IMG/VR virus record: IMGVR_UViG_2671180963_000003 | Reading direction: 5' to 3' (one strand) | Source: a virus | Lineage: Duplodnaviria > Heunggongvirae > Uroviricota > Caudoviricetes | DNA length: 35,090 nt | Part shown: one piece after another, positions 1 to 35,090 of the stretch | How the letters are laid out: every line of letters starts with the position of its first letter | How positions within the stretch are numbered: position 1 is the stretch's first letter | Translations under genes and position numbers: made by a program | The notes under the pieces: generated by a model | Told to the model about the DNA's origin: nothing | What the model saw: the letters and a program-made list of their open reading frames with translations, nothing else | The model's database searches: none

Positions 1-94
1 AACGCGTTATAAATAAATGTATGAAGGGTGTTGAACGGGTCAACGCCTACGGGGGAGAACATCCCCCGCTTAACTTTTAAGAGGATATAAAACT

Positions 95-379
95 ATGGCT
101 ACTTTTATTACCTATGCTGTCATCATTACTATTCTGGCTGCTATCTCTGCTTATAAACTCGGAACCGAACCGAAAGAACGAGGCGAATTATTCTTAGGTG
201 CGTTTGTTGCATTTGCTAGCCTTGCGTTAATTGTCGAAGGAATTTCTTATATTGTTGGCCTAGTTAGTATGACACTTTTTAACTTCCATCCAACTATTGC
301 TATGCATTTGATGATGACCGTACTCTGGGTATATTGCTTAATCGAATTTTTAACGTTTGTTTTCAAACAGACTAAATAA
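95..379 (+). CDS. small integral membrane protein, function unknown
   Basis: 94 aa ORF with GAGGA Shine-Dalgarno about 8 nt upstream of the ATG; three hydrophobic stretches consistent with transmembrane helices; it is the only plus-strand gene in the left arm. Confidence 0.45.
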   Translation: MATFITYAVIITILAAISAYKLGTEPKERGELFLGAFVAFASLALIVEGISYIVGLVSMTLFNFHPTIAMHLMMTVLWVYCLIEFLTFVFKQTK

Positions 380-537
380 TAGTGTAATCTGCCTTTTCTC
401 CTTATGGTTATTAACAGGGGATCTTCTTTGAGGATTCCCGATTAAAAGCCATAAAACACACTCCAGTACAGTGTTTTCATAGTCAGTGATCTATACAACA
501 TAAAAACATAACAAGTATAGATTGAGTGTTAATCCTC

Positions 538-564
538 CCGCCCCTTCGGGGCGGTTATTTTTCT
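538..564 (+). terminator. rho-independent terminator (6 bp GC stem, CTTCG loop, T-rich tail)
   Basis: CCGCCC-cttcg-GGGCGG followed by TTATTTTTCT, read directly from the sequence. Confidence 0.5.
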
Positions 565-639
565 GGCTTTAAAGAATAATGTAGCATTATGTTCATTATA
601 ACCTCATCTTTGTTGTGCAAACCTAACCTAAACTTACTA

Positions 640-663
640 GGGACTCTTCGGAGTCCCTTTTTT
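640..663 (+). terminator. rho-independent terminator (7 bp stem, UUCG tetraloop, T6)
   Basis: GGGACTC-ttcg-GAGTCCC followed by TTTTTT; lies 7 nt from the 3' end of the minus-strand gene 670..1011, so it may act in both directions. Confidence 0.55.
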
Positions 664-669
664 ATTGTC

Positions 670-1011
670 TTAAGCAACAAGACGCAATCCTTTGTTTTTC
701 ATCTTCTGTATTTTCTTTTCTTTAACGGACTTTTCTCTATACCCTTTCAATTCTTCAAGTAGTTTAATCTGTTCCCTCAATGATTTCTTGTAGTCTTCTT
801 GCATGGCTTTAAATCCTTCACCAAGTTTCACGTAATTATCATGTAAGGATTTGTACTTTTCCATTAGCTCATTGCATTCTTTCTCTTTAATCGAAAGTTT
901 AATGGTCAAAAATTCACACTCAGCATTAGTCTGTTTTAGCGTTTCAGAAAGAATCATGTTTTTCTCTTTCAGAGTTTTACGGGACAGTGCTTTTTCGTTT
1001 AAAGTTGCCAT
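670..1011 (-). CDS. coiled-coil protein, function unknown
   Basis: 113 aa ORF, K/E-rich heptad-like sequence, GGAG Shine-Dalgarno upstream on the minus strand; follows the 320 aa gene in the same orientation. Confidence 0.5.
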   Translation of the reverse strand: MATLNEKALSRKTLKEKNMILSETLKQTNAECEFLTIKLSIKEKECNELMEKYKSLHDNYVKLGEGFKAMQEDYKKSLREQIKLLEELKGYREKSVKEKKIQKMKNKGLRLVA

Positions 1012-1037
1012 AGTAGGGTCTCCAATTAAATTAAAAA

Positions 1038-2000
1038 TTAAGCTGCTTTGCGAACGTCGAACACATTTTCGAACGCATCAAAAACTTTAACTGTCATTAA
1101 ATCGATGAATTGAACGGAAGAACCATTTTTCTTAATCAGGTATTTGTTCCATTCTGCAACGTCTGCAACAGTACGCTTTTCGTTAAGCAGAATCCAAAGA
1201 GCTTGTTTGTCTTTAGATTCAACCGCTTGAGTAAAGAAGTCTTTAGATTCAACTTCCCGATCTGCTTCAACAGCAACCGGAGCAACTTCTTTAGCTTTCA
1301 GTTCTTCAATCTCAGCTTTCTGTGCTTCGATGATCTGGTCTTTTTCTTTCAGTGCAGCTTTCAGTTCTGCGATCTGTGCTTCCAGTGCAGAGAAACGATC
1401 TTCAACAGCAACCGGAGAAACAGCATTAACCTGTGCTTCCAGTTCTACGAAAGCGTCGCAAGATTCAATACGTGCTTTTTCTTCACCTTCATATGCAACC
1501 AGTTCTACTACTTCTTTCTCAGTAGCGTGGCTGTTAAAGAATACAGCAAAGTAAGGATTGCCGGATTTGGTGAAGTTCAGTTTAGCTTTTCCGGTAACTT
1601 CTTTACGACGACCAAAGGTAATGTTGCAATCAGCGGTATCCTGAAAATCCATGTTAGGAGCGGAAACGATAGCAGTATCACCAGCAATCACTAGGTGGAA
1701 CAGTTCAGAAGAGTTCTTAACGGTGAAAGTAACGATGTGGTCTACTGCAACGTCTTTAGCAGGTTTAACGCGGTCGATTGCTTTACGAATGCCGTTAGGC
1801 AGTTTACCGTCAACACCAAAGCCAGCCGCGATCAGTGCTTCACGATGTGCTTTAAAGCCAGCGAAAGCGGATTTCTGCTGCGCAAAGGAAACATGAGCAA
1901 CAACTTTCGGCTGAATCTTCTTGTTTGCTTCGGTGCCAAATTTGATAACTGCTTTAGCGTTGGTTACTTCGTTAGTGAAAAAGTTAGCGGAAAATAACAT
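1038..2000 (-). CDS. hypothetical protein with a central coiled-coil segment, function unknown
   Basis: 320 aa ORF, AGGAG Shine-Dalgarno upstream on the minus strand; N-terminal domain, central A/E/K-rich coiled coil (AQIAELKAALKEKDQIIEAQKAEIEELKAKE), C-terminal domain; no family recognised by eye. Confidence 0.55.
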   Translation of the reverse strand: MLFSANFFTNEVTNAKAVIKFGTEANKKIQPKVVAHVSFAQQKSAFAGFKAHREALIAAGFGVDGKLPNGIRKAIDRVKPAKDVAVDHIVTFTVKNSSELFHLVIAGDTAIVSAPNMDFQDTADCNITFGRRKEVTGKAKLNFTKSGNPYFAVFFNSHATEKEVVELVAYEGEEKARIESCDAFVELEAQVNAVSPVAVEDRFSALEAQIAELKAALKEKDQIIEAQKAEIEELKAKEVAPVAVEADREVESKDFFTQAVESKDKQALWILLNEKRTVADVAEWNKYLIKKNGSSVQFIDLMTVKVFDAFENVFDVRKAA

Positions 2001-2044
2001 TATAAATACTCCTGTGGAAAGTTAGTTTTAATTGTTCATTTCAA

Positions 2045-2082
2045 GCCTCCCTTGTTGCAGCAAAGGAGGCTTTTTCTTTTTT
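2045..2082 (+). terminator. hairpin followed by T-run (terminator-like, plus-strand polarity)
   Basis: GCCTCC...GGAGGC imperfect long hairpin followed by TTTTTCTTTTTT; it sits in the 5' leader region of the minus-strand 320 aa gene, so its role is ambiguous. Confidence 0.3.
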
Positions 2083-2114
2083 AAAGCCATCATATAATTC
2101 TCAGTGAAAGTGGA

Positions 2115-2294
2115 TTAACAAACTTGAACGTTAATCTTTACCTGAATTTCGTATTTCTTCATTAGCTTGTAGAATCCGCTTCTATCAATTCCTTCCTTCT
2201 TAAAGAAGTTTTCCCCGCCTCGCTCAGTGTCGCTGTAAAAGCGTTTAGCAATATCAACAATCATTTCACGAGTGAACTTAACAGGTCTAGCCAT
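2115..2294 (-). CDS. small HTH DNA-binding protein (paralog of 5690..5917)
   Basis: ATG at 2294 with GAGGA 9 nt upstream; the ORF track began at an upstream GTG. Motif RPVKF...DIAKRFY...GIDRSGFYKLMKKY aligns with the 76 aa protein RPARF...DIAYAYY...GISIAQFYKNMKKL. Confidence 0.5.
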   Translation of the reverse strand: MARPVKFTREMIVDIAKRFYSDTERGGENFFKKEGIDRSGFYKLMKKYEIQVKINVQVC

Positions 2295-2395
2295 CAGTCG
2301 ATTCCTCACATGTGGATTAATAATTTCTTAAAAAGAGCATTTCGCTCTGAACACTTGTATTTATAAAATGATTTTCAGAAAACCCTGTAAAACCA

Positions 2396-2411
2396 CTGTA
2401 TATCCGATCAG
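2396..2411. promoter_or_regulatory. LexA (SOS) box-like site CTGT-N8-TCAG
   Basis: CTGTATATCCGATCAG; matches the CTGT-N8-ACAG consensus with one mismatch; abuts a candidate leftward promoter. Confidence 0.35.
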
Positions 2412-2480
2412 TGGGAGCACGAATTGCTAAAGAGAAGATTAATTATTAATCAATTCGTACAATATTCAACCGAAAAAGCA

Positions 2481-2496
2481 CTGTATATCTAACCAG
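2481..2496. promoter_or_regulatory. LexA (SOS) box-like site CTGT-N8-CCAG
   Basis: CTGTATATCTAACCAG; the first 12 nt are nearly identical to the site at 2396. Confidence 0.35.
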
Positions 2497-2498
2497 TG

Positions 2499-2514
2499 CT
2501 GTATGAATTAGCAG
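2499..2514. promoter_or_regulatory. LexA box-like site CTGT-N8-GCAG
   Basis: CTGTATGAATTAGCAG, immediately adjacent to the previous site. Confidence 0.25.
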
Positions 2515-2635
2515 TGAATCAGGAGATTTTCAGAAGTGAACAATCATTTCACACATGTATTTATAACGTGGAAATTCTTGCTTATCATCTATATGGGGAC
2601 TGTTTAGAAAATTTCAACCCCCACCAGTGAGAAAA

Positions 2636-2664
2636 AGTATAAAATAATCCTTGACAGTTGTCAA
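2636..2664 (-). promoter_or_regulatory. sigma70-like leftward promoter (TTGACA-17-TATACT)
   Basis: On the minus strand, TTGACA (2664..2659), a 17 nt spacer, TATACT (2641..2636); the -35 is one half of the palindrome TTGACAgtTGTCAA (2651..2664). Confidence 0.5.
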
Positions 2665-2859
2665 TACACTTGACCCAAGCGAGAAATGACTATCAAAATT
2701 TTTGTTTGAAAATGGTAGATCAGGATTATCAACCTTTATAACCTATTATAGCACGGAGACCTTTTGACAATTCTTTTTAAATCATTAACTTACGCCACTT
2801 TTTGGTGATTTTTTGATTAAATAATATACAAGAATTTTCTATCAAAATATTTGATGGGA

Positions 2860-3056
2860 ATTGCCCCTGAAATTCTGAATTTTTGCCCCCGAATAAAATC
2901 CCCAAGATTCTACTATCCCATTTTTGCCCCTGAAACCTACTATTTTTGCCCCTGAAATTCTGGGAAACAGTGATTTTGCCCCTCATTTTTGCCCCTGAAA
3001 TGCCAATAATTGCCCCTGAAAATCTAATTTTTGCCCCTGAAATTTGCCCCCGAAAA
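2860..3056 (+). repeat. array of about 9 direct repeats of TTGCCCCTGAAA (variants TTGCCCCCGAA) plus one inverted copy near 3100
   Basis: Copies start near 2860, 2883, 2924, 2946, 2977 (truncated), 2988, 3010, 3031 and 3045; GGGGCAAAA in inverted orientation at about 3100; an AT-rich segment precedes the array at 2800-2858. Confidence 0.8.
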
Positions 3057-3459
3057 GGATTGGTGAGAAAAACTCTTTATAAAACATTAAATTAGTGAGG
3101 GGCAAAAGCGGGTGATGCGGCGTACATAGATATTATATAACACATTCGCTACGCTCATGTGTAAAACTAAAAACAACAAATAACCAGAAAGATATTAGGA
3201 GGGCTTTAGCCCGACTGCGCGAAGCGCCAACCAATTGCTTCTAGTAACAACTAATTTAAACTAGATGATACTAGATGGTCTTAGAAGGAATTAACTAGTT
3301 TGCTCGCTCGCTTCGCTCACTCTCAAACGTCTGCGACGCCACTGCGTGGCATCGAGAATCACTTCTGAAAGGATTTTCTCGAAAGGGATTTTAAACTAGT
3401 TACTAACTGATTCTAGAAAGATAGTAATAATCACTTTAATGATCATGAAAGGTATTGGT

Positions 3460-3488
3460 ATCCCTTCGGGATTGCAACCTTCGGTTGC
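3460..3488 (+). other. two tandem short hairpins with CTTCG loops (possible RNA structure or weak terminators)
   Basis: ATCCcttcgGGAT and GCAACcttcgGTTGC in tandem, followed by a T-rich tract. Confidence 0.3.
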
Positions 3489-3686
3489 TAAATTGCTTCC
3501 TGATTATTATTTCTCCAAAAGAAAGATTCTTATATTCTAAAGATACTTCTTCGTTTTGACGATGATTTAATCAAAAATCATGAAGGAGGCGAAGCCGACT
3601 GAATCCAATCACCTTTCATAATAACAAGAATTTTCTCTTTATAAATAATATTAGATTGATTCACTTTCTTTTTAGAGGATACCACT

Positions 3687-4127
3687 ATGATCAATACTAA
3701 AACTCCTTTCGTACTTCTGGGTCTGGACTCTGAAAACTACGGCAACTTCCATATGCTAGAAGTTTTCGCTAATCGTGGTTATAACATCATTCGTCATTCC
3801 GAAGACTCCAACTACTCAACTGCTTTCTACGCTTTAAAACGAAATGGTCGTCCTACTGTGATCATCGACTGTCTTACTGATGAAGGTCGTCTTCAATACA
3901 ACGATATTCCAGCAATTATTGTTCGTGATGACCTGCCGTTTGATGTTCGTGAATACGACGTTGATTTAGGCTCTTACTATGGGATCGCCGATCTTGACCA
4001 GATTATGGCTGATTACGGTAAAGAAACCGCTCAGGAAGCCCCGGAAGATGACGAAGACTACGCTCCAATCTGTTTCTCTTCTCAGAATGGCTTCTACGGT
4101 TACGATGAAGGCTTAGATATGCTGTAA
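3687..4127 (+). CDS. strongly acidic early protein, function unknown (possible DNA-mimic/anti-restriction candidate)
   Basis: 146 aa ORF, AGAGGA Shine-Dalgarno; about 27 Asp/Glu versus about 10 Lys/Arg; first rightward gene after the large control region. Confidence 0.55.
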   Translation: MINTKTPFVLLGLDSENYGNFHMLEVFANRGYNIIRHSEDSNYSTAFYALKRNGRPTVIIDCLTDEGRLQYNDIPAIIVRDDLPFDVREYDVDLGSYYGIADLDQIMADYGKETAQEAPEDDEDYAPICFSSQNGFYGYDEGLDML

Positions 4128-4149
4128 GTTAGGTCAACCCTTTGGCATC

Positions 4150-4169
4150 TTGTCAAGGGGTATTGACAA
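4150..4169. promoter_or_regulatory. palindromic operator-like site TTGTCAA-N6-TTGACAA overlapping a promoter -35
   Basis: Perfect 7 bp inverted repeat with a 6 bp spacer; its right half-site is the -35 of the promoter at 4163-4191. Confidence 0.4.
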
Positions 4170-4191
4170 AATTTTATGACTTTTTTATGAT
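4163..4191 (+). promoter_or_regulatory. sigma70-like rightward promoter (TTGACA-17-TATGAT)
   Basis: TTGACA at 4163-4168, 17 nt spacer, TATGAT at 4186-4191; further TTGACA/TTGACC motifs at 4200 and 4217 suggest tandem promoters. Confidence 0.5.
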
Positions 4192-4247
4192 TATCGCACT
4201 TGACAACTTTGAACCTATTTGACCTAGATTTGTAAAGAGAATGTAAC

Positions 4248-4397
4248 ATGAAAGAATTTACCATCACTAAATCCCTGTATGACTGGACTGTTAAAATCTC
4301 CGGCAAAACCGTTTCTGTAACCCCTAGCCATGTAGAAAATGATTGGGTGTATCCCGTGAAACTATCTCCCGTAGTATGCATGTTCCGTTTGATCTGA
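4248..4397 (+). CDS. small ORF (49 aa), hypothetical
   Basis: ATG at 4248 downstream of the promoter; weak Shine-Dalgarno; absent from the ORF track because of its size; overlaps the next ORF by 22 nt in another frame. Confidence 0.25.
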   Translation: MKEFTITKSLYDWTVKISGKTVSVTPSHVENDWVYPVKLSPVVCMFRLI

Positions 4398-4579
4398 TGT
4401 CCTTAACTGGTATTCATGCAATGCTGGAAGTTCGCGAGCAATTCGAAGCTGGTAATCACAATGCAACTCCAGTTAGCAATCACCTTCTTACTAATGAAGA
4501 ACGTGAAATCATCGAAAACTGGCGTTATGAATATGCGATTCCTTATTATGAAGAAGACCAAGTAGAAATCGATTGGTAA
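4376..4579 (+). CDS. small acidic protein, hypothetical
   Basis: ATG at 4376 in the frame of the 4343..4579 track ORF (which starts at a TTG); no clear Shine-Dalgarno, so it may be translationally coupled or frameshifted to the preceding small ORF. Confidence 0.35.
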   Translation: MHVPFDLMSLTGIHAMLEVREQFEAGNHNATPVSNHLLTNEEREIIENWRYEYAIPYYEEDQVEIDW

Positions 4580-4668
4580 TAAATTTCTATTATAAATAAA
4601 ATTGTTCCGGTGGTGATGCCGGAACTAGGAGGACCAAATCATTAAACCGTTTAAGGGGAATTTTTACT

Positions 4669-5496
4669 ATGAATACTGTTACCGTTATGAATACTGCTAA
4701 AACTGCTTCCGTGTCTCTGGTTGTTGATAACACCAAACCGCTGACCATGTCTTCTCGTCAGATCGCTGAATTTGTTGATAAGCGCCATGATAACGTTGTT
4801 CGCGATATTCGTAAGATGCTGAACGAGTTAGAAAAAGATGTCCTCAAATTTGAGGGCATCTATCTTGACCAATATGGACGCGAGAAAATCGAATATCACT
4901 TAGACGAAGAAATGACTCTGACTCTTGTCACTGGTTACGATGTTAAGCGTCGAATGATCGTTATTCAGGAATGGAAGCGACTGAAAGAAGAAAATGAAAA
5001 ACTGCGTTCTCAGCAAATCAACCCTTACGCAAACATGACTAAGCTCGACTGGATTCGTGAGGCAATGGAATTGGAAGCCGCAAACGAACAACTGATTCAA
5101 GAAAAGAAACAACTGGTTGAATTGCATGTTCGTAAAGCTATCGACACACACAGTCTTAGCCGCTTATTAGGCGAAAAACGAGGCTCTACGACGGTACAAA
5201 TGATTCTGAAAGGTTTATGTGCTGCTGGTGTTCTTGAGCGTCGTCTGGATGCTTCTGGTAAGCCTAAAGGCTATGATCTGCTTCCTCCTGGCTATATGTT
5301 CGCTCGTATGTCGGCACACGGTCAGATCGAGTTCACTGCTGATGCTATCCCGCATCTCGTAAAACTCGGATTGCTTGAAGAAGAAAAGGCCGCAACTTTG
5401 AAATTGCCACAGCCGAACAACTCACGAGCAATCATTAATAACACTGCTTTGCTGATTCGTCAGAATGCTGGCTCTCTGGAAGTCTTCGGACTGTAA
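4669..5496 (+). CDS. Rha-family phage regulatory protein (antirepressor-like)
   Basis: N-terminal motif LTMSSRQIAEFVDKRHDNVVRDIRKM resembles the Rha domain signature as recalled from memory; 275 aa; AAGGGG Shine-Dalgarno. Confidence 0.6.
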   Translation: MNTVTVMNTAKTASVSLVVDNTKPLTMSSRQIAEFVDKRHDNVVRDIRKMLNELEKDVLKFEGIYLDQYGREKIEYHLDEEMTLTLVTGYDVKRRMIVIQEWKRLKEENEKLRSQQINPYANMTKLDWIREAMELEAANEQLIQEKKQLVELHVRKAIDTHSLSRLLGEKRGSTTVQMILKGLCAAGVLERRLDASGKPKGYDLLPPGYMFARMSAHGQIEFTADAIPHLVKLGLLEEEKAATLKLPQPNNSRAIINNTALLIRQNAGSLEVFGL

Positions 5497-5504
5497 TAAT
5501 TTTT

Positions 5505-5529
5505 GCCCCTGAATTTCAGGGGCTTTTTT
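5505..5529 (+). terminator. rho-independent terminator built from the repeat motif
   Basis: GCCCCTG-aattt-CAGGGGC followed by TTTTTT immediately after the Rha-like gene; the stem contains the same GCCCCTGAA motif as the repeat array. Confidence 0.7.
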
Positions 5530-5689
5530 GTATCTGTAGATGCGCTGAACTTTAAGCGCATCCCTCCAGATTTGGATGCATCTATAGATCAGTCCAGATT
5601 TGGACTCAACTTAGAGATGAGCGCAGTTTTGCGCCGATTGTTTTACATACAAAAAAGCCACTCCGAAGAGTGGCAAAGAGAATCAAAAC

Positions 5690-5917
5690 TCAAAAACCTG
5701 TTGCTTCTACGATCTGACCATCACCGATCTGAACATAGAATTTAATGTCTAACTTCTTCATATTCTTATAGAATTGGGCGATTGAGATCCCATGTTCACT
5801 AAGAATCTGTTCTTTCGCTTCCTTACCACGATCCGCTGTATAATAAGCGTAGGCAATATCAGCCATTTGTTCAGCGTTAAAACGGGCAGGGCGACCGCGA
5901 GTAGCTTTAGTAGTCAT
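5690..5917 (-). CDS. small HTH DNA-binding protein (paralog of 2115..2294)
   Basis: Likely start ATG at 5917 (GGAG 9 nt upstream) rather than the track's GTG at 5950; ends with a Hin/resolvase-like HTH, GISIAQFYKNMKKL. Confidence 0.5.
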   Translation of the reverse strand: MTTKATRGRPARFNAEQMADIAYAYYTADRGKEAKEQILSEHGISIAQFYKNMKKLDIKFYVQIGDGQIVEATGF

Positions 5918-5952
5918 AGTCATTTTCTCCAAATTAAAGTGAATGTTCACCT

Positions 5953-6555
5953 TTATTTAGAGGACTTACATTTTATCGGAAAAAGTTCTCCATCGTCAAC
6001 CGACATAAAGAACTCTGCCTTAATCCCGTACTTCTTCAACCGTGAATAGTATGTACCCCGACTAATATCAACCTTGCGAAGCACTTCAAAGAACCCTTTA
6101 GGATCGTTGTAATAGTGGCTATAACGCACGTTAGCGAGTTCAACGAATAGTTCCCTTGTATCACCATAGCCTTTCTTGAAAGCCTCGTTACGATAGCGTG
6201 TAATTGCGTGATTCAATCTCTTCTGTTTCAACACTTCTCGGATCGGCTTCCACTGCAACCGATAGATAGGACCGTCATCAATGCGATAATAACGCTTGAT
6301 ATCAAAATCAAACCAATCTCGGACTCTCCGAAACTCTGTATGCGATGTTCTATGCTTCTTAAAGAAGTTGTGAACGTCTGTATAACCATTATCACGGTAA
6401 AATTCTATTAAAATCTCTTTCGCTTCCTCACGGCTAAAACCGGATGTTGTGTAATCAGTCTTTAAGTGCTTATGTTTTACTGGCAAACGATATTCATGAT
6501 CGGTACAAGACAAGGCTAATTCTAATTCATCTCTTTGTTGCTGATTAATTAGCAT
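5953..6555 (-). CDS. basic protein with HTH-like segments, function unknown
   Basis: 200 aa, AAGGGGG Shine-Dalgarno; C-terminal [16 protein letters not shown] resembles the HTH of the two small paralogs; antisense to the flanking Rha-like and terminase genes. Confidence 0.55.
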
Positions 6556-6642
6556 ACAACCCCCTTAAATCTTAATACCCGTATTTATCAAAAAATCAAC
6601 AATTTAATAAATACCTTCATATTTCGTAATGAGGGTAATTAC

Positions 6643-8550
6643 ATGAAACTAATTTCTAATAAGGCCAAATTAAAAAAGATTCTCAAAAATGCAGCCAAAT
6701 ATATTACGCCACCGCCTAAACTCCTTCCATCGGAATGGTGCGAAGCTAATATGGTGCTGGTAGATGGTCCTCAAGCTGGGGATAAAGTTAAATTGCTGTC
6801 ATTCCAGAAAGGTATGATTGATGCTCCTTTCCTTGAGAACAAGAAAAAGTATGTTCTGATGACCAGTGCGCAGATCGGAAAGACTACCATCTTGAACGGC
6901 ATCCTGTTTAACCAGATGGCTAACGATCCATGCAATATGATTATCGGACAATCAACCGCTAAAGAAATGTCTCAATATCTCGCTGGTAAGATCCGACCGT
7001 CTATCGAAGCATGTGATGCATTAAAAGACGTGGTTACAGACAAGAATGATCGCAATGCGGTTAACAACAATAACCAGCTACAGCTAAAAACGAATCACTT
7101 CCTGTACATGGTATCGCTAACCAGTCCATCGACCCTGCGCGGTAAGACTGCAAAGGTCGGACTACTAGACGAAATCGATGCTGCTACAGCCTCAGAAGAA
7201 GGTGATCCGGTGGCACTGGCTGCTAACCGTTTAACTACCTTTGGCGACGAAGGCCGATTAGTCGTATCCAGTACCCCGACCAGTAAGCTGGGAAGCATTA
7301 ACCAGCAATGGTTATCAAGCGATATGCGTATGTTTTTTGTTCCGTGTCCTCATTGCGGGGAACACCAGGTGATCGAGTGGGAAAACGTTCAATTTGAATG
7401 GCGTAACATCGATGGTAAGAACTTACCCGATCCTGATACCGCTCGTTATATTTGCCCCCACTGTAAGAACGCATGGACAGAAGGAGAGCGGATCAGGGCG
7501 GTGGCTGCTGGTGAATGGCGAGTAACCCGTGAAAGTGAAGTAGCCGGATTCTGGATCAGCCGTCTGTATTCACCATTCAGCACGATCCGCGCTTGTGTGG
7601 TTGATTTTAGTCATGCGTGGCAATCCTTTGATCTACAATCATTTTATAACACCGTGTTAGGCAAGGTATACGACGATCAGGACACGGCAGTAGAAGCAAA
7701 TGAACTGGAACAACTCAAAACAGATGTTTCTATCGAGAATATCCCTGATGACGTGATTTTCTTGTGTTCAGGAATTGACCAGCAATTGGACCGCGCAGAA
7801 TCTACCATCTTAGGTGTAGCGAAAGATAAGGTTTACATTCTGGATCACCGCAGCTTTTACGATCATAACTGTGAACGATATGAATCACCTGTTTGGGATC
7901 GCCTGGTTAACTTCAAGAAAACCAAATTCTATAACGTTAATGGTGAACGTGTACCAATGCTCGCCAGCTTCCTTGATACATCGAACGGTCGATTCACTCA
8001 AGCCGGATACCGTATTTGCGGCAAGTGGAAGAATCTACACGCGATCAAAGGTAGTTCATCTGGTAATGCTCCAGTGATTCCGGTTAAACCTACCCGCACA
8101 GGTGGTCATGAATTGCTTATGCTGGGTGTTAACGTTGGTAAATCCGCTGTTCGTGAAATGCTGGTTAGAAACCTGAAAGATAATCCTCATATTGGCTTAG
8201 AAATATCAGAAACCGTTCCTGATGATTATCTCGATCAGCTTTTGAGTGAATCCATCAAGCGTACTACTACTGGCGTGCGTTGGGTGAAAAATCCAGGTAG
8301 TACCCGAAACGAGGCTCTCGACTGTCTGGTTTATAGCTATGCTGCTTCTCGCTACGTTCTTTCAAAAATGTCATGGGATAAACTCATTGCAATGAAAGAC
8401 AGCTTAAACCGTGTTGTCGAAGAATCCGTAGAAGCTCCTAAATCGCAATCTGACGAGCAAATAGAAGAAACTAAGCCAATCACACGACCACAACGTCAAA
8501 ACATCGCCAGACGTCCAAATAGAGGCCGTAGCTGGGTAACATCGTTCTAA
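6643..8550 (+). CDS. terminase large subunit (lambda GpA-like)
   Basis: 635 aa; Walker A-like SAQIGKTT near residue 75; paired Cys motif CPHCG...CPHCKNAW typical of GpA-type terminases; sits at the head of the morphogenesis module; GAGGG Shine-Dalgarno. Confidence 0.8.
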
Positions 8551-8556
8551 TAACTC

Positions 8557-8576
8557 GCCGTCCTTCGGGGCGGCTT
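8557..8576 (+). terminator. UUCG-tetraloop hairpin (weak terminator or RNA-stabilising element)
   Basis: GCCGTCC-ttcg-GGGCGGC with one G-U pair; only a short T tract follows. Confidence 0.35.
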
Positions 8577-8622
8577 ACTCCTAAATATTGTTAATCCAAT
8601 AACAATTAAATAAGGGGTAATT

Positions 8623-9117
8623 ATGAGTTTAGAACTAATTCCCTTAGTAATTCGTAAAGGCGAAAAAATCACGCTGGCGAATGAAGAGGGTGTGACAATT
8701 CAGGTAGGAAATAGTAAAGGTATCATTTATCAGGTTGATGATTCTCCGGCTAATCATGAGATTAAAACCTTAGATTTTGCCGAAGGTAAATATACCATCG
8801 TAATAACTTTGGAAGAAGAACTGGTATCAATGCAGGAATTAACTGTATTGCCAGTATTCGCCAAACAATCCAAAAAAGAATATCTGCGGGAAACTATCGC
8901 CTTAATCGAGCAAGTTATTTTCGCCCGTTTATCTGGGGACGAAGCCGCATTATCTCAAATGACCGTGAAAGGGAATACTTTCGCCTATGAGTCATTGGGT
9001 GTTCTCCAGGCTCTAAAAGTCGATTATGAACGTCAGTTATCAAAATTAATTCAAGCCGAACGACGTAAACAGGGAATTAGCCCGATTAAAAATATTAAAG
9101 TACGTCTTACGCGATAA
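8623..9117 (+). CDS. head-tail joining protein candidate (gpW-like C-terminal region with N-terminal extension)
   Basis: Lies between the terminase and portal genes as gpW does in lambda; the C-terminal segment NTFAYESLGVLQALKVDYERQL loosely resembles the gpW pattern from memory; AAGGGGTAA Shine-Dalgarno context. Confidence 0.4.
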   Translation: MSLELIPLVIRKGEKITLANEEGVTIQVGNSKGIIYQVDDSPANHEIKTLDFAEGKYTIVITLEEELVSMQELTVLPVFAKQSKKEYLRETIALIEQVIFARLSGDEAALSQMTVKGNTFAYESLGVLQALKVDYERQLSKLIQAERRKQGISPIKNIKVRLTR

Positions 9118-9127
9118 GGGGTAAATC

Positions 9128-10639
9128 ATGTTTAATCTTTTTCGACGCAATAAGGCGGTAGAGACTCCAGTTAAAACTAATCACCGCCAGCAACAACAAA
9201 AAATCTTTATCGACAAACAAGTAGAAAAATTCCAGAAAGATTTGTCTAAGCGTTCTTTGGGCTTGGTCGGTGATCGCATTGATGGATCGCTTCAACAAGA
9301 TACCATTACAGGAACCTTCAATAAGGCTCTCAAATCGAACGGTAAGCGCCTTTATGATCAGGGTCGTACTCTGGCCTTAAACACTTCCGTAGGCAGTCGC
9401 TACACGCAATACATAACCGATATGGTGGTAGGTACTGGCCTAGATCCGAAGCCGTCAGTTGTTAAATCAAACGGCAAACTTGATAGCGCACTGAATAAGC
9501 AGATCGAGAATGCTTTCTGGAAGTGGGCGCAGAATGCTAAACGCTTCTCTCGTAACGGTCGCTTTAACTTCCGTGAACTGCTGGTAATGGCTGAACGTGA
9601 GCGCGTTATGGGTGGTGAGTGCTTCATTGTTTTAACCAAAGAAAACAATGAGTTAAATGTTTCTATCCTGTCTGCTGATAAGTGCGACTGGACACTCAAC
9701 CGTGAAGTAAGCAAAGAACGCGCTATCTATCAAGGTGTGGAGTATGACGTGGACACAATGCGCCCTGTTGCATACTGGTTTCGTAAAGTCAATCTACTGA
9801 CTCAGACCTACACTGGTGATAACTATCGTGTCGATGCTTCGCAAGTATGCCATTATTATCAACCACTTGCGGCTGAATCTCTGCGTGGTGTGACTGACTT
9901 CCTACCAGTGATTAAGGATATCGCACATCAAGACGCATTCCGCGAAACTGCGATCATCCAGAAACGCATTGCAGCTAGCTCTATGGGCTTTATCGAACGT
10001 CCGAAAGATTCTGGTGACGATTTTGATACTGGTGAAGAGGATGAACAATATCAAGCGCCGGAAGTAGTACAGGATTTTGCACCGGGTACTATTCAGGAAT
10101 TGCCGGAAGGGGCAACGATCAAGAGCATCCAGGCGACGCAAAGCGGTGATGACTTCAATTCCTTTAACGATGCGATGTTTACTAGCGTATCAATGGGCTT
10201 AGGCGTGTTTAAACAGGGCTTGACTGGTGACACTAGCCAAATAAATTACTCATCAGCACGCTACGGCGAATTACTTCAACGCACACGCATTAAAGCACTG
10301 CAAAACAAATTAATTGAAACAGTGGTATTGCCAATTTTTGAAGCGTATCTACGCCATTATTCCGCGCGTGGTATTGTTCCGATTCGTATTACTGCAATTC
10401 CGCATATTATCGACAACACTACTATTATTCGTCCGCGTTTTGAATCCGTCGATCCTATTAAAGACGTAAACGCCGAGATTGCTTTAATTGATAAAGGACT
10501 TAAATCACGTACTGCCGTTATATTAGAACGTGGTGATGATCCTGAAAAAGTATTCTCAGAGATTCAAGCCGAAAAGAGCGCACTAAATATTATCGTTGAT
10601 GGCGAGGGTGAAGAAAAAAATTCCCCAGCCGATCCCTAA
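9128..10639 (+). CDS. portal protein (by position and size)
   Basis: 503 aa ORF immediately after the terminase/gpW-like genes and before the protease-capsid gene; AAGGGGTAA Shine-Dalgarno; no motif-level confirmation. Confidence 0.6.
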   Translation: MFNLFRRNKAVETPVKTNHRQQQQKIFIDKQVEKFQKDLSKRSLGLVGDRIDGSLQQDTITGTFNKALKSNGKRLYDQGRTLALNTSVGSRYTQYITDMVVGTGLDPKPSVVKSNGKLDSALNKQIENAFWKWAQNAKRFSRNGRFNFRELLVMAERERVMGGECFIVLTKENNELNVSILSADKCDWTLNREVSKERAIYQGVEYDVDTMRPVAYWFRKVNLLTQTYTGDNYRVDASQVCHYYQPLAAESLRGVTDFLPVIKDIAHQDAFRETAIIQKRIAASSMGFIERPKDSGDDFDTGEEDEQYQAPEVVQDFAPGTIQELPEGATIKSIQATQSGDDFNSFNDAMFTSVSMGLGVFKQGLTGDTSQINYSSARYGELLQRTRIKALQNKLIETVVLPIFEAYLRHYSARGIVPIRITAIPHIIDNTTIIRPRFESVDPIKDVNAEIALIDKGLKSRTAVILERGDDPEKVFSEIQAEKSALNIIVDGEGEEKNSPADP

Positions 10640-10684
10640 TAACCAACGGGGGCGCAATGCCCCCAATTAATTAAAGGTGATTAA

Positions 10685-12688
10685 ATGCTTAAATTTCGCC
10701 GCGAACTTAACGGTTACGGTGGAGTTATTAACGAAGGGCATAACGATCAATACGAATTTGAAATTGCTTTCTCCAGTGAACAGCCGTATCAGCGCCAATT
10801 CTGGGATGAGCAAAATCAAGAAATGGTGGTATTAGATGAAATTCTGGTACATACACCGGAAGCGGTTGATCTGTCTCGTCTGAATAATAACGCTCCGTTG
10901 CTGTTCAATCATAATTTCGATAATCATTTAGGTGTCGTTTGTAACGCTCGAATCGATGCGGATAAAGTAGGCCGTGCGACCGTTAGATTCTCTAAGCATG
11001 GCACTTTGGCTAATGATATTCGTAATAAAGTCATTGAAGGTACGATGGAAAAAATTTCTGTCGGCTATGACATTAAAGAATATCACATCGATTATGCCAA
11101 AGGACAATTGATTGTTACTAAGTTTGTTCCTTTCGAATTAAGTTTTGTTACGGTCCCGGCGGACGATTCGGTCGGTTTAAATCGCTCTCTAAATACTATC
11201 ACAGTTAATTTGGAGGCTAAACGCGATATGACTAAAGAACAAATCGAAGAAATCAAAGAAGAACAAGAATCCGCTCAGGTTGAAGAAACTCCGGTAGAAG
11301 AAAATAAAGAATCGGAAGTTGAAGAAACTCAAGAGCGCCAAGTTGAAGAGAATGAAGAAAATGAAAATCTCGAAGACGGAAAAGACGCTGAACATCCTGA
11401 AAGTGTTGATGATGATAGTTCAACTGTTCGGGAAACAGAAGAAGTAAAAGAAGAACGTGAAGCCGCTCCGGTTGAAGAAGAAAAAATCGAAGAAGTGGCT
11501 GAACGTTCCGAAGAAGACGAATTAGAAATTCGCGAAATTGCACGCGAACTAAATATTGACGACGAAGAATTAAAACGCGCATTGGCAGTTAAAGATATGA
11601 CGCCGGAAGCATTCCGCACTAAGGCACTAAATAATCTCGTCAATGCTCAACGTAATAACGAACAAATTAATAAGGAACAAATCATGGAAAAAACTTTTGA
11701 CCTGAACAACGTAATTCGCTCTCTGGTAGATGGTGAAGCTCTGGGTGCTAACGAAGCCGAGTTTTCTGCAATGGCTGCTACTGCAACTATGCAGCGTGGT
11801 CGTGCTGCTCGCGGTGGCTCTGTATTCGTTCCGACTGCTGCTATGCGTGCTGCTGCTGATGGTAACACCAAAGCTACTCTGACCGCTGTAACCGACGAAA
11901 AACTGCTGAATGATTCCTATGTAGCGATGCTGTTGCCGGAATCCGTTCTGGGTCGTCTTGGTGTGAAAGTCCTGTCTGGTCTGACTTCTCCGACTGCTAT
12001 TCCGAAAATGACCGCTTCCAGCGTTGAATCTTTCGGCTTCGTTGATGAAAACGGTGCTGCACCGGAAGGTAAAGCTGAATTTGCAAACGTGAAAATGGCT
12101 CCGAAAACTTTTGCTGGTGGCAACCCGATCAGCCGTCAGTCTCTGAAAACCGTTCCGGGCATCGCTACCCTGATCACTGATCACATTAACCAAGCTGTTC
12201 GTGTCAAACTGGAACAACTGATTCTGTCTGATAAAGAAAATGCTCGTGGTCCGGCTGGTGTGATTAAGCAACTGGTTGATGCAAGCCGTGTTGAGAAGAA
12301 AGCTGCTTTCTCTTACAAAGACTTCCTGAAAGAAATTGCTAAACTGACCGACGCTGGCGTTCCTGCTCAGGCGATCAAGTTTGCGATGAGCGGTGCAACT
12401 GCTGCTGAACTGGAATCTACCCTGAAAGATAACGGTGTTTCCGGTTATATCATCGAAAACGGTAAACTGGCTGGTTACGACGTAGTTACTTCTGGTGTTA
12501 TTCCGGTAGACCACATCGTTCTGGGTGACTTCTCCGCTATTACCATCGGTGAATGGGGCGGTCTGGAACTGGACATTGACGACACTACCTACCGCGCACA
12601 GTCCGCAATTGTTCCGCGTATCTGGGTAGATCTGGATTATGTAGTTACCCAGCCGGAAGCTCTGAAAGTTCTTCACGTCTCTGAATGA
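10685..12688 (+). CDS. prohead protease - acidic linker - major capsid protein fusion (HK97-like)
   Basis: N-terminal ~170 aa carries LLFNHNFDNHLG and KISVGYD, resembling the prohead protease (S78) His and Ser motifs; residues ~190-300 are an E/K-rich low-complexity linker (scaffold/delta-like); the C-terminal ~350 aa has composition and length expected of an HK97-fold capsid protein. Confidence 0.7.
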   Translation: MLKFRRELNGYGGVINEGHNDQYEFEIAFSSEQPYQRQFWDEQNQEMVVLDEILVHTPEAVDLSRLNNNAPLLFNHNFDNHLGVVCNARIDADKVGRATVRFSKHGTLANDIRNKVIEGTMEKISVGYDIKEYHIDYAKGQLIVTKFVPFELSFVTVPADDSVGLNRSLNTITVNLEAKRDMTKEQIEEIKEEQESAQVEETPVEENKESEVEETQERQVEENEENENLEDGKDAEHPESVDDDSSTVRETEEVKEEREAAPVEEEKIEEVAERSEEDELEIREIARELNIDDEELKRALAVKDMTPEAFRTKALNNLVNAQRNNEQINKEQIMEKTFDLNNVIRSLVDGEALGANEAEFSAMAATATMQRGRAARGGSVFVPTAAMRAAADGNTKATLTAVTDEKLLNDSYVAMLLPESVLGRLGVKVLSGLTSPTAIPKMTASSVESFGFVDENGAAPEGKAEFANVKMAPKTFAGGNPISRQSLKTVPGIATLITDHINQAVRVKLEQLILSDKENARGPAGVIKQLVDASRVEKKAAFSYKDFLKEIAKLTDAGVPAQAIKFAMSGATAAELESTLKDNGVSGYIIENGKLAGYDVVTSGVIPVDHIVLGDFSAITIGEWGGLELDIDDTTYRAQSAIVPRIWVDLDYVVTQPEALKVLHVSE

Positions 12689-12825
12689 ACTAACGTAGAA
12701 CCTTCTGAACCTTCCCCCGATTTGGGGGAAGAAAATCTGATTCCATCTCAGGAAGAAGAAGTTCAAGAGGTTACGGCGAAAGCCACAGTTAAAAAAGAAC
12801 GTAAGACTAAAGCAAAATAATAATT

Positions 12826-12852
12826 AGCCCTGCCTAACGGTGGGGCTTTTTT
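12826..12852 (+). terminator. rho-independent terminator after the capsid gene
   Basis: 9 bp stem AGCCCTGCC/GGTGGGGCT (two G-U pairs), TAAC loop, TTTTTT. Confidence 0.6.
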
Positions 12853-12882
12853 GTATGTAAATACTCCATAAAGGGGGTAACT

Positions 12883-13173
12883 ATGTTCAAATTATCAGAA
12901 TCACAATTATCAAGAATGTTTAAGAGTGCTCCTGTATTTTCGGTGGAAGGTGGTAAATCAATTCGTGCTTATCATGAAATTACTACTACCGACGAACAAG
13001 GGGTAATTACAGAATCAGAATTTCTATTTTGTCGTGAGGGAGACTTAAATCAGGGTGATGTTGTCATTGTAGACGGTGAACGCTTCAAAGTTCAATACGT
13101 TAAGCGCAATGGTGATAATACTTCTGATTGCTTTATTGCTCGTGCAGGGGGTACACATGCTCGCTACCGTTAA
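12883..13173 (+). CDS. head-tail connector/head completion candidate
   Basis: 96 aa ORF, AAGGGGGTAA Shine-Dalgarno, directly downstream of the capsid gene; assignment by position only. Confidence 0.4.
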   Translation: MFKLSESQLSRMFKSAPVFSVEGGKSIRAYHEITTTDEQGVITESEFLFCREGDLNQGDVVIVDGERFKVQYVKRNGDNTSDCFIARAGGTHARYR

Positions 13174-13579
13174 TAATATGCCTAGACTGAAAATCAAACG
13201 CGCCTTGCAGGATATTATCGAACAAGATTTAGGTCTGGCTTTAAACGTAGAACAAACTCAGCAAGGCTTTAGTGATGACGTGGTTTGTTGGATTACTGGA
13301 ATGAATGAGACTTACACTAGGGTCCGTGGTGGTAATGCAATGCAAGCTGAATGCGTTATCGAAATGCAGTTGTATTCTCAGAATCATGAAACCAAAATTC
13401 ATGAGGGTATTTGCCAGATAATCCAGATTCAGCCGGATAACCCACGTTTTAAAGATTTGGGCTTCTCTATTTCAGATATCACTCCAGTAGCCTCTAATAC
13501 CGATTATGACGATGATTCTAGTGATGGGGGTATCGTTGGGACACTTAGCCTTAAATTTTCTTATGTAGCGCGTTTTTAA
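13157..13579 (+). CDS. neck/tail completion candidate
   Basis: Start moved to the ATG at 13157 (AGGGGG Shine-Dalgarno 6 nt upstream), overlapping the previous gene by 17 nt; 140 aa; assignment by position only. Confidence 0.4.
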   Translation: MLATVNNMPRLKIKRALQDIIEQDLGLALNVEQTQQGFSDDVVCWITGMNETYTRVRGGNAMQAECVIEMQLYSQNHETKIHEGICQIIQIQPDNPRFKDLGFSISDITPVASNTDYDDDSSDGGIVGTLSLKFSYVARF

Positions 13580-13588
13580 GGGGTAATA

Positions 13589-14422
13589 ATGAATATTACA
13601 CAAGATAACTTAGACATTTTCACGGGGTCGCATGTTGAAGTCTCCGTGTCTACTATGGTGGATAACCAGCCGGACTTTTTCGATCCTGCATTTAGTCCTA
13701 TCGAGAACATCGCAGCATTCCCTACGATCACCGAATCCACAGAGATCCAGACGTTAGAAGAATATAACCATGATGTTACTGGTAAGTTGGCTGGCTATCG
13801 TAAACTTGAATCAACAACACTCACAGTAAACCGTGTTCTGGATGATGAACATCAAGCAATGTTGATGAAAGCGGTAGAGGATAAAACCCCTTTACGCTTC
13901 CGTATGTTCTATGTTGTGAACTCTGGCTATAGTGCTGCTAACACAGGATACTACGTCATTTTTGATGCATACGTCACATCACACAAAACCCGTGGTAGCG
14001 ATAACAAAGTTACTACCATCGAATTTAAATTAGATCCTGATGGTGGGATTCTCGACCGTGGTATTGCCACCGAAGGCCGGATCTTACGTCAAGGTGATTT
14101 TGGTTTGGGCGCTGGTGTACATCCATTCACAGGTCCGATTGATAGCGAAGCATTAGCCGGAAACCGTTTCGTAACTTATCAGGGATCGAGCGTATCTAAT
14201 CCATTTAGTGCTGATACTTCACTAATTCACGTTCAACCTAATGAAGATGGTGGATGGCAATTAACTTGCACCGCTTCCGGCGCACCACGTTTACGAGTTC
14301 GCACAGTCCAGAAAGACGGTAATTCTGGATGGGTGAAAGTGTATTCCACAGAAGAAAAACCGACACCAGCCGAGATTGAAGCCGTTTCTATCCATGACCG
14401 GATCGACTTCGGGGAATACTGA
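13589..14422 (+). CDS. structural protein of unknown role sharing a motif with the tail fibre
   Basis: 277 aa, AAGGGGTAA Shine-Dalgarno; C-terminal EEKPTPAEIEAVS parallels GDKPTPAEIGAYS in the tail fibre around residue 368. Confidence 0.45.
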   Translation: MNITQDNLDIFTGSHVEVSVSTMVDNQPDFFDPAFSPIENIAAFPTITESTEIQTLEEYNHDVTGKLAGYRKLESTTLTVNRVLDDEHQAMLMKAVEDKTPLRFRMFYVVNSGYSAANTGYYVIFDAYVTSHKTRGSDNKVTTIEFKLDPDGGILDRGIATEGRILRQGDFGLGAGVHPFTGPIDSEALAGNRFVTYQGSSVSNPFSADTSLIHVQPNEDGGWQLTCTASGAPRLRVRTVQKDGNSGWVKVYSTEEKPTPAEIEAVSIHDRIDFGEY

Positions 14423-14495
14423 TTGCTTCTCTAAATAAAACATGACGCGGGAGGTTAACGCCTCCCTTATTCCTGTTTTATAGTGAGGTGATTCG

Positions 14496-17400
14496 ATGCA
14501 GTCGATCCAATTTAAACGAACAAATGTTTCTGGCAAAAAACCAACGCCGGAACAATTACAGGTCGGTGAGGTAGCAATCAACCTTAAAGACCATGTTATT
14601 TTTACCAAAGACCGAGATCATGAAGTAGTTCAAATCTCTGTTTCTCCTGAAACTCACGCGGCACTAGAATCTAAAGTTGATGCTAACAAACAAGAACTGG
14701 ATAGTACAATTGCAGTAAATGACCGCAATATTCACGCTAAAGTAGATGAAATTAAACAAACTACTGATGCAACCATCGCAGCAAATCACGTAGAAATTAA
14801 CAATAAAGTTGATGTAATTAAACGCGAAACCGACGCGACAATCGATGCCAATAAAAATAAAGCTGCTTCCGACCTTGCTGGTGTTAAAGCTGAATTGTCG
14901 GATACTATCAACGCTAATAAAAATGCGGCTGCTGTAGCAACACAGGAACTGGACACCCGCATCAATAAAAAAGTTGATGATATTAAATCCCGTACCGATG
15001 CAACCATCGCAAGCAATGACAAAGCAATCAATGACAAGGTTGATTTGATTAAGGCCGAGACTGATCGGACTATCGCAGCAAATAAAGCCTATGCGGAAAA
15101 TCAGTTAACTGACACCTACAATAACCTTACTGGTGTGATTGCAGCCAATAAGCAAGAGGCAGCGGATAACGTCGCAGCATTAACCCGTGATGTTGAAGCC
15201 AAAAATTCAGCAATTCATAGCAAAGTTGACAATAACAAGTCTTACACCGATTCCGAACTTGCACGTTTAGAAAGCCGTATTGATGCAGCCGATGGATCTA
15301 GTGACGGTAAGTACATCAAAAAACACGTAAACACTTATACTGATGGTTATTTGCTGTCTAAGACCGCAAACTATTTTGATGATCCAGGTGCTCGTAATCT
15401 TGATTACTTTGGTGCATTCCGTACCAATGATCTAGCTGATCATATTGCAATGATCTTGCATGTTCCGCACCCATCCGGTGTTAATCATGCTCGTGGTTTT
15501 GAGTTCACTTATGGGTCTAATCCACATGCTACGGTAAGAACATACGGCTATGATGAATTGGGTCATTTGGCATATTCTCACCGCATGTATCATGAAGGTG
15601 ATAAACCTACTCCTGCCGAAATTGGCGCATATTCGAAAGCAGAAATTGACCGACTGTTCCAGAAGACGCTTAATTTTGGTATCGAGGGTGGTTGGTTTAA
15701 ACTAGGCACTTTGACAATGCCACAACAACACGGTCGCACCGCTAAGATTCGTTTGGTTGGTGGTAACGGTTATAACGTCGGACAGAATGGACAAGCCAAT
15801 GTTATTGAACTGGTGATCCGTTGCGGCAACAATAGCCCGAAAGGTGTTGTATTCAATGCTTATTATAGCATTTGGTATTACGAACAATATTTTTGCGCAA
15901 TTCCTACCGATGGCGATAATTACGATCTTTACGCTTACTACGGTGCACATACAGGATTTGTTTTAGCAGAATATCAAGTTTCGTCCGGTGGTGTTTCTTT
16001 AAACCTGTTGGATACTCCTGAATATCTGGGTGGTGAAAAACCTGTTGCAGATGAAATTTTTGATGCTCTTAACATTTCATCATTCAATAACTTTAGCAAC
16101 CGTGGAACGTTAAATTTTGGTGGAAACCATCAAGGCCAATATGACATTGAGCATTTGAACGAACAACAAACAAATGCTAAGAAAAAGTTGCGTCGCTTCC
16201 GTAGTTCCGCACCCGCTACTATCTGGCATGAAACTGTAGATGATCAGAATTATCGTCTTGCTACTGGATACGATGATGTAAACCAACAATTATTGCTGTC
16301 GGCTGCATCCGGTTTGCATATTCGTAGAATGACCATTGATGGCGGTTTAGGTGGAAACTCAGCAATTGATTTTCGTCGTGGTCCAAATGAATCATGTCAT
16401 TTAAACTTCTTTGATTATCGCACTGGTACAGATGTTCGTAATGGCTGGTTTGGCTTCGGTGATGGTCAGACCAAAGATTTTATTTGGTGGAACGACAACG
16501 GTCAAAACTCTATAAACCTGATTGAAGACGGTGAATTACATATTACTGGCGGTAGAGGCCAGAAAATTGTAATGAATAGCGAAGTGGCATTATCTGAAAA
16601 TGCTCGTTTGGCTGTCAAAGGTGGTAACTATGGTTTAATCCTTCGTAATGATGGTTCTAGCTTCCATATTCTTACTACCGATTTAAAAGATTCCTTTGGG
16701 ACGTGGAACACTCGTAGACCATTTAGTTATGATTTCGCCGAAGGTGGATTAGATCTAGGTGGCACAGCTACCGCACGCTGTTTACATCTGGGAATTGATG
16801 GTAGCACCCGCATCGAAGATAATATGGTGTTTAGATCAGGGTCTCGTCAGTCAATGGACTATATTGAATTAATCCATTGGGGTAACAGTAATACAGGACG
16901 CAATAACGTTTTGAGTATGCGAGATTCCAAAGGTTTCTTGGCTGAATTTGAACGCGTGGGGGGTACTAACGGCGTTAAAACCAGATTCTTTGGCGAAACA
17001 TTCACTGATGGTACATTATACCTAAATCAGATGAATAATAGCTCTGAACGATTCTCTATTAATAATTGGGGAAATTCAGAAGTTGGTCGCGCGGCAGTAA
17101 TGGAAGTTGGCGATTCCAAAGGTTATCACTTCTATACTGAACGTAGGACAGATGACACCGTTTTATTTGATGTATCTGGTGCTTTGACCGTGCATGGACC
17201 TAACGGAATAACCGTCAAAAACTCAACTGGTGCACGCCATATCTGGTTTAGAGATGATAGCGATACGGAAAAGGCTGTTATCTGGGCTACAGATGAGGGT
17301 ATTTTACATATTCGCAATAACCACGGTGGACAATTTACACATCACTTCCAGGGCGCGATGATTAAACTGGAAGGGCGTGTTCCTTATGCCGCAGATCAAG

Positions 17401-18020
17401 GACTTATCCGTGGTGAGGTTTCTGGTGGTGCATATGTTGCATGGAGAGACCGACCTGCTGGTTTGTTGGTTGACTGTCAACAAAGCGTTGATAGTGCTCA
17501 TGCTATTTGGAAAGCGGTTGATTGGGGGCGTAACTACATCGCTGCTATGGACGTTCATTGTCCCGGTGATAGTAATAATACTGCGGCAGCGGTTCTTCAT
17601 GTTCAGGGTGCTGATTATCAATTCCATGCAAGTGGAGAATTTCATGCCACTGGTAACGGAAACTTTAACGATGTTTATATTCGTTCCGATCGTCGTCTGA
17701 AAATTAATGTTGAAGATTACGAAGAAAATGCGGTGGATAAGGTAAATAAACTCAAAGTTAAAACCTACGATAAAGTTAAATCTCTTAATGACCGAGAAGT
17801 TATAGGTCATGAGATTGGTATTATCGCACAGGATTTACAAGAGGTATTACCGGAAGCTGTTAAAACCGCAAAAATTGGTGGTTTTGATAACCCAGAAGAA
17901 ATTTTAACAATTTCAAACTCCGCAGTGAACGCGCTTTTAATTAAAGCGGTCCAAGAAATGAGCGAAGAAAATAAACTTCTTCGTGAACGTCTTGCTGCAA
18001 TTGAAGCTAAATTAGGGTAA
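14496..18020 (+). CDS. tail fibre with C-terminal intramolecular chaperone (S74-like) domain
   Basis: 1174 aa. N-terminus MQSIQFKRTNVSGKKPTPEQLQVGEVAINLKDHVIFTKD resembles the T4 gp37-type fibre N-terminus from memory; repeated KVDxIKxxTDATIxAN units; WGNSEVGRAAVMEVGDSKGYHFYTERR resembles a T-even fibre domain; C-terminal DRRLKINVEDYEE...IAQDLQEVLPEAV...coiled coil resembles the self-cleaving chaperone of endosialidase/T5 pb1-type fibres. Confidence 0.8.
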   Translation: MQSIQFKRTNVSGKKPTPEQLQVGEVAINLKDHVIFTKDRDHEVVQISVSPETHAALESKVDANKQELDSTIAVNDRNIHAKVDEIKQTTDATIAANHVEINNKVDVIKRETDATIDANKNKAASDLAGVKAELSDTINANKNAAAVATQELDTRINKKVDDIKSRTDATIASNDKAINDKVDLIKAETDRTIAANKAYAENQLTDTYNNLTGVIAANKQEAADNVAALTRDVEAKNSAIHSKVDNNKSYTDSELARLESRIDAADGSSDGKYIKKHVNTYTDGYLLSKTANYFDDPGARNLDYFGAFRTNDLADHIAMILHVPHPSGVNHARGFEFTYGSNPHATVRTYGYDELGHLAYSHRMYHEGDKPTPAEIGAYSKAEIDRLFQKTLNFGIEGGWFKLGTLTMPQQHGRTAKIRLVGGNGYNVGQNGQANVIELVIRCGNNSPKGVVFNAYYSIWYYEQYFCAIPTDGDNYDLYAYYGAHTGFVLAEYQVSSGGVSLNLLDTPEYLGGEKPVADEIFDALNISSFNNFSNRGTLNFGGNHQGQYDIEHLNEQQTNAKKKLRRFRSSAPATIWHETVDDQNYRLATGYDDVNQQLLLSAASGLHIRRMTIDGGLGGNSAIDFRRGPNESCHLNFFDYRTGTDVRNGWFGFGDGQTKDFIWWNDNGQNSINLIEDGELHITGGRGQKIVMNSEVALSENARLAVKGGNYGLILRNDGSSFHILTTDLKDSFGTWNTRRPFSYDFAEGGLDLGGTATARCLHLGIDGSTRIEDNMVFRSGSRQSMDYIELIHWGNSNTGRNNVLSMRDSKGFLAEFERVGGTNGVKTRFFGETFTDGTLYLNQMNNSSERFSINNWGNSEVGRAAVMEVGDSKGYHFYTERRTDDTVLFDVSGALTVHGPNGITVKNSTGARHIWFRDDSDTEKAVIWATDEGILHIRNNHGGQFTHHFQGAMIKLEGRVPYAADQGLIRGEVSGGAYVAWRDRPAGLLVDCQQSVDSAHAIWKAVDWGRNYIAAMDVHCPGDSNNTAAAVLHVQGADYQFHASGEFHATGNGNFNDVYIRSDRRLKINVEDYEENAVDKVNKLKVKTYDKVKSLNDREVIGHEIGIIAQDLQEVLPEAVKTAKIGGFDNPEEILTISNSAVNALLIKAVQEMSEENKLLRERLAAIEAKLG
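14676..15080 (+). repeat. imperfect tandem ~66-69 bp repeats within the fibre gene
   Basis: At least four consecutive units encoding (H/N/K/D)KVD(E/V/D/L)IK(Q/R/S/A)(T/E)TD(A/R)TI(A/D)(A/S)N; a coding repeat, not a separate element. Confidence 0.6.
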
Positions 18021-18058
18021 TTGGAAAGCGGGGAGAAATCTCCGCTAAGGATTCTTAT

Positions 18059-18355
18059 ATGGGATATTGGGTAAGTAGTGAAATTAATACTAAAATCGAT
18101 GCTTTAAAATGGCATGTATTTGATATTCCTAACGGCTATGGTACTGCTCGTGCTGGTGTCGCTGTAATGCGTCATAATGCTGGTGGTGGGTGGTCTGATG
18201 CACATATTAACGTAGATGGTTTGACCGTTGCTCGTCGTCGTGGTGGGACCAATTGGGGATCTACTATAAATTCGTTTGTTCCTGCTGGCTGCACCGTCTC
18301 CTTTGGTTTAGGGGGTGAAGGTGGTGTTGAATATTTTAAATTCATGGAGTTTTAA
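18059..18355 (+). CDS. Gly-rich small protein, paralog 1 of 3 (FDIPNGW family), function unknown
   Basis: 98 aa; AAGGA Shine-Dalgarno; shares FDIPNG(Y/W), a G-rich core and a C-terminal TVSF..G....YFKF with the next two ORFs. Confidence 0.5.
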   Translation: MGYWVSSEINTKIDALKWHVFDIPNGYGTARAGVAVMRHNAGGGWSDAHINVDGLTVARRRGGTNWGSTINSFVPAGCTVSFGLGGEGGVEYFKFMEF

Positions 18356-18357
18356 TT

Positions 18358-18663
18358 ATGGCTGGATGGATAAATCAAAGAATGTCAAACGCTATTAGTA
18401 TTTGGGCTAATGGTGGATATTTTGATATCCCCAACGGCTGGGTTACTGATTCATGCGGAATTGTTTTTGCTCATATGGAAGCCATTAACGGTGCTGGTGA
18501 TCTTGATTCTGAATTGGCTGTAAATGGATTGATTGAATCAGGTCATCATGCTGGTGATGCTGGGAGTTGGGGCGCTAGTTCTTTAGTTGGCGCTGGTGCT
18601 ACCGTTAGCTTTACATTGGGTAAAGGTAGTTTGCATTATTTTAAATTCAGGAGAATGCACTAA
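18358..18663 (+). CDS. Gly-rich small protein, paralog 2 of 3 (FDIPNGW family)
   Basis: 101 aa; GGAG Shine-Dalgarno; starts 3 nt after paralog 1 ends. Confidence 0.5.
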   Translation: MAGWINQRMSNAISIWANGGYFDIPNGWVTDSCGIVFAHMEAINGAGDLDSELAVNGLIESGHHAGDAGSWGASSLVGAGATVSFTLGKGSLHYFKFRRMH

Positions 18664-18965
18664 TGGCATTTTGGGTAGATGGCGCTTTGGGGAATAGGGC
18701 GGGTAAAGCAAATCAAGGATGGTTTGATATTCCTAACGGTTGGACAGCCGACGCTTTCGGGACTATTTCATTCTGTGCTCATTCTTCCGGTGGTGGCGGT
18801 GGTGACTCTGAATTGCTTATTCATGGTTTGTGTGTTTCTGGAAGCCATAAGGGTCATGATTGGGGACAGATTCATTCTTGTATTGCACCGCAAGGGGCGG
18901 TAATTACCGTTAGCACAAATAGGGGGATCGCTCATCTTCGTTATAGACGTTTGAGCAACCGCTAA
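18663..18965 (+). CDS. Gly-rich small protein, paralog 3 of 3 (FDIPNGW family)
   Basis: 100 aa; AGGAGA Shine-Dalgarno; start overlaps the stop of paralog 2 by 1 nt. Confidence 0.5.
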   Translation: MAFWVDGALGNRAGKANQGWFDIPNGWTADAFGTISFCAHSSGGGGGDSELLIHGLCVSGSHKGHDWGQIHSCIAPQGAVITVSTNRGIAHLRYRRLSNR

Positions 18966-19019
18966 ATAAATAGAATTACGGGTATGTGCCCTATTGTTTA
19001 AAATAGAAGGAAAAGAATA

Positions 19020-19490
19020 ATGACTACTAAATTTGATATTTTTTCTGGTGGCCTCGTTGGTCTGTTTCTGCATGAAGAAGTAACTAACACCGATCTTGAC
19101 AGTGAAAGCTATCTGGAAATTCCAGAATGTGCGGCTTTCCCGGAAACTGGTGTAGAACGTTCTACTGTCGATGTTCCTAACTTCGGTGGTCCGTATAACC
19201 GTAAGCTGGTTGGTCGTATGTCTGTACCGGATATCGAACTTTCGATCAACTACATGCCGGGTAACGAAGTACACGAAAAACTGATTAAAGCAACCGAAGA
19301 CGGTAAGCGCGTACAGATTAAAATTGCTTACTACATCGACGCTACGAAAAAATCTGGTGTACATATCGCTTATAACGGCTTCCTGTCTAAAACTACCATG
19401 ACTGGTGGTGAGGATGCTGTAGTAGGCCGTACCTTCACCTTTGTAGTAGATGGTGCTCCGGTTAAACAAGCTGTTTTCCAGAAACTCTAA
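19020..19490 (+). CDS. major tail tube protein
   Basis: 156 aa; immediately upstream of the chaperone pair and tape measure gene; followed by a strong terminator; AGAAGG Shine-Dalgarno. Confidence 0.65.
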   Translation: MTTKFDIFSGGLVGLFLHEEVTNTDLDSESYLEIPECAAFPETGVERSTVDVPNFGGPYNRKLVGRMSVPDIELSINYMPGNEVHEKLIKATEDGKRVQIKIAYYIDATKKSGVHIAYNGFLSKTTMTGGEDAVVGRTFTFVVDGAPVKQAVFQKL

Positions 19491-19499
19491 TATTATCTA

Positions 19500-19523
19500 G
19501 CCATCCTTCGGGGTGGCTTTTTT
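19500..19523 (+). terminator. rho-independent terminator after the tail tube gene
   Basis: GCCATCC-ttcg-GGGTGGC followed by TTTTTT. Confidence 0.65.
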
Positions 19524-19572
19524 GTTTCCAATTCTAAATAAACATATCTAATTAACTTAAGAGGAAACAATA

Positions 19573-19881
19573 ATGAATATTAATGAAATGTTAGCCGCAC
19601 TTTCTCCGAAACGCGAATCTCTGACCATCGGTGGATTTACGTTCTATGCTCGCCCTATGTCGGTGCAAGAATATAATGAACATGTTTTCAATACTGATAA
19701 AAAAGACCGAGATGAACGTTCTATTTTTCGTTGTATTGAAGATGAAGACGGTAAGCCAGTATTTGAATCTATGGAACAAGTTAAGGCATTGTATACTAGC
19801 GTCCGTAGCGAATTAATCGGCTTAGTTGCTCAAGTGTCATTGATGCAAGATCCGGCAGTAATTGAAAACGAGGTAAAGTAA
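19573..19881 (+). CDS. tail assembly chaperone (gpG-like)
   Basis: 102 aa ORF between the tail tube and tape measure genes; GAGGAAA Shine-Dalgarno. Confidence 0.55.
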   Translation: MNINEMLAALSPKRESLTIGGFTFYARPMSVQEYNEHVFNTDKKDRDERSIFRCIEDEDGKPVFESMEQVKALYTSVRSELIGLVAQVSLMQDPAVIENEVK

Positions 19882-19910
19882 ACCCGCTTCTGTGTTTCTA
19901 TTTCCGGCAA

Positions 19911-20252
19911 ATGATGAGATCGGGGCTTAGTAAAGATGAAATGGATAATATGCCAATCACTCTGTTTTGGAAATTATATATTTTCGATACATACTTAGAA
20001 CCACAAAGCCCTGCGTTTCATGATTTACAGAATGCGATGTTGCAATATTCCATGTATATGACGTCGCAAGGAATGACACGCGAAACTGCACGCAAACTCA
20101 AGCCTAGCCAATTCCAATTAATTAGAGAAGAAAAACTCTTTAAAACTAAAGAAGAACTGGAAGAACTTGCACGCAAGAAAGAAGAAGAACGTAAAGCGGC
20201 AATGCTGAACATGTTTGATCCATCTTTGCTTGAGAAACTCAGAAGCGGTTAA
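19911..20252 (+). CDS. tail assembly chaperone T-like segment (possibly expressed as a G-T fusion by frameshift)
   Basis: ORF in the -1 frame relative to the gpG-like gene, open from 19866; no Shine-Dalgarno before its first ATG; positional analogy with lambda G/G-T. Confidence 0.45.
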   Translation: MMRSGLSKDEMDNMPITLFWKLYIFDTYLEPQSPAFHDLQNAMLQYSMYMTSQGMTRETARKLKPSQFQLIREEKLFKTKEELEELARKKEEERKAAMLNMFDPSLLEKLRSG

Positions 20253-20263
20253 AGGGGTAATTT

Positions 20264-22693
20264 ATGACAAAACATATAGTAACAATAGAAGGGGATAATA
20301 AAGGGCTAAAGAGAAGTACCAATGAAGCCGCCGACCTTCTCGATAGTTTGTCTGAAAAGGCAAGTAATATTGATTTTGGTGGTGGCTTATCTGGTCTGAC
20401 TGGATCTCTTCGTGGGATCGCTGGCTCTGCTGGTTTAGCTGCTGGTGGTATCGGCTTAGTTGCGACCGCAGTGGTTGCAGCCGCTAAAGCTGGCGCGGAA
20501 TACGTTAAACAATATTCAGAAGTATCTAAGGCGACCGGACTCTCGATTGAATCCCTTCAAAGACTGGAAAAGGAATTTTCTGGTACTGGCCTAACAGTTG
20601 AAAAATTCGGTGATATCAACAAAGACACCTTAGATAAGATGGGTGATGCATGGGCTAACGGTGGTGGTATTGCTGATGACTTAGAATCGGTTGGCCTTAA
20701 GTTAGAAAACTATGCTCACTTCATGACTGATCCGCAAGGTGGTATGAAAGCGGCGATCCAAGTGTTCTATGACATGAAGAAAGCCGGAAAATCAATGGCT
20801 GAAATCAAGTTCATGATGGAATCTTTAGCCAGTGATTCAAGCCATATGACCAGCCAGCTTGAGAAATATAATACTGCTCAAGAGGCGATGATCGCTATTC
20901 AGAATCAATCTGTTAACGTCACCGAAGAAAACGCTAAAAAATATGATAAATTTTCTCAAAATATCAATAAGCTGGAAAATAACCTGAAAGGTGTCGGTAT
21001 GACCATTTCTGGTCCGCTGGTTGATAGTTTAAACTGGTTATTTGACTGGTTTAATATTGATTGGGAAAAGAGTTCTCTATTCAGGGCATTAGATCGACTG
21101 AATAAAGAAGGCAAGACCGCAACTGGCGGTATTCTTAACGCCAACCATAAAGACGCTCAAAAAATTATTGACAAGTACAATAAAGAAAAGCGTTGGAATA
21201 ATCTGGCAGATTGGGAAAAGGCCGCGATCCGTGGTGCTGGTGTCGATCCTCGTACTGCTGGCTTTGATGTTGAAGGATTTAAGAAACGTTTTGGTGATTC
21301 TTATAAGAAAAATGGCTCTCTGATTGTTGTCGATAACGGGGAACATCTAACCCGCAAGGCAGATCCTAACCGTGATTTGACTATACCAAATAAACCAGTA
21401 AGACCAGAATCATTGGGTAAGTCTGGTAATGAGAAGAAAGCCGAAGAAGAAGCACGCAAGAAAGCGGAAGAGGCAGCTAAAAAGGCTAAGGAAGCCGCAG
21501 AAAAAGCACAGAAAGCACGCGAGGATGCAATCAAGCGACTGAATGCACTTGATGTTAAATTGCAAGGGCAAGTTGCAGCGTCTATCACTTCTCAAAATAG
21601 CCAGTTGCAAAACAGCTTAAAAGATGTGAACGACGCGTTAGCTCTGGGCTTAATCTCTCAGGAAGACGCAGCCGCGAAACGCCAGGCGCTAATCGATCAG
21701 AATACTGAAAACGTTTATAAAATGATGTTGGGTGCTGATCCGATTGATGCTCTGAATGCTTTAACACAATTGCAACAAATCAGGGACAACGAGCTAGAAA
21801 GCCATAAACGGTTACTTGATGGTAAAGCTATCTCCTACGAAGAATATATGCGTCGTGTGAACGATACCGAGCAAAACTATTCTCAGATTGAAAATTCTTT
21901 ACAGGGAATGGATGGTTATAAAACCAATCAATTAACTAGTAGTTATGATTATCAAGACTCAAATAATCCGTTTGCTAAATTTAATGCAATCGATAAAGAG
22001 AAATCGGATGCTGAACAAGATTATAAGACCGATAAACTCAAGATTGATGGGATCACCGATCCGGCTAAACGGATGGAAGCATTAGAAAAACTCAATGAAA
22101 ACCATCAAAAACGAATGGCTGCAATTGAGAAGAAATATGCTGATGCTCGCCAGTCAATAGCCGATGATATGTACGGCGGTTTTGCTGCTGCAATGACTCT
22201 CTTCGGGCAGGAAAACACTAAAGCAATGCAGATGGCTTTCAATGCTCATAAAGCATTCTCCATTGGACAAGCGACGGTGAACATGTGGACGGCTGCTACC
22301 GATGCATGGAACGATCCGACCAACGTCACCACAGGACAAAAGATCGCTGCTGCTGCATTGGCTGTTTCTCAGAACATGGGGAGCATTGCAAACATCAAGT
22401 CTACTAGCGTTAGCGGTATGGCTCATGATGGTATCGATAACATCCCGCGTGAGGGTACATGGTTGCTTGATAAGGGTGAACGAGTAGTTGATCAGCGTAC
22501 TAACGGTGATTTGAAAGACTTCCTTGCTGCTCAAAAATCAGGTGGTGGTAACTCTCAGCCGATTGAAGTTAATGCGCCTTTGAACATTAACGGCAACGTT
22601 AATAGCTCAGACAAAATGGTCATGGATGCTATCAAACGTCACGCTAAGTTAGTTGCTCAGGCGGTAGAAGACGCACAGCGTCGTAAGATGTAA
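20264..22693 (+). CDS. tape measure protein
   Basis: 809 aa; N-terminal Gly/Ala-rich hydrophobic segment, long K/E/A-rich helical region, position after the chaperone pair; AAAGGGGTAA Shine-Dalgarno. Confidence 0.8.
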   Translation: MTKHIVTIEGDNKGLKRSTNEAADLLDSLSEKASNIDFGGGLSGLTGSLRGIAGSAGLAAGGIGLVATAVVAAAKAGAEYVKQYSEVSKATGLSIESLQRLEKEFSGTGLTVEKFGDINKDTLDKMGDAWANGGGIADDLESVGLKLENYAHFMTDPQGGMKAAIQVFYDMKKAGKSMAEIKFMMESLASDSSHMTSQLEKYNTAQEAMIAIQNQSVNVTEENAKKYDKFSQNINKLENNLKGVGMTISGPLVDSLNWLFDWFNIDWEKSSLFRALDRLNKEGKTATGGILNANHKDAQKIIDKYNKEKRWNNLADWEKAAIRGAGVDPRTAGFDVEGFKKRFGDSYKKNGSLIVVDNGEHLTRKADPNRDLTIPNKPVRPESLGKSGNEKKAEEEARKKAEEAAKKAKEAAEKAQKAREDAIKRLNALDVKLQGQVAASITSQNSQLQNSLKDVNDALALGLISQEDAAAKRQALIDQNTENVYKMMLGADPIDALNALTQLQQIRDNELESHKRLLDGKAISYEEYMRRVNDTEQNYSQIENSLQGMDGYKTNQLTSSYDYQDSNNPFAKFNAIDKEKSDAEQDYKTDKLKIDGITDPAKRMEALEKLNENHQKRMAAIEKKYADARQSIADDMYGGFAAAMTLFGQENTKAMQMAFNAHKAFSIGQATVNMWTAATDAWNDPTNVTTGQKIAAAALAVSQNMGSIANIKSTSVSGMAHDGIDNIPREGTWLLDKGERVVDQRTNGDLKDFLAAQKSGGGNSQPIEVNAPLNINGNVNSSDKMVMDAIKRHAKLVAQAVEDAQRRKM

Positions 22694-22698
22694 TTAAA

Positions 22699-22743
22699 AG
22701 CCCCCATAGTCATAAATAATCATAAAACTATGGGGGCTTTTCT
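22699..22743 (+). terminator. long hairpin (11 bp stem) with T tract after the tape measure gene
   Basis: AGCCCCCATAG ... CTATGGGGGCT followed by TTTTCT; ends immediately before the next ATG, so it may be an attenuator rather than a full stop. Confidence 0.45.
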
Positions 22744-23304
22744 ATGTTCAAATCCAAGAATATTAAAATCACAGATTTTACTCTTAAATCAAAACAGCCT
22801 TTCTTCAAGGCGCAATCTATTTCTGGTAAGTTCCAGCGTCGCTTTACTGGCATTCATTTTTATGAAGCAGAATATACAGCTAATTTCATGGCTCAGGATA
22901 TTAACGAAGTAAAAGAATTTGTAGCACGTCACCTTTTTGGTCGTCCTTTTAGTGTGCCACTGTCTTACTTTTCAAAATATACAGGCGATGTACGCCAGAT
23001 GGTTACGGCTGTTGCTGGTACTGCTCGCGGTGGGCGTAAGGTAAGACTCTCCAACTTCACCGGAACACTGAAAGCGGGAACTATCATCCAGTTTGAGAAC
23101 CACAAGAAAATCTACACGATCACCGAAGACGTGAAATCAGGTGGTGAAATGAAACTCTTCCCTAACTTGCGTCAGAACGTCCTAGCGGGTGAGGTGATCA
23201 AGTATCAGAACGTTGAGGGTGAATTTCTTCTCAAAACTGAAAACATCGATTGGAAGATCGCCCAGATCGGCAAGATGAAATTCGAATTAGTGGAGAATGT
23301 ATAA
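22744..23304 (+). CDS. distal tail protein candidate (gpM position)
   Basis: 186 aa ORF directly after the tape measure gene; no Shine-Dalgarno because of the hairpin; assignment by position. Confidence 0.45.
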   Translation: MFKSKNIKITDFTLKSKQPFFKAQSISGKFQRRFTGIHFYEAEYTANFMAQDINEVKEFVARHLFGRPFSVPLSYFSKYTGDVRQMVTAVAGTARGGRKVRLSNFTGTLKAGTIIQFENHKKIYTITEDVKSGGEMKLFPNLRQNVLAGEVIKYQNVEGEFLLKTENIDWKIAQIGKMKFELVENV

Positions 23305-23957
23305 TGGCAACTATTCAGGAATCATTCAGCAAACTATGCACTAATCTGGACTTCATCGAGGTATACAACGACCAGACAGGTCAGAACGTGTCTAGATTGA
23401 CGCTACCGCAGCTTTTCTCCACTGGATCGATGTTTCACATTATCGAAGTGATTACCGCGTCAGGGGACGTTCTACGGCTTACAGATGGGTATTTCGATTT
23501 GGACTATAACGGATTTACGTATCTCGCAACGGGTGATTTTCTTCAAATCTCATCGAATACCGAAGAGAAGGAGATCAACAACAACGGGATCAACGTAACC
23601 GTTTCTAACGTTCGCGAGGAATACATTACTCTCATTCGTAACAAGCAATTCGATAAATCTGATGTGAAAATCGAGATGGTTTTCCTTAACCCCAACACGG
23701 GCAAGGTTGAAACCACTTACCCTGTTTTCCGTGGGGTAGTCGATTCCATCGGTATTAACATCGAACATGAAGATGATGAGTGTAAAAACGAATCAGAATT
23801 TCAGCTTAATAGTATCTGGGAAGTTCTAGATAAAAACGCTCGTAGTCATGCCTCAGATGGTATCCACCGATCCTATGCCGGAAACGAGAATGATCTATTC
23901 TTCTCAAGGACCGGGCGCTGGCAATCGGAAAGCAAGTGGCATTCATCGAAGAAATAA
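23304..23957 (+). CDS. minor tail/tip protein candidate (gpL position)
   Basis: ATG at 23304 overlaps the upstream stop (TAATG); GGAGAA Shine-Dalgarno; 217 aa. Confidence 0.5.
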   Translation: MATIQESFSKLCTNLDFIEVYNDQTGQNVSRLTLPQLFSTGSMFHIIEVITASGDVLRLTDGYFDLDYNGFTYLATGDFLQISSNTEEKEINNNGINVTVSNVREEYITLIRNKQFDKSDVKIEMVFLNPNTGKVETTYPVFRGVVDSIGINIEHEDDECKNESEFQLNSIWEVLDKNARSHASDGIHRSYAGNENDLFFSRTGRWQSESKWHSSKK

Positions 23958-24003
23958 TCCCTTCTCCCTAAGCCTAGTAAATAACAGCATGGAGGTATTC
24001 AAC

Positions 24004-24423
24004 ATGCTAAAAACTAGGCTTATCACCGATTACATCAATTCTTTAATAGGTCAGGAGTTCGTTCAAGGCGAGAATGATTGCAATATAATTGCATGTAAGA
24101 TCATCGATATTCTCGCTGGTACTGACCTATATAATTCTCTTTATAAAAAATATTCAACTAAAGAAGAAGGCTTGAAAATCTGCAAAGAATTAAGCGGATA
24201 CACAAATATCCTTCAACCAATTAAGAAACATTTCAAATTAGTCACTGATGATTTACAGGACGGCGACTTACTGGTCACAGCCCACAAATTAGGAAACCGC
24301 AAATATTATTCCGTAGTTCCTCATTATTCCGGTTATGGCCTCGTTGAAGAAGATGGTATCTGGATGACCATTCCTGTTTCAGACATTGACTATGAACAAG
24401 TTTATAGATTCGGGGGTGAATAA
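24004..24423 (+). CDS. tail tip assembly protein candidate (gpK position, possible NlpC/P60-like fold)
   Basis: Start moved to ATG 24004 (GGAGGT 8 nt upstream); the Cys in GENDCNIIAC and the His in PHYSGYG are compatible with a Cys/His peptidase; 139 aa. Confidence 0.4.
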   Translation: MLKTRLITDYINSLIGQEFVQGENDCNIIACKIIDILAGTDLYNSLYKKYSTKEEGLKICKELSGYTNILQPIKKHFKLVTDDLQDGDLLVTAHKLGNRKYYSVVPHYSGYGLVEEDGIWMTIPVSDIDYEQVYRFGGE

Positions 24424-27400
24424 TGGGATTTGAAATATTAGTAGGCGCGGTTATTGCTGGTGCGTCTGCTGGGATGGCTGCTGCTGCAACATTTTCTGTT
24501 ATGACCGCAGTCGCTATCGGGATGGCTGCAGGTGCAATGACCTTGATCGCTTCCACTGTAGGCGCACCAAAAACACCGAAAGTACAAAGCCCAGATAATG
24601 CGGTGACACTAGGAACATCAAACGATCCGAAAACAGTATTACCCGTTCTTTTTGGTACTACCCGCACGGGTGCAATCTGCGTTTACAAGGCAATTTCACA
24701 GCGTGAAAATAACAAGCTGGTACAAATTTTTGCTATTGCCGAAGGTGAGATCGATCACTTTAAAGCACTGCACATCGATAATAAAAACGTTCTCATTAGC
24801 CAGAATATGACAATTCGTGATGGCATTCTCGATAAAGGAAACATTAAAGACGAATACCGCAAAGTTTTAGAAGTCGAGTTTCGCACGGGTAAAAATCCTA
24901 ACACTGCATTGGATTTAGCTAAACATCATTTGGGCGCTGATTGGGATGATCGGTATCAGGGTAACGGCATTGCGACCATGTGTATTGTTTTACGTCGTGA
25001 TGACAAATCTTTGGCTGCTGGTGTTGATATTCTCCAGCCTAATAGCCAGGTAGCGGTCGATGTTATGGGCTTAAAGATTCGTAACCTTGAAACCAATGCT
25101 ATTGAGGCTAGCACTAACGGCGTGGACCAGATTTTCCATTATCTGACAAATACAAAGTATGGTCTTAGTGTACCGATTGAAAATATTAACGTTGATTCAT
25201 TCCTGAAAGTGCGTAAACAAGTACGCCAGATGGATTTACATTCCAACGGTGCATGTGATCCGAACGCCAGCTTTAAAGAGAACTTAACTAGCCTTATGCA
25301 GACTTTCGGCGGGGTGATGTTCGAATCCTTTGGACGTATTACGCTGAAACTGGATGCTCCTGATATTGTTAAGCATACCTTCAATGAAGACAATATCATG
25401 ATGGGAAAAGTATCACTGAAAACAGGTGGCACTAACGGTTATTTCAATACCATTAACGCGATGTATCAAGAACCATCAATCGACTATTCAGAGCAAATGC
25501 TACGTTATCCGGCTGATGCTGAAAACGATGCTACTATTCGTCAAGATGGTCGAATTATCGCTAAAGATATTGAATATCGTTTTGTTAAGTCTAAAGCCCA
25601 GATTGATAAACTTGCGAGTGTAGAACGAAATAAATCTCGTATCACTCAGGTTATCAGCTTTATGACTACTGACGCATTCACCGCCGAAGTATGGGACGTT
25701 ATCAGCGTAACCTATGATGAATTGAAACTGAATAATTCACTTTGGCGCATTACTGCAATTGATCGTTCTATTGATTCTGGTATTGCTGGGATGATGACTA
25801 TCACCGCCACAGAATATAATTCTCAGGTTTATACTGACCTGAACTATGCGGCAACTCCAGACAATAGACCTACTGGTTTACCGGATTCAATGACAGTACA
25901 GAAACCGACTAATTTCAGAATTAAGGCAACTGGTGAGACAATCCACGGTAAAAACGTTACTTTGACATGGGATGCACCGGAAGATTTTAACCGCTACGGT
26001 TTCCAGATTGATTACCGTGTAAGTGGATCGCCTAACTGGATTAAGCTGGGGCAGACTTCACAGCAAATTTTCAATATCAATGCACTGGCAAAAGATCGCT
26101 CCTACGATTACCGCGTTTGTGCTTTCGGTATTATTGCTCGTTCCGAATGGGTGGAACTGGTTAACCAGAATCCTACTGTTACCTATGAATTGCCGACTCC
26201 GGTTATTCGAATCAAAAATCAGGGTAGCACGCCTGGTACTTTCGAAGGCAATGATCTGATTATCGAATGGGAAAATCAGCAACAATTAGATGTGATGATC
26301 AACGGTGAAGCTAACAAGTTTAGTGACCTGTTTGAAGCATACATTATCAAGGTAACTAACAAGGCTGGTAAGTCTATTCAGTACCGTACCCGCGATCCTG
26401 AATCATGGACTTATACGCTTGATATGAACCAGTTTAACGGCCTTTCCCGTGAATTGACGGTAGAAGTATCAGTCAAGGGCTATAACAACTCAGAGAGCGC
26501 CCCAGCGCGTTTAGTGGCTATCAACCCACAACATAAGCCGATGAAAGGTTTTAGTGCGCGTGGTGGCTTTAATACTGCGTTTGTTAGCTGGGCGGATGAC
26601 GTAGAACATGACTATGCAGGGTCAATCATCCAGTATGCAACCGATAATACTTTCTCCGATGCAAGGGCAGTGACTACCAATAGCGTTAGTCATACTTCCT
26701 TTGATTTGGCTGACGGTGATTATTATATCCGTGGTGCTCACTATGATATTTTCGGTATGGATGATGCTGTTTGGTCTGAACCGTATTTCATGCAAATGAA
26801 ATCTACCATTAGCTGGGACGATCAGGACAAAGAAGCACTGGAAGACCTGATTGGTTTACAAGATCGCTTAGATGAAACCATCGCGGATGCTATTGCTCAA
26901 GCTGGCGCTAATGCCGATGCTAAGATTGATGCAATGCATAAACAGATTACTACCGAGACAGGGCAGACGGTCCAAGCCTCAGCCGATACTCTCAAGAGTC
27001 TGATTGCTACCAGTGAGCAAGCCAGCGCAACTAAGATTGATCAGGTTAAAGCTGAACTGAAAGGCGATATCACCAAAGAAGTTAGCGCATCCGCTACTAC
27101 CCTGAAACAAGCAATTGCTACCAGTGAGGCAGCAAGCGCAAGTAAGATTGATCAAGTTCGGGTAGAAATGGATGGCAAGATTGCTGGTGTGAATCAGGAA
27201 GCAGATGTAAAAATCGATGCTTTGAAGGGAACCATTAACAGCAAATATAATCTGGCAGTTAATGCAGATGGTCGCGTGGCTGGTATTCATATGAGCGCAA
27301 CCAATGATCCGGCAGAACCGACAAGAATCATCTTTACGGCTGATAAAATCGCGGTAGCTCCACAAGACGGATCAGAAGTTTGTCCGTTTGGTATCGAAGG

Positions 27401-28199
27401 TAACAAGGTTTATCTCGATAATGCCATGATTCGTAATGGGGCGATCGGAACAGCCCAGATCAACGATGCTAGCATCACCACGGCTAAAATCGGCACAGCC
27501 CAGATTAACGGTGCTCACATCCAGCACGCCCAGATCGGAACAGGTCATATTATTGATGGCTCTATCGATAATGCTAAAATTGGTAACTATATCCAGTCTT
27601 ATAACTGGAATGGTAACGATGGATGGTATATCGGCAAAGATGGCACTTGTCATTTTAGACACGCTAATATTCGTGGTCATTTGGTGGCTGACTCCGGTGA
27701 AATGAACAACGTAACGATTAATTCAAGTTGCCGCATTTTGGGTATGCTTGATGCTAATCAGGTGCGTGGTGACTTCGTGAAAGCTATTGGTCGTCGATTC
27801 CCACATTGGGACGAAAACCCATCATTGGGCTATCCCGGTTATCCGCAAGGTACAATCACTGTTCGAATTGAAGATGATCACCCGTTTGATCGTCAGATTA
27901 TCGTTCCGGCTATTAGCTTTGGTGGTCTTAATGCGCGTGAAGGCTCGAATAACAATACTTACTATGATAACTGTCGCTTGATTGTTCGCAAGAACGGTGC
28001 TGAATTATATAACCGTGCATATGGCAGACAGACTGGATTGTATAGTGCTGTTATTGATATGCCAGCCGGACACGGACCAGTTACGCTAACTTTTGAAGTA
28101 AGTTCAAGCGCAATCAACAACTGGACTCCCAGCACATGGATCAGCGATCTTTCTGTAATTGTTACTAAGAAAGCCGCTACGGGTATTTCTGTTTCTTAA
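24423..28199 (+). CDS. central tail fibre/host specificity protein (I-J-like fusion)
   Basis: 1258 aa; hydrophobic Gly/Ala-rich N-terminus followed by VLPVLFGTTRTG, like the C-terminal part of lambda gpI; fibronectin-III-like segments; C-terminal DDHPFDRQIIV...MPAGHGPVTLTF...VIVTKKAATGISVS resembles the lambda J C-terminal receptor-binding region as recalled from memory. Confidence 0.8.
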   Translation: MGFEILVGAVIAGASAGMAAAATFSVMTAVAIGMAAGAMTLIASTVGAPKTPKVQSPDNAVTLGTSNDPKTVLPVLFGTTRTGAICVYKAISQRENNKLVQIFAIAEGEIDHFKALHIDNKNVLISQNMTIRDGILDKGNIKDEYRKVLEVEFRTGKNPNTALDLAKHHLGADWDDRYQGNGIATMCIVLRRDDKSLAAGVDILQPNSQVAVDVMGLKIRNLETNAIEASTNGVDQIFHYLTNTKYGLSVPIENINVDSFLKVRKQVRQMDLHSNGACDPNASFKENLTSLMQTFGGVMFESFGRITLKLDAPDIVKHTFNEDNIMMGKVSLKTGGTNGYFNTINAMYQEPSIDYSEQMLRYPADAENDATIRQDGRIIAKDIEYRFVKSKAQIDKLASVERNKSRITQVISFMTTDAFTAEVWDVISVTYDELKLNNSLWRITAIDRSIDSGIAGMMTITATEYNSQVYTDLNYAATPDNRPTGLPDSMTVQKPTNFRIKATGETIHGKNVTLTWDAPEDFNRYGFQIDYRVSGSPNWIKLGQTSQQIFNINALAKDRSYDYRVCAFGIIARSEWVELVNQNPTVTYELPTPVIRIKNQGSTPGTFEGNDLIIEWENQQQLDVMINGEANKFSDLFEAYIIKVTNKAGKSIQYRTRDPESWTYTLDMNQFNGLSRELTVEVSVKGYNNSESAPARLVAINPQHKPMKGFSARGGFNTAFVSWADDVEHDYAGSIIQYATDNTFSDARAVTTNSVSHTSFDLADGDYYIRGAHYDIFGMDDAVWSEPYFMQMKSTISWDDQDKEALEDLIGLQDRLDETIADAIAQAGANADAKIDAMHKQITTETGQTVQASADTLKSLIATSEQASATKIDQVKAELKGDITKEVSASATTLKQAIATSEAASASKIDQVRVEMDGKIAGVNQEADVKIDALKGTINSKYNLAVNADGRVAGIHMSATNDPAEPTRIIFTADKIAVAPQDGSEVCPFGIEGNKVYLDNAMIRNGAIGTAQINDASITTAKIGTAQINGAHIQHAQIGTGHIIDGSIDNAKIGNYIQSYNWNGNDGWYIGKDGTCHFRHANIRGHLVADSGEMNNVTINSSCRILGMLDANQVRGDFVKAIGRRFPHWDENPSLGYPGYPQGTITVRIEDDHPFDRQIIVPAISFGGLNAREGSNNNTYYDNCRLIVRKNGAELYNRAYGRQTGLYSAVIDMPAGHGPVTLTFEVSSSAINNWTPSTWISDLSVIVTKKAATGISVS

Positions 28200-28218
28200 A
28201 ATTTAATTCTAATAATTA

Positions 28219-28257
28219 ATCCCGCTTAATTCTTTTGAGTTAAGCGGGATTATTTTT
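28219..28257 (+). terminator. strong rho-independent terminator after the central fibre gene
   Basis: 11 bp stem ATCCCGCTTAA/TTAAGCGGGAT, 10 nt loop, T-rich tail. Confidence 0.7.
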
Positions 28258-28304
28258 ATCTAAATAATTTTGCCATTAAACTATATAAAAATATCGGGGG
28301 CGTA

Positions 28305-28583
28305 ATGACTGAAATTATATATGGCGGTATCGGTGTTATCGCCTTAATTTGCGGTGGATTATGGAGACTTCACCGAAATCAATTAGCAACTGAAAATAGA
28401 TTGTCGAAATTGGAATCCAGCGACGCATTGTTAAACCAGAAGTTTGAGACGATGCAGAATAACCATACTCAGATTGCTGAACGTGTTTACCAAATGGAAC
28501 AAACACTACACGGTATAGAGAAGAAAGTGGTTGCGATGGACGCTAAGTTTGACCAAGTTCTCGACATACTCAAACAAAAATAA
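28305..28583 (+). CDS. membrane-anchored coiled-coil protein (spanin-, holin- or exclusion-like candidate)
   Basis: 92 aa; N-terminal hydrophobic helix IIYGGIGVIALICGGLW followed by a heptad-like region; CGGGGG Shine-Dalgarno. Confidence 0.45.
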   Translation: MTEIIYGGIGVIALICGGLWRLHRNQLATENRLSKLESSDALLNQKFETMQNNHTQIAERVYQMEQTLHGIEKKVVAMDAKFDQVLDILKQK

Positions 28584-28603
28584 TAATAAAAGGGGTGAAT
28601 ATA

Positions 28604-28773
28604 TGAAGAATAAACTTAAGAAATATTTTGGTTATCTCTTGATTGTCGCCCTCACTTATAACGTAGCTATTAGACCTCTGCTAACGTCCTTTGGGCTTGA
28701 ACTCCCGGCTATGACCGTGGATGAACAATTGCTAAGGACACTGGCGGGGGTCTTTTCGTTATTAGGGGGCTAA
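28604..28773 (+). CDS. small membrane protein (holin-like candidate)
   Basis: Start moved to ATG 28604 (AAAGGGGTGA Shine-Dalgarno); 56 aa with two hydrophobic stretches. Confidence 0.4.
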
Positions 28774-28774
28774 C

Positions 28775-29458
28775 ATGGCAACCAGTACCAATAAACGAAA
28801 CGCTCTAAGGACAAAGAAAGCGTTACGCCAATGGACTGATAAAGCAACCGATACATTCGAAAGGGCGATAGGTGAAGGGGCGATCTTTGCTGCTCGTGCA
28901 CTCCAGAAGAAGATTAACAAGAATGTTGATAGACCTACTCGATGGACTCAGCAAGCTGTAGGTAATACCAACTACAAGAACCGATCAGGGACGAGACACC
29001 AAATCTTCATCAAGGGCGCAAGGGATAAGGACAAGAAGATCGGCAGTCAGGATGACTATCTGAAACACTATTTCGATGGGGGAAAAATCAATAAGCTAGT
29101 TCCAATCGCCAACGGTAAGGTCTTAGACGCCCACGGGAACATTAAGGCCATCAAAGGCGGTAAGATGATGCGTAACCTCGAAAACGGCAACTTCATCAAG
29201 GTAGAGAACAAGGAAGGGACTTTTATCATGAAGAAGTACAAGCCTAAGAAATCCCGAACCAAACGCGCTAGGAATGGATCGGCGGTGGCAAAACGTCGCT
29301 TAGAGAAACGCATACAGAAACAGAGCAAGCGAATTGTTGCCGTTAAATCGGATAAAATTTCTACTCGTTATTCGACGCTAGGATCGTGGGAAAGCAACGA
29401 AGCAATGATGCTTGAAAACATCAATAAGCACATTAAATCGCGCATGAAATACGTTTAA
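28775..29458 (+). CDS. basic protein, function unknown
   Basis: 227 aa, K/R-rich; AGGGGG Shine-Dalgarno overlapping the upstream stop. Confidence 0.5.
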   Translation: MATSTNKRNALRTKKALRQWTDKATDTFERAIGEGAIFAARALQKKINKNVDRPTRWTQQAVGNTNYKNRSGTRHQIFIKGARDKDKKIGSQDDYLKHYFDGGKINKLVPIANGKVLDAHGNIKAIKGGKMMRNLENGNFIKVENKEGTFIMKKYKPKKSRTKRARNGSAVAKRRLEKRIQKQSKRIVAVKSDKISTRYSTLGSWESNEAMMLENINKHIKSRMKYV

Positions 29459-29496
29459 TCCATAAATACCCTCATAGAAACTTATGGGGGTATAAC

Positions 29497-29844
29497 ATGG
29501 CTAAAAATATTTTCACTGAATTTCCTACTTATCCGGTCGATCAGCTTTCCGGTATTTTTATTAATGGCATTAGCCCAGAATCTATGACACATGATTTTGA
29601 GGCGAAGAGAGTTAAACATAAACAATATAAAGAATGTATCCGCGATCATGAAAAAGGGACCGTGTTTTGTGTCGCTACATTGGCTAAACGTCCTAAGTAT
29701 CGTTTTCGTGTCGGACAAGAAGTTGATGTGGTTAATCCTTATAGCTTTAACTGTCTGGGCGATGCACGCGCGGTGTGTGTAGGCACTGCTCCTTATTATA
29801 TCAAGGGTATGCGCTTTATTGGTTATATCTTCGAAATGATCTAA
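29497..29844 (+). CDS. hypothetical protein
   Basis: 115 aa ORF with TGGGGG Shine-Dalgarno. Confidence 0.5.
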   Translation: MAKNIFTEFPTYPVDQLSGIFINGISPESMTHDFEAKRVKHKQYKECIRDHEKGTVFCVATLAKRPKYRFRVGQEVDVVNPYSFNCLGDARAVCVGTAPYYIKGMRFIGYIFEMI

Positions 29845-29853
29845 GGGGGTAAT

Positions 29854-30207
29854 ATGTTAAGTAAGCATTTTTCTCGCAAGGAATTTAAATGTAAATGCGG
29901 AAAATGTGATTATGATACAATCGACGCTGAATTACTGGTGATTCTTGAGGATGTACGAGAGCACTTCGGTAAACCAGTGATTATTAACAGTGGCAACCGT
30001 TGCCCGACTCATAACAAGAATGTTGGCGGTGCAACCAATAGCTATCATGTTCGAGGCCGTGCGGCTGACATTGTTATCAAGGGTGTCTCGCCTGATATTG
30101 TTCATGCTTATCTTGATGGGAAATATCCTACTCAATACGGCTTAGGAAAATATAAAACCTTTACGCATATTGATTCCAGATCAAAAAAATCACGGTGGAA
30201 TGGATAA
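29854..30207 (+). CDS. endolysin, Peptidase_M15-type zinc peptidase (D-Ala-D-Ala carboxypeptidase-like fold)
   Basis: 117 aa; motifs SGNRCPTHNKNVGGATNSYHVRGRAADI and FTHID match the His/Asp zinc-binding pattern of this family; AAGGGGGTAA Shine-Dalgarno. Confidence 0.7.
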   Translation: MLSKHFSRKEFKCKCGKCDYDTIDAELLVILEDVREHFGKPVIINSGNRCPTHNKNVGGATNSYHVRGRAADIVIKGVSPDIVHAYLDGKYPTQYGLGKYKTFTHIDSRSKKSRWNG

Positions 30208-30640
30208 AACAAAAGCGCCTCTGGTGGGCGCTTTTTTGTTAGAATATGCTGGCGACGTTAGCTATATTTCTGACCATTTTTTCATTATAGACAAATATAC
30301 CGCAGATGATAAAGTGGTATTCGACGAAGTTGATCCGTCTCTGGTTGAAGCAATGAAAGAACCTGAGATCGTCATTGAAGAAACAAAAGAAGAATCTCCA
30401 GCAGTTGAACCAGTGGTCGAAGAAGTTAAGTCAGATGTTGAAGAAGCACCGGAAGTTAAAGTAGAATCTCCGGTAGCCAACATTTTCTCTGACGAAGCAG
30501 AACATCGTTCCCCAGCACATGACACTGATTCATTTTGCGATCTTACTGGTTTCCGTCCGACCATTTGTTTGATCGGTGGCGGTCGTGGCTACTACTCCTG
30601 CCCGTGGTCTTCAACCATTACAACAAATTTTTCTCAATAA
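30200..30640 (+). CDS. acidic Pro/Glu/Val-rich ORF of doubtful status
   Basis: Long open frame with a plausible acidic composition, but no convincing start site and the terminator hairpin lies inside its 5' end. Confidence 0.25.
   Translation: MDKTKAPLVGAFLLEYAGDVSYISDHFFIIDKYTADDKVVFDEVDPSLVEAMKEPEIVIEETKEESPAVEPVVEEVKSDVEEAPEVKVESPVANIFSDEAEHRSPAHDTDSFCDLTGFRPTICLIGGGRGYYSCPWSSTITTNFSQ
30214..30237 (+). terminator. rho-independent terminator after the endolysin gene
   Basis: AGCGCC-tctggtg-GGCGCT followed by TTTTTT. Confidence 0.65.
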
Positions 30641-30675
30641 ATAGTAGTGAACTTATTATTTTCGAGGACACTACT

Positions 30676-31674
30676 ATGAATACTACTTTAGCAAAGGATA
30701 TCGAATTTACCGCAAAAAGCAAACGTGCGACCCCTCCGGTCGAATATGAAACCAGAATCATTAAAGTTTGTCAAGTGCATGGATGGTTATACAGTGGTTT
30801 TGTGCTTCCTGTAAAGAAACCATTCCAGAACACCAAAGTTTGCATAGAAGTTAACGGAAAGGTTAAAACGCCATGTATTAGTCATGTTCTAACTGGTCAG
30901 TTTACTGGCAAAGATAGAGTATCACCGCCTAAGAAGAAGTTTAGATTTACCGAAGAAGAACACTTAGAAAACGCTCGCAAGTTCTACAAGCCGATAGGGT
31001 GGGATGTGTTAGGTCTGGCTGAACCTTATCAGGGTGTTGACACTAAACTAATTCTTCGTTGTAAGTGCCACGGAAAGATTCACAAGAAAGGTGATTTACA
31101 CAATAACCGCAGACAAGGCGGGTTAACATGCCCTTTGGTTAGGGGTGTACTTAAATCAATTCAGAATGGTAGAAAACAGGTTATCAGAAACAAGTTTGCA
31201 CAGCGCCCTATGCACTTTTATCTAATTCGTGTTGGCGAGAAGTTTTTCAAATATGGAATTACCACTCGCAAAGATCCGGTGCAACGGGTAAGAGAACACC
31301 AGAAGCACACCAGCGAGAAAATCACCTTTGAATGCTCACATTTGTTTAACATTGGATGGAAAGCTGGTGATTTAGAAATGGGGATTAAAAAGAATATTCA
31401 GGGCAAGAAAATCCCACGTAAGGTAATGAATAGCGGATTCACAGAAACGCTACCGATTAGCAAGCTGAAAGATGTTAAATCATTCATCAATGAATACATC
31501 CACACCAACCCATCTAAGCCAATGTATTTTGATGATACCAACGCAATCAATCTGAACAACTACATTAGTGATGAAGACATAGAACGAGATTTATCGCAGT
31601 GGATGAATGCACCGTTAGCTGATTTAACACCGGAAGACTTAGAACTCGATTTAAGCCCTTTAGAGGCTCTTTAA
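30676..31674 (+). CDS. T5orf172/GIY-YIG-like nuclease domain protein
   Basis: Start moved to ATG 30676 (GAGGA Shine-Dalgarno); the C-terminal half carries FYLIRVGEKFFKYGITT...RVREHQ...GFTETLPI (GIY-YIG-like); Cys/His-rich N-terminal region. Confidence 0.6.
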   Translation: MNTTLAKDIEFTAKSKRATPPVEYETRIIKVCQVHGWLYSGFVLPVKKPFQNTKVCIEVNGKVKTPCISHVLTGQFTGKDRVSPPKKKFRFTEEEHLENARKFYKPIGWDVLGLAEPYQGVDTKLILRCKCHGKIHKKGDLHNNRRQGGLTCPLVRGVLKSIQNGRKQVIRNKFAQRPMHFYLIRVGEKFFKYGITTRKDPVQRVREHQKHTSEKITFECSHLFNIGWKAGDLEMGIKKNIQGKKIPRKVMNSGFTETLPISKLKDVKSFINEYIHTNPSKPMYFDDTNAINLNNYISDEDIERDLSQWMNAPLADLTPEDLELDLSPLEAL

Positions 31675-31685
31675 TACAATTAAAT

Positions 31686-31710
31686 TAAAAAGGGGTACAG
31701 ATGTACCCCC
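31686..31710 (-). terminator. terminator between convergent genes (possibly bidirectional)
   Basis: GGGGTACA-gat-TGTACCCC with an A5 run on the plus side, giving U5 after the hairpin on the minus strand. Confidence 0.55.
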
Positions 31711-31748
31711 TTAAAGTGTTTAGCTCGTTATACGTCGATTTAGGCCGC

Positions 31749-33428
31749 TTAAATTCCAAATTCCTGTAATGGACCTGGTATTTCCTCTTCTGGTTTCCAG
31801 TTCTTATCTGTCAGCATGTCTAAACATGGATGCAGAACAAGCCCGTTGCTCTCCAGAATCTGCCTATCATTGATAGTTTTCAAATCAATGAATATCCGGC
31901 CTTTCCTCGTTCCTCTTGAATTTTCTATTACAACTCTCTGGGTCTTTCCATCGATGTATTCCAGTACAAACAAGTTTTTGTTTCTGTCAATCCTGCTACA
32001 CCCGATCCGCTTTAGAGCTTGCTTAATCTTAAACCGGACCTTTAGTCGTTCCTCGTTATAAACATCTTCTAAATCAAATTCTGCGAGCTTCTCCCAGCCT
32101 TGAGAGTCCACAGAATACATTTCCTCTTCTGCCATCTTGATCTGATTGTAGAGTGTTTCACGCTCGCTATTGAGGGTAGTAATCTGATCGGCTAGCTCCT
32201 TCGTTGCTCCTGTCATAGCAGAAAGGGCAATCAGGTTATCAATCTTGCGTGATATTTCATCAACCTGTACTTTCAAAGCCGGAACCGGATTAGCCTTGTC
32301 CTCAGCAATCCAGATTTTATCAGCCAGCAATTGCAATACAGCTTTCTCTAATTGATCACCTCGAAAACTCCAGTTTGGATGCTCGCAATCAAGTCTACGT
32401 GAACGGGTCGCATCACATGTATAACGATACTGGTCAGAACGTTTGTTCGTTCCCTTCACTTTAACCATAGCGCAACCGCAATGATCACATTTCAATAGGC
32501 CAATACCACTAAGCAGGGGGATCGGTTTAACTTCTTCCTTCTCTCCAAAGTTCCATGCTCTAGCACCAATATTTTTCTTAAGGTGATAGAACGTAGCATC
32601 ATCAATAACACGAGGGTAATAATCCTTTAACTCATAGTTAACGCCATCTACAGAGACTTCCTTGATACCAATCAAAGCGCGGGTATGGAACAACCTTTCA
32701 ACCATTGCCCGTGACCATTTTGAATGCTTCTTGTTGCTTACTGCTGGTGGCGGTGTATATGTCTCGTTAAGGTGATCCAGTATTTCGGCGGTTGAACGTC
32801 CATTCTTCCGTAATTCCACAATCTCCTGAACAACAGGGAAGTACACCGGATGAGGCAACACATAACCGGAAGTGGTATCAGTCCACCACATATTCTTTCC
32901 AACTTCCTCGATAGCCACTGCCGGATTTTGTGGATTTTCTTGATGAGCTTTAATCTTAATCAATGCGCTTGAGTTAGTACGATTGCGCTTAGTCTGGCTT
33001 TCCTCATTACCACGGATGAATAAAAGGATGGAGAACATCAGGTCCATCGGGTTAGCGGTAACAGTATCCAGCGAGTAGATCTTGTTATCCATGCCAGTAA
33101 CAATGGTTATTCCCCTACGGATGATTGAAAGGAATAACTCCTGCGCACTGACAATATCGGCACGGGATAAGCGGTCCAAGTTTTCAATGAATAGCCAGCT
33201 ACCAACAGGAACGGATCTACCAATTGCATCAAGGAAACGAGATAGCGCCCCTGTTTTAGAGTTAGCACCCTTAAACGCAGATACACCCAGATCCTGATAA
33301 TCATTTACCAGTTCAAGGTCATACTTTGTCGCAACCTCTCTCGCCATCCTGATTTGTCGTTCATAACTCGAACCATCATTCTGACGCATAGACGAGAAGC
33401 GAATATACGAATACAGTTTAGTTTTCAT
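31749..33428 (-). CDS. large serine recombinase (integrase-like)
   Basis: N-terminal YSYIRFSSMRQ...ERQ and DRLSR resemble the serine recombinase catalytic motifs; Cys cluster CDHCGCAM...C..C; C-terminal coiled coil; 559 aa from ATG 33428 (the track began at an upstream TTG). Confidence 0.8.
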   Translation of the reverse strand: MKTKLYSYIRFSSMRQNDGSSYERQIRMAREVATKYDLELVNDYQDLGVSAFKGANSKTGALSRFLDAIGRSVPVGSWLFIENLDRLSRADIVSAQELFLSIIRRGITIVTGMDNKIYSLDTVTANPMDLMFSILLFIRGNEESQTKRNRTNSSALIKIKAHQENPQNPAVAIEEVGKNMWWTDTTSGYVLPHPVYFPVVQEIVELRKNGRSTAEILDHLNETYTPPPAVSNKKHSKWSRAMVERLFHTRALIGIKEVSVDGVNYELKDYYPRVIDDATFYHLKKNIGARAWNFGEKEEVKPIPLLSGIGLLKCDHCGCAMVKVKGTNKRSDQYRYTCDATRSRRLDCEHPNWSFRGDQLEKAVLQLLADKIWIAEDKANPVPALKVQVDEISRKIDNLIALSAMTGATKELADQITTLNSERETLYNQIKMAEEEMYSVDSQGWEKLAEFDLEDVYNEERLKVRFKIKQALKRIGCSRIDRNKNLFVLEYIDGKTQRVVIENSRGTRKGRIFIDLKTINDRQILESNGLVLHPCLDMLTDKNWKPEEEIPGPLQEFGI

Positions 33429-33440
33429 ACCATTTCCAAA

Positions 33441-33477
33441 CAAAAACGCCCCTACCGCGTATTATAACGATAGGGGC
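33441..33477 (-). terminator. rho-independent terminator (minus strand) upstream of the recombinase
   Basis: GCCCCTA(c)CG ... CG(a)TAGGGGC hairpin with a U-run on the minus strand; the loop contains TTATAAT. Confidence 0.5.
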
Positions 33478-33493
33478 ATTGGTTAGTAAGTCA

Positions 33494-33739
33494 TTAATAT
33501 TTCTTTCCAGTTAGTTTTGCATCACGTTTATTAATATCCTCGATATGACTCCATACACACGCAGTAATAAAGTCGTCATCGTCACCAACTCCGGCAACCT
33601 GTGCTAATTCAGTACACAGTTGATTTAAAGAAGGTGCAACGGCAGCACGCTTGACACTATCACCCTGTACATATTGTTCGGCATTTGCAGCACCAACCAA
33701 ACCCAGAGCAAGAACGATACCAGCGATAATCTTTTTCAT
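33494..33739 (-). CDS. small secreted protein with Sec signal peptide
   Basis: 81 aa; MKKIIAGIVLALGLVGAANA with an AXA cleavage motif; AGAGGA Shine-Dalgarno; acidic DDDD patch. Confidence 0.5.
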   Translation of the reverse strand: MKKIIAGIVLALGLVGAANAEQYVQGDSVKRAAVAPSLNQLCTELAQVAGVGDDDDFITACVWSHIEDINKRDAKLTGKKY

Positions 33740-33768
33740 AATAGAATCCTCTTTGTTATTTGAATTAA

Positions 33769-34110
33769 TTAGTCTTTGAAGTCGATGGTCACGTTACCTT
33801 TAAGGGCAAGTTCCATTAAACAACTGCGCTCGTCCTTCATGCTCTTACACAATTTCATCCCGTAAACAACGAGATTATCTTTCTCTTTCCAATATTTTTG
33901 TTTATCTGCATAAACCTCGCTATATTCACTGTCTTTGAGTGAGAGAGCATTTTCTAACTGGCTAATCTCCTGATTCAGATCCTTAATCTCGGCCTTATTT
34001 GACCGGATAGTCTCTTGATGTTGAGTATCGGAATAGTCATACCCACAAACAAATCCACCGATGCCACCAACACACACAGAAACAATAATTGCGTAGATAG
34101 TCTTTTTCAT
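33769..34110 (-). CDS. membrane-anchored or lipoprotein-like coiled-coil protein
   Basis: 113 aa; N-terminal hydrophobic segment with Cys residues, then a heptad-like region; its 5' context (AAAGAGGATTCAATTATGAAAAAG) is nearly identical to that of the upstream gene. Confidence 0.5.
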   Translation of the reverse strand: MKKTIYAIIVSVCVGGIGGFVCGYDYSDTQHQETIRSNKAEIKDLNQEISQLENALSLKDSEYSEVYADKQKYWKEKDNLVVYGMKLCKSMKDERSCLMELALKGNVTIDFKD

Positions 34111-34151
34111 AATTGAATCCTCTTTGAATGAATTACGATATATTTATATCG

Positions 34152-34277
34152 TTAAAAATTGATGCTAATTACCAGACCAAACACAACCGCACCAATCAAA
34201 TCAATCCAGTTAATACACAATCCGCTATATTCTTTCTTGAATGTCTTGGATGAAATGCCATCATGAAATTGTTTCAT
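34152..34277 (-). CDS. hydrophobic micro-protein (41 aa)
   Basis: MKQFHDGISSKTFKKEYSGLCINWIDLIGAVVFGLVISINF; GGGGTGA Shine-Dalgarno; absent from the ORF track because of its size. Confidence 0.3.
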   Translation of the reverse strand: MKQFHDGISSKTFKKEYSGLCINWIDLIGAVVFGLVISINF

Positions 34278-34280
34278 TGC

Positions 34281-34361
34281 TCACCCCATACTAACGACAA
34301 TATAAGAAAGACTAATCATAGTTGTGAGACTACCTCCCACGAATGAGATAAAAGCTAACAT
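34281..34361 (-). CDS. hydrophobic micro-peptide (26 aa)
   Basis: MLAFISFVGGSLTTMISLSYIVVSMG; GGAGAA Shine-Dalgarno 6 nt upstream; lies directly after a minus-strand terminator. Confidence 0.25.
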   Translation of the reverse strand: MLAFISFVGGSLTTMISLSYIVVSMG

Positions 34362-34378
34362 GTTTGATTCTCCAGTTT

Positions 34379-34404
34379 AAAAAGCGGTGGGAATTACACC
34401 CACC
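34379..34404 (-). terminator. rho-independent terminator (minus strand)
   Basis: GGTGGG-tgtaatt-CCCACC followed on the minus strand by GCTTTTT. Confidence 0.45.
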
Positions 34405-34418
34405 AAATTAGAAATTAA

Positions 34419-34805
34419 TTAAGCACGAACGATGGTCAGAGTATCCAGCAAACCTTTTTCGTATAATTCGAAACACGTTTTATATTGCTCAATCTGGAAA
34501 CCATAGCGGGTGATCTTATTCAGTAGGACAATCGCGCTATTCTCATCTAGGTATTGTCCTTGCTGTCCAATGACATAAGTCTCGCGGGATAGTTTCAGCT
34601 TACGGAAACCTTTAACACCTAATTCCTTAGCCACCGCTTTAATCTCTTTAATCTCACCCTCAGCCGCAACATATTCAGCGTCGATAATCTCAGGTGATGA
34701 TCTCAGTGCTACCAGAACTAAGGCCATTGCTTCTTCTTCTGTACGCGCAACACCAGCTTTCTCGAAAGTCATCTCACCAAATTTACGAATCATGATATTG
34801 AACAT
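34419..34805 (-). CDS. hypothetical protein
   Basis: 128 aa ORF in the minus-strand block; weak Shine-Dalgarno. Confidence 0.45.
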   Translation of the reverse strand: MFNIMIRKFGEMTFEKAGVARTEEEAMALVLVALRSSPEIIDAEYVAAEGEIKEIKAVAKELGVKGFRKLKLSRETYVIGQQGQYLDENSAIVLLNKITRYGFQIEQYKTCFELYEKGLLDTLTIVRA

Positions 34806-34817
34806 TGTTTTGCTGCC

Positions 34818-35090
34818 TTACTTCTTGCTGATAAACTCTTTAGCGATAAAGTTGATTACTTCTTTCAGCTTCTTGTCTGTATCGATGCACGCCGGTAATT
34901 CTTCTTTAATCTCCTGCGGCAGATACACATTGCCTTTAAAGTGGAGGAAACCATCATTACCAATCATGTAGGAGAACATCCATTCACAATCGTTATCCGC
35001 TTCCCAGAACGCTACGGTCTCATCGCCAATCAAGGTAATGTCCATGTTGCGACGTGCTGCGTAGTTGATGATTGCTTTGCCGATGTTCAT
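34818..35090 (-). CDS. hypothetical protein (5' end at the window edge, possibly partial)
   Basis: ORF runs to the last base of the window; the ATG at 35090..35088 may be the true start or an internal Met. Confidence 0.4.
   Translation of the reverse strand: MNIGKAIINYAARRNMDITLIGDETVAFWEADNDCEWMFSYMIGNDGFLHFKGNVYLPQEIKEELPACIDTDKKLKEVINFIAKEFISKK

Follow-up and report, generated by a model that had tools for sequence, protein, structure and literature searches.

What is the function of two co-oriented prophage genes whose products match no known protein family, and why are hairpins of the opposite terminator polarity found next to them? The window studied here, that is, the whole stretch of 35,090 nt that was analyzed, represents an E. 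coli siphovirus-type prophage of about 36.6 kb without a cultured relative; a search of 50,697 phage records yielded no cultured member of the prophage group. The hallmark genes for terminase, portal, capsid, tape measure, lysin, and a serine recombinase are present, complete relatives use ycdX as the insertion site, and the group is carried by about 1% of the complete E. coli genomes and also occurs in many Shigella sonnei assemblies. Nothing relevant was found in the literature on a prophage in ycdX, and no replication gene was recognizable among the 47 window proteins scanned. The two genes occupy a slot 1–2 kb from the prophage end, the 184-aa TerS gene (phrog_57) lies to the left of the window, and a Rha/Ant-like protein is encoded at 4669-5496. 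The comparisons described below are based on 35 related loci.

The initial annotation described a leftward operon of two genes for coiled-coil proteins of unknown function, presumably driven from an upstream promoter region and flanked by hairpins. Both open reading frames indeed exist on the minus strand, each with an ATG start codon and a Shine-Dalgarno motif, and they are separated by 26 nt. However, the operon does not consist of two genes only. A third gene with the same orientation, encoding a 59-aa protein, precedes them, and the hairpin at 2043-2072 does not flank the operon but sits within it. Thus, the two genes belong to a conserved three-gene early-left operon with the order leader, 59-aa gene, control element, 320-aa gene, and 113-aa gene. 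The expected leftward promoter region is represented by a TTGACA-17-TATACT match at 2664-2636 and further −10-like motifs. The coordinates of all features are compiled in Table 1.

Table 1. Features of the early-left operon, its leader, the neighboring repeats, and the region downstream of the operon
Feature	Position (nt)	Strand	Characteristics
Structured RNA	380-537	+	Best-supported helix 412-426 with 430-444
Terminator T1	538-563	+	CCGCCCC-TTC-GGGGCGG and T-run; absent from the initial annotation
Terminator T2	639-664	+	GGGACTC-TTCG-GAGTCCC and T6; distance to the 113-aa stop codon 5 nt; three covarying pairs
113-aa basic helical protein	670-1011	−	ORF; C-terminus GLRLVA; candidate accessory partner
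320-aa protein	1038-2000	−	N-domain, acidic linker, coiled coil, helical C-domain ending RKAA
TTATAAATAC motif (TATAAAT, −10-like)	2000-2009	+	At the start codon of the 320-aa gene, pointing rightward
Intergenic control element	2001-2114		114 nt between the HTH gene and the 320-aa gene; in every related locus
Leader mini-ORF	2028-2039	−	ATG-AAC-AAT-TAA; its GGGAGG Shine-Dalgarno motif is the 3' arm of the hairpin on the sense RNA
Intrinsic terminator	2043-2082	+	12-bp interrupted stem (2043-2072), 6-nt loop, TTTTTCTTTTTT (2071-2082); antisense to the operon
59-aa HTH-like basic protein	2115-2294	−	ORF with ribosome-binding site (MARPVKFTRE...); first gene of the operon
LexA-box-like sites (three)	2394-2413, 2479-2498, 2497-2516		Operon leader; all CTGTAT-N7-CAG
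Best leftward sigma-70-like promoter	2636-2664	−	TTGACA-17-TATACT; 11/12 matches
AT-rich spacer	2665-2859		195 bp beside the iterons, 29% GC; two ~20-nt repeats (CTATCAAAAT..TTTG)
Iteron array	2860-3106		Nine direct TTTGCCCCTGAAA copies (gene-sense TTTCAGGGGCAAA) at 2860-3055 and an inverted copy at 3094-3106

The order of the HTH gene, the control element, and the gene at the position of the 320-aa gene (termed the cargo gene) is syntenic in loci with cargo proteins of only 34–52% identity and also in 26 IMG/VR loci and seven of nine metagenome loci. The 59-aa gene is always located directly upstream of the control element, with 53–100% identity among all related loci. The domain of its product has three paralogous copies elsewhere in the window, and searches of Pfam, PHROG, NCBIfam, and PADLOC gave no match for the protein, which is a candidate for a Cro/CopB-like regulator. 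The cargo slot is variable in the N-domains, the C-domains, and the third genes, but a cargo gene of one of three types is present in all 35 loci. The third gene is missing from the loci with a 313-aa variant of the cargo protein; where it is present, it can encode otherwise unrelated proteins (77, 80, or 305 aa), the C-termini of which all have the form [KR]xxLR[LIV]VA.

The minus-strand frame of the 320-aa gene is backed by homologues of 34–52% identity with equal length and domain order, and the long plus-strand open reading frames within the gene (1110-1694 and 1695-1997) were rejected as shadow frames. The N-domain (residues ~1-160) is basic (pI 9.8) and rich in beta structure, followed by the acidic linker, the coiled coil, and a small helical domain. 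The description of both products as coiled-coil proteins held in part: in the 320-aa protein the long helix/coiled coil is limited to residues ~197-237, whereas the 113-aa protein is basic, helical, and coiled-coil-like. When the three operon proteins (320, 113, and 59 aa) and their relatives were compared with the profiles of Pfam, PHROGs, NCBIfam, and PADLOC, nothing beyond coiled-coil noise emerged; PADLOC contained no defence match for the 320-aa protein and only such noise for the 113-aa protein (E 0.014-0.034). Neither cargo type nor the HTH protein was matched by tblastn in 50,697 phage records and 72,556 plasmids, and PLSDB contained no plasmid with either cargo protein type. A profile search against PDB sequences retrieved only a putative TBPIP-family protein, which weakly matched the coiled-coil region (E 0.004). 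When 1.84 billion representatives were searched exhaustively with HMMER, only 12 relatives were returned, one of which (P0132), a repetitive secreted protein, was judged spurious; one fragment was found with the C-domain alone. The structure models were only moderately confident (pLDDT 57 and 68), and no similarity in sequence or fold to any initiator or other family was detected. Single-strand annealing protein, scaffold, and Abi protein, all three of which had been proposed, received no support from any profile or fold search. Since no family or fold matched, we can only infer the function of the 320-aa protein. The codon usage of its gene is exceptional: the Fop value of 0.80 is the highest in the window, compared to 0.70 for the capsid gene. 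Cargo genes of all types reach values of 0.72–0.85, and their operon partners 0.39–0.56.

A probable job of the protein is indicated by an array of direct repeats about 0.9 kb upstream of its gene. The iterons have spacings of 22, 41, 22, 30, 13, 21, 21, and 13 bp, including two close pairs at 13 bp; most are thus 21–22 or 41–43 bp apart, in phase with the DNA helix. The adjacent AT-rich spacer is a candidate DNA-unwinding region. Across the 35 loci, three versions of the cargo N-domain exist: type A (MLFSAN...), type B (MKNSKR...), which has no detectable similarity to type A, and type C, which is 35% identical to type A. All three are basic (pI 9.7–9.8) and are followed by acidic regions. 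Type A is found together with CAGGGGCAA iterons (17 loci), type B with TAGTGTAGG iterons (17 loci), and type C with ATCTAGGGG iterons (one locus). Hence the iteron class matches the N-domain type in 35 of 35 loci, although this co-variation comprises three classes only.

The exchange of the two elements can be followed in closely related genomes. The window is 88–98% identical to L010, L012, and L015 except for two blocks, 664-1999 with the two genes and 2857-3361 with the iterons, and the 857 bp between the blocks are about 90% identical. The same double-cassette swap recurs in a second HTH background (L031 versus L032), and in type-B loci the array is replaced in step with the N-domain. Less divergent proteins are accompanied by less divergent repeats: the L003 protein (52% identical) occurs with GAGGGGCAAAAA iterons, and the L004 protein (35%) with the more different repeat AATCTAGGGGA. 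In contrast, the types of the HTH, 146-aa, Rha, 78-aa, 86-aa, 200-aa, and TerS genes all reassort against the iteron class. A terminase small subunit that binds a cos/pac repeat array was rejected as a candidate identity, since TerS is encoded by the 184-aa gene and does not co-vary with the repeats, and a hairpin after the Rha gene (5498-5530) was rejected as an operator of inverted A-type iterons because type-B loci carry it as well. Because N-domain type and iteron class co-vary across a conserved middle segment, the N-domain most likely binds the iterons, and the 320-aa protein is no longer simply a protein of unknown function. Alternatively, the co-variation could reflect an ancestral linkage of the flanks, with only the middle segment having been exchanged.

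On the basis of these sequence comparisons we tentatively prefer a reading to which we assign slightly less than an even chance, namely that the operon encodes a Cro-like regulator, a replication initiator, and an accessory coiled-coil protein, with an adjacent origin and plasmid-like control. The basic N-domain of the 320-aa protein would recognize the iterons at 2860-3055 beside the AT-rich stretch, the coiled coil would oligomerize the protein, and the C-domain, perhaps with help from the 113-aa partner, would recruit other factors; the two proteins and the array would then constitute the initiator and the origin of phage replication. The L003 operon contains three perfect DnaA boxes; in the window, DnaA boxes are not enriched. 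Very high codon adaptation is unusual in initiators and counts against this reading, and a repeat array occupied by an abundant protein could have a regulatory instead of a replicative role. Should the 320-aa protein be an initiator, both its family and its DNA-recognition domain would be new ones, invisible to homology-based annotation, with three natural specificity variants and their cognate sites, and the cassette logic could provide orthogonal pairs of origins and initiators.

How the operon might be regulated is suggested by its leader. The −35 hexamer of the best leftward promoter lies within the palindrome TTGACAACTGTCAA, which is retained as TTGAC-N4-GTCAA in L003 and L004. The three LexA-like boxes have scores of 13.0, 18.8, and 12.6 bits, the three highest of the window, when scored with a matrix derived from 20 SOS boxes of E. 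coli known from the literature. Only one of them, the box at 2479-2498, scores like a strong genuine site (18.8 bits, compared to 12.9–24.3 bits for the training sites and a 95th percentile of 17.1 bits for shuffled windows). The boxes flank rather than overlap the candidate −10/−35 elements, being located 20–130 nt downstream or about 50 nt upstream of the candidate start sites. They are conserved in L004 and in most type-B loci and are absent where the 313-aa variant occurs. As the latter loci lack both the boxes and the third gene, neither appears to be essential to the core function. Judged from these matches, the operon may be under LexA control.

These features also bear on a reading that we regard as unlikely, in which repeat binding by the 320-aa protein would serve something other than replication. 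The protein could be a type-specific transcriptional regulator or silencer of the early region, similar to a heteroimmunity determinant, or a superinfection-exclusion factor by which homologous phage DNA is titrated or blocked on entry. The co-variation of N-domain and iterons applies equally to this possibility, and the exchange of protein/site cassettes is a classic signature of immunity regions. However, all types have an identical palindromic operator, TTGAC-N4-GTCAA, at the best promoter, which makes the repeats an unlikely seat of immunity. The array is located between divergent early transcription units, but it overlaps no recognizable promoter. High abundance would suit a protein that coats a DNA array, and the layout resembles that of the Mu repressor, in which an N-terminal DNA-binding domain is followed by a coiled coil and a C-terminal degron; yet, if the LexA boxes are real, the protein would be off in the lysogen, a misfit for a maintenance repressor or an exclusion factor. 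Furthermore, the phage would be left without any candidate initiator, a role that the preferred reading assigns to the 320-aa protein.

Between the HTH gene and the cargo gene, the control element is present whichever cargo type follows, and type-A and type-B loci agree in it at about 90% identity, all the way to the start codon at 2000. The plus-strand terminator polarity that had been noted for the hairpins was confirmed, as T-runs follow the hairpins at 2043-2072, 639-658, and 538-554 on the plus strand only; the corresponding minus-strand sequences are UGAAAUGAAC, UAGUAAGUUU, and GAGGAUUAAC, respectively. Folding z-scores against shuffled sequences range from −3.2 to −3.8. The number of terminator-like matches in 1-4000 is not above chance (6 found versus 3.5 ± 1.9 expected), and we consider the hairpins real because they are conserved with compensatory changes in relatives. 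For the internal hairpin, the energies were compared for each sequence variant rather than by counts of column pairs. Seven of eight variants are more stable on the antisense strand, by 2.5–7 kcal/mol. The difference is due to G·U pairs, located at three stem positions, where the gene strand would have C·A mismatches. As a point against this pattern, the copy in the window is the exact inversion of the common variant and is 2.5 kcal/mol weaker on the plus strand. The higher stability on the antisense strand in the other variants indicates that the hairpin acts as a terminator for a plus-strand RNA. A small protein encoded across the hairpin (MALKKKKPP...) was rejected since the frame is broken in L003, and no Rfam family matched in 1-6700.

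Such an RNA might start close to the cargo gene. The TTATAAATAC motif occurs in nine copies, all within the first 6.7 kb; eight of them point toward the following gene, and the ninth, at 2000-2009, is present in all relatives, 33–41 nt before the hairpin. Because a −35 element is missing at this copy, we treat the promoter as putative: possibly, it drives an antisense RNA of about 70 nt, extending from about 2014 to 2082, or else the motif is perhaps bound by the HTH paralogues. The terminator at 2043-2082 is accordingly either the end of a dedicated countertranscript of about 70 nt or a fail-safe insulator. The leader mini-ORF is retained in 11 of 11 sequence versions, always with a Shine-Dalgarno motif, a spacer of 5–9 nt, an ATG, one or two codons, and an in-frame stop codon, while the codons themselves vary (MNN, MKH, MKN, MTH, or MT).

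With a replication initiator as the product, the circuit could work as follows. Transcription would start at the leftward promoters and be gated by the palindromic operator and probably also by LexA, and the small HTH protein would be the co-transcribed regulator. The internal plus-strand terminator would most likely end an antisense RNA of about 70 nt that starts from TATAAAT and covers the mini-ORF, following the logic of CopA, tap, and repA in R1. Proteolysis via the C-terminal -AA and -LVA tails would possibly contribute.

Three known replication systems combine several of these elements. The early-right segment of phage lambda comprises cro, cII, oop, O, and P, with the iterons of ori-lambda, and the specificity of iterons and O proteins in lambdoid phages is reportedly the topic of one study (PMC7466680). 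The likeness to lambda extends to a small HTH regulator gene in first position, to a short antisense RNA beside the start of the initiator gene with an intrinsic terminator inside the operon (oop; the antisense RNA of the prophage being a candidate), and to type-specific initiator/iteron pairs that are swapped as cassettes among relatives. By analogy, the 320-aa protein would resemble O in its size of about 300 aa, in an iteron-specific N-terminal domain, and in a C-terminal part for a partner encoded just downstream. However, no similarity to O or P was found in sequence or fold, and the iterons are not inside the initiator gene, as in lambda, but 0.9 kb upstream. In addition, the operon has no cII-like gene, its third gene is optional, its leader contains LexA-like boxes, and the candidate antisense RNA would overlap the initiator gene's own leader.

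Plasmid R1 has the order copB-copA-tap-repA, with a co-transcribed small repressor, a terminated cis-antisense RNA, and a short leader frame under the antisense RNA (PMC5717011). The prophage shares the small upstream gene, the antisense terminator in the intergenic leader, and the leader mini-ORF in the region that an antisense RNA would cover. In contrast to R1, its mini-ORF has only two or three codons, with 29 nt between its end and the start codon, which leaves coupling putative, and its antisense promoter is a candidate. Moreover, R1 has no iterons of the type found at the 320-aa operon, oriR1 is located downstream of repA, and the 59-aa protein is not homologous to CopB, nor is the 320-aa protein to RepA. 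In pMV158, origin repeats, promoter, copG, RNAII in the intergenic region, and repB are arranged in this order under dual control by protein and RNA (PMC5717011, PMC4485353). Repeats, promoter, small gene, candidate antisense RNA, and putative initiator gene follow the same order in the prophage; however, RepB is an HUH rolling-circle nuclease, whereas the 320-aa protein has neither an HUH motif nor an HUH fold, and host range and type of element differ. The control element, with antisense terminator, mini-ORF, and small repressor, would be a rare phage case of plasmid-like countertranscript control, and it may be coupled to the SOS response. A bolder version, which we find possible but doubtful, is that the cargo proteins of types A, B, and C form a new class of phage replication initiators, with swappable, basic N-domains of unprecedented structure that recognize different iterons and are carried on a common coiled-coil chassis. 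They would be produced in capsid-like amounts and controlled by a plasmid-style circuit (small repressor, countertranscript, and leader mini-ORF) wired to LexA. In that case, DNA damage would directly license replication of the prophage.

The LexA-like boxes are also the starting point for a quite improbable explanation, namely that the operon is an SOS-controlled antirepressor module like immI of P22 or Tum of 186, in which the 320-aa protein would inactivate the prophage repressor by binding to it. LexA would silence the operon until DNA damage occurs, the 59-aa protein would take the role of Arc, and the antisense RNA that of sar. In P22, the gene order is arc-sar-ant. The combination of a small DNA-binding protein, an antisense RNA of about 70 nt between the genes (here a candidate), and a protein of about 300 aa corresponds to this order, as would silence of the operon in the lysogen, a proposal in the case of the prophage. 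However, the LexA boxes are absent from the loci with the 313-aa variant, and no ANT, KilA-C, Bro-N, or ORF6N domain was detected in the 320-aa protein or its homologues P0121, P0122, P0127, and P0129. A link to antirepressors is provided by P0123, in which an ORF6N domain, typical of antirepressors, is joined to the same coiled coil and C-domain, but P0123 originates from a 1.5-kb scaffold containing Ns and is possibly chimeric. The AA and LVA tails suggest short-lived regulators, whereas the Fop values, above that of the capsid gene, are unexpected for an antirepressor. An antirepressor should furthermore track the repressor gene; of the candidate regulators within 4 kb (59-aa, 86-aa, 200-aa, and Rha), none tracks the type of the cargo protein, but the repeats do. 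Finally, the phage already encodes a Rha/Ant-like protein.

Downstream of the operon, the tandem terminators T1 and T2 would end a convergent rightward transcript of the TerS/membrane-protein unit together with its structured 3' region and keep this transcript out of the operon. They face that unit as expected from the minimal view of the initial annotation, in which the genes are accessory cargo of the moron or defence type, the hairpins insulate against read-in, and the link to the repeats is inherited linkage, but this weakest of the explanations, although consistent with a variable slot close to the prophage end, where accessory genes accumulate, is contradicted by a cargo gene that occurs in every locus and thus behaves like a core gene, by the lack of a PADLOC match, by a codon adaptation that is the highest in the phage and not moron-like, by two non-adjacent cassettes that were swapped together in two backgrounds, and by an internal terminator within a control element in which a −10-like motif and a mini-ORF are conserved.

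The initial annotation had further proposed that the hairpins point to insulation against antisense transcription or to a plus-strand small RNA between 380 and 663. A conserved, structured plus-strand RNA is indeed present, which could be a small RNA in its own right or could belong to the rightward TerS/membrane-protein unit as its 3' UTR. Together with the candidate antisense RNA of about 70 nt, the RNA from 380 to 664 is a concrete target for the mapping of RNA ends. Compensatory changes in T1 were found in L003, L004, L024, and L031. Altogether, 18 base pairs in 380-664 show double changes, compared to 3.8 ± 1.6 in shuffles, and in helix 2 of 380-537, eight of 13 pairs covary. Invariant G·U pairs point to the plus strand as the folded strand of this RNA. 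The 380-537 segment is 98% identical between type-A and type-B loci, despite different flanking genes on both sides.

The window represents almost the whole of a temperate siphovirus-type prophage of Escherichia coli. In addition to the large terminase and the serine recombinase, it encodes portal, capsid and tail proteins, the tape measure and an endolysin, and a 184-aa small terminase subunit (TerS; phrog_57, E 1e-11) is encoded immediately to its left. No recognisable replication gene was found in the prophage. Similar DNA is present in 63 of 5,426 complete E. coli genomes, every time on the chromosome; in a complete relative the element spans about 36.6 kb and splits ycdX, and in another genome a remnant of about 6 kb, which still includes the locus discussed here, lies in hicB. 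The locus is located 1–2 kb from the left prophage end. Searches for a close sequenced phage retrieved none: a megablast of positions 1–4000 against the phage collection matched only a 38-nt hairpin, and the terminase reaches at best 43% identity to those of deposited phages. The TerS gene at the left prophage end is about 7 kb away from the large subunit gene (TerL), with the entire early/regulatory region between the two, an arrangement that is unusual for a GpA-type (lambda-like) terminase.

Features of the locus and of the surrounding prophage (window coordinates)
Feature	Position	Strand	Remark
94-aa membrane-protein gene	95-379		after the 184-aa TerS gene
Hairpin/T-run elements	538-563, 639-664, 2043-2082	plus	terminator polarity on the plus strand only
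113-aa gene	670-1011	minus	operon
320-aa gene	1038-2000	minus	operon
Control element	2001-2114		operon
59-aa HTH-like gene	2115-2294	minus	operon
Swapped blocks, window versus type-B loci L010, L012 and L015	664-1999, 2857-3361		two genes; repeat block
TTATAAATA[C/A] motif, also (G/T)TATTTATAA	7-16, 2000-2009, 2357-2366, 2557-2566, 3639-3648, 4590-4599, 4685-4694, 6581-6590, 6605-6614		
Best leftward promoter, TTGACA-17-TATACT	2664-2636	minus	-35 inside a palindrome
Paralogues of the 59-aa HTH domain	5690-5917 (75/86-aa), 5953-6555 (200-aa)	minus	leftward pair just before the terminase gene
GpA-like large terminase	6643-8550		
Large serine recombinase	31749-33443	minus	

The initial annotation had described a leftward operon of two genes, for a 320-aa and a 113-aa coiled-coil protein, flanked by hairpins of plus-strand terminator polarity. 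These observations were confirmed, and the interpretation attached to them was partly supported. Both reading frames are present and backed by homologues, namely proteins of 305–344 aa with 34–52% identity for the former and eight near relatives for the latter. The two genes are indeed co-oriented, but they belong to an operon of three genes that has a control element within it: a basic 59-aa HTH-like protein is encoded upstream in every relative, even where the large protein is only 34–52% identical, and also in 26 IMG/VR loci and seven of nine metagenome loci. A canonical terminator for the minus-strand operon was not found. The term coiled coil holds for a long helix (199–236) in the AlphaFold models of the 320-aa protein, but not for the beta-rich domain up to about residue 155 or the small helical C-domain. 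The operon proteins kept their status as orphans: no credible match came from four profile libraries, from tblastn against phages and plasmids, from a profile search of the PDB or from three fold searches with two models. The family of the 320-aa protein is tiny, with 12 representatives among 1.84 billion. In one homologue, P0123, an ORF6N domain is joined to the same coiled coil and C-domain. The respective locus (L006, an ENA scaffold of 1549 nt) carries this N-terminus fused in frame and, downstream of it, the 113-aa gene and terminators known from the window; it contains Ns, and codon usage shifts at the fusion junction. The fusion may have arisen naturally by domain swapping or be a chimera of the assembly.

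The proteins are modular also at their C-termini. One kind of C-domain (WNKYL...[K/E/R]AA) occurs in the window and in the related loci L003, L004 and L007, while the other is acidic and ends in ...GTNFSYCQ in the common 313-aa variant or in ...YAYAA in type B (see below). The third gene encodes a protein of 113, 77, 80 or 305 aa, dissimilar apart from the constant ending [K/R]xxLR[L/I/V]VA, and is missing wherever the 313-aa variant is present. The -AA and -LVA tails are similar to ssrA-type ClpXP signals and might hypothetically act as such. The HTH-like domain (about 55 aa) of the 59-aa protein recurs once in the 75/86-aa protein and twice in the 200-aa protein; these two, without a match to a known family, are candidate repressors of the phage.

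Every member of the group has one cargo gene, that is, the gene directly after the control element, and, next to an AT-rich stretch, a repeat array of the matching class. In the window, the array lies about 0.9 kb upstream of the operon and consists of nine direct repeats TTTGCCCCTGAAA (iterons, 2860–3055) and one inverted copy, mostly spaced by 21–22 or 41–43 bp and adjoining 195 bp of 29% GC. Three types of N-domain were distinguished: type A (MLFSAN..., including the window; repeat core CAGGGGCAA), type B (MKNSKRITFNLF..., without detectable similarity to A; TAGTGTAGG) and type C (L004, 35% identical to A; ATCTAGGGG). The repeat class tracks the protein type with zero exceptions (17 + 17 + 1 loci), and the more diverged proteins occur with more diverged repeats: GAGGGGCAAAAA accompanies the 52% identical protein of L003, and a more different repeat the 35% identical protein. 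Outside the two swapped blocks, the window and the three type-B loci are 88–98% identical, and identity is still about 90% over the intervening 857 bp, which comprise the control element, HTH gene, leader, promoters and AT-rich stretch. The same two-block pattern was observed in a second HTH-gene background (L031 versus L032). The types of the HTH, 146-aa, Rha, 78-aa, 86-aa and 200-aa genes and of TerS were each found with both repeat classes. All three types of N-domain are basic (pI 9.7–9.8) and followed by acidic segments. The simplest explanation of this comparison is that the N-domain reads the repeats, and iteron binding as such appears fairly likely. Alternatively, the linkage could be without function, as a swap of the middle segment alone keeps the two flanks together; this is conceivable but less simple, because it would be needed in each background while every other neighbour was reassorted. 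Comparative genomics would thus provide the orphan protein with a specific candidate DNA partner.

Several further repeats were noticed. In three type-A loci (L016, L022 and L025), the edge of the array nearest the promoter, about 700–770 nt upstream of the hairpin element, has one or two cores of B-like (AGTGTAGG) or C-like (TCTAGGGG) sequence, perhaps left behind by earlier cassette exchange. The Rha/Ant-like gene is followed by a terminator (5498–5530) made up of two A-type cores in inverted orientation (TTTGCCCCTGAA/TTCAGGGGCTTT). Since this terminator is shared by type-B loci and does not co-vary, it probably does not serve the 320-aa protein as an operator. A non-coding stretch of about 500 nt upstream of the 146-aa gene (3100–3620), without an Rfam match, has many short hairpins with UUCG loops on the plus strand and repeated TCTAG(T/A) motifs. 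Positions 3061–3361 belong to the swapped block and the remainder to the conserved backbone; the stretch may be associated with an origin or serve as a structured leader RNA. DnaA boxes are not enriched overall in the window, which has only one copy, conserved and with one mismatch (2311–2319). In L003, an insertion of about 200 nt (5680–5870 of that locus) separates the HTH gene from the hairpin element and carries three perfect, co-oriented DnaA boxes (TTATCCACA).

The locus also has a multilayer control element, more than the initial annotation indicated. Between the HTH gene and the cargo gene, 114 nt are conserved irrespective of the protein encoded next. In the gene sense, ...TGAGAATTATATGATGGCTTTAAAAA-N-AAAAA is followed by a GC-rich hairpin and a two- or three-codon mini-ORF; the Shine-Dalgarno motif of the latter, GGAGG, is the 3' arm of the hairpin. 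The 3' part reads ...AACTAAC...AGGAGTATTTATAATG, and its final ATG is the cargo start codon. The opposite strand reads TATAAATAC, a spacer of about 35 nt, the hairpin and a T-tract (five or six T, one other base, again five or six T). In seven of the eight hairpin variants, the imperfect positions, which occur at three different places of the stem, are C·A on the gene strand and G·U on the antisense strand, so that the antisense-strand hairpin is 2.5–7 kcal/mol more stable; one of these positions also has a full compensatory change (L004). The hairpin of the window and L023 is an exact inversion of the commonest variant and therefore folds slightly better on the gene strand, although its T-tract remains a plus-strand feature. 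Across the family, the pattern shows selection for a predicted RNA hairpin antisense to the genes, and because of this selection the 2043–2082 element is very probably a genuine terminator of rightward transcription.

The origin of the terminated transcript could be close by. The TTATAAATA(C/A) motif, which includes TATAAAT, has nine copies in the window, none of them beyond the first 6.7 kb and all in intergenic DNA or bordering on it; the 28-kb late region has zero copies of (G/T)TATTTATAA. The copies aim at the gene after them, with one exception on the 320-aa start codon, which points in the opposite direction 35 nt ahead of the hairpin and is retained in all relatives. A -35 element was not found for this candidate antisense promoter. 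The predicted RNA (about 2014 to 2082) would fold into a 5' stem-loop and the terminator and would be complementary to the mini-ORF and its Shine-Dalgarno motif. We favour, but only slightly, a dedicated candidate countertranscript of about 70 nt over a fail-safe insulator, which would stop plus-strand RNA escaping the terminators at 538–664 before it reaches the promoter/repeat region. The mini-ORF is retained in all 11 sequence versions although its codons differ (MNN, MKH, MKN, MTH, MT), suggesting that the act of translation, and not the product, matters. This also holds for tap, the leader frame of plasmid R1 (PMC5717011). Extended similarity around some motif copies (5–25 versus 2548–2568; 2351–2366 versus 2551–2566) suggests duplicated promoters or operators for the HTH paralogues.

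The layout comprises repeats, a promoter, a small DNA-binding protein, an antisense-oriented terminator with a -10-like motif, a leader mini-ORF, a modular protein of about 320 aa and a small partner. Its logic is like that of lambda cro-(cII)-oop-O-P and of the plasmid cassettes R1 copB-copA-tap-repA and pMV158 copG-RNAII-repB (PMC5717011). Because of this layout, the matching repeats and the lack of a recognisable replication gene, we propose that the 320-aa protein and the array would form a replication initiator/origin module, controlled by a repressor plus countertranscript. For the whole package this is a tentative reading, with somewhat less than an even chance. As the homology and fold tests failed, only a similar way of working is claimed, not membership of a known initiator family. 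An iteron-binding regulator or exclusion factor would account for the matching repeats equally but would leave the phage with no candidate initiator, and is unlikely.

Upstream, the palindrome over the -35 of the best leftward promoter (TTGACAACTGTCAA, 2651–2664, also 4160–4188) is constant across cassette types, kept as TTGAC-N4-GTCAA in L003 and L004, and probably the main operator of the phage repressor. Between this promoter and the HTH gene, there are three SOS-box-like sites, the top three scores in the window for a matrix from 20 E. coli sites. At 18.8 bits, the box at 2479–2498 lies among the values of genuine sites and exceeds the 95th percentile of shuffled windows. L004 and most type-B loci retain the boxes, but loci that encode the 313-aa variant lack them. 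As their positions relative to the candidate start sites are unusual, SOS control of the operon is plausible, not established. A P22 immI-like antirepressor module under LexA control, for which the boxes would speak, is improbable. The fourth-best score (12.2 bits) belongs to a perfect CTGT-N8-ACAG palindrome inside the 320-aa coding region (1529–1548; GGCTGTTAAAGAATACAGCA), which may be due to chance. The operon leader also contains a sense-oriented hairpin with T5 (AGAGC-GAAAT-GCTCT-TTTTT, 2333–2347, minus strand), 11 nt past a TATAAAT motif and with compensatory variation in L003, L004 and L007, which may be a transcription attenuator or a 5' stabiliser.

The least probable explanation, accessory cargo with simple insulators, would fit the terminators but not the codon usage. 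Fop, computed from the standard list of E. coli optimal codons, is 0.80 for the 320-aa gene, the highest of 33 window genes (capsid 0.70, major tail 0.76, operon partners 0.50–0.56). The cargo genes elsewhere have values of 0.85 (type B and L003), 0.77 (313-aa variant) and 0.72 (L004), and their neighbours 0.39–0.62. Large amounts of the 320-aa protein are needed, whatever its role, and its gene is not a recent AT-rich moron.

The polarity that had been assigned to the hairpins held, with the T-tracts on the plus strand. By number alone, terminator-like sites in 1–4000 do not exceed chance, and the three hairpins were accepted as real on comparative data; their folding z-scores against shuffled sequence are -3.2 to -3.8, and the stems of both terminators downstream of the operon covary. 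Region 371–663 is 91–98% identical between loci with unrelated flanking genes on both sides. In an alignment of 15 sequences, 97% of the cells are paired in its predicted plus-strand structure, and 18 pairs are changed on both sides, compared with 3.8 +/- 1.6 in shuffles (0 of 500 reach 18) and at most 4 when the partners were slid. Covariation affects 8 of 13 pairs of helix 412–426/430–444, and the opposite strand would have mismatches in place of the invariant G·U pairs. The small plus-strand RNA surmised here in the initial annotation is, on this comparative evidence, real as a structured element (380–664); it would have its own promoter or be the 3' end of the rightward TerS/membrane-protein transcript. 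Rfam contains no match for it. The adjacent membrane-protein gene is a variable cassette between conserved flanks (1–78 and 371–663), replaced by a 33-aa peptide in L003 and by two peptides of 56–57 aa in L014, all hydrophobic. The same structured RNA lies downstream of each of these cassettes, an arrangement faintly reminiscent of small-toxin/RNA modules.

Follow-up and report, generated by a model that had tools for sequence, protein, structure and literature searches.

The locus studied here raises the question of how a prophage in which no CI-type repressor is recognised might couple its early genes to the SOS response of its host, and which of these genes would then answer to DNA damage. 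The window, i.e. the whole stretch of 35,090 nucleotides that we analyzed, represents a ~36-kb prophage inserted in the E. coli gene ycdX via a large serine recombinase. The prophage is temperate and siphovirus-like, and its early region carries a 240-bp control cassette (2295-2535). An original prediction, made from the sequence alone, had placed three LexA-box-like sites in this region and had connected them to a Rha-type antirepressor encoded further downstream. The three sites are present at the places proposed for them:

2394-2413: LexA box 1, 20-mer CACTGTATATCCGATCAGTG, with the core 2396-2411, CTGTATATCCGATCAG (CTGT-N8-TCAG)
2479-2498: LexA box 2, the strong site, 20-mer CACTGTATATCTAACCAGTG, with the core 2481-2496, CTGTATATCTAACCAG
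2497-2516: LexA box 3, 20-mer TGCTGTATGAATTAGCAGTG, with the core 2499-2514, CTGTATGAATTAGCAG

All three are intergenic and lie 100-220 bp upstream of the start codon of p59, the nearest gene to their left. Boxes 2 and 3 form a tandem, their 20-mers overlapping by 2 nt and their centres being 18 bp apart, with box 1 located 85 bp further left. We scored the window with a position weight matrix of 27 E. coli LexA sites, a list of which the consensus alone, TACTG(TA)5CAGTA, was verified in the literature (PMC6590174). Sites of this training set range from 12.5 to 26.4 bits and, in our own calculation, from 0.8 to 10.8 in heterology index (HI). This matrix comparison, which had been suggested as a check of the prediction, returned the three boxes as the top three matches of the entire window (20.9, 13.8 and 12.5 bits). 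Box 2 (20.9 bits, HI 5.8, 15 of 20 consensus positions matched) falls well within the range of known sites and has the score and HI of an E. coli-type SOS box. Box 1 (13.8 bits, HI 10.7) belongs to the weak end of known sites, and box 3 (12.5 bits, HI 10.8 in the window) marks the weak edge of the training range.

DNA and proteins identical to those of the window were located in chromosomes of E. coli and of Shigella, while Salmonella has relatives. The host, E. coli, is a LexA-bearing species, and the sites conform to the specificity of its LexA, as the LexA of the genera to which E. coli and Salmonella belong recognises sites of the CTGT-N8-ACAG type (PMC6590174, PMC8072944). Alignments of the E. 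coli and Salmonella relatives delimit the block that these have in common:

2295-2535: LexA cassette, containing the three boxes

The boxes occur at fixed offsets in 37 related loci of the two genera. The position of box 1 is kept in 37 of 37 cassette loci, with one degraded copy (L028, 8.1 bits), and its Salmonella variants, for example CACTGTATATTTACACAGGT, reach up to 21.3 bits. In most relatives ACAG replaces the GCAG of box 3, which raises its score to 15-23 bits. The Salmonella boxes score 17-24 bits at the three positions, the exceptions being box 1 of two loci (10.6 and 14.2 bits). Box 2 keeps its CTG and CAG cores unchanged in each of the 20 distinct sequences of E. coli type, in which half of its spacer columns vary; counted for the boxes as a set, 1 of 18 columns is variable in the CTG/CAG cores, compared to 12 of 30 in the spacers. 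The substitutions observed in the boxes lower the matrix score by less than random substitutions would (P = 0.03). In the Salmonella relatives, p59 is merely 55-88% identical and the flanks have diverged, yet the three boxes are retained. Their right arms differ (ACACAGGT versus GATCAGTG), indicating that the boxes range within LexA motif space and are not copies of one sequence. A motif rebuilt from 35 distinct prophage sites reads TACTGTATGTTTAAACAGTG, and its matrix correlates with that of the E. coli LexA set at r = 0.85. The positions critical to the motif have been maintained in evolution, and the sites, as good LexA-box candidates in a LexA-bearing host, are quite likely to act as functional operators of host LexA.

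We considered two explanations for the sites that do without LexA. They could be chance matches devoid of function, as two of the three are weak and the loose pattern CTGT-N9-CAG shows no significant enrichment across the window (6 matches versus 2.4 expected, with 7 of 100 shuffles reaching 6), so that this pattern alone is not rare. The sharper pattern CTGTAT-N7-CAGTG occurs in the window solely at the three sites, against an expectation of 0.45. We further scanned 500 first-order Markov sequences, each as long as the window, and of these 0.6% had a site of at least 20 bits and 1.2% had at least three sites of at least 12.5 bits; a cluster of three sites of at least 12.5 bits within 125 bp was found in 0 of 500. 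Twelve related loci without the cassette, together 108 kb, had no site of at least 12.5 bits either. Together with positions conserved across two genera and substitution patterns that resemble selection, these results make a chance origin very improbable. The boxes could also be operators of a phage-encoded protein whose sites resemble CTGT-N8-ACAG, or RNA hairpin stems (CACUG-N10-CAGUG) in a leftward leader. In E. coli the right arm reads CAGTG in three of three boxes and the left arm CACTG in two of three, and with such shared arms each E. coli box could form a 5-bp stem; moreover, the boxes would lie in a transcribed leader, beside another conserved palindrome. Yet the Salmonella boxes lose the flanking pairs (CACTG...CAGGT or CAGGG) and keep the LexA-specific CTGTAT and CAG, and positions 6-8 (TAT) are conserved despite their placement in the loop. 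The arm sequences wander in LexA motif space and do not spell a single phage-specific word, and none of the phage proteins tracks the presence or absence of the boxes. We regard this explanation as improbable, too, if slightly less so than chance.

Which transcription unit LexA would control from these boxes depends on the elements that surround them:

2664-2636, minus strand: PL, a strong leftward promoter-like site, with TTGACA (2664-2659), 17 nt and TATACT (2641-2636)
2435-2463, plus strand: candidate weak rightward promoter, with the -35 AAGATT (2435-2440), 17 nt and the -10 TACAAT (2458-2463)
2423-2395, minus strand: candidate weak leftward promoter, with the -35 TTCGTG (2423-2418), 17 nt and the -10 TACAGT (2400-2395), the latter inside box 1
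2416-2428: AGCA-N5-TGCT palindrome, invariant, between boxes 1 and 2
2330-2348, minus strand: terminator-like hairpin, AGAGC-GAAAU-GCUCU with a trailing UUUU, immediately before the ribosome-binding site of p59
2115-2294, minus strand: p59, encoding a 59-aa basic protein, the first gene downstream of the boxes, from gene calls in identical contigs
1038-2000, minus strand: p320, the second gene of the leftward operon

PL matches the promoter consensus at 11 of 12 positions in a promoter scan (12 of 12 in the Salmonella locus L103) and is directed through boxes 3, 2 and 1 toward p59. The 17 loci inspected for it all have it, at a distance of 40-160 nt rightward from box 3 or from what corresponds to box 3, and each of the cassette-bearing relatives examined has a near-consensus, p59-directed promoter 40-121 nt beyond box 3. 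The boxes follow the inferred PL start by about 33-114 nt. The leftward promoter originally predicted next to the boxes, TTTACA (2391-2386)...TTATAA (2366-2361), has a poor 19-nt spacer and was missed by the promoter scan, so we do not retain it. One leftward promoter that the scan did report, TTGAAT-16-AATAAT (2469-2442), was rejected as well, its -10 being AAAGGT in Salmonella and its -35 lost in L111-L113. The consensus promoter scan reported neither of the two weak local candidates listed above, the leftward (2423-2395) and the rightward one (2435-2463), whose status as promoters we infer from their hexamers. The leftward candidate scores 5.2 bits and is identical in the 18 cassette-bearing loci scored.

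The AGCA-N5-TGCT palindrome occurs once in the window. Relatives in E. coli and Salmonella, with or without boxes, have it in identical form, and it is absent from Proteus relatives. Judging by this pattern, it is a probable operator of some further regulator. The terminator-like hairpin was read from the sequence in the window and was also detected computationally in L103; in the box-free relatives (GAGCG/CGCUC) and in Proteus, its stem has a different sequence with the pairing kept. As it lies between the boxes and p59, leftward transcription into p59 would need read-through. A search for known RNA families in 1900-4700 gave none at E <= 1 apart from noise. A putative toxin ORF following box 3 (AGGAG, GTG at 2536, 23 aa) was discarded, since it has 1-3-nt indels in relatives and is absent in Salmonella.

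The genes of the leftward operon are ordered p59-p320-p113, so that p59 and p320 are the closest to the boxes, with 100 nt between box 1 and the ATG of p59. Homologues of p59 are found in E. coli, Salmonella and Proteus, and the protein is paralogous to p86 and p200. Its AF2 model (pLDDT 77.6) is a three-helix bundle, for which the sole Foldseek matches were of HTH type and non-significant (E > 2); going by the model, p59 is probably a three-helix DNA-binding domain. We considered p59 as the protein that binds the AGCA-N5-TGCT palindrome and rejected this assignment, as the Proteus relatives keep the sequence of the recognition helix yet are without the operator. The second protein, p320, belongs to a tiny family with 12 representatives among 1.84 billion proteins. 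It had no match in Pfam, PHROG, NCBIfam, PADLOC or PDB sequences, a search of genome contigs gave only an irrelevant coiled-coil match, and its AF2 model, built from a 7-sequence alignment, is poor (pLDDT 57), with nothing below E = 0.06 in Foldseek. Its C-terminal 120 residues are 91% identical to those of P0148, a protein whose N-terminal domain is ORF6N.

On this layout, the explanation to which we assign a probability of about 0.6 is that the boxes are LexA operators that keep the leftward operon off until SOS induction. In an undamaged lysogen, LexA dimers would sit on the tandem boxes 3 and 2 and on box 1, and thereby occupy the leader between PL and p59. Bound LexA would keep p59-p320-p113 off by blocking the transcription that enters from PL, and would also occlude the weak leftward promoter, the -10 of which is part of box 1; from boxes 2 and 3, it may in addition repress the weak rightward promoter, which faces PL. 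Upon DNA damage, RecA-stimulated self-cleavage of LexA would vacate the boxes and release early transcription, and the outcome would be a developmental decision that responds to SOS without a self-cleaving repressor of the CI type. The presence of three boxes in the early control region, kept in relatives, makes it very probable that the prophage senses DNA damage directly through LexA, whichever gene responds; for the leftward operon as the LexA target, the gene layout argues with more reserve, and the rightward promoter is a possible, less probable one. Against the leftward operon stands the location of the boxes downstream of the PL start, which is not the canonical promoter-occluding position, and a role of LexA as a roadblock to elongation is, to our knowledge, not established.

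The rightward promoter is central to an alternative that we consider tentative, and which is compatible with LexA control of the leftward operon. LexA would here act directly, as repressor or co-repressor, on a rightward early promoter of lytic direction, in the manner of CTXphi and GIL01. From the inferred start near 2470, boxes 2 and 3 would lie at about +10 to +47, with box 1 and the AGCA-N5-TGCT palindrome upstream of the promoter. SOS would free rightward transcription through an iteron region into p146, a 110-aa gene and Rha, head-on against the strong leftward promoter, so that the switch flips. The -10-like element at 2458-2463 is retained in both cassette types, as TACAAT, TACATT or, without boxes, TATATT, and the interval of 65 bp between boxes 1 and 2, in which it lies, shows the least variation, with 18% variable columns compared to 30-46% elsewhere. 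In Salmonella the -35 is TTGATT, and in our own hexamer scoring the promoter (TTGATT-17-TACATT) rises from the 4.9 bits of the window to 11.1 bits. Box-free relatives have a second copy of AGCA-N5-TGCT where boxes 2 and 3 would be, as if another protein gated the same promoter. LexA sites placed shortly after a transcription start have precedents (PMC4551915, PMC2994835), and a CI-type repressor was not found in the ORFs scanned. The E. coli promoter itself is poor, with 2 of 6 matches in its -35, the -10 of Salmonella L111-L113 reads TTTATT, and 1.17 kb separate the boxes from the first ORF in the rightward direction, no conserved ORF following them.

The original prediction had instead made the boxes part of a circuit in which LexA controls Rha, an antirepressor that would inactivate a non-cleavable phage repressor:

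4669-5496, plus strand: Rha-family protein (PF09669), 275 aa, part of the context and not a LexA target in our reading

The presence of the protein is not in doubt, as it matches PF09669 (Phage_pRha) with E = 9.1e-14 over residues 27-106, at 52.2 bits versus a gathering cut-off of 29.9, and PHROG 63, 'anti-repressor Ant', with E = 1.6e-20. This assigns it to the PF09669 family and predicts an antirepressor activity. Its gene has the same orientation as a rightward transcript from the box region would have, and LexA-controlled antirepressors are well documented, going by the cases cited in PMC4551915 and PMC8072944. Between the boxes and the start of Rha, however, there are 2.15 kb, and this interval holds a 1.17-kb structured non-coding stretch with an iteron array as well as two genes, p146 and the 110-aa gene. 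Directly upstream of the Rha gene group there is a strong, near-consensus promoter-like site of its own, TTGACA-17-TATGAT (4163-4191), and 4100-4669 contains no LexA-like site above 6.1 bits. Across relatives, which allele of Rha is present (37-100% identity) does not depend on the LexA cassette, and box-free relatives still carry a 90%-identical Rha. Rha is thus neither the gene directly downstream of a LexA-boxed promoter nor a gene that co-occurs with the boxes, as would be expected of an antirepressor module. Its supposed target is not apparent either: CI-like, HTH_3 and S24 domains were absent from every ORF scanned, and HMM searches of the prophage recognised no repressor of any kind. 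The LexA sites and the absence of a CI-type repressor that had been predicted are thereby upheld, and the link from the boxes to Rha is not; direct control of Rha by LexA appears unlikely on these sequence grounds. Of the proteins with some likeness to antirepressors it is p320 that adjoins the boxes, a likeness that consists in the C-terminal domain shared with the ORF6N protein.

LexA boxes on prophage promoters are an already known form of SOS coupling, which makes the finding unsurprising in kind; the prophage is an uncharacterised, new case of a known class. SOS boxes of colicin genes are spaced about 15-16 bp from centre to centre, compared to the 18 bp between boxes 2 and 3. As in the colicin operons (ColE1, colicin K and others), these two boxes lie side by side, and in colicin genes tandem SOS boxes are an arrangement for tight repression, to which two LexA dimers can bind (PMC2994835). 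Unlike the prophage boxes, those of the colicins directly follow the -10 of a mapped promoter, and the third box at 85 bp, like the nature of the element, a prophage and not a colicin plasmid, has no counterpart there. Coliphage 186 Tum, the Gifsy-1, Gifsy-3 and Fels-2 antirepressors and N15 AntC receive their SOS input via a LexA box, as cited in PMC4551915 and PMC8072944. These and the present case are temperate enterobacterial phages without a self-cleaving repressor, here with a putative LexA box on a phage promoter and with p320 sharing a domain with an ORF6N-type ('antirepressor-like') protein. In 186, Gifsy, Fels-2 and N15, however, the LexA box is on the promoter of a defined antirepressor gene with a known target repressor, whereas the annotated antirepressor-like gene of our prophage, Rha, is not adjacent to the boxes.

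Direct repression of phage early promoters by LexA is known from GIL01, a Bacillus tectivirus in which LexA sites downstream of the transcription start repress the promoter P1, and from the Vibrio phage CTXphi. At P1 (gp7, gp1) and at PrstA of CTXphi (RstR), host LexA is aided by small phage proteins, and a CI-like self-cleaving repressor is not involved (PMC4551915). The prophage resembles both in having boxes in a central control region and no S24 or CI-like domain in the ORFs scanned, and its boxes adjoin a conserved second operator and the gene of a 59-aa, probably DNA-binding protein. Its proteins show no homology to gp7, gp1 or RstR, and it differs in being a tailed, integrated, siphovirus-like E. 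coli prophage with the gammaproteobacterial type of LexA motif.

Approximately half of the family has the whole cassette swapped for a version without a LexA box anywhere nearby, and the Proteus relatives have no LexA box either, from which it follows that LexA control is dispensable for this phage type. Of 5,426 complete E. coli genomes, 63 carry the prophage region, and 31 of these have the LexA cassette. Strains rl0044 and PE15, for example, have this cassette, with 99-100% identity over the boxes, and ETEC1703 has the box-free one. PSOSP sorts prophages into SOS-dependent and SOS-independent ones by the heterology index of their LexA boxes, a box of low HI at a promoter region of the prophage pointing to SOS dependence (PMC12527982). 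Both of its classes occur within the ycdX prophage family, and, unlike the lineages of PSOSP, the two states are here allelic cassettes at one locus of mosaic but homologous prophages. Cassettes with and without boxes therefore offer a natural comparison, which could show the gain or loss of SOS dependence by cassette exchange.

Joining these observations leads to a more speculative picture of the ycdX-integrated prophages of E. coli and Salmonella, which are without recognisable CI/Cro-type repressor or replication genes. Host LexA might form part of their lysogeny switch, through three operators placed between the convergent PL and weak rightward promoters and beside a second operator that does not vary; the SOS input would come as an exchangeable cassette, and p59 or the ORF6N-related p320 the effector released by SOS. 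We hold this combination to be doubtful as a whole. If true, the family would contain natural SOS-dependent and SOS-independent alleles of a single switch, and p59 or p320 would act as recombination directionality factor for the serine recombinase, as antirepressor or as LexA co-factor.

The family is a common one, and the index of a public-assembly collection lists more than 1,400 blocks for one of its proteins. Among sequenced phages and plasmids, megablast gave no match, the best capsid match being 43.6% identical, and a literature search for the ycdX prophage returned only unrelated papers. Its early genes are all of unassigned function, which makes the LexA boxes a concrete, testable handle on their regulation, and the tempting annotation of the 'Rha antirepressor' as the SOS-controlled gene is probably mistaken here. 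Further candidate operators are the TTGACA/TGTCAA palindromes that lie on the -35 of two strong promoters.

All three sites that the original prediction had placed in the control region are found exactly where it put them:

2394-2413: box 1, a LexA-type site (20-mer), CACTGTATATCCGATCAGTG
2479-2498: box 2, a strong LexA-type site (20-mer), CACTGTATATCTAACCAGTG
2497-2516: box 3, a LexA-type site (20-mer), TGCTGTATGAATTAGCAGTG

The loose pattern by which they had been noticed is not rare in the window on its own; the longer CTGTAT-N7-CAGTG, common to boxes 1-3, occurs at these three places only. For the weight-matrix scoring that had been proposed as a check, we trained a matrix on our own list of 27 E. 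coli LexA sites. On this matrix the boxes are the top three matches in the window (20.9, 13.8 and 12.5 bits, against a range of 12.5-26.4 bits for the known sites), and only box 2 is strong here. The E. coli LexA consensus, TACTG(TA)5CAGTA, agrees with PMC6590174. Random sequences of the same composition contained a site of at least 20 bits in 0.6% of trials, and three sites of at least 12.5 bits within 125 bp in none of 500 trials. Real sequence served as a further control: no site of at least 12.5 bits was present in 108 kb of related prophage DNA lacking the cassette, or in the loci L007 (33 kb) and L094 (20 kb), both of them mostly host DNA adjoining the prophage right end. The matrix ranking, the rarity in random sequence and the clean control therefore confirm the observation of three sites. 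A fourth LexA-like site, TGCTGTATTCTTTAACAGCC at 1529-1548 (12.3 bits, perfect CTGT-N8-ACAG core), lies within the coding sequence of p320, a gene of the leftward operon, where the DNA is too conserved to read selection on the site.

We collected relatives from complete E. coli genomes, from IMG/VR, queried with the invariant 17-mer between the boxes, and from contigs encoding homologues of p59, the first protein of the leftward operon. The cassette with three boxes at fixed offsets was found at 37 loci. Among 20 distinct E. coli-type sequences, 1 of 18 CTG/CAG core columns and 12 of 30 spacer columns are variable, and the substitutions seen in the boxes lower the score on the matrix by less than random single changes would (P = 0.03). 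Salmonella relatives, in which p59 is only 55-88% identical and the sequence beyond box 3 is unrelated, retain the full set of three, most of them scoring 17-24 bits (for example CACTGTATATTTACACAGGT, TACTGTATATTTAAACAGTG and TGCTGTATTCTTATACAGTA in L113), with a weaker box 1 in two loci (10.6 and 14.2 bits). Conservation in the region is highest over the 65 bp that separate box 1 from box 2. Rebuilding the motif from 35 distinct prophage sites gives TACTGTATGTTTAAACAGTG, with a matrix that correlates at r = 0.85 with our E. coli LexA set. This correlation, together with box arms that differ between lineages yet remain within the LexA motif, and with a lack of conservation of the flanking bases required for an RNA hairpin, argues against the boxes being chance matches, a phage-specific operator or a hairpin. 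Their conservation is the pattern that would be expected under selection for LexA binding. We put the probability that the three sites are real LexA operators, which would make the control region SOS-responsive, at roughly 0.8.

The LexA cassette, the conserved block that holds the boxes, is present in 31 of the 63 complete E. coli genomes having this prophage region. In the remaining E. coli genomes and in the Proteus mirabilis relatives, the interval from p59 to the iteron region is occupied by another sequence, which holds no LexA-like site in either group. In the box-free E. coli version, five TGTTA repeats stand at the position of box 1, and a second copy of an AGCA-N5-TGCT palindrome at that of boxes 2 and 3. 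Whether a prophage carries the cassette does not depend on its allele of p59, p320, Rha or p146, another small early protein, so the cassette behaves as a separate recombination module. All E. coli and Salmonella relatives carry the first palindrome copy, AGCACGAATTGCT, unchanged, regardless of their p59, p146 or Rha allele; it is missing from the Proteus relatives despite the same p59 recognition helix.

Around the boxes the control region contains the following elements:

2416-2428: first copy of the AGCA-N5-TGCT palindrome, invariant in both cassette types
2330-2348, minus strand: short hairpin with U-run, directly upstream of the p59 ribosome-binding site
2664-2636, minus strand: PL, a near-consensus leftward promoter-like site, TTGACA-17-TATACT
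-10 TACAGT inside box 1 and -35 on the AGCA operator, minus strand: candidate weak leftward promoter, from hexamer scoring
-10 TACAAT at 2458-2463, plus strand: candidate weak rightward promoter, which would place boxes 2 and 3 at roughly +10 to +47

The ATG of p59 (2294, minus strand) is 100 nt from box 1, and p59 is followed by p320 and then by p113, a 113-aa coiled-coil protein. A near-consensus leftward promoter-like site lies right of box 3 in 17 of 17 loci examined (12 of 12 consensus matches in Salmonella L103), so that the boxes are always within the predicted leader between PL and p59. Its distance to box 3 is 40-121 nt in the box-bearing loci examined, and 128-160 nt to the equivalent position in three box-free loci; the boxes are thus too far from PL, and the distance too variable, for classical promoter occlusion of PL. 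LexA at the boxes would block PL-initiated transcription toward p59-p320-p113, and at box 1 it would occlude the weak promoter there. The leftward operon would be a target under both of these arrangements and is therefore, in our judgement, the most likely one, a reading we favour with some reserve. A serious alternative, tentative and not exclusive of the former, is that LexA represses a rightward promoter convergent with PL, whose -10-like element is kept in both cassette types. It would resemble P1 of GIL01, where LexA binds downstream of the start, aided by small phage proteins (PMC4551915), and the colicin genes with their tandem LexA boxes (PMC2994835); here the promoter is itself a candidate.

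The stem of the 2330-2348 hairpin has another sequence in the other cassette types yet still pairs, and the scan detects the hairpin in L103; p59 transcription might have to read through it as through an attenuator or terminator. The palindrome TTGACAgtTGTCAA (2651-2664) overlaps the -35 of PL, and an inverted TTGTCAA-N6-TTGACAA (4150-4169) that of a strong rightward promoter-like site at 4163-4191. Both may be operators of a phage repressor, or simply -35 hexamers.

The Rha-type protein of the original prediction is borne out by a match to PF09669 (E = 9e-14), whereas its proposed role as a LexA-controlled antirepressor is not. A distance of 2.15 kb separates the boxes from the start of the gene, and two genes as well as a 1.17-kb non-coding stretch containing eight iterons lie in between; its gene group has its own near-consensus promoter-like site upstream (4163-4191); the LexA-matrix scan of the window found no LexA-like site near it; and Rha is 90% identical in relatives without any LexA box. 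If any protein under the boxes is antirepressor-like, p320 would be the better candidate. Over its last 120 residues it shares 91% identity with the C-terminus of P0148, a protein whose N-terminal domain is ORF6N. Structure prediction and fold search for p320 gave nothing usable. The p320 family, a very small one with 12 representative clusters in a set of 1.84 billion proteins, is modular, with a coiled coil and a C-terminal domain also found fused to ORF6N; in many E. coli alleles the N-terminal 76% is nearly identical and the C-terminus differs.

The model of p59 is a three-helix bundle with only non-significant matches to HTH-type folds. p59 has paralogues in p86 and in each of the two halves of p200 (BLASTP E = 9e-10 to 6e-4), all small helix-rich domains:

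2115-2294, minus strand: p59
5690-5950, minus strand: p86
5953-6555, minus strand: p200

The phage thus has four copies of one module, which is probably DNA-binding. The gene between p146 and Rha (4248-4579, plus strand) is a single 110-aa ORF in relatives; in the window a frameshift splits it, leaving a 49-aa ORF overlapped by one of 60/78 aa.

The 35,090-bp window is an almost complete prophage of ~36 kb. Its proteins have identical copies in E. coli assemblies and annotated homologues in E. coli, Shigella and E. fergusonii. In a complete genome, a related element interrupts ycdX, between ghrA and ycdY, and the window extends on its right as far as the final gene of the prophage, next to what remains of ycdX. 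The prophage encodes a large serine recombinase as integrase, a gpA-type large terminase, portal, protease-capsid fusion, lambda-like tail genes and an M15 endolysin. Domain and profile searches gave no family match for a set of small early genes, and among all ORFs scanned neither a replication protein nor an HTH_3, S24 or CI-like domain was recognised, in keeping with the earlier remark that no CI-like repressor is evident. Megablast found no close sequenced phage or plasmid in the collections searched, where the best capsid match is 43.6% identical. Across the family the interrupted gene is always ycdX, a PHP-family gene, in E. coli, Salmonella and Proteus, with a large serine recombinase (window, L006, L007, L094-L104), and mosaicism is high (TerL alleles 53-100%, Rha alleles 37-100% identical). 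At the prophage's extreme left end, about 0.1-0.65 kb outside the window, is a 184-aa ORF matching the terminase small subunit (L002:12001-12555, PHROG 57, E = 6e-11). Some 6.5 kb separate it from the gene for the large terminase, an interval that includes the control region and genes of opposite orientation.

Phage promoters with LexA boxes are a familiar feature, for instance in 186 Tum, the Gifsy/Fels-2 antirepressors, N15 AntC, CTXphi and GIL01 (references in PMC8072944 and PMC4551915), and prophages have been classed by them as SOS-dependent or SOS-independent (PMC12527982). By its predicted operators the present prophage is another such case, in an uncharacterised, fairly common family. 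It differs from the known ones in having three boxes, two of them in tandem, in their position in the leader of a promoter of predicted consensus strength, in the absence of a recognisable repressor and in a box-free allelic cassette within the same family. On the sequence evidence, we regard these features as of moderate interest and not as a new kind of system.

Right of the cassette, eight direct copies of the iteron TTGCCCCYGAA lie between it and p146 (2861-3054), and a ninth just past the Rha stop codon (5503-5513); 0 of 100 shuffles reach this count. In relatives the iterons at this location are different ones, CCTACACTA in some E. coli and ATCCCTAG in Proteus. Neither a replication initiator nor a partition protein can be recognised in the prophage. 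The stretch 3190-3500 (plus strand) is non-coding and has no Rfam match. It contains several GC-rich hairpins, two of them adjacent with cUUCGg tetraloops at about 3461-3490, and folds better than shuffled sequences (z = -3.6); lying ahead of p146, it may act as a structured leader or a non-coding RNA.

Follow-up and report, generated by a model that had tools for sequence, protein, structure and literature searches.

Two predicted divergent promoters of a temperate prophage are accompanied by extra copies of their own -35 hexamer, and the non-promoter copies are kept in relatives while adjacent bases vary. The window, which is the whole stretch of 35,090 nucleotides that we analysed, is a temperate E. 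coli prophage of ~35 kb whose insertion site is ycdX. We propose that the region described here would be its early control region, from which two near-consensus sigma70 promoters, PL and PR, would fire outward, and that the extra TTGACA copies are putative half-sites of operators through which a single trans-acting regulator would control both arms, a proposal to which we give about an even chance. Protein binding at the half-sites, repression as its effect and the identity of the protein are all features that we infer from the sequence. PL would drive the left operon, including an iteron-specific initiator-like protein, and PR would drive a small protein and then a Rha/Ant-family protein. Operators overlapping early promoters are textbook phage biology, and these early promoters with their putative operators look like the ordinary phage-switch type; the phage family itself looks new and uncharacterised. 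Its regulators are not recognisable from sequence, and the promoters, the conserved non-promoter heptamers and a few conserved HTH proteins together offer a testable entry into its lysis-lysogeny control.

The prophage family was present in 58 of 5,426 complete E. coli genomes (about 1%), with relatives also in Shigella, Salmonella and metagenomic sequences. Searches of phage GenBank (megablast, blastn) returned no relative apart from a 75-nt stretch common to RB49-like phages, plasmids gave none either, and GTDB species representatives gave no match by protein or by pattern. A scan of IMG/VR for the nested architecture gave matches confined to this prophage family. Searching the literature for ycdX prophages, for the RefSeq accessions of the proteins and for Rha yielded nothing usable.

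Divergent promoters and the hexamers beside them

The promoters and the TTGACA elements around them are as follows.

2664..2636, minus strand: PL, leftward sigma70-type promoter (-35 TTGACA at 2664-2659, 17-nt spacer, -10 TATACT at 2641-2636; 11/12 in the promoter scan)
4163..4191, plus strand: PR, rightward sigma70-type promoter (-35 TTGACA at 4163-4168, 17-nt spacer, -10 TATGAT at 4186-4191; 11/12 in the promoter scan)
2651-2664: first palindrome, TTGACAgtTGTCAA, TTGACA-N2-TGTCAA, convergent arms with a 2-nt gap
2651..2657, plus strand: non-promoter heptamer (C)TTGACAG, the left arm of the first palindrome, inside the PL spacer
4150-4169: second palindrome, TTGTCAAggggtaTTGACAA, TTGTCAA-N6-TTGACAA, divergent arms with a 6-nt gap
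4200-4206, plus strand: TTGACAA at about +2 of PR
2764..2770, plus strand: TTGACAA copy, not conserved (TTGACC, TTGATG, TTGATA, TTGATT or TTGAAA in relatives)

Every string reported by the initial annotation lies where it had placed it (2651-2664, 4150-4169, and TTGACAA at 2764-2770 and 4200-4206). Its two divergent promoters, TTGACA-17-TATACT on the minus strand and TTGACA-17-TATGAT on the plus strand, each score 11/12 and are conserved in relatives, and its description of the palindromes as built from the -35 hexamer is accurate, each consisting of the -35 of one promoter plus an opposite copy that has no -10. Both promoters are intergenic and they lie 1.5 kb apart; PL aims at the left operon, whose first start codon (2309) is about 320 nt off, and PR is 50 nt upstream of an ORF at 4248. 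Across E. coli, Salmonella and metagenomic relatives, both keep their -35, their -10 and a spacing of 16-18 nt. For PL, the -35 is kept in 18 distinct relatives with only TATACT, TATAAT or TATGCT as the -10, and the Salmonella and metagenomic form is TTGAC[AG]-17/18-TATAAT/TATGAT. The PR hexamers are identical in all E. coli-type sequences inspected, with a spacer of 16-17 nt, and Salmonella PR reads TTGACA-18-(TGa)TAACAT.

We considered whether the non-promoter TTGACA copies are themselves promoters and rejected this, there being no -10 at 16-18 nt from them in E. coli or Salmonella; the heptamer at 2651..2657 is one such case. Both arms of the PL dyad are invariant in the 18 distinct sequences, and the centre (AGTT, AGAA, AGAT, ACAT or ACTT) and the next 5 nt vary. 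In every lineage that has the dyad it ends 9 nt from the -10, including those with unrelated Salmonella flanks, and its gap differs between lineages (N2 or N3-4). Promoters of the L066 type carry a second dyad of the same class across the start site, 31 bp away, and an alternative E. coli left module has no PL dyad. On the right, relatives have a palindrome gap of either 6 or 7 nt, the upstream TTGTCAA (4150-4156) persists in Salmonella as CTGTCAA, and TTGACAA follows the -10 by 8-9 nt in both E. coli and Salmonella. Between these two lineages the heptamer columns at PR are identical at 20/21 positions and other columns at 40-48% (Fisher p 1e-5 to 1e-6), a contrast that is inflated by the anchoring of the cross-genus alignment on the motifs. 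The PR of one relative, L072, is without the extra TTGACA copies.

The two further TTGACAA copies that had been pointed out behave differently: the one at 4200 is conserved, whereas the one at 2764 is present but not conserved and is probably incidental. The candidate -10 for the 2764 copy is not conserved among relatives either. As functional elements, this copy and a terminator-like hairpin at 2793-2807 were both rejected, since neither is conserved.

A bipartite unit on both arms

The palindromes had also been read as equivalent dyad operators, and this we do not uphold. They are not two copies of one dyad operator because their polarity and spacing differ, with convergent arms and N2 on the left, divergent arms and N6/7 on the right; what the arms share instead in the E. 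coli lineage is TTGACA-N13-TTGACC(TA), which occurs in three exact copies in the window, across both arms.

2651..2675, plus strand: left bipartite copy, exact match, covering the PL -35 and spacer (about -46..-22)
4132..4156, minus strand: upstream inverted bipartite copy, exact match, at about -66..-42 of PR, including TTGTCAA 4150-4156
4200..4224, plus strand: downstream bipartite copy at about +2..+26 of PR, including TTGACAA 4200-4206

The unit is a 25-bp direct repeat with half-sites 19 bp apart, overlapping core promoter elements, and for its 12 specified bases 0.2 copies are expected even with one mismatch allowed. The two inverted copies on the right bracket the PR core with mirror symmetry about position ~4178, in the PR spacer, and the upstream one was found in all 30 E. 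coli-type loci compared. Half-site columns are invariant in every E. coli-type locus examined; the intergenic region spans 120 nt, and its 45 variable columns fall in N13 spacers or between elements. The second half of the left copy decays to TTGATC, ATGACC or ATGATC in some relatives. TTGACC halves are confined to E. coli, and the flanks diverge in Salmonella and metagenomic relatives; three elements are retained there, namely the dyad at PL, the inverted copy on the upstream side of PR and TTGACAA at +2.

Genome-wide, TTGACA is not over-represented (19 copies versus ~22 expected), and 6 of the 19 fall in the two short promoter stretches. Three TTGACAA inside 60 bp were seen in none of 300 shuffles, and TTGACA pairs in inverted orientation, at most 10 nt apart, number 2 against a shuffle mean of 0.066 (P(>=2)=0.0005).

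That one regulator could serve both arms, as had been suggested, is plausible because a common motif stands at both; the part of that suggestion which finds no counterpart is the repressor, as no recognisable CI/Cro-like protein is encoded. In the mechanism that we propose, one regulator would read the extra (C)TTGACA(A/G) copies, which stand inverted in the PL spacer, inverted at a distance of 6-7 nt before the PR -35 and direct at about +2; in the E. coli lineage each of them is coupled with TTGACC(TA) at 19 bp, giving three 25-bp units. A regulator on PL would occlude the -35 and spacer, one on PR would flank the core promoter on both sides and cover the transcription start, and both arms would be shut (or switched) at once.

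Part of the right-hand inverted symmetry is also accounted for by a hairpin that follows ORF146.

3687..4127, plus strand: ORF146, a hypervariable acidic protein between PL and PR
4133..4167, plus strand: terminator-like RNA hairpin, directly 3' of the ORF146 stop codon, overlapping the PR -35

The hairpin is formed by GGUCA with the UGAC of the -35 and by ACCCUUUGGCA with UGUCAAGGGGU. Its predicted energy is -20.4 kcal/mol (z -3.5, 0/200 shuffles); most variants keep it at -16 to -20, three have a weaker hairpin of -8 to -12, and one compensatory change occurs, C:G to A:T (L005). Four A residues precede UUUU, and the terminator scan did not flag the hairpin. In Salmonella, the upstream GTCAA sits in the loop of a different hairpin, and RNA pairing is therefore no explanation for the conservation of GTCAA.

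This hairpin is part of an account with no dedicated trans-acting factor, which we consider unlikely. Here strong promoters arranged as inverted duplicates, an ORF146 terminator or insulator hairpin and shared ancestry would suffice, and the extra hexamers would be non-regulatory. The PL and PR cores are indeed 72% alike as an inverted repeat (GTATTGACAA...TTTTTAT), the hairpin is strong and mostly conserved, and the 2764 copy decays freely. Promoter matches of 11/12 are not rare per se (3 in the window versus 1.24 expected), and within-lineage sequences are so closely related that they represent few independent events, which makes invariance within a lineage weak evidence. Some half-site conservation could also mirror promoter function or RNA polymerase contacts, since the half-site is the -35 consensus. 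However, the left bipartite copy and the +2..+26 copy lie outside any hairpin, and three exact 12-base patterns with unrelated N13 spacers are improbable by chance. The heptamers also outlast the divergence of the E. coli and Salmonella lineages, through which the -10, spacer and hairpin architecture all change, and the heptamer inside the PL spacer is invariant although promoter-spacer sequence is normally unconstrained.

Candidate readers of the half-sites

No CI/Cro-like repressor was found with Pfam, PHROGs, NCBIfam or the PGAP annotation; the repressor search in Pfam, PHROGs, NCBIfam, PADLOC and PDB gave nothing but Rha, and PDB sequence searches with the 110-aa, Rha and 320-aa proteins gave no match. 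Three HTH-type paralogs were considered.

5690-5950, minus strand: gp75, HTH paralog of 75 aa (listed as an 86-aa ORF)
5953-6555, minus strand: gp200, HTH paralog of 200 aa
2115..2309, minus strand: gp64, first gene of the left operon, 59 aa in relatives (gp59), three-helix and HTH-like

For the proposed regulator of both arms, gp75 and gp200 are the best candidates as phage-encoded readers of the heptamers and would be favoured, with a host factor as the alternative. For both, identity across the E. coli and Salmonella lineages is 66-74%, and helix 3 does not vary. The third paralog, gp64, also has an HTH-like fold and was rejected as reader of the PL dyad: its sequence does not follow the dyad, with an identity of only 34-47% between lineages that have the dyad unchanged but 81% in cases of a degenerate dyad, which makes it a poor candidate.

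A host protein in place of a phage repressor is distinctly improbable in our estimation. The reader would be either sigma70 region 4 or the holoenzyme, with the hexamers as decoys or tethers modulating initiation or escape, or, at the PL dyad, a dimer of the CRP/FNR type. The motif is the -35 consensus itself, and it is identical in E. coli and Salmonella phages despite the divergence of gp59 (34-47% identity), Rha (49%) and ORF146 (38%). The CRP/FNR-type pattern TTGA-N6-TCAA fits the PL dyad. The FNR consensus is TTGAT-N4-ATCAA, and the PL dyad (TTGAC-N4-GTCAA) and the second dyad of L066 (TTGAA-N4-TTCAA) each agree with this consensus at 8/10 positions; however, the same position-5 mismatch recurs in both half-sites, and the PR layout, with divergent arms, a 6-7 nt gap and a direct copy at +2, is unlike any FNR or CRP site. 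Isolated -35 hexamers are poor binding sites for holoenzyme, a host reader would leave the E. coli-specific TTGACC(TA) halves unexplained, and gp75 and gp200 are conserved enough to be phage-encoded readers.

Direct SOS input to this phage is suggested by a cluster of LexA-box-like sequences in the PL leader.

2394-2413: LexA-box-like sequence
2479-2498: LexA-box-like sequence
2497-2516: LexA-box-like sequence

A LexA box is a CTGT-N8-ACAG palindrome around an AT-rich core; all three sequences have the form CTGTAT...CAG with one mismatch each. They are the top scores in the entire window by a heuristic PWM assembled from SOS boxes, by which the best reaches 20.7 bits, about the median of known boxes. 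Salmonella relatives have perfect or near-perfect boxes close to PL, and L066 and L076 carry perfect ones; no box occurs in L072 or in one of the E. coli module types. Where boxes occur they are in the leader, in some modules upstream, off the TTGACA elements and with none near PR. Hairpins in the PL leader were dropped as terminators, the LexA-like palindromes fitting them better. We rate as highly improbable a further reading with no dedicated CI-type repressor, in which the hexamers would be read by sigma70 region 4/RNA polymerase or by small sigma-competing phage HTH proteins as decoys or brakes on PL and PR, with host LexA at the PL leader as the inducible switch.

Least probable of all is a role at the RNA level, in which pairing of the ORF146 terminator with the 5' UUGACAA of the PR RNA and with the inverted copies would give alternative hairpins and so affect read-through, mRNA stability or translation rather than initiation: besides the strong hairpin over the PR -35, TAGGTCAA (4130-4137) is perfectly complementary to TTGACCTA (4219-4226) over 8 nt, TTGTCAA (4150) is a perfect complement of TTGACAA (4200) too, and a read-through RNA could therefore refold, but the short palindromes folded alone do no better than shuffles (z -1.2 and -0.7), the arms are invariant and hence offer no covariation for the long-range pairs, the left copy is upstream of or within PL under no known transcript, and the outer complements are absent in Salmonella. 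Rfam gave no match to the window at the gathering threshold or at E<5.

Known switches and the DNA between the promoters

The layout recalls several characterised systems. As at OL/PL and OR/PR of lambdoid phages (CI, Cro), divergent early promoters are overlapped by repeats of one short motif in a layout that could allow one regulator for both arms, and the PL operon runs toward the att/int end. Unlike in those phages, no recognisable protein of the CI/Cro/S24 type is encoded, the sites do not form tandem 17-bp dyads, and an origin-like iteron block and a gene, rather than a repressor gene, lie between the promoters. PR is invariant across the prophage family and is therefore not an immunity-specificity determinant, in contrast to the lambdoid case.

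Operators of P2-type repressor C are direct repeats about two helical turns apart at an early promoter. The bipartite unit likewise has two half-sites in direct orientation, here 19 bp apart, and overlaps the core promoter, but its half-sites differ from each other (TTGACA and TTGACCTA), a mirrored pair of units surrounds PR, the promoter has no C-like gene beside it and the second halves are absent in Salmonella relatives. At P22 immI, the Pant promoter with Arc and Mnt operators controls the antirepressor; PR similarly leads to a small protein and then a Rha/Ant-family protein, and candidate operators lie by the -35 and over the start site. In this prophage, however, no Arc/Mnt ribbon-helix-helix proteins were found and the motifs are unrelated. 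An antirepressor role for Rha is putative. LexA-dependent prophage control is known from coliphage 186 tum, the Gifsy antirepressors and GIL01 LexA/gp7. LexA-box-like sequences cluster by PL here too, also in Salmonella relatives, but in the leader, apart from the TTGACA elements and away from PR.

Between the promoters, an AT-rich stretch leads into a block of iterons.

2750..3107, plus strand: AT-rich stretch, then 8 direct iterons (TTGCCCCTGAAA, 2861-3055) plus a single inverted iteron (3096-3107)

The iterons are spaced by about 21, 22 or 42 nt and have DNA of 26-27% GC on their flanks, and DnaA boxes showed no enrichment. A change of iteron type goes with a change in the neighbouring ~320-aa protein, both within E. 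coli and across genera. We regard 2750..3107 as a probable iteron-type replication origin and the ~320-aa protein as its putative initiator. The control region additionally offers an iteron origin with a co-changing initiator-like protein, plus a probable direct SOS input. ORF146, on the PR side of the iterons, was rejected as a repressor on account of its predicted fold, which is kinase-like alpha/beta without a Walker A motif and is not a DNA-binding fold; it has its own conserved TATAAATA element at 3640-3647.

Palindromes and bipartite units at the divergent promoters

The initial annotation described palindromic TTGACA elements overlapping the −35 boxes of two divergent early promoters, and we found all four strings where it had placed them, at 2651-2664, 4150-4169, 2764 and 4200. 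A promoter scan recovered both claimed promoters, TTGACA-17-TATACT on the minus strand at 2664..2636 (PL) and TTGACA-17-TATGAT on the plus strand at 4163..4191 (PR), each matching at 11 of 12 positions. Promoter-like matches of this quality are not special by themselves (3 observed, 1.24 expected), and TTGACA is not enriched across the window (19 copies vs about 22 expected). Two short control stretches hold 6 of these 19 copies and 5 of the 9 TTGACAA copies. Three TTGACAA within 60 bp were reached in none of 300 dinucleotide shuffles, the same clustering of TTGACA in 7, and five TTGAC within 100 bp in 2; inverted TTGACA pairs separated by ≤10 nt occur twice where 0.066 are expected (P = 0.0005). 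Because this clustering exceeds that of the shuffles, the observation is real and non-random.

The interpretation stood only in part. Just two of the six TTGACA copies, those of the promoters themselves, have a −10 element at 16–18 nt. The copies at 2651 (+), 4156 (−) and 4200 (+) lack one, and TTGACC follows each of them after exactly 13 nt. TTGACA-N13-TTGACC occurs in three mismatch-free copies, with 0.2 expected even at a tolerance of one mismatch. The non-promoter copies are thus first halves of bipartite units, and each palindrome is a true −35 adjoining, or lying inside, an oppositely oriented unit.

Bipartite units (TTGACA-N13-TTGACC) relative to the promoters
PL, about −46 to −22: the PL −35 falls within the N13 of the unit
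PR upstream, about −66 to −42: just upstream of the promoter
PR downstream, about +2 to +26: mirrored copy

The two PR units are symmetrical about ~4178, within the promoter spacer. The flanks also distinguish the two kinds of copy, both true −35 boxes reading GTA-TTGACAA and the non-promoter copies C-TTGACA(A/G). That the palindromes are equivalent operators did not hold: the left one has convergent arms and a 2-nt gap, the right one divergent arms and a 6-nt gap. Salmonella and several E. coli relatives have a 7-nt gap in the right palindrome, while the distance from −35 to −10 stays at 16–18 nt.

Conservation within E. coli and across genera

In essence, the window corresponds to one complete prophage of ~35.3 kb, integrated into E. 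coli ycdX. Relatives are present in 58 of 5,426 complete genomes, chromosomal in every case, and no close cultured relative was found. For comparison we gathered 27 IMG/VR loci, 3 exact-protein contigs, 32 pattern hits and E. coli RefSeq loci, together with more divergent Salmonella and metagenomic relatives.

Among E. coli relatives, the 120 nt at 4128-4247 average 96% conservation vs 85% in the adjacent gene. All 24 half-site columns of the PR intergenic region are invariant, and its 45 variable columns are limited to the N13 spacers, the promoter spacer and the stretches separating the elements. Only some relatives carry the left control block (~2365-2875), which is a mosaic cassette. In the 18 distinct sequences carrying it, both arms of the inverted pair at PL (the dyad) are invariant; variation is seen in the dyad centre, in the 5 nt that follow, in the TTGACC half and in the 2764 copy, and changes in the −10 are confined to tolerated positions. 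An alternative E. coli left cassette has neither dyad nor bipartite unit; it has a different consensus promoter adjoining the iterons, and about 21 nt upstream of that promoter's −35 lies one additional direct CTTGACA.

Between E. coli and Salmonella, the −10, spacer and flanks of PR have diverged, and the TTGACC halves are absent from the Salmonella lineage. Three heptamers keep their positions: CTGTCAA 7 nt upstream of the −35, the −35 itself, and TTGACAA 8–9 nt after the −10. In an alignment anchored on these motifs, 20 of their 21 columns are identical vs 40–48% elsewhere (p 1e-5 to 1e-6). The PL core, TTGACA-AC-TGTCAAG-N8-TATAAT, is found again in Salmonella amid unrelated flanks. Promoters of the L066 type carry another dyad of this class, TTGAACTTTTTCAA, which covers the start site and whose centre is 31 bp from that of the first, and those of the L067 type an additional TTGACA at about +2. 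In the metagenomic L072 type the inverted GTCAA is retained and ends 9 nt from the −10, though farther from the −35, and the left promoter has TTGACA at about +12; its PR is without extra copies and is not followed by a Rha gene. One dyad arm is degenerate in L069.

Candidate readers of the sites

We give an even chance to a model in which the extra heptamers are putative operator half-sites through which one regulator controls both arms. Bound to the PL unit, it would occlude the −35 and spacer; on the PR units it would bracket the promoter and cover the start. The putative control element is of an ordinary phage kind, in an uncharacterised prophage family and with an unusual site architecture.

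Duplicated promoters plus a hairpin, with no trans-acting factor, make an unlikely alternative. RNA folding of 4125-4195 gave a strong hairpin directly 3′ of the stop codon of ORF146 (3687..4127, plus strand; ΔG −20.4 kcal/mol, z −3.5) that contains GGTCAA, TTGTCAA and part of the PR −35. It is retained in most E. coli variants, with one compensatory change, and is weaker in three. Its likely role is to terminate transcription of ORF146 or to insulate it, and part of the right-hand symmetry is due to this hairpin. It is not the whole explanation, since neither the downstream PR unit nor the left unit lies within any hairpin, the Salmonella GTCAA sits in the loop of a different GC hairpin, and the short palindromes alone fold no better than shuffles.

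Apart from a large serine recombinase, a lambda-GpA-type terminase and a Rha/Ant-family protein, no regulator or replication protein was recognised by Pfam, PHROGs, NCBIfam, PADLOC or PDB sequence searches or in the PGAP annotation. ORF146 occupies the “immunity” position between the promoters. Its model is a P-loop-kinase-like alpha/beta domain with a disordered acidic tail, and its sequence has no Walker A motif; as this is not a repressor fold, we rejected it as the repressor. The family is hypervariable (49–92% identity within E. coli and Shigella, 38% to Salmonella). A regulatory role for ORF146 is unlikely; the gene may be a “moron”, with an accessory or anti-defence function. It has a conserved upstream element of its own.

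Three small minus-strand genes encode paralogs, gp64, gp75 (listed as an 86-aa ORF) and gp200. The gp64 model is a three-helix bundle whose best matches, though weak (Z about 4), are homeodomain-like HTH DNA-binding domains. Identity of gp64 (59 aa in relatives) is 34–47% between lineages with an identical PL dyad and 81% where the dyad is degenerate, which argues against it as the reader. Between lineages, gp75 is 66–72% identical with an invariant helix 3, gp200 74% and Rha 49%. Judged from sequence, the degree of conservation of gp75 and gp200 matches that of the sites, and candidate readers for the one-regulator model are gp75, gp200 or a host factor. That a host component reads the sites, either sigma region 4 of RNA polymerase or a dimer of the FNR type bound to the PL dyad, seems doubtful, and a role at the RNA level is very improbable.

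The first gene 3′ of PR (4248-4579) is a single 110-aa ORF in relatives such as L028, with an HTH-like WGVSRETISRSM stretch; in the window it is frameshifted into 49-aa and 78-aa ORFs. Other relatives have a small arginine-rich protein (…VDFHERQRRIQEEIDR…) in its place.

Other elements in and around the inter-promoter region

The 1.5 kb separating the two promoters is more than an empty control region.

Elements in and near the inter-promoter region
2750-3107: origin-like block, an AT-rich stretch (26–27% GC) then eight direct TTGCCCCTGAAA iterons
2394-2413, 2479-2498, 2497-2516: three LexA-box-like palindromes clustered in the PL leader
3562..3534, minus: promoter-like TCGTCA-17-TAGAAT within a stretch shared with RB49-like phages
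3488-3460, minus: two hairpins with C-GAA-G triloops (GNA-triloop), downstream of that promoter-like sequence
8, 2001, 2358 (−), 2558 (−), 3640, 4591, 34141 (−): copies of TATAAATA

The eight iterons are phased (2861-3055; spacing about 21, 22 or 42 nt). Among E. coli relatives, as well as in the comparison of E. coli with Salmonella, a change of iteron type is accompanied by a swap of the N-terminal two-thirds of the neighbouring ~320-aa protein (1038-2000, minus), which suggests that this protein could be an iteron-specific initiator of a novel family. The LexA-like boxes were scored with a heuristic PWM made from SOS boxes. Perfect TACTGTAT-N4-ATACAGTA boxes lie near PL in Salmonella relatives (L066, 9143-9162; L076, 9185-9204). 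These predicted boxes suggest direct SOS input in a phage without a CI-type repressor.

The seven copies of TATAAATA (2.4 expected in the window) match the T4 late-promoter consensus, and the motif is poor as a sigma70 −10. Six lie 30–80 nt upstream of early or accessory genes and point toward them, and the copy preceding ORF146 does not vary among E. coli, Salmonella and metagenomic relatives. At 3460-3575, RB49-like T-even coliphages share a stretch of 75 nt with ~80% identity, which in their genomes falls in an unannotated intergenic region; RB49 too has hairpins there, one with compensatory changes (ATCCC/GGGAT vs ACTCC/GGAGT).

The gap between the converging genes for Rha and gp75 contains two further hairpins, at 5498-5530 (GCCCCTGAA/TTCAGGGGC, the left arm identical to the iteron sequence) and 5650-5675. 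Immediately before the first gene in the left operon, at 2310-2350, there is a terminator-like hairpin, GAGCG-NNNN-CGCTC with a run of T in the transcribed strand, a hint that the operon may be controlled by attenuation or antitermination; such a hairpin stands at the equivalent position in all relatives, whatever their module type.

Follow-up and report, generated by a model that had tools for sequence, protein, structure and literature searches.

Iteron plasmids of the Rep_3 type (F, P1, pSC101, R6K, and RK2) initiate replication at direct repeats about two helical turns apart, which lie by an AT-rich unwinding element and DnaA boxes and have an inverted copy nearby at the promoter of the initiator. 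Each encodes a single initiator with a WH1-WH2 fold, which relies on the host replisome and is remodeled by chaperones or Clp proteins. The ori of phage lambda (PMC7466680) has four to six iterons of 19 bp with internal dyad symmetry, placed inside the O gene next to an AT-rich tract. The N-terminal winged-helix domain of O sets specificity, which differs among closely related lambdoid phages; the C-terminal part is the effector, P is the helicase loader, and the initiator is handled by ClpXP (PMC7466680, PMC3983244). SaPI/PICI Rep-ori and PLE RepA-ori systems use clusters of short iterons (core of 5 to 8 bp) on both sides of an AT-rich center, with opposed copies. Cognate specificity is strict and varies from one related element to the next (PMC9371898). 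The SaPI Rep protein is a self-loading helicase that reads its iterons by a winged helix.

The locus described here lies in a window of 35,090 nucleotides (the whole stretch of DNA that was analyzed), which is nearly all of a 36-kb temperate prophage with a serine integrase (31749 to 33443, minus strand; family match). Compared with the prophage in strain GN4741, the window begins about 0.9 kb inward of attL and stops about 40 bp short of attR. The prophage encodes a gpA-type large terminase (TerL; 6643 to 8550; family match), an M15 endolysin, and a tail fiber whose gene has 80 to 92% DNA identity to T-even gp37 genes. Early genes conserved across genera are those for an HTH protein, p320 (320 amino acids), Rha, hth86 (86 amino acids; 5690 to 5950, minus strand), and p200 (200 amino acids; 5953 to 6555, minus strand). 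The region from 2300 to 3700 is present in 58 of 5426 complete Escherichia coli genomes, chromosomal every time, with insertion sites inside ycdX or hicB, and the lineage also occurs in Salmonella, Providencia, and Proteus. The same region matched none of 50,697 phage records and none of 72,556 plasmids. No relatives were found in viral contigs with three p320 homologues as queries or in one-genome-per-species contigs with TerL as the query, and literature searches did not find the prophage family. From attL to attR, no recognizable replication protein, helicase, loader, primase, or polymerase was detected, and nothing in the element matched a CI-type repressor or a small terminase. Searches for known RNA families (at gathering and permissive thresholds) and tRNA genes were likewise negative.

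An array of short repeats occupies a ∼1.4-kb gap without genes (about 2295 to 3686) between divergent genes. To its left is a leftward, minus-strand operon for the 59-amino-acid HTH protein (2115 to 2294; start codon set by RefSeq homologues beginning MARPVKF), p320 (1038 to 2000), and p113, a 113-amino-acid coiled-coil protein (670 to 1011). The first rightward gene to its right encodes the 146-amino-acid p146 (3687 to 4127). The distance from the p320 gene to the array is 860 bp. About nine direct copies had been claimed in the original prediction, and nine TTGCCCC cores indeed begin on the plus strand within 2861 to 3050 (at 2861, 2883, 2924, 2946, 2976, 2989, 3010, 3031, and 3044), with just two further plus-strand copies in the 35 kb. 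The repeats (2861 to 3055; established by motif search, shuffle test, and conservation with Salmonella) have the consensus (A/T)TTTTGCCCCTGAAA and read TTGCCCC(TGAAA); three of the nine are variants (CCCCCGAAT, CCCCTCATT, and CCCCCGAAA). At ≤2 mismatches, the 12-mer TTGCCCCTGAAA has 13 matches in the window, eight of them within 2861 to 3055, compared with 3.18 ± 1.53 in shuffled windows, and none of 100 shuffles gets to 13. The spacings from copy to copy are 22, 41, 22, 30, 13, 21, 21, and 13 bp, and the predicted period of 21 to 23 bp is therefore only roughly right (range, 13 to 41 bp). The phasing itself stood, at about 10.6 bp: the copies share one face of the helix (mean resultant length, 0.70 at 10.5 bp and 0.83 at 10.7 bp).

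The predicted inverted copy is also present: TGAGGGGCAAAA (3096 to 3107, minus strand; TTTTGCCCCTCA in the minus-strand reading) lies 40 nt past the last direct copy and is degenerate in one relative (L001). AT-rich DNA, claimed to lie beside the array, flanks it on both sides. The spacer that separates the inverted copy from the last direct one (3056 to 3095) is 25% GC, and the tract directly left of the array (2775 to 2860) is 22% GC, compared with 41.7% for the window. The spacer is a candidate unwinding element. The left tract is kept in most E. coli relatives regardless of repeat type; its conservation was not found in L003, L021 (strain UTME-9), or the Salmonella loci. The repeats give rise, as a by-product, to a 69-amino-acid open reading frame over the array (2777 to 2986, minus strand). 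To the right of the array, at a distance of 90 bp, is a GC-rich hairpin element (3197 to 3227), and hairpins with compensatory changes occur downstream of the array.

Comparison with related phages indicates that the copies are maintained. When the type-A arrays of E. coli and Salmonella are aligned copy for copy, repeat columns are 97.2% identical and spacers 52.7% identical (Fisher P = 2e-32), and the inverted copy is 91.7% identical. Because the repeats stay near-identical while the spacers diverge, each copy is under selection. Copy number changes by unequal crossing-over, from 9 to 14: the UTME-9 array has 14 copies through a 107-bp internal duplication. Foreign units point to recombination within arrays, since one CCCCAAGATTC unit, the repeat of another array type (D), is found by motif match in the 41-bp gap of the window's own array (2900 to 2910, plus strand), and single foreign units lie at array edges elsewhere (B units in L003 and L021 and a D unit in L015). 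A CRISPR array, with repeats of ≥23 nt, unique spacers of one length, and adjacent cas genes, was considered and rejected: the repeat is 12 to 14 nt, the spacing is irregular (13 to 41 bp), and there is no cas gene.

The array is part of a type-specific cassette of ∼500 bp (2858 to 3356), comprising the repeats and about 250 bp to their right, that is swapped as a unit between conserved flanks. In relatives, the flanks are 88 to 97% identical and the cassette is replaced, with megablast coverage breaking at query positions 557 and 1058. Among the 5426 E. coli genomes, 34 have the A cassette and 18 the B cassette. Replacement cassettes always hold another array with the same general layout and a different motif (CCTACAC, TCCCCG, CCCAAGATT, ATCCCTA, TTTGCCCCTC, TTGTCCGTGA, or GATGTACAAG), and arrays other than type A likewise end with inverted copies. 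Type A, that of the window, is built on TTGCCCCTGAAA; type B (CCTACAC) has about nine copies of AAACCTACACTA; type C (TCCCCG) has about twenty copies in two clusters with an 11-bp period and an AT-rich spacer between them; type D is built on CCCCAAGATTC; and type E, from Proteus, has fifteen copies of ATCCCTAG in three clusters. Further arrays use TTTTTGCCCCTC and TTTTTGTCCGTGAAA in Salmonella and GATGTACAAG in an IMG/VR contig. In types C and E, the repeat clusters, at an 11-bp period, flank AT-rich spacers that share ATGATTTTAAATG, with inverted copies.

Repeat type follows a single protein domain. In all 35 loci carrying both parts, which are not all independent, the repeat type equals the type of the p320 N-terminal domain (residues 1 to 170, nt 1491 to 2000). 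These loci (12 from E. coli, 6 from Salmonella, Providencia, and Proteus, and 17 further ones, namely, 16 from IMG/VR and the UTME-9 RefSeq locus L021) cover seven cross-checked types in four genera. In the 12 E. coli loci, clusters of the first 180 residues at the p320 position coincide exactly with motif type (members of one type are ≥87% identical, those of different types about 20%); different groupings result for each of the last 70 residues of p320, the HTH gene, and p146. The pairing of p320 and array survives recombination, although the HTH gene sits physically between them, and no other early gene conserved across genera has a cognate DNA array. The relationship is also graded. N-terminal domains 76 to 78% identical keep TTGCCCCTGAAA, while 52% identity goes with TTTGCCCCTC and 36% with TTGTCCGTGA; a Providencia domain 67% identical to that of E. 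coli type B retains CCTACAC. Profile-profile comparison detected no homology between N-terminal domains of the A clade and those of the B/C/F clade; the reading domain has been replaced and has not merely diverged.

The original prediction had put forward the paralogous HTH proteins as the only recognizable candidate binders nearby, a proposal that did not survive this comparison. The HTH protein at 2115 to 2294 falls into two clusters (about 53% identity), either of which can accompany an A-type or a B-type array, and thus shows no covariation with repeat type; it is the non-HTH protein p320 that tracks the repeats. The p146 gene was rejected as the partner because its clusters also cut across repeat types. 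Loci with two large proteins carry two motif families, with the second protein tracking CCCCGGTATTAG. A protein that joins an ORF6N domain to the C-terminal half of p320 (P0123) was considered as proof of a domain swap and set aside, as this singleton comes from a metagenome contig of 1.5 kb and could be chimeric. As judged from these comparisons of sequence, the array is a selected, type-specific array of binding sites paired with an orphan, putative DNA-binding protein.

p320 is outside all known initiator, repressor, and terminase families. It has no Pfam, PHROGs, or NCBIfam match, no fold match (neither winged helix nor WH1-WH2 was found), and no NTPase motif or domain; a HMMER search of 1.84 billion cluster representatives retrieved only 12 related clusters, all of them this same prophage protein. 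Its order is an N-terminal domain, a coiled coil (about residues 196 to 237), an acidic linker, and a small C-terminal domain, the last residues of which are -RKAA. The AlphaFold model, built on 14 sequences (mean pLDDT, 72.8), predicts an alpha/beta and beta-meander fold for residues 1 to 155, followed by a long helix (196 to 237), a disordered acidic linker, and a small helical C-terminal domain. The pI is 9.6 for the N-terminal domain and 4.6 for the remainder, and in 8 of the 10 types examined, the N-terminal domain has a pI of 9.2 to 9.8, with the rest of the protein acidic (pI 4.1 to 5.1). Variants with unrelated C-terminal domains mostly end in -AA. These features fit a DNA-binding head on an oligomerizing, partner-recruiting body.

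Several features of the locus resemble the replication origins described above. The layout matches that of lambda ori (direct phased sites for a phage-encoded protein beside an AT-rich tract), and p320 would resemble O in having an N-terminal domain that sets specificity and a C-terminal part that acts as effector, with specificities that differ among close relatives and, possibly, handling by ClpXP. The differences are substantial: here there are nine asymmetric sites of 12 to 14 bp in an intergenic gap 860 bp from the p320 gene, p320 lacks a winged-helix match, and the prophage has no P-like helicase loader. Since p320 has no Pfam match at all, it has none to the O-protein family either. With iteron plasmids, the locus shares direct repeats about two turns apart by AT-rich DNA, a nearby inverted copy, the presumed dependence of a single element-encoded protein on the host replisome, and perhaps chaperone or Clp remodeling of that protein, but p320 lacks the WH1-WH2 fold, there are no conserved DnaA boxes, the inverted copy is not at the promoter of the putative initiator, and the element is an integrating phage. 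The SaPI type of origin, with repeat clusters round AT-rich spacers and inverted copies (PMC9371898), is matched very closely by types C and E, and the window itself has the opposed arrangement, with the direct array, the 40-bp AT-rich spacer, and the inverted copy in that order. Cognate specificity that differs between related elements is a further likeness to SaPIs and PICIs; however, p320 has neither an NTPase domain nor a winged helix, and the element that carries the array is a complete phage.

We consider the chances about even that the array is the iteron part of a lytic replication origin and p320 its initiator, on grounds of anatomy and elimination. The layout supports this: most direct copies follow one another at 21 to 22 bp on the same side of the helix, with AT-rich DNA adjoining them, and arrays that overlap no promoter and have sites one or two helical turns apart beside AT-rich DNA resemble origins. 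Moreover, the phage needs some means of replication, and its genome offers no candidate pair other than p320 and the array; an iteron origin with its initiator is therefore favored. The original prediction had listed an origin, a plasmid-type centromere, and a multi-site regulator array as possible functions; the sequence comparisons bear out a genuine multi-site array, and an origin is the best supported of the three. Other observations weigh against an origin. In consensus scans for DnaA, IHF, and Fis, a degenerate Fis-like site to the left of the array was the only conserved hit; the one DnaA box-like site is confined to type A, and there is accordingly no conserved DnaA box or IHF consensus near the array, nor is a helicase loader evident. 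The initiator would match no known fold, the left AT-rich tract is not conserved in L003, L021, and the Salmonella loci, and high diversity of specificity is equally typical of immunity regions. In addition, the two UTME-9 prophages differ in the array module yet share identical Rha, hth86, p200, and TerL.

The diversity of types raises the alternative that the array is an immunity or regulatory operator, with p320 acting type-specifically as a repressor or regulator that coats the repeats and, from some distance, silences or controls the divergent early promoters; the seven or more specificities would then be heteroimmunity types. Specificity modules swapped among near-identical temperate phages are the classic signature of an immunity region, and that is the pattern here. 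In the repressor c of phage Mu, a DNA-binding domain at the N terminus is followed by a coiled coil and then by a regulatory C-terminal tail with a link to ClpXP, and the protein binds about nine sites over 200 bp; p320 has a similar layout, and the many short repeats over about 200 bp recall the Mu operators O1 to O3 and the sites of omega of pSM19035. UTME-9 carries A-type and B-type prophages together, which differ in p320 and array, HTH cluster, and p146, and no recognizable CI-like repressor is encoded elsewhere in the prophage. The positions of promoters speak against such a role. The leftward operon has a near-consensus sigma-70 promoter (TTGACA-17-TATACT, 2636 to 2664, minus strand; pattern match only), with its −35 element inside the palindrome TTGACAGTTGTCAA (2651 to 2664), and pattern matches place the same promoter in type B, type C, and Proteus loci; a weaker candidate lies just upstream of p146. 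The former is about 200 bp left of the array and the latter about 570 bp from it, and pattern scans of the type A, B, C, and E arrays found no promoter match above background overlapping them, whereas the operators of Mu c and omega overlap the promoters that they control; the DNA-binding fold of p320, which has no match, may likewise differ from theirs. Furthermore, 9 to 21 sites at one- or two-turn spacing by AT-rich spacers are more typical of an origin, and an operator would leave the phage without any origin candidate. As the two UTME-9 prophages have different HTH genes as well, p320 is not the sole candidate immunity determinant. We regard an operator function as rather unlikely.

The last gene of the leftward operon suggests a further link to ClpX. 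p113 and its positional equivalents in 14 loci range from 68 to 363 amino acids and are otherwise unrelated, but 12 of the 14 end in LR(L/I/V)VA, nine of these with RP or KP before TLR; the 68-amino-acid Salmonella proteins (L014 and L020) end in TLRMAA or TLRLAA. The end of p113 itself is GLRLVA. By sequence, the LR(L/I/V)VA ending closely matches the ClpX-binding (XB) tail peptide of SspB, RGGRPALRVVK (PMC3983244). Together with the -AA ends of p320, these SspB-like tails suggest that p113 may be a phage-encoded ClpX adaptor acting on the array-binding protein, which would fit the behavior of lambda O. A ClpX-tethering tail on p113 and an -AA end on p320 would be expected to destabilize a maintenance repressor, a further point against the operator function.

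Packaging offers another explanation for a repeat array in a phage. Clusters of short repeats make up lambda cosB, which is bound by gpNu1, and P1 pac, and p320 could be the missing recognition subunit, of the small-terminase type, for the gpA-type TerL, which has no recognizable small subunit adjoining it. As at those sites, the clustered repeats would be bound by a type-specific recognition protein, and the array lies between a GC-rich element (the hairpin at 3197 to 3227) and the gene for the binding protein; a DNA-binding N-terminal domain, an oligomerizing helix, and a C-terminal module are also the layout of small terminases. The p320 gene is not beside TerL, however, being 4.6 kb away on the opposite strand behind an early-type sigma-70 promoter, and HTH paralogues beside TerL are equally good candidates for the small subunit. 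TerL is 99% identical between the window and L001, whose p320 C-terminal domains are unrelated (about 10% identical), and the ends of metagenomic and IMG/VR contigs have no common terminus in the array region. This absence of covariation between the p320 C-terminal domain and TerL, together with the contig ends, weakens the case, and a packaging site seems distinctly improbable.

The repeat also occurs outside the array. The terminator of the Rha gene (5503 to 5529) is a palindrome of the array repeat, as the original prediction had noted, and its 5' arm is identical to the repeat and flanking T-tract over up to 18 nt, which is too long for chance. This identity, with the hairpins downstream of the array, could indicate that the array is transcribed and its repeats serve as targets or decoys, either for some RNA or for the hairpin of the Rha terminator, in the manner of P4-type RNA immunity. 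Yet no predicted promoter reads into the array, the covarying partner is a protein domain, and the terminator does not covary with array type, making an RNA-level function very improbable. Relatives with CCTACAC or CCCAAGATT arrays have the same terminator after the Rha gene, so that it accompanies arrays of types A, B, and D, and three TTGCCCCTGAAA-array loci (L003 and the Salmonella A-type phages) lack it. Since it is present in B- and D-type phages and missing from some A loci, the identity of terminator and repeat is historical and outside the specificity system; the motif noted at the terminator is real, but a functional tie to the array is not supported.

A plasmid-type centromere, with p320 as partition adaptor, was also among the functions first proposed. 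The parC site of plasmid R1 consists of clustered direct repeats with an 11-bp period flanking a spacer, which the repeat clusters of types C and E resemble. Every copy found is, however, chromosomal and integrated via the serine integrase at ycdX or hicB, the 72,556 plasmids gave no match, and the prophage has no gene of the ParA, ParM, or TubZ type; we consider a centromere highly unlikely.

If the array is an iteron origin, replication could proceed as follows. After induction, the strong leftward promoter (2636 to 2664) would express the HTH protein, p320, and p113. p320 would oligomerize via its coiled coil and fill the nine phased sites and the inverted site, and on the array it would bend or wrap the DNA and open an adjacent AT-rich stretch (3056 to 3095 or 2775 to 2860). 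As the phage lacks a helicase, loader, primase, and polymerase, the exchangeable acidic C-terminal module of p320 may recruit host replication proteins. ClpX(P) might then remodel or remove the p320 complex, as for lambda O, cued by the -AA end of p320 and the SspB-like tail of p113. More tentatively still, p320 and its nonhomologous positional equivalents may form a new class of initiator that alone recruits the E. coli replisome to an iteron origin. In these proteins, a coiled coil would connect a DNA-reading domain of orphan fold to short docking modules at the C terminus, both parts being exchangeable. In such a class, timing would be set by a phage ClpX adaptor, the cotranscribed protein ending RPTLRLVA, acting on the -AA end of p320; we consider this broader proposal less likely than not.

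About 1% of complete E. coli genomes carry this prophage lineage, for which no replication, repressor, or small-terminase gene is annotated, and an array matched to an orphan protein is the first experimental handle on the start of replication or on immunity in these phages. On the sequence evidence, the array and p320 would be a new variation on the iteron-and-initiator theme, with a candidate function. Should the array be an origin, the fragment, once cloned, would be expected to block phages of its own type by serving as a type-specific decoy. The module would also allow the possible phage-encoded ClpX adaptor to be tested. The matched pairs of domain and motif are clean material for defining a new sequence-specific DNA-binding domain and could be used for orthogonal origin or operator parts; roughly eight natural protein-motif pairs would, if the pairing is true, amount to a ready-made recognition code for a new DNA-binding fold.

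Relatives whose leftward operons encode two large proteins carry two repeat families at the locus (L004, 8540-8880; L039, 5300-5790; and L009). The first large protein is tracked by TCCCCG(T/C) or GATGTACAAG, and the second, whose L039 version is homologous to those of L004 and L009, by CCCCGG(T)ATTAG. In the E. coli UTME-9 prophage L021 (5843-6136), a 107-bp internal duplication has expanded the A-type array, the type found in the window, from 9 to 14 copies. The UTME-9 genome contains a second prophage of the same family with a B-type array, and the Rha, hth86, p200, and TerL (large terminase) proteins of the pair are identical.

The gene downstream of that for the 320-amino-acid protein p320 (670-1011, minus strand) encodes a coiled-coil protein and has positional equivalents in relatives (L002, 6443-6685; L004, 5680-6681; L010, 1839-2699; L039, 2225-3316; and L019, 4927-5160). 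The proteins encoded 3' of p320 are coiled-coil proteins of 68 to 363 amino acids that, apart from their ending, are unrelated among loci. The C terminus is LR(L/I/V)VA-COOH in 12 of 14 loci, preceded by (R/K)P-T in nine of those 12, and is TLR(M/L)AA in the 68-amino-acid proteins of the two Salmonella loci (L014 and L020). This tail closely resembles the ClpX-binding peptide of SspB, RGGRPALRVVK (PMC3983244). For the most part, p320 variants whose C-terminal domains are unrelated terminate in -AA. On the basis of these termini, the downstream protein and p320 may represent a phage-encoded ClpX adaptor and its substrate.

Several other elements lie in the intergenic region that holds the array. 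The perfect palindrome TTGACAGTTGTCAA (2651-2664) spans the -35 element of a strong leftward promoter and is probably an operator bound by a regulator that acts as a dimer, possibly the helix-turn-helix (HTH) protein encoded next to it. A second conserved motif family, (T)TCTAGAAAGG and TCACTTTAA(T/A)G, is located at 3361-3458 and in the right half of the intergenic region of L015 and L016. These motifs recur between the array and the promoter of p146 (the product of 3687-4127) in every genus and with every array type, taking the form of a perfect palindrome, CCTTTCTAGAAAGG, in Providencia and Proteus; a conserved regulator may use them as operators.

To the right of the array, a conserved element comprising, in order, AGGAGG, a short GC hairpin, and GACTG occurs twice (3197-3227 and 3580-3604). 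Its hairpin stem shows compensatory substitutions across relatives (GGGC/GCCC, GGCC/GGCC, CGGC/GCCG, TGGC/GCCA, and GGC/GCC), and no conserved open reading frame (ORF) spans it; structured RNA, a single-strand DNA signal, and cos are possibilities. Three of the seven window copies of GCGAAGC, a very stable mini-hairpin sequence, fall within 3190-3610. Two hairpins side by side (3460-3488), ATCCCTTCGGGAT and GCAACCTTCGGTTGC, each with a C(TTCG)G loop, are preceded by the motif GAAAGGTATTGG and have no match in Rfam. This pair, together with the different GC hairpins at the equivalent position in L005, L019, and L020, suggests a structured plus-strand transcript.

The Rha-family gene (4669-5496) is the most variable of the early genes, with 39 to 66% identity between relatives and the window copy even where neighboring genes are 95 to 100% identical. 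Its terminator, ATTTTTGCCCCTGAATTTCAGGGGCTTTTTT (5499-5531), is the A-type repeat in palindromic form, with up to 18 nucleotides common to both. The terminator was rejected as a site covarying with the array, since it is present whatever the array type and missing from some A-type loci; the likeness is historical.

Three paralogous HTH genes (5953-6555, 5690-5950, and 2115-2294, all on the minus strand) encode a (G/A)RPxKF...FYK.MKK HTH unit, present twice in the 200-amino-acid protein. Two of them are divergent from the gene for the large terminase, for which no small subunit is recognizable, and may encode the packaging recognition proteins. The 110-amino-acid gene annotated in relatives is represented in the window by two overlapping ORFs (4248-4397 and 4343-4579), a split that probably reflects a frameshift or sequencing error. 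Finally, the tail fiber gene (14496-18020) has 77 to 92% nucleotide identity to the T4-like distal long-tail-fiber gene (gp37), an indication that a temperate phage and virulent T-even phages have recently exchanged sequence.

Follow-up and report, generated by a model that had tools for sequence, protein, structure and literature searches.

Mor and C of phage Mu are small paralogous helix-turn-helix (HTH) proteins acting at successive stages; their promoters match the consensus poorly, and one of the two regulators is located beside the late genes. Both proteins are dimers with a C-terminal HTH. The HTH domains of Hin, resolvases and IS3/IS630-type transposases (HTH_7, HTH_23, HTH_28, HTH_Tnp_1) are homeodomain-like and tri-helical; bipartite HTH proteins that bind DNA as a single chain, such as those of the Tc3/paired type and the N-terminal domain of CENP-B, are also among the closest known systems. 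The small terminase subunit of the gpNu1/PHROG_57 type, as in phage lambda, is a protein of about 200 aa with a winged HTH, encoded directly upstream of the GpA-type large terminase (TerL). Recombination directionality factors (RDFs) of large serine integrases share no single fold, and a DNA-binding protein can take on the task as a second, moonlighting function (PMC11795197, PMC12286644).

The locus analysed here belongs to the IMG/VR record IMGVR_UViG_2671180963_000003 (Caudoviricetes), the whole 35,090-nucleotide stretch of which is referred to below as the window. It consists of two minus-strand genes, p200 and p75, located between a Rha-like gene and the TerL gene, and a third gene, p59, located further to the left. 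With gpNu1, p200 shares its size, the winged HTH and the place directly upstream of a GpA-type TerL, but it is encoded on the opposite strand, has no match to the profile and does not co-vary with the N-terminus of TerL. The link of the three proteins to the HTHs of Hin, resolvases and transposases is remote: they have an extra C-terminal beta-hairpin, lack a catalytic recombinase or transposase domain, and their HTHs stand alone or are tandemly duplicated in one chain. The likeness to Mor and C is an analogy of the way of working only, since the orientation is divergent here, details of the fold differ, and Pfam Mor (PF08765) is matched neither in sequence nor by profile; this family was seen only in unrelated tandem-HTH proteins of the profile search.

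The prophage and its relatives

The window covers most of a prophage of about 36 kb, and in Escherichia coli ES2 the same element interrupts the gene ycdX. A large serine recombinase of 564 aa (PHROG_95, 1.9e-63) is encoded at the right end of the ES2 prophage. The PHP-domain gene that borders the ycdX-integrated element of E. coli also flanks its relatives in Salmonella and Proteus. The first gene of the late operon, divergent from p200, encodes the large terminase.

6643 to 8550, plus strand: TerL, GpA-type large terminase (Pfam GpA_ATPase 1.6e-56, GpA_nuclease 2.6e-44)

This TerL is common to 22 IMG/VR contigs (77–100% identity), while among the cultured phages of INPHARED its identity never exceeds 43%, the nearest being DCP80; comparison by eye of the DCP80 ORFs upstream of TerL revealed no evident likeness to p75 or p200. 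The Rha-like gene matches Pfam Phage_pRha (9e-14). The Rfam scan of the window detected no RNA family, and nothing relevant came from literature searches on divergent genes of small terminase subunits (TerS), on ycdX prophages, or on this prophage and the accessions of its proteins.

Genes and transcription of the p200–p75 cassette

The following features make up the cassette and its left border.

5953 to 6555, minus strand: gene p200, 200 aa; ORF, annotated by RefSeq/PGAP as a gene of 603 nt in E. coli ES2
5690 to 5917 (or 5950), minus strand: gene p75, 75 aa (86 aa if read from 5950); ORF, annotated by RefSeq/PGAP as a gene of 228 nt in ES2
5657 to 5674, minus strand (read 5674–5657): intrinsic terminator of the p200–p75 unit, GCCACTC-TTCG-GAGTGGC followed by TTTTTT
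5505 to 5523, plus strand: intrinsic terminator of the Rha-like gene, convergent with the terminator of the p200–p75 unit

Both minus-strand genes of the original prediction exist, as ORFs and as PGAP genes in ES2, with the correction that the smaller protein consists of 75 and not 76 aa. Homologs of p200 form 42 clusters, every one annotated as 'hypothetical', and those of p75 form 23. The dN/dS ratios, 0.08–0.17 for p200 and 0.03–0.25 for p75, indicate that both are real genes under purifying selection. The GC content of the cassette is 0.40–0.42 with a phage mean of 0.417, and the proteins of the family are basic, with pI values of 9.0–9.6.

Gene p200 opens a short leftward unit that has its own terminator. 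The gap from the p200 stop codon to the p75 start codon is 35 nt and no terminator site is reported in it, so the two genes are probably co-transcribed. The plus-strand terminator predicted to the left of the cassette is present at the end of the Rha-like gene. The two convergent terminators would be expected to shield the late operon from rightward transcription originating upstream.

The HTH domain family

The third paralog and the two domains of p200 are located as follows.

2115 to 2294, minus strand: gene p59, 59 aa; one HTH domain lacking the complete hairpin; homologs P0074–P0111
6256 to 6450, minus strand: N-terminal HTH-hairpin domain of p200, residues 36–100; BLASTP matches to p75 and p59, hmmsearch domain i-E 3.4e-20
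5968 to 6174, minus strand: C-terminal HTH-hairpin domain of p200, residues 128–196; BLASTP match to p59 with E=5e-6, shuffle z 9.1–9.2, AlphaFold2 helices within residues 134–175 and a strand at 180–186

The predicted three-member paralog family is real, and its proteins align significantly, with BLASTP E values from 7e-10 to 6e-4. Protein p75 matches p59 with E=7e-10 and residues 40–97 of p200 with E=2e-4; p59 matches p200 at residues 133–186 (E=5e-6) and at residues 40–87 (E=6e-4). Local alignments among the paralogs give shuffle z-scores of 5.5–13.3, the observed score being reached by 0–2 of 2000 shuffles. An HTH was expected at the end of p200 only; the C-terminal copy is present, but p200 holds two copies and not one, which is new here. 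Profiles of the N-terminal and C-terminal domain families, made from 14 orthologs, align in register over 59 columns with E=6.5e-6 (hhalign).

The domain, about 60 aa long, consists of three helices and a beta-hairpin and occurs in four copies in three genes; the profile scan of the 519 six-frame ORFs of the window returned these four copies and no fifth. The AlphaFold2 model of p200 (pLDDT 74) contains two helix-helix-helix-hairpin units joined by a poorly modelled linker of about 30 residues, and its N-terminus is disordered with the exception of one conserved helix (residues 5–16). The model of p75 (pLDDT 80) contains one unit, with helices at residues 15–27, 32–41 and 46–55 and strands at 61–64 and 68–71. 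The N-terminal arm of p75 reads RGRPARF, and the arm of the family as a whole is a basic (G)RPxxF.

Scans of p59, p75 and p200 against Pfam, PHROG and NCBIfam gave no significant match; no HTH model of Pfam was reached, not even HTH_7 at E<=1, and the excisionase/AlpA/MerR-type winged HTHs (HTH_17, Phage_AlpA) were not matched either. The p75 homolog of one rearranged relative, L057 (numbers with L denote loci of relatives), has sub-threshold Pfam matches to HTH_Tnp_1 (0.019) and HTH_7 (0.031). No significant match to the paralogs was found in PDB by sequence and profile or in BFVD, tblastn against 50,697 phage records gave no match, and no relative of the family was present in the GTDB representative genomes scanned. 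Among 1.84 billion representative sequences, the family profile retrieved only 34 proteins. The true relatives among them are all small proteins of enterobacterial or metagenomic origin; the others are composed of tandem HTH_Tnp_1/HTH_23/HTH_28/HTH_7 units. Together with the (G)RPxxF arm, these distant tandem-HTH matches are in line with a remote link to the Hin-like HTH type that had been suggested for the family. On the basis of the distant matches the domain appears to belong, as a divergent winged form, to the HTH class of transposases and resolvases, and it falls into no curated family. The small basic proteins p200, p75 and p59 are proposed to form a family specific to this lineage, with a winged tri-helical HTH and predicted DNA binding.

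Position of the cassette across relatives

The tblastn map showed that p200 adjoins TerL upstream in divergent orientation, with p75 behind it, in ES2 and in each of the 21 E. coli loci whose sequence extends beyond TerL on its upstream side. The p200–TerL arrangement is also kept in metagenome, Salmonella and Proteus relatives, in which the identity of p200 is 41–68%; p75 is missing from the Salmonella relative L027. The exception is L057, where the cassette is located about 3 kb from TerL and Rha abuts TerL; here a p200-like gene (frameshifted) and p75-like, p59-like and p320-like genes form one tandem leftward unit starting at the iterons. Among the E. coli relatives, p200 is 89–99% identical, while the neighbouring early genes are mosaic (Rha 38–94%, p59 48–97%, and p320, a gene for a protein of 320 aa, either present or replaced). 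The constant place of the cassette and the high identity of p200 amid mosaic early genes show that it is a part of the core.

The original prediction had described the cassette as a moron-like or regulatory insertion. A moron would be a horizontally inserted, independently transcribed accessory unit of benefit to the lysogen, and the antisense position within a rightward-transcribed region, the terminator at 5674–5657 and the cassette's own promoter-like element, 32 nt upstream of the start codon and a promoter by inference, agree with such anatomy. However, the presence of the cassette is not sporadic: across three genera it has the same position in every relative examined except L057. Its composition, equal to the phage mean, is not atypical; it is paralogous to another core gene of the phage and, like the phage itself, is subject to purifying selection. 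The insertion claim thus fails in the synteny comparison, which identifies a conserved core part, and a moron is extremely unlikely.

The small terminase

In the window itself, scans with Pfam and PHROG recognised no TerS. In ES2, a gene for a protein of 184 aa stops a single base short of the position aligned with base 1 of the window; its product and the L057 and L024 homologs match the whole profile of PHROG_57, 'terminase small subunit', with values from 2.8e-15 to 1.3e-23, and homologs of this gene have weak matches to Pfam Phage_Nu1. The homolog of 196 aa, with faint Nu1 matches, was exposed by the rearranged relative L057. Every relative of sufficient length has the PHROG_57 gene, on the TerL strand and about 6.6 kb upstream of TerL; TerS is thus most likely this other, Nu1-like gene, which in relatives lies just left of the position of the window's edge. 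A GC-rich segment, a candidate cos site, precedes it. Another candidate cos site, at 5530–5645, was rejected, the spacer length there varying from 86 to 819 bp among relatives.

These data bear on the possibility that p200 or p75 is a small terminase or a cos-binding packaging accessory, inverted at the Nu1 position. Gene p200 does occupy the place that Nu1 has in lambda beside a GpA-type TerL, codes for about 200 aa with predicted DNA binding, and lies in a window without a recognisable TerS; against this, all sufficiently long relatives possess the separate PHROG_57 gene. Neither p200 nor p75 matches TerS families in Pfam, PHROG or NCBIfam, and p200 has no oligomerisation core. In L016 and L018, residues 1–40 of TerL are only 60% identical, while p200 remains 96% and 89% identical, respectively, without co-variation, and in L057 the p200-like gene is not adjacent to TerL. 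Gene p200 is not a conventional small terminase, and the packaging reading is largely refuted and very improbable.

The repeat array, p59 and the replication module

Gene p59 is the first gene of a leftward p59–p320–p113 unit beside an array of repeats. The array, at 2861–3054, contains eight copies of TTGCCCCTGAA type, with 0.43 expected, at a spacing of about 21–22 bp. The original prediction had offered the paralogs as proteins that bind it. Arrays of TTGCCCCTGAA are limited to loci in which the N-terminal 244 residues of p320 are 91–97% identical to those in the window; the array at the same place consists of AAACCTACACTA in L001 and L005 and of ACTAGnAAnnG in the distant relative L024. 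The p59 allele of the window (96.6%) is found in five loci without the TGCCCC array (L001, L002, L006, L013 and L021), of which L001, on examination, has the AAACCTACACTA array; p200 stays constant whatever the array type. The motif co-varies with p320 and not with p59, p75 or p200, so the array behaves as the iterons of p320, the neighbour of 320 aa, and not as a target of any of the HTH paralogs.

Upstream of p59, elements of two kinds were found.

2357 to 2564, minus strand: upstream region of p59, with two TTATAAATAC promoter-like elements (2357–2364 and 2557–2564) and LexA-box-like palindromes at 2395–2412 and 2480–2497

The LexA-type boxes, ACTGTATAT-N5-CAGT, have two exact matches with 0.05 expected, and the looser pattern ACTGTAT-N7-CAGT has matches in eight relatives.

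An opposite-strand insert in a T4-like contig carries a p59-like gene, a p320-like partner (hhalign E=1e-4) and a AGCGATTAC iteron array. Both this insert and the tandem unit of L057 suggest that the family arose in a replication or early module. The paralogs could be accessory DNA-binding proteins of such a module, acting with p320 at or near the origin or auto-regulating its operon. Consistent with this, p59 always directly precedes p320 and adjoins the iterons, a combination that recurs, with p59-like and p320-like genes, in the T4-like contig, and the p200-like, p75-like and p59-like genes of L057 form one tandem leftward unit with p377 from the iterons. Arguing against it, the sequence of the array follows the N-terminal domain of p320 and not p59, and in nearly all relatives p200 and p75 are located 3 kb from the array, beside TerL. 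A role as replication accessories is on balance unlikely.

Recombination directionality

A further suggestion of the original prediction was that the HTH proteins could be RDFs for the serine recombinase. More specifically, p59 or p75 would bind the junction of DBD2 and the coiled coil of the 564-aa recombinase for excision from ycdX. The phage has a large serine recombinase and the window encodes no protein matching a known excisionase or RDF family; p59, first behind the LexA-type boxes, would be expressed at a suitable time, and the lack of a shared fold among RDFs, with their capacity to moonlight as DNA binders, leaves room for such a function. Against the proposal stands the free reassortment of alleles, which leaves it unsupported: integrase alleles (99, 92, 87 and 73%) combine freely with those of p75 (about 100, 70 and 57%) and p59 (97 or about 55%). 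The alleles of p59 and p75, at 55–100% identity, have no association with the integrase alleles, a result that is to be read with the 73–99% identity of the integrases, which is compatible with a conserved interface. Further points against are the absence of p75 from L027; the T4-like contig, in which the p59-like gene, the p320-like partner and the iterons occur with no recombinase gene called in the 13.6 kb examined; and the conserved RPxxF arm with the HTH, which suggests binding to DNA rather than to the integrase. We consider an RDF function improbable, if not negligibly so.

The divergent control region and the promoter-like element

The gap between p200 and TerL contains a pair of inverted elements.

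6556 to 6642, no strand: divergent control region of p200 and TerL, 87 bp, with two inverted copies of ATAAATAC, at 6581–6588 (minus) and 6607–6614 (plus)

The gap is conserved, and the phylogenetic footprint showed that inverted GTATTTAT and ATAAATAC persist in seven divergent relatives. Each inverted element starts 33–36 nt upstream of the start codon of its own gene, with a spacing of 0–26 bp between the half-sites. In the window, ATAAATAC occurs 6 times, with 1.95 expected, and 7 of 8 TAAATAC sites fall within the non-coding 13% of the window; the counts in relatives are 9 with 2.1 expected (L057), 12 with 3.3 (L060) and 7 with 2.3 (L027). The element is oriented with the downstream gene and stands before most of the transcription units checked: 24–41 nt before p200, TerL, the p164 homolog, the post-capsid gene (12883), a tail-fibre gene and the lysis gene (29497), and 49–70 nt before p59, the p146 homologs and the Rha homologs. 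Early units mostly have the full TATAAATAC, while late units (TerL, the 12883 gene and the lysis gene) have degenerate forms, NATAAATAC or NNTAAATAC.

From its distribution, ATAAATAC is read as a putative phage promoter element, similar to a -10 element, and as general rather than a specific operator. The 'palindrome' between p200 and TerL is likewise read as two probable back-to-back promoters, which would overlap in L024 and L027. The GTATTTAT/ATAAATAC palindrome was downgraded as an operator of p200, given the spacing of 0–26 bp and the occurrence of the same 7-8-mer before most units checked. A k-mer search for an allele-specific target site of p75 gave matches only inside p75 and its terminator, and no DNA site co-varying with p75 alleles or with the divergence of p200 was found. 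The element also resembles the late promoter of T4, TATAAATA, a likeness from which nothing is drawn here; no gp55-like protein was found.

Proposed role of the paralogs

With the insertion, array-binding and RDF options left unsupported, the remaining option of the original prediction, regulators, is the best explanation left. We propose, tentatively, that p200, p75 and p59 may be transcription regulators of the phage that work at a pair of back-to-back promoters, one of them serving the late (TerL) operon. The terminators would stop rightward transcription from upstream, so that late transcription would have to start in the 87-bp gap between p200 and TerL. The evident phage-specific DNA-binding proteins of the window, as predicted, are only the paralogs and the Rha-like protein. 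The proposal of a regulatory role follows from the isolation of the late operon by terminators, the weaker-looking late promoters, the small number of DNA-binding candidates and the shared promoter space.

Under the regulator model, p200 would bind in or beside the 87-bp gap, for which its two non-identical HTH domains and the conserved N-terminal helix could be the tools, and would limit its own promoter. Perhaps together with p75, it would let RNA polymerase use the weaker late-type promoters, with NATAAATAC instead of TATAAATAC. As the early paralog, p59 would be expressed jointly with the iteron-binding 320-aa protein, under a promoter with LexA-type boxes. The logic of the paralogs would then be that of a Mor/C-like cascade at a divergent-promoter switch. 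The detail of p200 as an activator of late transcription is weaker than the regulator model as such; activation and repression are not distinguished by sequence, and no homolog of known function was found for the paralogs. The L057 genes, being located away from TerL, show that linkage to the late promoter is not universal, and with them a role in the replication or early module is equally compatible.

A different regulatory role would be that of a maintenance repressor, p200 with or without p75 being expressed in the lysogen and shutting the divergent late promoter, similar to cI at PRM-PR. The window contains no recognised CI-like repressor, p200 is divergent from the lytic operon with promoter elements back-to-back or overlapping, and its own promoter-like element and terminator are the anatomy of an independently expressed gene. 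However, p200 in the E. coli relatives is as conserved as the structural genes, at 89–99% identity, without allelic diversity of the immunity type and with a conserved control region, and the p200 module is not exchanged along with the highly mosaic early region. Profile scans found no S24 peptidase or other induction-sensing domain. In addition, one lysogen has a deletion that took the C-terminal domain of p200, p75 and Rha, leaving a truncated p200 beside an intact structural operon; p200 and p75 are thus not needed for prophage silence, and a factor of the lytic cycle fits better. The missing allelic diversity and this lysogen make the role of a maintenance repressor less likely, and we regard it as decidedly unlikely.

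A broader scheme, in our view unlikely, is a regulatory cascade of paralogs of an undescribed kind, in which p200, with two HTHs in a single chain, would toggle RNA polymerase between the back-to-back TAAATAC-type promoters of its own gene and of the late operon, and/or a small paralog would moonlight as an RDF of the ycdX-targeting integrase, while p59, p320 and the iterons would be a portable set shared with T4-like phages.

Significance for the prophage family

The analysis mainly corrects an annotation guess and defines a small orphan family of winged HTH proteins, which are proteins of an ordinary kind. The prophage family, of about 36 kb, is widespread and yet unstudied, and inserts into ycdX of E. 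coli, Salmonella and Proteus. Its layout is unusual: the whole early region separates the small from the large terminase gene, LexA-type boxes stand in place of any recognisable repressor, and one promoter-like motif precedes most transcription units. If one of the paralogs were the RDF, it would be the missing excision partner of a new serine integrase with a defined target site in E. coli. Assignment of the paralogs would explain the timing of the late genes of the phage.

Putative iteron-initiator pair

A direct-repeat array adjoins the gene of p320, a 320-aa protein encoded beside the small HTH protein p59:

2861-3054, direct-repeat array TTGCCCCTGAA, 8-9 copies with a phasing of about 21-22 bp
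1038-2000, p320 gene, adjoining the array

Across the relatives, the array TTGCCCCTGAA changes in step with the first 244 residues of p320. At the equivalent place, the related loci L001 and L005 contain the array AAACCTACACTA, the distant locus L024 contains the array ACTAGnAAnnG, and the rearranged locus L057 contains repeats of the TCAAATGCTA/TCGGATGCTA type. Judged from sequence, the array and p320 behave like iterons and their initiator; no family match was found for p320. The terminator of the Rha-like gene also contains the iteron 11-mer TTGCCCCTGAA, letter for letter, in its stem (window 5503-5513); this copy is kept in most relatives regardless of the array type, and may be a coincidence.

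The T4-like 168-kb metagenome contig L063 carries an opposite-strand insert (5170-6323) between the gp3-like and gp2 genes, consisting of the iteron array AGCGATTAC, a gene for a p59-like protein of 64 aa and a gene for a protein of 204 aa, the N-terminus of which aligns to the p320 family (hhalign, E=1e-4). Because this trio is also inserted in a T4-like contig, the unit of iterons, small HTH protein and p320 looks portable.

Apparent decay of the p200 region

The gene of p200, the 200-aa paralog of p59, is truncated in several lysogens (L066:10001-10387; proteins P0018, P0022, P0025 and P0029). One deletion takes out the C-domain of p200 together with p75, the 75-aa paralog, and Rha; in another, p200(1-135) is fused to the antisense of window region ~4100-4290. 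This prophage segment seems to have decayed repeatedly.

Terminase genes and structural genes

The small terminase gene (TerS) is located as follows:

Just left of window base 1 (L023:5446-6000 in the locus of E. coli ES2), plus strand, Nu1-like TerS gene matching PHROG_57

In the relatives, the Nu1-like TerS genes match PHROG_57 with E from 2.8e-15 to 1.3e-23 and lie about 6.6 kb upstream of the gene of the GpA-type large terminase, TerL (window 6643-8550), with the entire early/replication region between them. Lambda-type packaging modules do not usually have their terminase genes split in this way. The GC-rich segment L023:5270-5370, ahead of TerS, may represent a cos site. At the prophage end of one relative, TerS adjoins a gene for a 543-aa reverse-transcriptase and TIR protein (L057:10543-12174), which is likely an anti-phage defence gene.

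The 3' end of TerL (window 8420-8483) contains a stretch of 56-64 nt with 81-86% identity to T4-like phages (Krischvirus and relatives), where its counterparts fall within genes that carry the annotation methyltransferase or hypothetical. A 1174-aa protein is encoded between the head and tail genes (window 14496-18020), an unusual placement for a fibre gene; its ES2 counterpart is 'tail fiber domain-containing' according to PGAP, and its homologs in relatives match Peptidase_S74 and Gp34_trimer.

Promoter-like word, leader hairpins and LexA-type boxes

The word TAAATAC (full form TATAAATAC) is promoter-like and phage-wide, and resembles the T4 late promoter, TATAAATA:

2363, 2563 and 6587, minus strand, TAAATAC
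6608, 12858 and 29463, plus strand, TAAATAC
6612-6637, plus strand, TerL leader with ATAAATACCYTCATA
29466-29492, plus strand, leader with ATAAATACCYTCATA of the 115-aa gene ahead of the endolysin gene

Intergenic DNA is strongly enriched in this word, which precedes the first gene of most transcription units checked by 24-70 nt in the same orientation, and is also found in L057, L060 and the Salmonella locus L027. Both leaders sharing the 15-mer ATAAATACCYTCATA are predicted to fold as hairpins sequestering the Shine-Dalgarno sequence (z -3.3 for TerL and -4.9 for the 115-aa gene). The leader stems of L024 and L057 differ in sequence with pairing retained, as judged by eye. The hairpins may provide translational control of late genes.

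Two palindromes fitting CTG-N10-CAG are located upstream of the p59-p320 operon:

2395-2412, LexA-box-like palindrome CACTGTATATCCGATCAGTG
2480-2497, LexA-box-like palindrome CACTGTATATCTAACCAGTG

The exact LexA-type pattern has 2 matches versus 0.05 expected, and a looser pattern has matches in 8 relatives. No CI-like repressor was recognised within the window, so the prophage, as read from its sequence, may be wired straight into the SOS response.

Follow-up and report, generated by a model that had tools for sequence, protein, structure and literature searches.

The window, meaning the whole 35,090-nucleotide stretch of DNA that was analysed, carries an open reading frame at 10685..12688 on the plus strand that starts with ATG and encodes a protein of 667 aa and 73.6 kDa (frame from the ORF list, mass computed). 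It encodes the head shell of a siphovirus-type E. coli prophage of roughly 33 kb. The gene product joins, in one frame, an S78 prohead protease, a scaffold (delta-domain-like) region and an HK97-fold capsid protein. The first-pass annotation had proposed a single gene here, and we indeed found the S78 domain, the linker and the capsid domain in one frame with exactly these limits. The features of the locus are as follows:

10647..10665, plus strand: GC-rich hairpin GGGGGC-GCAAT-GCCCCC (sequence and terminator scan)
10674..10687, plus strand: Shine-Dalgarno (SD) sequence AAGGTGA at 10674-10680 (anti-SD duplex of -9.2 kcal/mol) and ATG at 10685, start of the full-length precursor
10748..11188, plus strand: prohead serine protease domain, Peptidase_S78 / assemblin fold, aa 22-168
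11212..11230, plus strand: candidate internal ribosome-binding site GGAGG (11212-11216), 11-nt spacer and in-frame ATG (11228-11230, Met182)
11237..11539, plus strand: hyper-acidic linker, predicted to be disordered, aa 185-285 (alignment, pLDDT, composition)
11510..11878, plus strand: helical scaffold/delta-domain-like segment, aa 276-398 (predicted secondary structure, conserved columns)
11879..12688, plus strand: HK97-fold major capsid protein domain, aa 399-667, and stop codon (Pfam, PDB match, Foldseek)
12826..12857, plus strand: intrinsic terminator 3' of the gene, with a 9-bp stem including 6 GC pairs followed by TTTTTTGTATG (terminator scan)

The head genes are arranged in the order TerL(gpA), gpW-like, lambda-type portal and fused gene, and the same order is present in R4C, phiHAP-1, DCP80 and KIRK. 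The portal stop codon (10637-10639) is separated from the start of the capsid gene by 45 nt, and the hairpin lies in this gap; it has no T-run on the plus strand, is unchanged in 8 E. coli alleles and may serve in RNA processing, stability or attenuation. When the 27 ORFs of at least 90 aa on either strand were scanned (the longer ORFs not lying inside another coding ORF), no second capsid, scaffold or protease gene was detected. These ORFs include terminase gpA, the gpW-like protein, the lambda-family portal, tail tube, chaperone, tape measure, tail tip, fibre, endolysin and recombinase genes, and outside the head module the scanned ORFs belong to tail, lysis, regulatory or integration families or gave no match. 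The RefSeq annotation of an allelic prophage likewise shows no additional capsid, scaffold or protease gene, in agreement with the initial remark that no separate scaffold or capsid gene is present. The fused gene follows the portal within the head module and is the sole capsid gene detected, which makes it the shell gene of the element. No nucleotide similarity of the fused gene to isolated phages was found. The tail-fibre gene of the element gave its only nucleotide match to isolated phages (T4-like). We also considered, and rejected, an identity with the Stx2 phage: the capsid described in the morphogenesis paper on Sp5 is of the P22/N4 type, with no protease, so that this phage is unrelated.

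Looking at the N-terminal part of the protein, Peptidase_S78 (PF04586) matched aa 40-162 of the whole protein with an E value of 1.6e-10 and 41.8 bits, and the score rose to 44.8 bits when aa 1-181 were searched alone (Pfam, cut-off 21 in both cases). The two protease-like motifs picked out from the sequence in the first place, LLFNHNFDNHLG at aa 72-83 and KISVGYD at aa 123-129, are both present, and the protease homology on which that reading depended was recovered above threshold by the profile search. His76 (codon 10910-10912) and Ser125 (codon 11057-11059) align with His65 and Ser114 of HK97 gp4. Together with Glu151 they are invariant in 85 of 85 homologues. His56 is an invariant residue too. 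The structure model is confident and has the assemblin-type fold common to T4 gp21 and the herpesvirus proteases. By profile, catalytic residues and predicted fold, the N-terminal domain is thus a bona fide S78 prohead protease. It is very improbable that it is a degenerate, inactive remnant serving as extra scaffold while the host or another enzyme does the processing. Processing by a host protease does exist in other phages, as in Staphylococcus phage 80-alpha, but a remnant is hard to reconcile with an invariant His and Ser aligned with the HK97 gp4 catalytic pair, an equally invariant Glu151, a score above the Pfam gathering threshold and a confident assemblin-fold model.

At the other end of the protein, the capsid-sized domain noted at first sight proved to be an HK97-fold capsid protein by both Pfam and Foldseek. 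Phage_capsid (PF05065) matched aa 410-663 (E 2.7e-24; 86.5-90.7 bits for a cut-off of 24.2), a PDB sequence match of the domain was obtained to 8gta_A (E 4.5e-24), and Foldseek returned 8gta at E 3e-18, followed by the HK97, D3, GTA and T5 capsids at E values of about 1e-12. The domain comprises aa 399-667 (269 aa, 28.6 kDa), its N-terminal limit being placed, by homology, where the R4C virion chain 8gta begins. This chain (8gta_A, the R4C capsid) covers residues 362-629 of an R4C gene product that is 629 aa long. Since the deposited virion chain is made of the last 268 of 629 residues, the N-terminal part is missing from the mature R4C protein, as expected from proteolytic processing of a precursor. 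By homology, the mature virion protein of the prophage would also lack the protease and scaffold part, with a predicted cleavage near Leu399, within some 15 residues either way, a position read from where one deposited cryo-EM chain begins. Lys-Asn isopeptide cross-linking is a trait of HK97 itself and not general to PF05065. The R4C capsid is reported to have no cross-links and no decoration protein, and its shell is T=7 with 415 subunits (PMC10276861). Neither this structure paper nor a marine phage proteomics paper mentions a protease domain or a precursor cleavage, and papers on Mesyanzhinovviridae, CBASS, XM1, MSTV1 and Pyrovirus had no bearing on the fusion.

The region between the two domains is composed of two segments. 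The first one, the linker (aa 185-285, 101 aa), contains 46 D+E for 10 K+R and has a pI of 4.05; it had been described as a stretch of extreme Glu/Lys content, and if the charged character is clear, the composition is acidic and not Glu/Lys. The predicted pLDDT is below 50 across residues 158-272. Most of the linker is an insertion confined to the E. coli clade and DCP80, the alignment showing it to be far shorter in other clades, and the DNA of this insert contains only short and imperfect repeats. The second segment (aa 276-398), presumed to be cut away at maturation, has predicted helices at 276-288, 293-301 and 307-335 and includes a family-conserved stretch that ends with GGSVFVP (aa 377-383); its conserved columns in the alignments are L340, A355, E357, R376, G377 and P383. 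When this linker/scaffold region was searched alone, Pfam gave only chance-level matches.

The fusion of protease, scaffold and capsid had been regarded as uncommon; we found instead that it is a known phage layout and not a new one. The protein matches phrog_617 end to end (aa 21-665 against profile positions 24-623 of 626, E 2.4e-88) and also phrog_4523, 'major head and protease protein' (E 1.2e-38). At E<=1e-30 the relatives form 366 clusters (50% identity), and the best 150 matches listed nearly all have the fused length of 560-700 aa. R4C gp6 (Dinoroseobacter phage vB_DshS-R4C, PDB 8gta) and other PHROG 617 members, namely phiHAP-1 ORF5, RcCronus, Persinger/FoX-type phages and Francisella phage KIRK Fhv_0017, have the same three-part architecture in one frame; members share the head cassette, 27-30% identity over the whole length and a Met preceded by an SD sequence after the protease. 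Unlike these relatives, the E. coli prophage clade, with DCP80, contains a hyper-acidic disordered linker insert of about 90 residues, and the E. coli prophage has an SD-ATG spacing of 11 nt instead of 5-7 nt. That the fusion is an artefact, adjacent genes having been joined by an error in sequencing or assembly or by a frameshift of the pseudogene type, is practically out of the question: the HK97 protease and capsid genes are adjacent and only 2 nt apart, which a small error might fuse, but the idea is already refuted by the breadth of independent sequences, with more than 120 independent E. coli/Shigella protein clusters sharing the 665-670-aa frame, the same frame in 44 complete genomes, 80 viral contigs and isolated phages, and a PHROG built on the full-length architecture. 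As the fusion is ordinary, the gene should therefore simply be annotated as a protease / major capsid protein fusion; the RefSeq label is plain 'major capsid protein', and 'prohead protease / major capsid protein fusion' is the better annotation.

We then compared the fused gene with HK97, whose gp4 belongs to the same protease family (His and Ser aligned) and whose gp5 has the same capsid fold. In both systems a removable N-terminal extension of the capsid protein carries the scaffold function, and the putative terminator annotated after gp5 is in the place equivalent to that of the terminator 3' of the fused gene. The differences are that gp4 and gp5 are two genes, divided by a stop codon and 2 nt, that the extension preceding the capsid domain is about 217 aa long in the fused gene versus 103 aa in HK97, and that the C-terminal tail of gp4, about 60 residues, is without counterpart in the fused gene. 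Duda et al. are said to have found in 2013 that this tail targets the protease to the delta domain. The covalent link in the fused gene would take over the job of the gp4 tail.

Directly after the protease domain, the gene contains the GGAGG-ATG sequence of Met182. The inner frame opened by this ATG follows Asp181, reads MTKEQIEEIK at its start, takes in the whole capsid domain and ends with the stop at 12688, and the predicted inner product (aa 182-667; 486 aa, 53.0 kDa) consists of linker, scaffold and capsid and has no protease. It would be the direct counterpart of HK97 gp5 with its delta domain. Across 66 sequences of about 25-28% identity, Met182 never changes despite the variable linker around it (two alignments), and R4C, phiHAP-1 and DCP80 have at this place GGAGG-5nt-ATG, GAGGA-6nt-ATG and AAGGA-7nt-ATG, respectively. 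The counterpart in R4C gp6 is Met189, from which the sequence begins MSDPIQNPAPATPNPAPQATR. Of 28 lineages of less than 60% identity, 24 have an SD sequence (dG <= -5) followed by ATG within the 28 codons that come next after the protease domain, compared with 41 of 505 control windows (8%) taken from the same genes (Fisher p = 2e-20, a value that overstates independence because the compared lineages are related). In 21 of 27 lineages, 6-7 nt separate the SD from the start. The residues that encode the SD (LEA, KE, SED, RG, EE, TEV, QG, PE) are unrelated from one lineage to another. In two lineages (L023 and L086/L087), a GTG (Val) with its SD replaces the Met. The L086/L087 alleles, which have no Met, were considered as a counter-example and set aside, as they carry GGAG-8nt-GTG two codons away; their protease module has been swapped, with the recombination joint at the same post-protease boundary. 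One marine clade has the ATG and no SD-like sequence.

In the window, GGAGG is built with rare codons, TTG (6 of 51 Leu) and GAG (6 of 81 Glu). About 75 nt around the internal site are nearly invariant among the E. coli alleles, where 41.5% of third positions vary overall; the only SD change, GGAGG into GGGGG, alters the amino acid and should keep the pairing via G-U wobble. A second SD-like ATG, at Met334, was not adopted, since it is kept in the E. coli alleles and absent elsewhere in the family.

Given the conservation of the SD-ATG across distant lineages, its canonical spacing and the GTG swaps, the gene is probably nested, the ribosome-binding site and ATG of Met182 yielding a second, protease-free scaffold-capsid protein of 486 aa (53 kDa). 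The reading as a one-gene fusion stands, and a single product is probably an incomplete picture of the gene. The main competing explanation is that there is a single product, each subunit being the full 667-aa protein with its own protease, and that GGAGG-ATG is an unused relic of the start of an ancestral, separate capsid gene. The frame is continuous, one fusion protein is what annotators and the literature describe, and the main start has an equally good SD (anti-SD energies of -9.2 for the main start and -9.3 for the internal one). The 11-nt spacing of the window, suboptimal and at the long end of the range used by E. coli ribosomes where most relatives have 6-7 nt, also fits a relic. The predicted mRNA accessibility of the internal site is ordinary (42nd percentile of gene positions); being no different from the rest of the gene, it gives no support to the internal start. 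In contrast, a relic would not hold a canonical spacing of 6-7 nt or persist at about 25% protein identity, nor would it swap ATG for GTG with the SD kept or fix wobble positions. Moreover, 415 copies of an internal extension of about 45 kDa would make, by our own rough estimate, a very crowded procapsid. We consider the single product unlikely, though a serious contender. Processing of a fused precursor combined with a nested start seems, as a whole, the best explanation, and we hold it with fair confidence.

Nested genes of a similar kind are known: in lambda C/Nu3, herpes simplex UL26/UL26.5 and HFTV1 gp17/gp17.5, an internal in-frame start gives rise to an abundant protease-free assembly protein (bioRxiv 10.64898/2026.09.13.751334). 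The likeness to these systems, the last one from a Haloferax virus, lies in a start past the protease and a shared C-terminus, and the fused gene does have an in-frame start with a ribosome-binding site past the protease domain. They differ in that the C-terminal part shared in the C/Nu3-type systems is scaffold only, with a separate capsid gene, whereas here it is scaffold and capsid. As its inner product would not be separate from the capsid protein, the fused gene, if really nested, would be a variant of this type and not a member. The lambda protease belongs to another family. Another parallel is gp5 of Microbacterium phage Anseraureola (cluster EE), an unrelated actinophage fusion in which an S78 domain is likewise placed upstream of a capsid protein, an arrangement called 'common in small-genome siphoviruses' (PMC9671004). 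Its strongest internal SD-ATG is also directly after the protease domain. Anseraureola gp5 differs by a Phage_capsid_4 capsid domain (weak match), a length of 528 aa, a Gram-positive host and the lack of a long acidic insert.

For the nested gene with precursor processing, head assembly could be pictured as follows. The internal start would make the protease-free form, and only a subset of the shell subunits would carry the protease. Around the portal, the C-terminal domains would build a procapsid, and the N-terminal extensions would face its interior; the covalently tethered protease would then remove itself, the acidic scaffold and whatever else precedes about residue 399. The fragments would exit, and the capsid protein of about 29 kDa would stay and expand upon DNA packaging.

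We lean, somewhat less firmly, towards extending the two-product reading to all fused protease-scaffold-capsid genes, with a bulk of protease-free delta-domain-capsid protein and a minority of full-length protein tethering the protease into the procapsid. Such a family would span hundreds of Proteobacteria lineages and perhaps, independently, Actinobacteria; we found no published description of this reading in the literature searched. If true, it would constitute a third solution to protease encapsidation, beside the free protease with a targeting tail (HK97) and the protease-scaffold fusion (lambda, herpesviruses, T1-like phages). A shell of 415 protease-bearing subunits is hard to square with known HK97-type assembly, and the internal start offers a simple and testable answer. 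Its confirmation would mean that annotation pipelines overlook a second product in hundreds of phage lineages and that the capsid protein delivers its own protease by fusion to a fraction of its subunits. It would also be useful for understanding the evolution of the protease/scaffold/capsid module and for the engineering of HK97-fold cages in which the number of tethered cargo proteins is defined.

The open reading frame at 10685..12688 starts with ATG and encodes 667 aa, exactly as the first-pass annotation had it. A Shine-Dalgarno (SD) sequence, AAGGTGA, lies upstream of its start, and three head genes lie on its 5' side.

Head genes of the window
6643-8550, gpA-type large terminase, 5' of the fused gene
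8623-9117, gpW-like head-tail joining protein, 5' of the fused gene
9128-10639, lambda-family portal, 5' of the fused gene
10685..12688, + strand, fused protease-scaffold-capsid gene, 667 aa

Both motifs quoted at first pass are found in the protein, and the accompanying protease and capsid domain calls were borne out by Pfam: on the whole protein, Peptidase_S78 (aa 40-162, E 1.6e-10) and Phage_capsid (aa 410-663, E 2.7e-24) both score above the curated thresholds, and the matches persist when pieces of the protein are scanned one by one. The linker, which had been described as rich in Glu/Lys, is acidic instead (46 D+E and 10 K+R in aa 185-285). As predicted by AlphaFold2, residues 158-272 are disordered (pLDDT <50) and are followed by helices (276-335) and by a confident HK97-like domain from about residue 409. 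When the protein was aligned with HK97 gp4, His76 (LLFNHN) stood opposite gp4 His65 and Ser125 (KISVGY) opposite gp4 Ser114 (gp4 numbering is our own count along the alignment), which are the catalytic pair of the HK97 protease. His76 and Ser125 fall inside the two quoted motifs; they and Glu151 are each invariant in 85/85 homologues, and His56 is nearly so (82/85). The capsid domain matches the solved capsid protein of Dinoroseobacter phage vB_DshS-R4C (R4C; 8gta_A) in sequence (E 4.5e-24), and its best fold match is again 8gta (E 3e-18), followed by the HK97, D3, GTA, SaPI1 and T5 capsids.

The scan against PHROG and Pfam covered 27 ORFs (minimum 90 aa), chosen as the longer ORFs that are not contained in another coding ORF. 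None was a second capsid, scaffold or protease gene, in agreement with the earlier claim that no separate scaffold or capsid gene is present; the scan gave tail tube, chaperone, tape measure, distal tail, tail tip, tail fibre, endolysin, anti-repressor/Rha protein and serine recombinase, or no match. The observation of a fused gene is confirmed and its interpretation is supported. Portal and capsid genes are separated by 45 nt, which contain a perfect GC hairpin (10647-10665, GGGGGC-GCAAT-GCCCCC). The hairpin is the same in all eight E. coli alleles, has no T-run on the coding strand and may act in RNA processing, in RNA stability or as an attenuator. A strong intrinsic terminator (12826-12857, 9-bp stem and T-run) lies 140 nt 3' of the capsid gene, placed like the putative terminator after HK97 gp5, and suggests that the head-shell message is separate from the downstream head-completion and tail genes.

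Fusions of this kind are known and occur widely. PHROG 617 ('major head protein') covers the protein from end to end, with aa 21-665 aligned to positions 24-623 of the 626-position profile (E 2.4e-88), and PHROG 4523 ('major head and protease protein') is a further match. In an exhaustive HMMER search through 1.84 billion representatives, 366 clusters (50% identity) were recovered at E<=1e-30; almost all of the best 150 are 560-700 aa long with both halves matched. By tblastn, 79 isolated phages gave the two-part match, among them R4C, phiHAP-1, RcCronus, Persinger, the FoX phages and Murka, in which the gene carries the annotation 'major capsid protein and protease'. Francisella phage KIRK has a 600-aa 'Peptidase_S78, Phage_capsid' protein adjoining a lambda-type portal and a gpW homologue (PMC7924643), and R4C, phiHAP-1 and Escherichia phage DCP80 share the head cassette of the window (TerL, gpW-like, portal, fused gene). 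The DCP80 record (PQ671644.1) is classified as a 141-kb T4-like Straboviridae genome; its positions 1-13765 (the first ~13.7 kb) hold a head cassette with a lambda-type terminase, a gpW-like protein, a portal and the fused protease-capsid gene, whose capsid product is 44% identical to the window protein. An induced prophage was probably joined to the T4-like genome during assembly, making the record chimeric. The phiHAP-1 'major head protein' (602 aa; NC_010342, 3842-4004) is apparently annotated ~54 codons too short at its start; near-identical database proteins have 656 aa and the frame is open upstream.

The prophage element occurs in 49/5426 complete E. coli genomes. An allelic copy in one of them, whose insertion adjoins hicB/yncJ, has a fused gene 96% identical to ours, and its annotation lists one 'phage major capsid protein' and no protease. 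The tail-fibre gene (14496-18020, 1174 aa) lies between the head-completion and tail genes; over its C-terminal ~500 aa it matches phrog_1699, the distal subunit of T4-type long tail fibres, and nucleotide identity to T4-like phages is 77-92%, suggesting that a temperate siphovirus and virulent myoviruses have recently exchanged DNA. The N-terminal half of the preceding 277-aa ORF (13589-14422) resembles tail-tube proteins; the real tail-tube gene is at 19020-19490. No small terminase was recognisable in the window (region 5500-6643), and directly upstream of the large terminase an ORF without a PHROG match runs in the opposite direction (5953-6555, - strand). Since its early/regulatory region is very small, the ~33-kb prophage may be defective or may depend on a helper. 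Some alleles carry extra genes within the structural operon (L086 1851-2873 and 6823-7860; L001 33352-34122), namely a 340-aa ORF in the portal/capsid gap, a GIY-YIG nuclease gene ahead of the tail fibre and, within the tail module, a gene with a NUMOD3 domain, which look like homing-endonuclease-type insertions.

Concerning processing, the R4C fused gene product has 629 aa, and the capsid chain deposited from virion cryo-EM comprises 268 residues, exactly residues 362-629. The R4C structure paper numbers the protein to fit that chain, describes a T=7 shell with neither cross-links nor decoration proteins, and does not discuss cleavage of the precursor (PMC10276861). R4C Gly362 aligns with Leu399 of the window protein, and by homology the mature capsid protein is predicted to start there and to have ~269 aa (28.6 kDa).

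What our analysis adds is comparative evidence for a nested internal start, whose candidate site is Met182; no such start in fused genes of this kind was described in the literature searched. Met182 is invariant in two alignments (37 and 66 homologues, only 25-28% identical to the window protein) despite its position in the variable linker just after the protease domain. The window DNA reads GGAGG (11212-11216), 11 nt, then ATG (11228), and relatives have the same arrangement: GGAGG-5nt-ATG in R4C, GAGGA-6nt-ATG in phiHAP-1 and AAGGA-7nt-ATG in DCP80. We added 80 further IMG/VR loci and reduced all sequences to 28 lineages (<60% identity). In the 28 codons that follow the protease domain, 24/28 lineages have an in-frame ATG accompanied by an SD (duplex energy <= -5 kcal/mol), compared with 41/505 equal-sized control windows from the same genes (Fisher p = 2e-20, a value that overstates independence as the lineages are related). 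In 21/27 cases the SD core ends at the canonical 6-7 nt from the start codon. The SD is encoded by unrelated residues (LEA, KE, SED, RG, EE, TEV, QG, PE), meaning that the constraint acts on nucleotides, not amino acids. One locus (L023) has GTG (Val) at the aligned codon with its own SD, and in a distant actinophage fusion, with a capsid of another Pfam family, the strongest internal SD-ATG falls at the same boundary. The window GGAGG uses the codons TTG (6/51 Leu codons) and GAG (6/81 Glu codons). Across the eight E. coli alleles, variable sites make up 41.5% of third-codon positions overall, whereas 11170-11244 is almost invariant; the only SD change, GGAGG to GGGGG (Glu to Gly), should keep pairing via G-U wobble. 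In the E. coli alleles L086/L087 the protease module is replaced as one unit (48% identical, the rest of the protein 84-90%) and the recombination joint lies at the boundary of the candidate internal start; the Met182 equivalent is gone, but GGAG-8nt-GTG lies two codons away. Against an internal start, the 11-nt spacing in the window is long, predicted mRNA accessibility at the site is ordinary and one marine clade has the ATG without an SD. A second in-frame ATG, Met334 (11684-11686), has AAGGA 7 nt upstream; E. coli alleles keep its SD-ATG nucleotides even if the residues they encode are different, and other members of the family lack it.

If Met182 is used, the gene would give two in-frame products, a 73.6-kDa protease-linker-scaffold-capsid chain and a 53.0-kDa linker-scaffold-capsid chain, the latter corresponding to HK97 gp5 including its delta domain. 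The shared capsid domain would drive co-assembly of both chains with their extensions pointing inward, and the tethered protease would cut off the extensions and itself, leaving a ~29-kDa shell protein. The C-terminal tail (~60 residues) of the free-standing HK97 gp4, which targets the protease to the delta domain, has no counterpart in the fused protein, where the covalent link would replace the need for it. The ~90-residue hyper-acidic insert is, from the alignment, specific to the E. coli clade and DCP80; we speculate that it is a space-filler, or a charge element helping scaffold exit on DNA entry. Established examples of nested protease/scaffold genes are lambda C/Nu3, HSV-1 UL26/UL26.5 and HFTV1 gp17/17.5 (bioRxiv 10.64898/2026.09.13.751334); unlike in these systems, the shared part proposed here would also contain the capsid protein.

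Follow-up and report, generated by a model that had tools for sequence, protein, structure and literature searches.

In the RNA phage Qβ (Qubevirus), the UGA ending the coat gene is naturally suppressed by tRNA-Trp at a level of a few percent in E. coli, which yields a minor extended capsid subunit, and the hexamer UGAACU at this coat/A1 site shows 3-5% readthrough in that host (PMC13517186). In E. coli, tRNA-Trp is well known to read through UGA in competition with RF2, and the extent of this readthrough varies with temperature, cAMP and the level of tRNA-Trp (PMC10570021). Tailed phages such as T7 and T3 (10A/10B), Lactobacillus phage A2 and Listeria phages A118, A500 and PSA produce minor capsid proteins by frameshifting; a second, C-terminally extended form of the HK97-fold capsid protein is obtained from the same gene at a fixed low ratio (~10% in T7), and tailed-phage capsid extensions lying in frame, at -1 or at +1 seem interchangeable (PMC5009743, PMC1635266). 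Among eukaryotic viruses, alphaviruses, tobraviruses, furoviruses and coltiviruses combine a UGA with a spacer of 7-9 nt and a long conserved stem-loop (PMC3159437).

Here we describe the end of the major capsid gene in a tailed dsDNA prophage of E. coli recovered as IMG/VR record IMGVR_UViG_2671180963_000003, of which the whole analyzed stretch of 35,090 nt is referred to as the window. To our knowledge, from literature searches and general background, recoding at the capsid end of tailed phages is known only as frameshifting, and no report of a capsid extension produced through a leaky stop in a tailed DNA phage was found in the literature.

The capsid gene, its stop codon and the frame beyond it

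The major capsid polyprotein gene (10,685-12,688, plus strand) is a 667-aa open reading frame ending in TGA. A Pfam scan resolves it into a Peptidase_S78 prohead protease (PF04586), an acidic scaffold-like linker and a Phage_capsid domain of the HK97 fold (PF05065), a PHROG scan assigns it to PHROG 617 (major head protein), and the nearest solved structure is 8GTA, the capsid protein of roseophage R4C. The TGA (12,686-12,688) is followed by ACU, forming the candidate leaky stop UGA-A within the hexamer UGAACU (12,686-12,691, plus strand). Such a stop is rare in the window, where TAA closes 32 of the 34 genes and TGA the other two, and the gene that carries it is the most codon-optimized of all, yet ends on a weak stop. 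Its extreme codon bias is lost exactly from the TGA onward, as seen for Pro, which is encoded by CCG in 12 of 13 cases upstream of the TGA and in none of four downstream, and this collapse fits a rare translation of what lies beyond. On the opposite strand, a 379-aa open reading frame (11,627-12,766) is regarded as a shadow of the codon-biased capsid gene.

Directly after the TGA, the frame stays open for 43 codons (TNVEPSEPSPDLGEENLIPSQEEEVQEVTAKATVKKERKTKAK; 12,689-12,817, plus strand), up to a tandem stop TAA TAA (12,818-12,823, plus strand) placed 2 nt upstream of the stem that belongs to the capsid transcript's intrinsic terminator (12,826-12,853, plus strand; stem 12,826-12,847, 9 bp with 6 G-C pairs, followed by a T run). 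The first-pass annotation had described this arrangement as a capsid TGA followed by 43 open codons and a TAA near a terminator, which is confirmed, and its estimate that such a frame would be open by chance about 13 percent of the time is recovered as (61/64)^43; shuffles of the region's own composition give ~6%. The other two frames contain two and five stops across the same interval. The encoded peptide consists of an acidic, Pro/Ser/Glu-rich part of net charge -9 and a Lys/Arg-rich tip of +6, the tip reading KKERKTKAK in the window and KKVGRPPKAK or KRGRKPKE in relatives. No Pfam or PHROG match was found for the 43-aa peptide, phmmer returned 0 matches among 1.84 billion representative proteins, and PGAP calls nothing over the extension.

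No other way of translating this frame was identified. No in-frame ATG, GTG or TTG within the extension is conserved across relatives, and a tRNA scan of the prophage found no tRNA gene, hence no suppressor tRNA. Frameshifting in the window was considered and rejected, as both shifted frames (+1 and -1) run into a stop within one to three codons of the TGA and no slippery heptamer is present. The extension is an in-frame open reading frame directly adjoining the stop, for which no other means of translation was found.

Conservation of the open frame

Comparison with 36 unique haplotypes gathered from three collections (IMG/VR, metagenomes and complete E. coli genomes) shows the extension open in all 36, with lengths of 27, 28, 33 or 42-45 codons, and the TGA and its following A invariant in all 36 even though the adjoining codons vary. 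These haplotypes include a second capsid lineage (~130/334 identical positions in the capsid domain, ~39%) that has a different capsid C-terminus (...ALTVVQKKVD) and bears the same module of TGA plus extension, so that the conservation of the open frame in related phages, proposed as a check by the first-pass annotation, is borne out across two lineages. Every relative closes the extension with TAA TAA or TGA TAA, and the terminator is kept in all of them, with differences mostly within its loop. The prophage family carrying the module occurs in ~1% of complete E. coli genomes. A Megablast search of GenBank phages with the region gave no match, and GTDB representative genomes, queried both with the protein and with a 22-base pattern, yielded nothing.

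The manner in which the extension has changed also points to a frame that is kept. Five to six length changes (48, 27, 3, 3, 3 and 3 nt) are all multiples of 3 (P about 0.004-0.012), and none of at least 62 substitutions created a stop in frame, although ~4.5% of point mutations would be expected to do so (P about 0.06). Over 23 unique sequences, frame 0 contains no stop at all, the +1 and +2 frames containing 40 and 93. Because the haplotypes combine a limited number of polymorphisms in mosaic fashion, these counts correspond to a modest number of independent events. Judging from the sequences, the conserved open frame is not due to chance, and together with the rarity of TGA (2/34) and the Qβ-identical UGAACU it favors readthrough, the option that the first-pass annotation had set beside chance.

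Other observations count against readthrough. The pN/pS of the extension is 0.68, as compared to 0.74-0.77 for the off-frames, and its variable sites are spread evenly over the three codon positions (18/23/21), which indicates that its residues are barely constrained. No synonymous excess indicative of purifying selection at the protein level was detected over the extension, and what is kept is only its openness and its acidic-then-basic composition. Similarly, no sense codon was found in place of the TGA in 173 homologue matches, all of which cover the capsid part only.

Comparable tails rich in Ala/Glu/Pro and Lys are found in a sister clade that shares 41-44% identity and also resides in E. 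coli. Some of them are fused in frame to the capsid protein (GTPAEVKAALKASA, GTPAEAPAEAKAGK), others are encoded by a conserved -1 open reading frame past a TAA stop, once behind a slippery A_AAA_AAG (locus L117), and a slippery site followed by an open shifted frame was found only in sister-clade loci such as this one. A short 77-aa query for fused versions of the -1 tail retrieved only two candidates and was uninformative. The occurrence of both fused and -1 tails makes a Lys-rich C-terminal tail a recurrent element of this capsid family.

Predicted RNA structure after the stop and competing explanations

The RNA of the extension is predicted to fold into a structured domain (12,699-12,772, plus strand), whose outer stem (12,699-12,704 paired with 12,767-12,772) starts 10 nt past the UGA and encloses an 8-bp hairpin. 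With the terminator left out, RNAfold gives z = -5.0 for the RNA in the window, and four other variants range from -3.6 to -5.7. Every variant folds far more stably than its shuffles, and an RNAalifold consensus was obtained over 15 long-form haplotypes. The enclosed hairpin, CTTCCCCC / GATTT / GGGGGAAG (12,711-12,731, plus strand; arms 12,711-12,718 and 12,724-12,731), had been noticed from the first-pass annotation, which placed it at 12,708-12,729 with a 4-nt gatt loop; the hairpin is indeed there, 22 nt after the TGA, although about 3 nt further to the right and with a 5-nt loop (12,719-12,723). Its stem is nucleotide-identical in every long-form haplotype, the lone loop change being TTG to TCG in the L037-type, and it is missing from the 27- and 28-codon forms. 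These short forms have a different hairpin instead, its 11-bp stem capped by a GAAA loop, located at the same distance from the UGA as the long-form stem and displaying one compensatory pair. Because the 8-bp hairpin is not universal, its role as a stimulator is putative.

Further downstream, a mini-hairpin with a GNRA loop (GGC-GAAA-GCC; 12,775-12,784, plus strand) is predicted in all variants, and its pairing is preserved in L011 as GGU/GCC and in L213, with both sides changed, as GGA/UCC. Compensatory pairs are found in three helices, all contributed by the short forms together with the GRPPK hairpin; in the long-form RNA alignment the structure is conserved, yet no pair has changed on both sides. 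Several amino-acid changes, on the evidence of these alignments, look driven by RNA pairing, such as A-K-A to E-K-S, which keeps the mini-hairpin. A search of Rfam with the region 12,400-13,000 gave only sub-threshold matches driven by the terminator, and no family.

This fold is the basis of the alternative that the 135 nt separating the capsid stop from the terminator are an untranslated structured 3' UTR, acting as a capsid mRNA stabilizer, a processing site or the source of a 3'-derived small RNA, with an incidental open frame. The stability of all variants, the invariant long-form stem and the compensatory changes, some of which cost amino-acid changes, speak for it, as do a pN/pS taken to be no lower than that of the off-frames, unbiased codon usage in the extension and the lack of a PGAP call. 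However, an untranslated region leaves unexplained why 5-6 of 5-6 indels are multiples of 3, why frame 0 is free of stops next to frames filled with them, and why a phage that uses TAA invariably retains TGA-A here and ends the frame with a tandem stop. Moreover, no Rfam family matches, no site resembling a promoter from which a separate transcript could start was detected, and the RNA structure is compatible with readthrough and may even belong to it. We consider this alternative unlikely.

The fused Lys-rich tails of sister-clade capsids and the weak amino-acid constraint would also be consistent with a decaying remnant, i.e., a once-fused tail cut off by a nonsense mutation such as TGG to TGA, in which the frame has not yet degraded. 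Such a relic would be expected to let its TGA drift to the preferred TAA, and it is hard to reconcile with a module common to two lineages of ~39% identity and to all 36 haplotypes, in which none of the substitutions and indels closed or shifted the frame; a remnant thus appears improbable. Even less probable is a separate small gene, with its own start or translated by termination-reinitiation, producing a free peptide of ~30-40 aa. A 32-aa open reading frame starting at TTG is listed at 12,722-12,820, but this TTG sits in the hairpin loop, is TCG in the L037-type and is missing in the short forms, no start is common to long and short forms, no Shine-Dalgarno precedes any candidate, and the library of 1.84 billion contains no gene-caller prediction of such a protein. 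Finally, insertion of selenocysteine, with the downstream hairpin acting as a bacterial SECIS read by SelB, is extremely improbable despite the in-frame UGA, the hairpin after it and the presence of sel genes in E. coli, since the GAUUU loop lies ~31-35 nt from the U of the UGA and has no bulged U, where the E. coli fdhF element combines a GGUC loop, including G23/U24, with a spacing of 11 nt, and since the short form carries an unrelated GAAA-loop hairpin when an element binding SelB would be conserved.

Proposed readthrough and comparison with known systems

The explanation that we favor, and which seems to us probable on sequence grounds, is that low-level readthrough by tRNA-Trp yields a minor, C-terminally extended capsid species; a conserved leaky UGA-A followed by an in-frame open frame suggests that a few percent of capsid subunits are probably tailed. 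Most ribosomes would terminate at the UGA-A (12,686) and release the normal protease-scaffold-capsid polyprotein, and a few percent would accept a near-cognate tRNA at the UGA, the likeliest being the Trp-tRNA(Trp) that serves in Qβ, translate 43 more codons and halt at the strong TAA TAA before the transcription terminator. The extended product would read ...VLHVSE-X-TNVEPSEPSPDLGEENLIPSQEEEVQEVTAK across the junction, X being the residue inserted at the UGA, and would be a minor capsid subunit with a flexible tail of ~44 residues, made of an acidic Pro/Ser/Glu linker and then a Lys/Arg-rich tip; during assembly, each virion would take up a few copies of this subunit in its shell. The tail may, by analogy with display on T7 10B, be exposed at the surface; in the literature on the R4C capsid structure, no statement was found as to whether the C-terminus faces in or out. 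The folded RNA encoding the tail, with its stem 10 nt past the UGA, may raise readthrough or stabilize the 3' end of the capsid message. We know of no established case in bacteria of a hairpin stimulating readthrough other than for selenocysteine, and the 10-nt spacer is slightly long for contact with the ribosome, which counts against stimulation.

A broader proposal, which we regard as doubtful, is that this locus represents the first conserved non-selenocysteine readthrough signal in a tailed dsDNA phage, composed of a Qβ-like UGA-ACU and a 3' RNA structure 10 nt downstream that acts as a stimulator on bacterial ribosomes, an arrangement familiar from alphaviruses and plant viruses, that the same Lys-rich tail is reached by fusion, -1 frameshifting or readthrough, and that virions are heterogeneous, with a tailed fraction that tracks host physiology. 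As UGA readthrough in E. coli varies with the state of the cell, the share of tailed subunits, and with it the surface properties of the virion, could follow the state of the host. A conserved UGA-A readthrough module in this prophage family would introduce a further decoding route in tailed phages, provide a natural bacterial test case for the stimulation of readthrough by a 3' RNA structure, and reveal a virion component that is unannotated because PGAP calls nothing over the extension.

With respect to fdhF-type SECIS elements, the window is similar in that a hairpin follows an in-frame UGA at less than about 40 nt, but it differs in loop, bulge and spacing, and its hairpin is not the same in long and short forms. 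The resemblance to the eukaryotic readthrough viruses lies in a stem-loop inside the readthrough frame, compensatory changes and a spacer of 10 nt; in contrast, those viruses use UGA-C on eukaryotic ribosomes and their stimulation is demonstrated experimentally, whereas the window has a bacterial host and UGA-A, and stimulation is hypothetical. The sister clade, with its fused and -1 tails, echoes the pattern of tailed-phage frameshifting. Phages of the T7 type rely on -1 or +1 slippery sites, whereas readthrough of an in-frame UGA would be the sole route in the window, whose extension, unlike those of the T7-type systems, is not an Ig-like domain. In Qβ, the capsid gene likewise ends in UGA within an identical UGAACU (PMC13517186). 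Nevertheless, Qβ is an ssRNA levivirus whose coat fold is unrelated, and the window belongs to a tailed dsDNA prophage, the capsid of which has the HK97 fold. The Qβ extension comprises ~200 aa, is folded and is essential, whereas the extension described here consists of 27-45 low-complexity residues and its readthrough is predicted from sequence.

The capsid gene and the open frame beyond its stop

The capsid ORF (10685-12688, + strand) encodes a 667-aa polyprotein in which an acidic linker joins a Peptidase_S78 prohead protease to an HK97-type Phage_capsid domain. Its closest relative of solved structure is the roseophage R4C capsid protein (8GTA), 415 copies of which form the R4C capsid; relatives of the polyprotein are annotated at 584-690 aa in total. 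The long, Glu-rich, low-complexity linker between the protease and capsid domains (11200-11560) presumably serves as an internal scaffold and is removed by cleavage. The gene ends at a TGA (12686-12688, read from the sequence), and the 43-codon in-frame extension pointed out by the first-pass annotation is confirmed at 12689-12817, closed by a tandem TAA TAA (12818-12823) and followed by an intrinsic terminator (12826-12847 plus a T run), all on the + strand; the next gene begins at 12883. The capsid frame stays open in about 6% of composition-matched shuffles, and the two other frames of the same stretch hold 2 and 5 stops. In complete-genome relatives, the interval from the capsid gene to the following gene carries no PGAP annotation. 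On the - strand, a 379-aa ORF (11627-12766) lies opposite the capsid domain and the initial 80 nt of the extension; it is probably a shadow ORF arising from the strong codon bias of the capsid gene.

TAA closes 32 of the 34 plausible genes in the window, and only two end in TGA: the capsid gene (TGA-A) and a 277-aa gene (13589-14422; TGA-T, followed by 3 open codons). Codon bias is much stronger in the capsid gene than in any other gene of the window (CCG for 12 of 13 Pro, CTG for 26 of 29 Leu; GGA, GGG, ACA and ACG absent) and is lost exactly at the TGA: CCG is used for 0 of 4 Pro in the extension, and GGG, ACA and ACG appear. This drop fits most translation ending at the TGA, with a rarely translated tail beyond it. 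The 277-aa protein, which weakly matches a major tail protein, and a fibre of 1174 aa (Gp34_trimer, Peptidase_S74) are both encoded at 13589-18020, within the head module and 5' of the tail genes. The fibre, labelled 'phage head spike fiber domain-containing protein' by PGAP in one relative, may be a head fibre.

Conservation of the frame, the tail composition and the RNA fold

Judged by protein names, the element is a prophage hosted by Escherichia coli, Shigella and E. albertii. Of 5,426 complete E. coli genomes, 54 carry it; no GenBank phage matches it closely at the DNA level. Relatives drawn from IMG/VR, metagenomes and complete genomes gave 36 unique haplotypes, mosaics of a limited set of polymorphisms. 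The capsid genes of two related loci, L031/L109 (IMGVR_UViG_2877285697_000006) and L125, are broken by a frameshift or premature stop, from either a defective state of the prophages or errors in sequencing; the TGA and extension module 3' of the interrupted gene is still intact in L031.

Conservation of the open frame in relatives, proposed earlier as a check, is complete: in 36/36 haplotypes the stop is TGA with A as the next base, and the frame beyond it is open, always ending in TAA TAA or TGA TAA. Lengths of 27, 28, 33, 42, 43, 44 or 45 codons differ by 48 nt, 27 nt and several 3-nt events, all multiples of three. At least 62 substitutions among the 23 unique extension sequences created no in-frame stop, where about 4.5% of point mutations would be expected to do so, and the same sequences hold 40 stops in the +1 frame and 93 in the +2 frame. 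TGA-A is invariant while the codon before it (GAA/GAC/GAG) and those after it (ACT/AAT, then AAC/AGC/CCT) vary. Readthrough is reportedly favoured by an A 3' of UGA, a finding attributed to Engelberg-Kulka in 1981. A second capsid lineage, identical at only about 130 of 334 capsid-domain positions and ending differently (...ALTVVQKKVD), carries the same module. No sense codon replaces the TGA in any homologue recovered by protein search, and the extension peptide had no match in 1.84 billion representative proteins.

Since substitutions are shared about equally by the codon positions (18/23/21) and pN/pS (0.68) is not appreciably below the off-frame values of 0.77 and 0.74, individual residues of the extension are barely constrained; the last 100 capsid codons have a pN/pS of 0.34. 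What is kept is openness, whole-codon length and composition, namely an acidic Pro/Ser/Glu stretch of net charge -9 leading into a Lys/Arg tip of net charge +6. Basic-tip cassettes (window 12790-12817; related loci L006 and L037) read KKERKTKAK, KKQRKTKE, KK[VA]GRPPKAK or KRGRKPKE, the last two resembling AT-hook cores (GRP), and the GRPPK cassette doubles as a hairpin, GGUGGGACGUCCACC.

The hairpin noted earlier after the stop exists, but lies at 12711-12731 rather than 12708-12729, 22 nt 3' of the stop, with a loop of 5 nt instead of 4 (CTTCCCCC / GATTT / GGGGGAAG). Even without the terminator, RNA from the UGA to the tandem stop is far more stable than dinucleotide shuffles (z = -3.6 to -5.7, five variants). 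In predicted folds, long forms have an outer stem starting 10 nt after the UGA and enclosing the 8-bp hairpin, and short forms (27 or 28 codons) an 11-bp stem with a GAAA loop, also starting 10 nt after the UGA. Compensatory changes, some altering encoded amino acids, occur in the short-form stem and the GRPPK hairpin (U-A to C-G in each) and in a mini-hairpin, GGC-GAAA-GCC (GGA/UCC in locus L213); long forms show no two-sided pair changes, the structure being conserved there. No Rfam family matched. Possible roles of this overlapping fold are stimulation of readthrough or stabilisation of the 3' end of the mRNA.

Lys-rich tails in the sister clade

In a sister clade (41-44% identity, also from E. 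coli), the capsid core ends at the equivalent site, ...DRLFL[HY]EK. Some of its capsids carry short Ala/Glu/Lys tails fused in frame (GTPAEVKAALKASA, GTPAEAKAAKQ, GTPAEAPAEAKAGK, GEAEAGETRKAK), and others stop at TAA, with a conserved -1-frame ORF encoding similar Lys-rich tails (DGSLTDTGAQAAPVRKPRALKVTK in L117, NGSLINTGEQASPAKVKKPRALKVK in L115, DGSLIDTGVQKTPIKKARAQKSVK in PSS-15, and others in L111, L116 and phage DCP80). Indels between these ORFs are multiples of three, L117 has a dnaX-like A_AAA_AAG heptamer 3 codons 5' of the stop, L116 has a run of 8 A, and a hairpin, in which L115 and L117 differ by a compensatory change, begins 5-8 nt past the stop; from sequence, these stop regions are candidate sites of -1 frameshifting or transcriptional slippage. 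The -1-frame tail ORF was noted at L117:2481-2560 and likewise in L115, L111, L116, L210 and L078. The last locus (PQ671644.1, Escherichia phage DCP80, 4285-10265) encodes a lambda-type portal together with an HK97 protease-capsid fusion that shares 41% identity with that of the window, in a 141-kb record classified as Straboviridae (Gaprivervirus); such a module is odd for a T4-like genome, and could reflect a chimeric assembly.

Taken together, the fused, -1-frame and post-TGA tails indicate that a Lys-rich C-terminal tail is recurrent in this capsid family, reached by fusion, probably by -1 frameshifting and, in the lineage of the window, putatively by readthrough.

Proposed readthrough, its alternatives and known systems

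Low-level readthrough of UGA-A, giving a minor C-terminally extended capsid subunit, is the likeliest reading, and we favour it with moderate confidence. Its main rival, an untranslated structured 3' UTR with an incidentally open frame, would accommodate the RNA fold, but leaves unexplained the whole-codon indels, the avoidance of stops and the invariant TGA in a TAA-using phage, and appears unlikely. Other routes fail: no in-frame ATG, GTG or TTG is conserved among relatives (the TTG at 12722, part of the hairpin loop, reads TCG in one haplotype, and short forms lack it), shifted frames in the window close within 1-3 codons, no tRNA gene was found in the prophage, and a SECIS element is at odds with the long-form GAUUU loop, about 31-35 nt from the U of UGA, and with the unrelated, GAAA-looped short-form hairpin.

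Readthrough at UGA would have close precedents. In E. coli, Trp-tRNA(Trp) is well known to read UGA in competition with RF2, and the level of this readthrough changes with temperature and cAMP (PMC10570021). The stop hexamer UGAACU is that of the Qβ coat gene, where 3-5% readthrough occurs in E. coli (PMC13517186); at a Qβ-like level and with 415 subunits as in R4C, about 10-20 tailed subunits would be expected per virion. The predicted stem starts 10 nt after the UGA, compared with 7-9 nt for the stem-loop inside the readthrough ORF that stimulates readthrough in alphaviruses and several plant viruses (PMC3159437). C-terminal fusions to T7 10B are displayed at the capsid surface (PMC1635266), and by analogy the tail would lie on the outside. 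For the capsid extensions of T3, T7, A2 and Listeria phages, the route of production is described as interchangeable, as among the tails of this capsid family (reviewed in PMC5009743).
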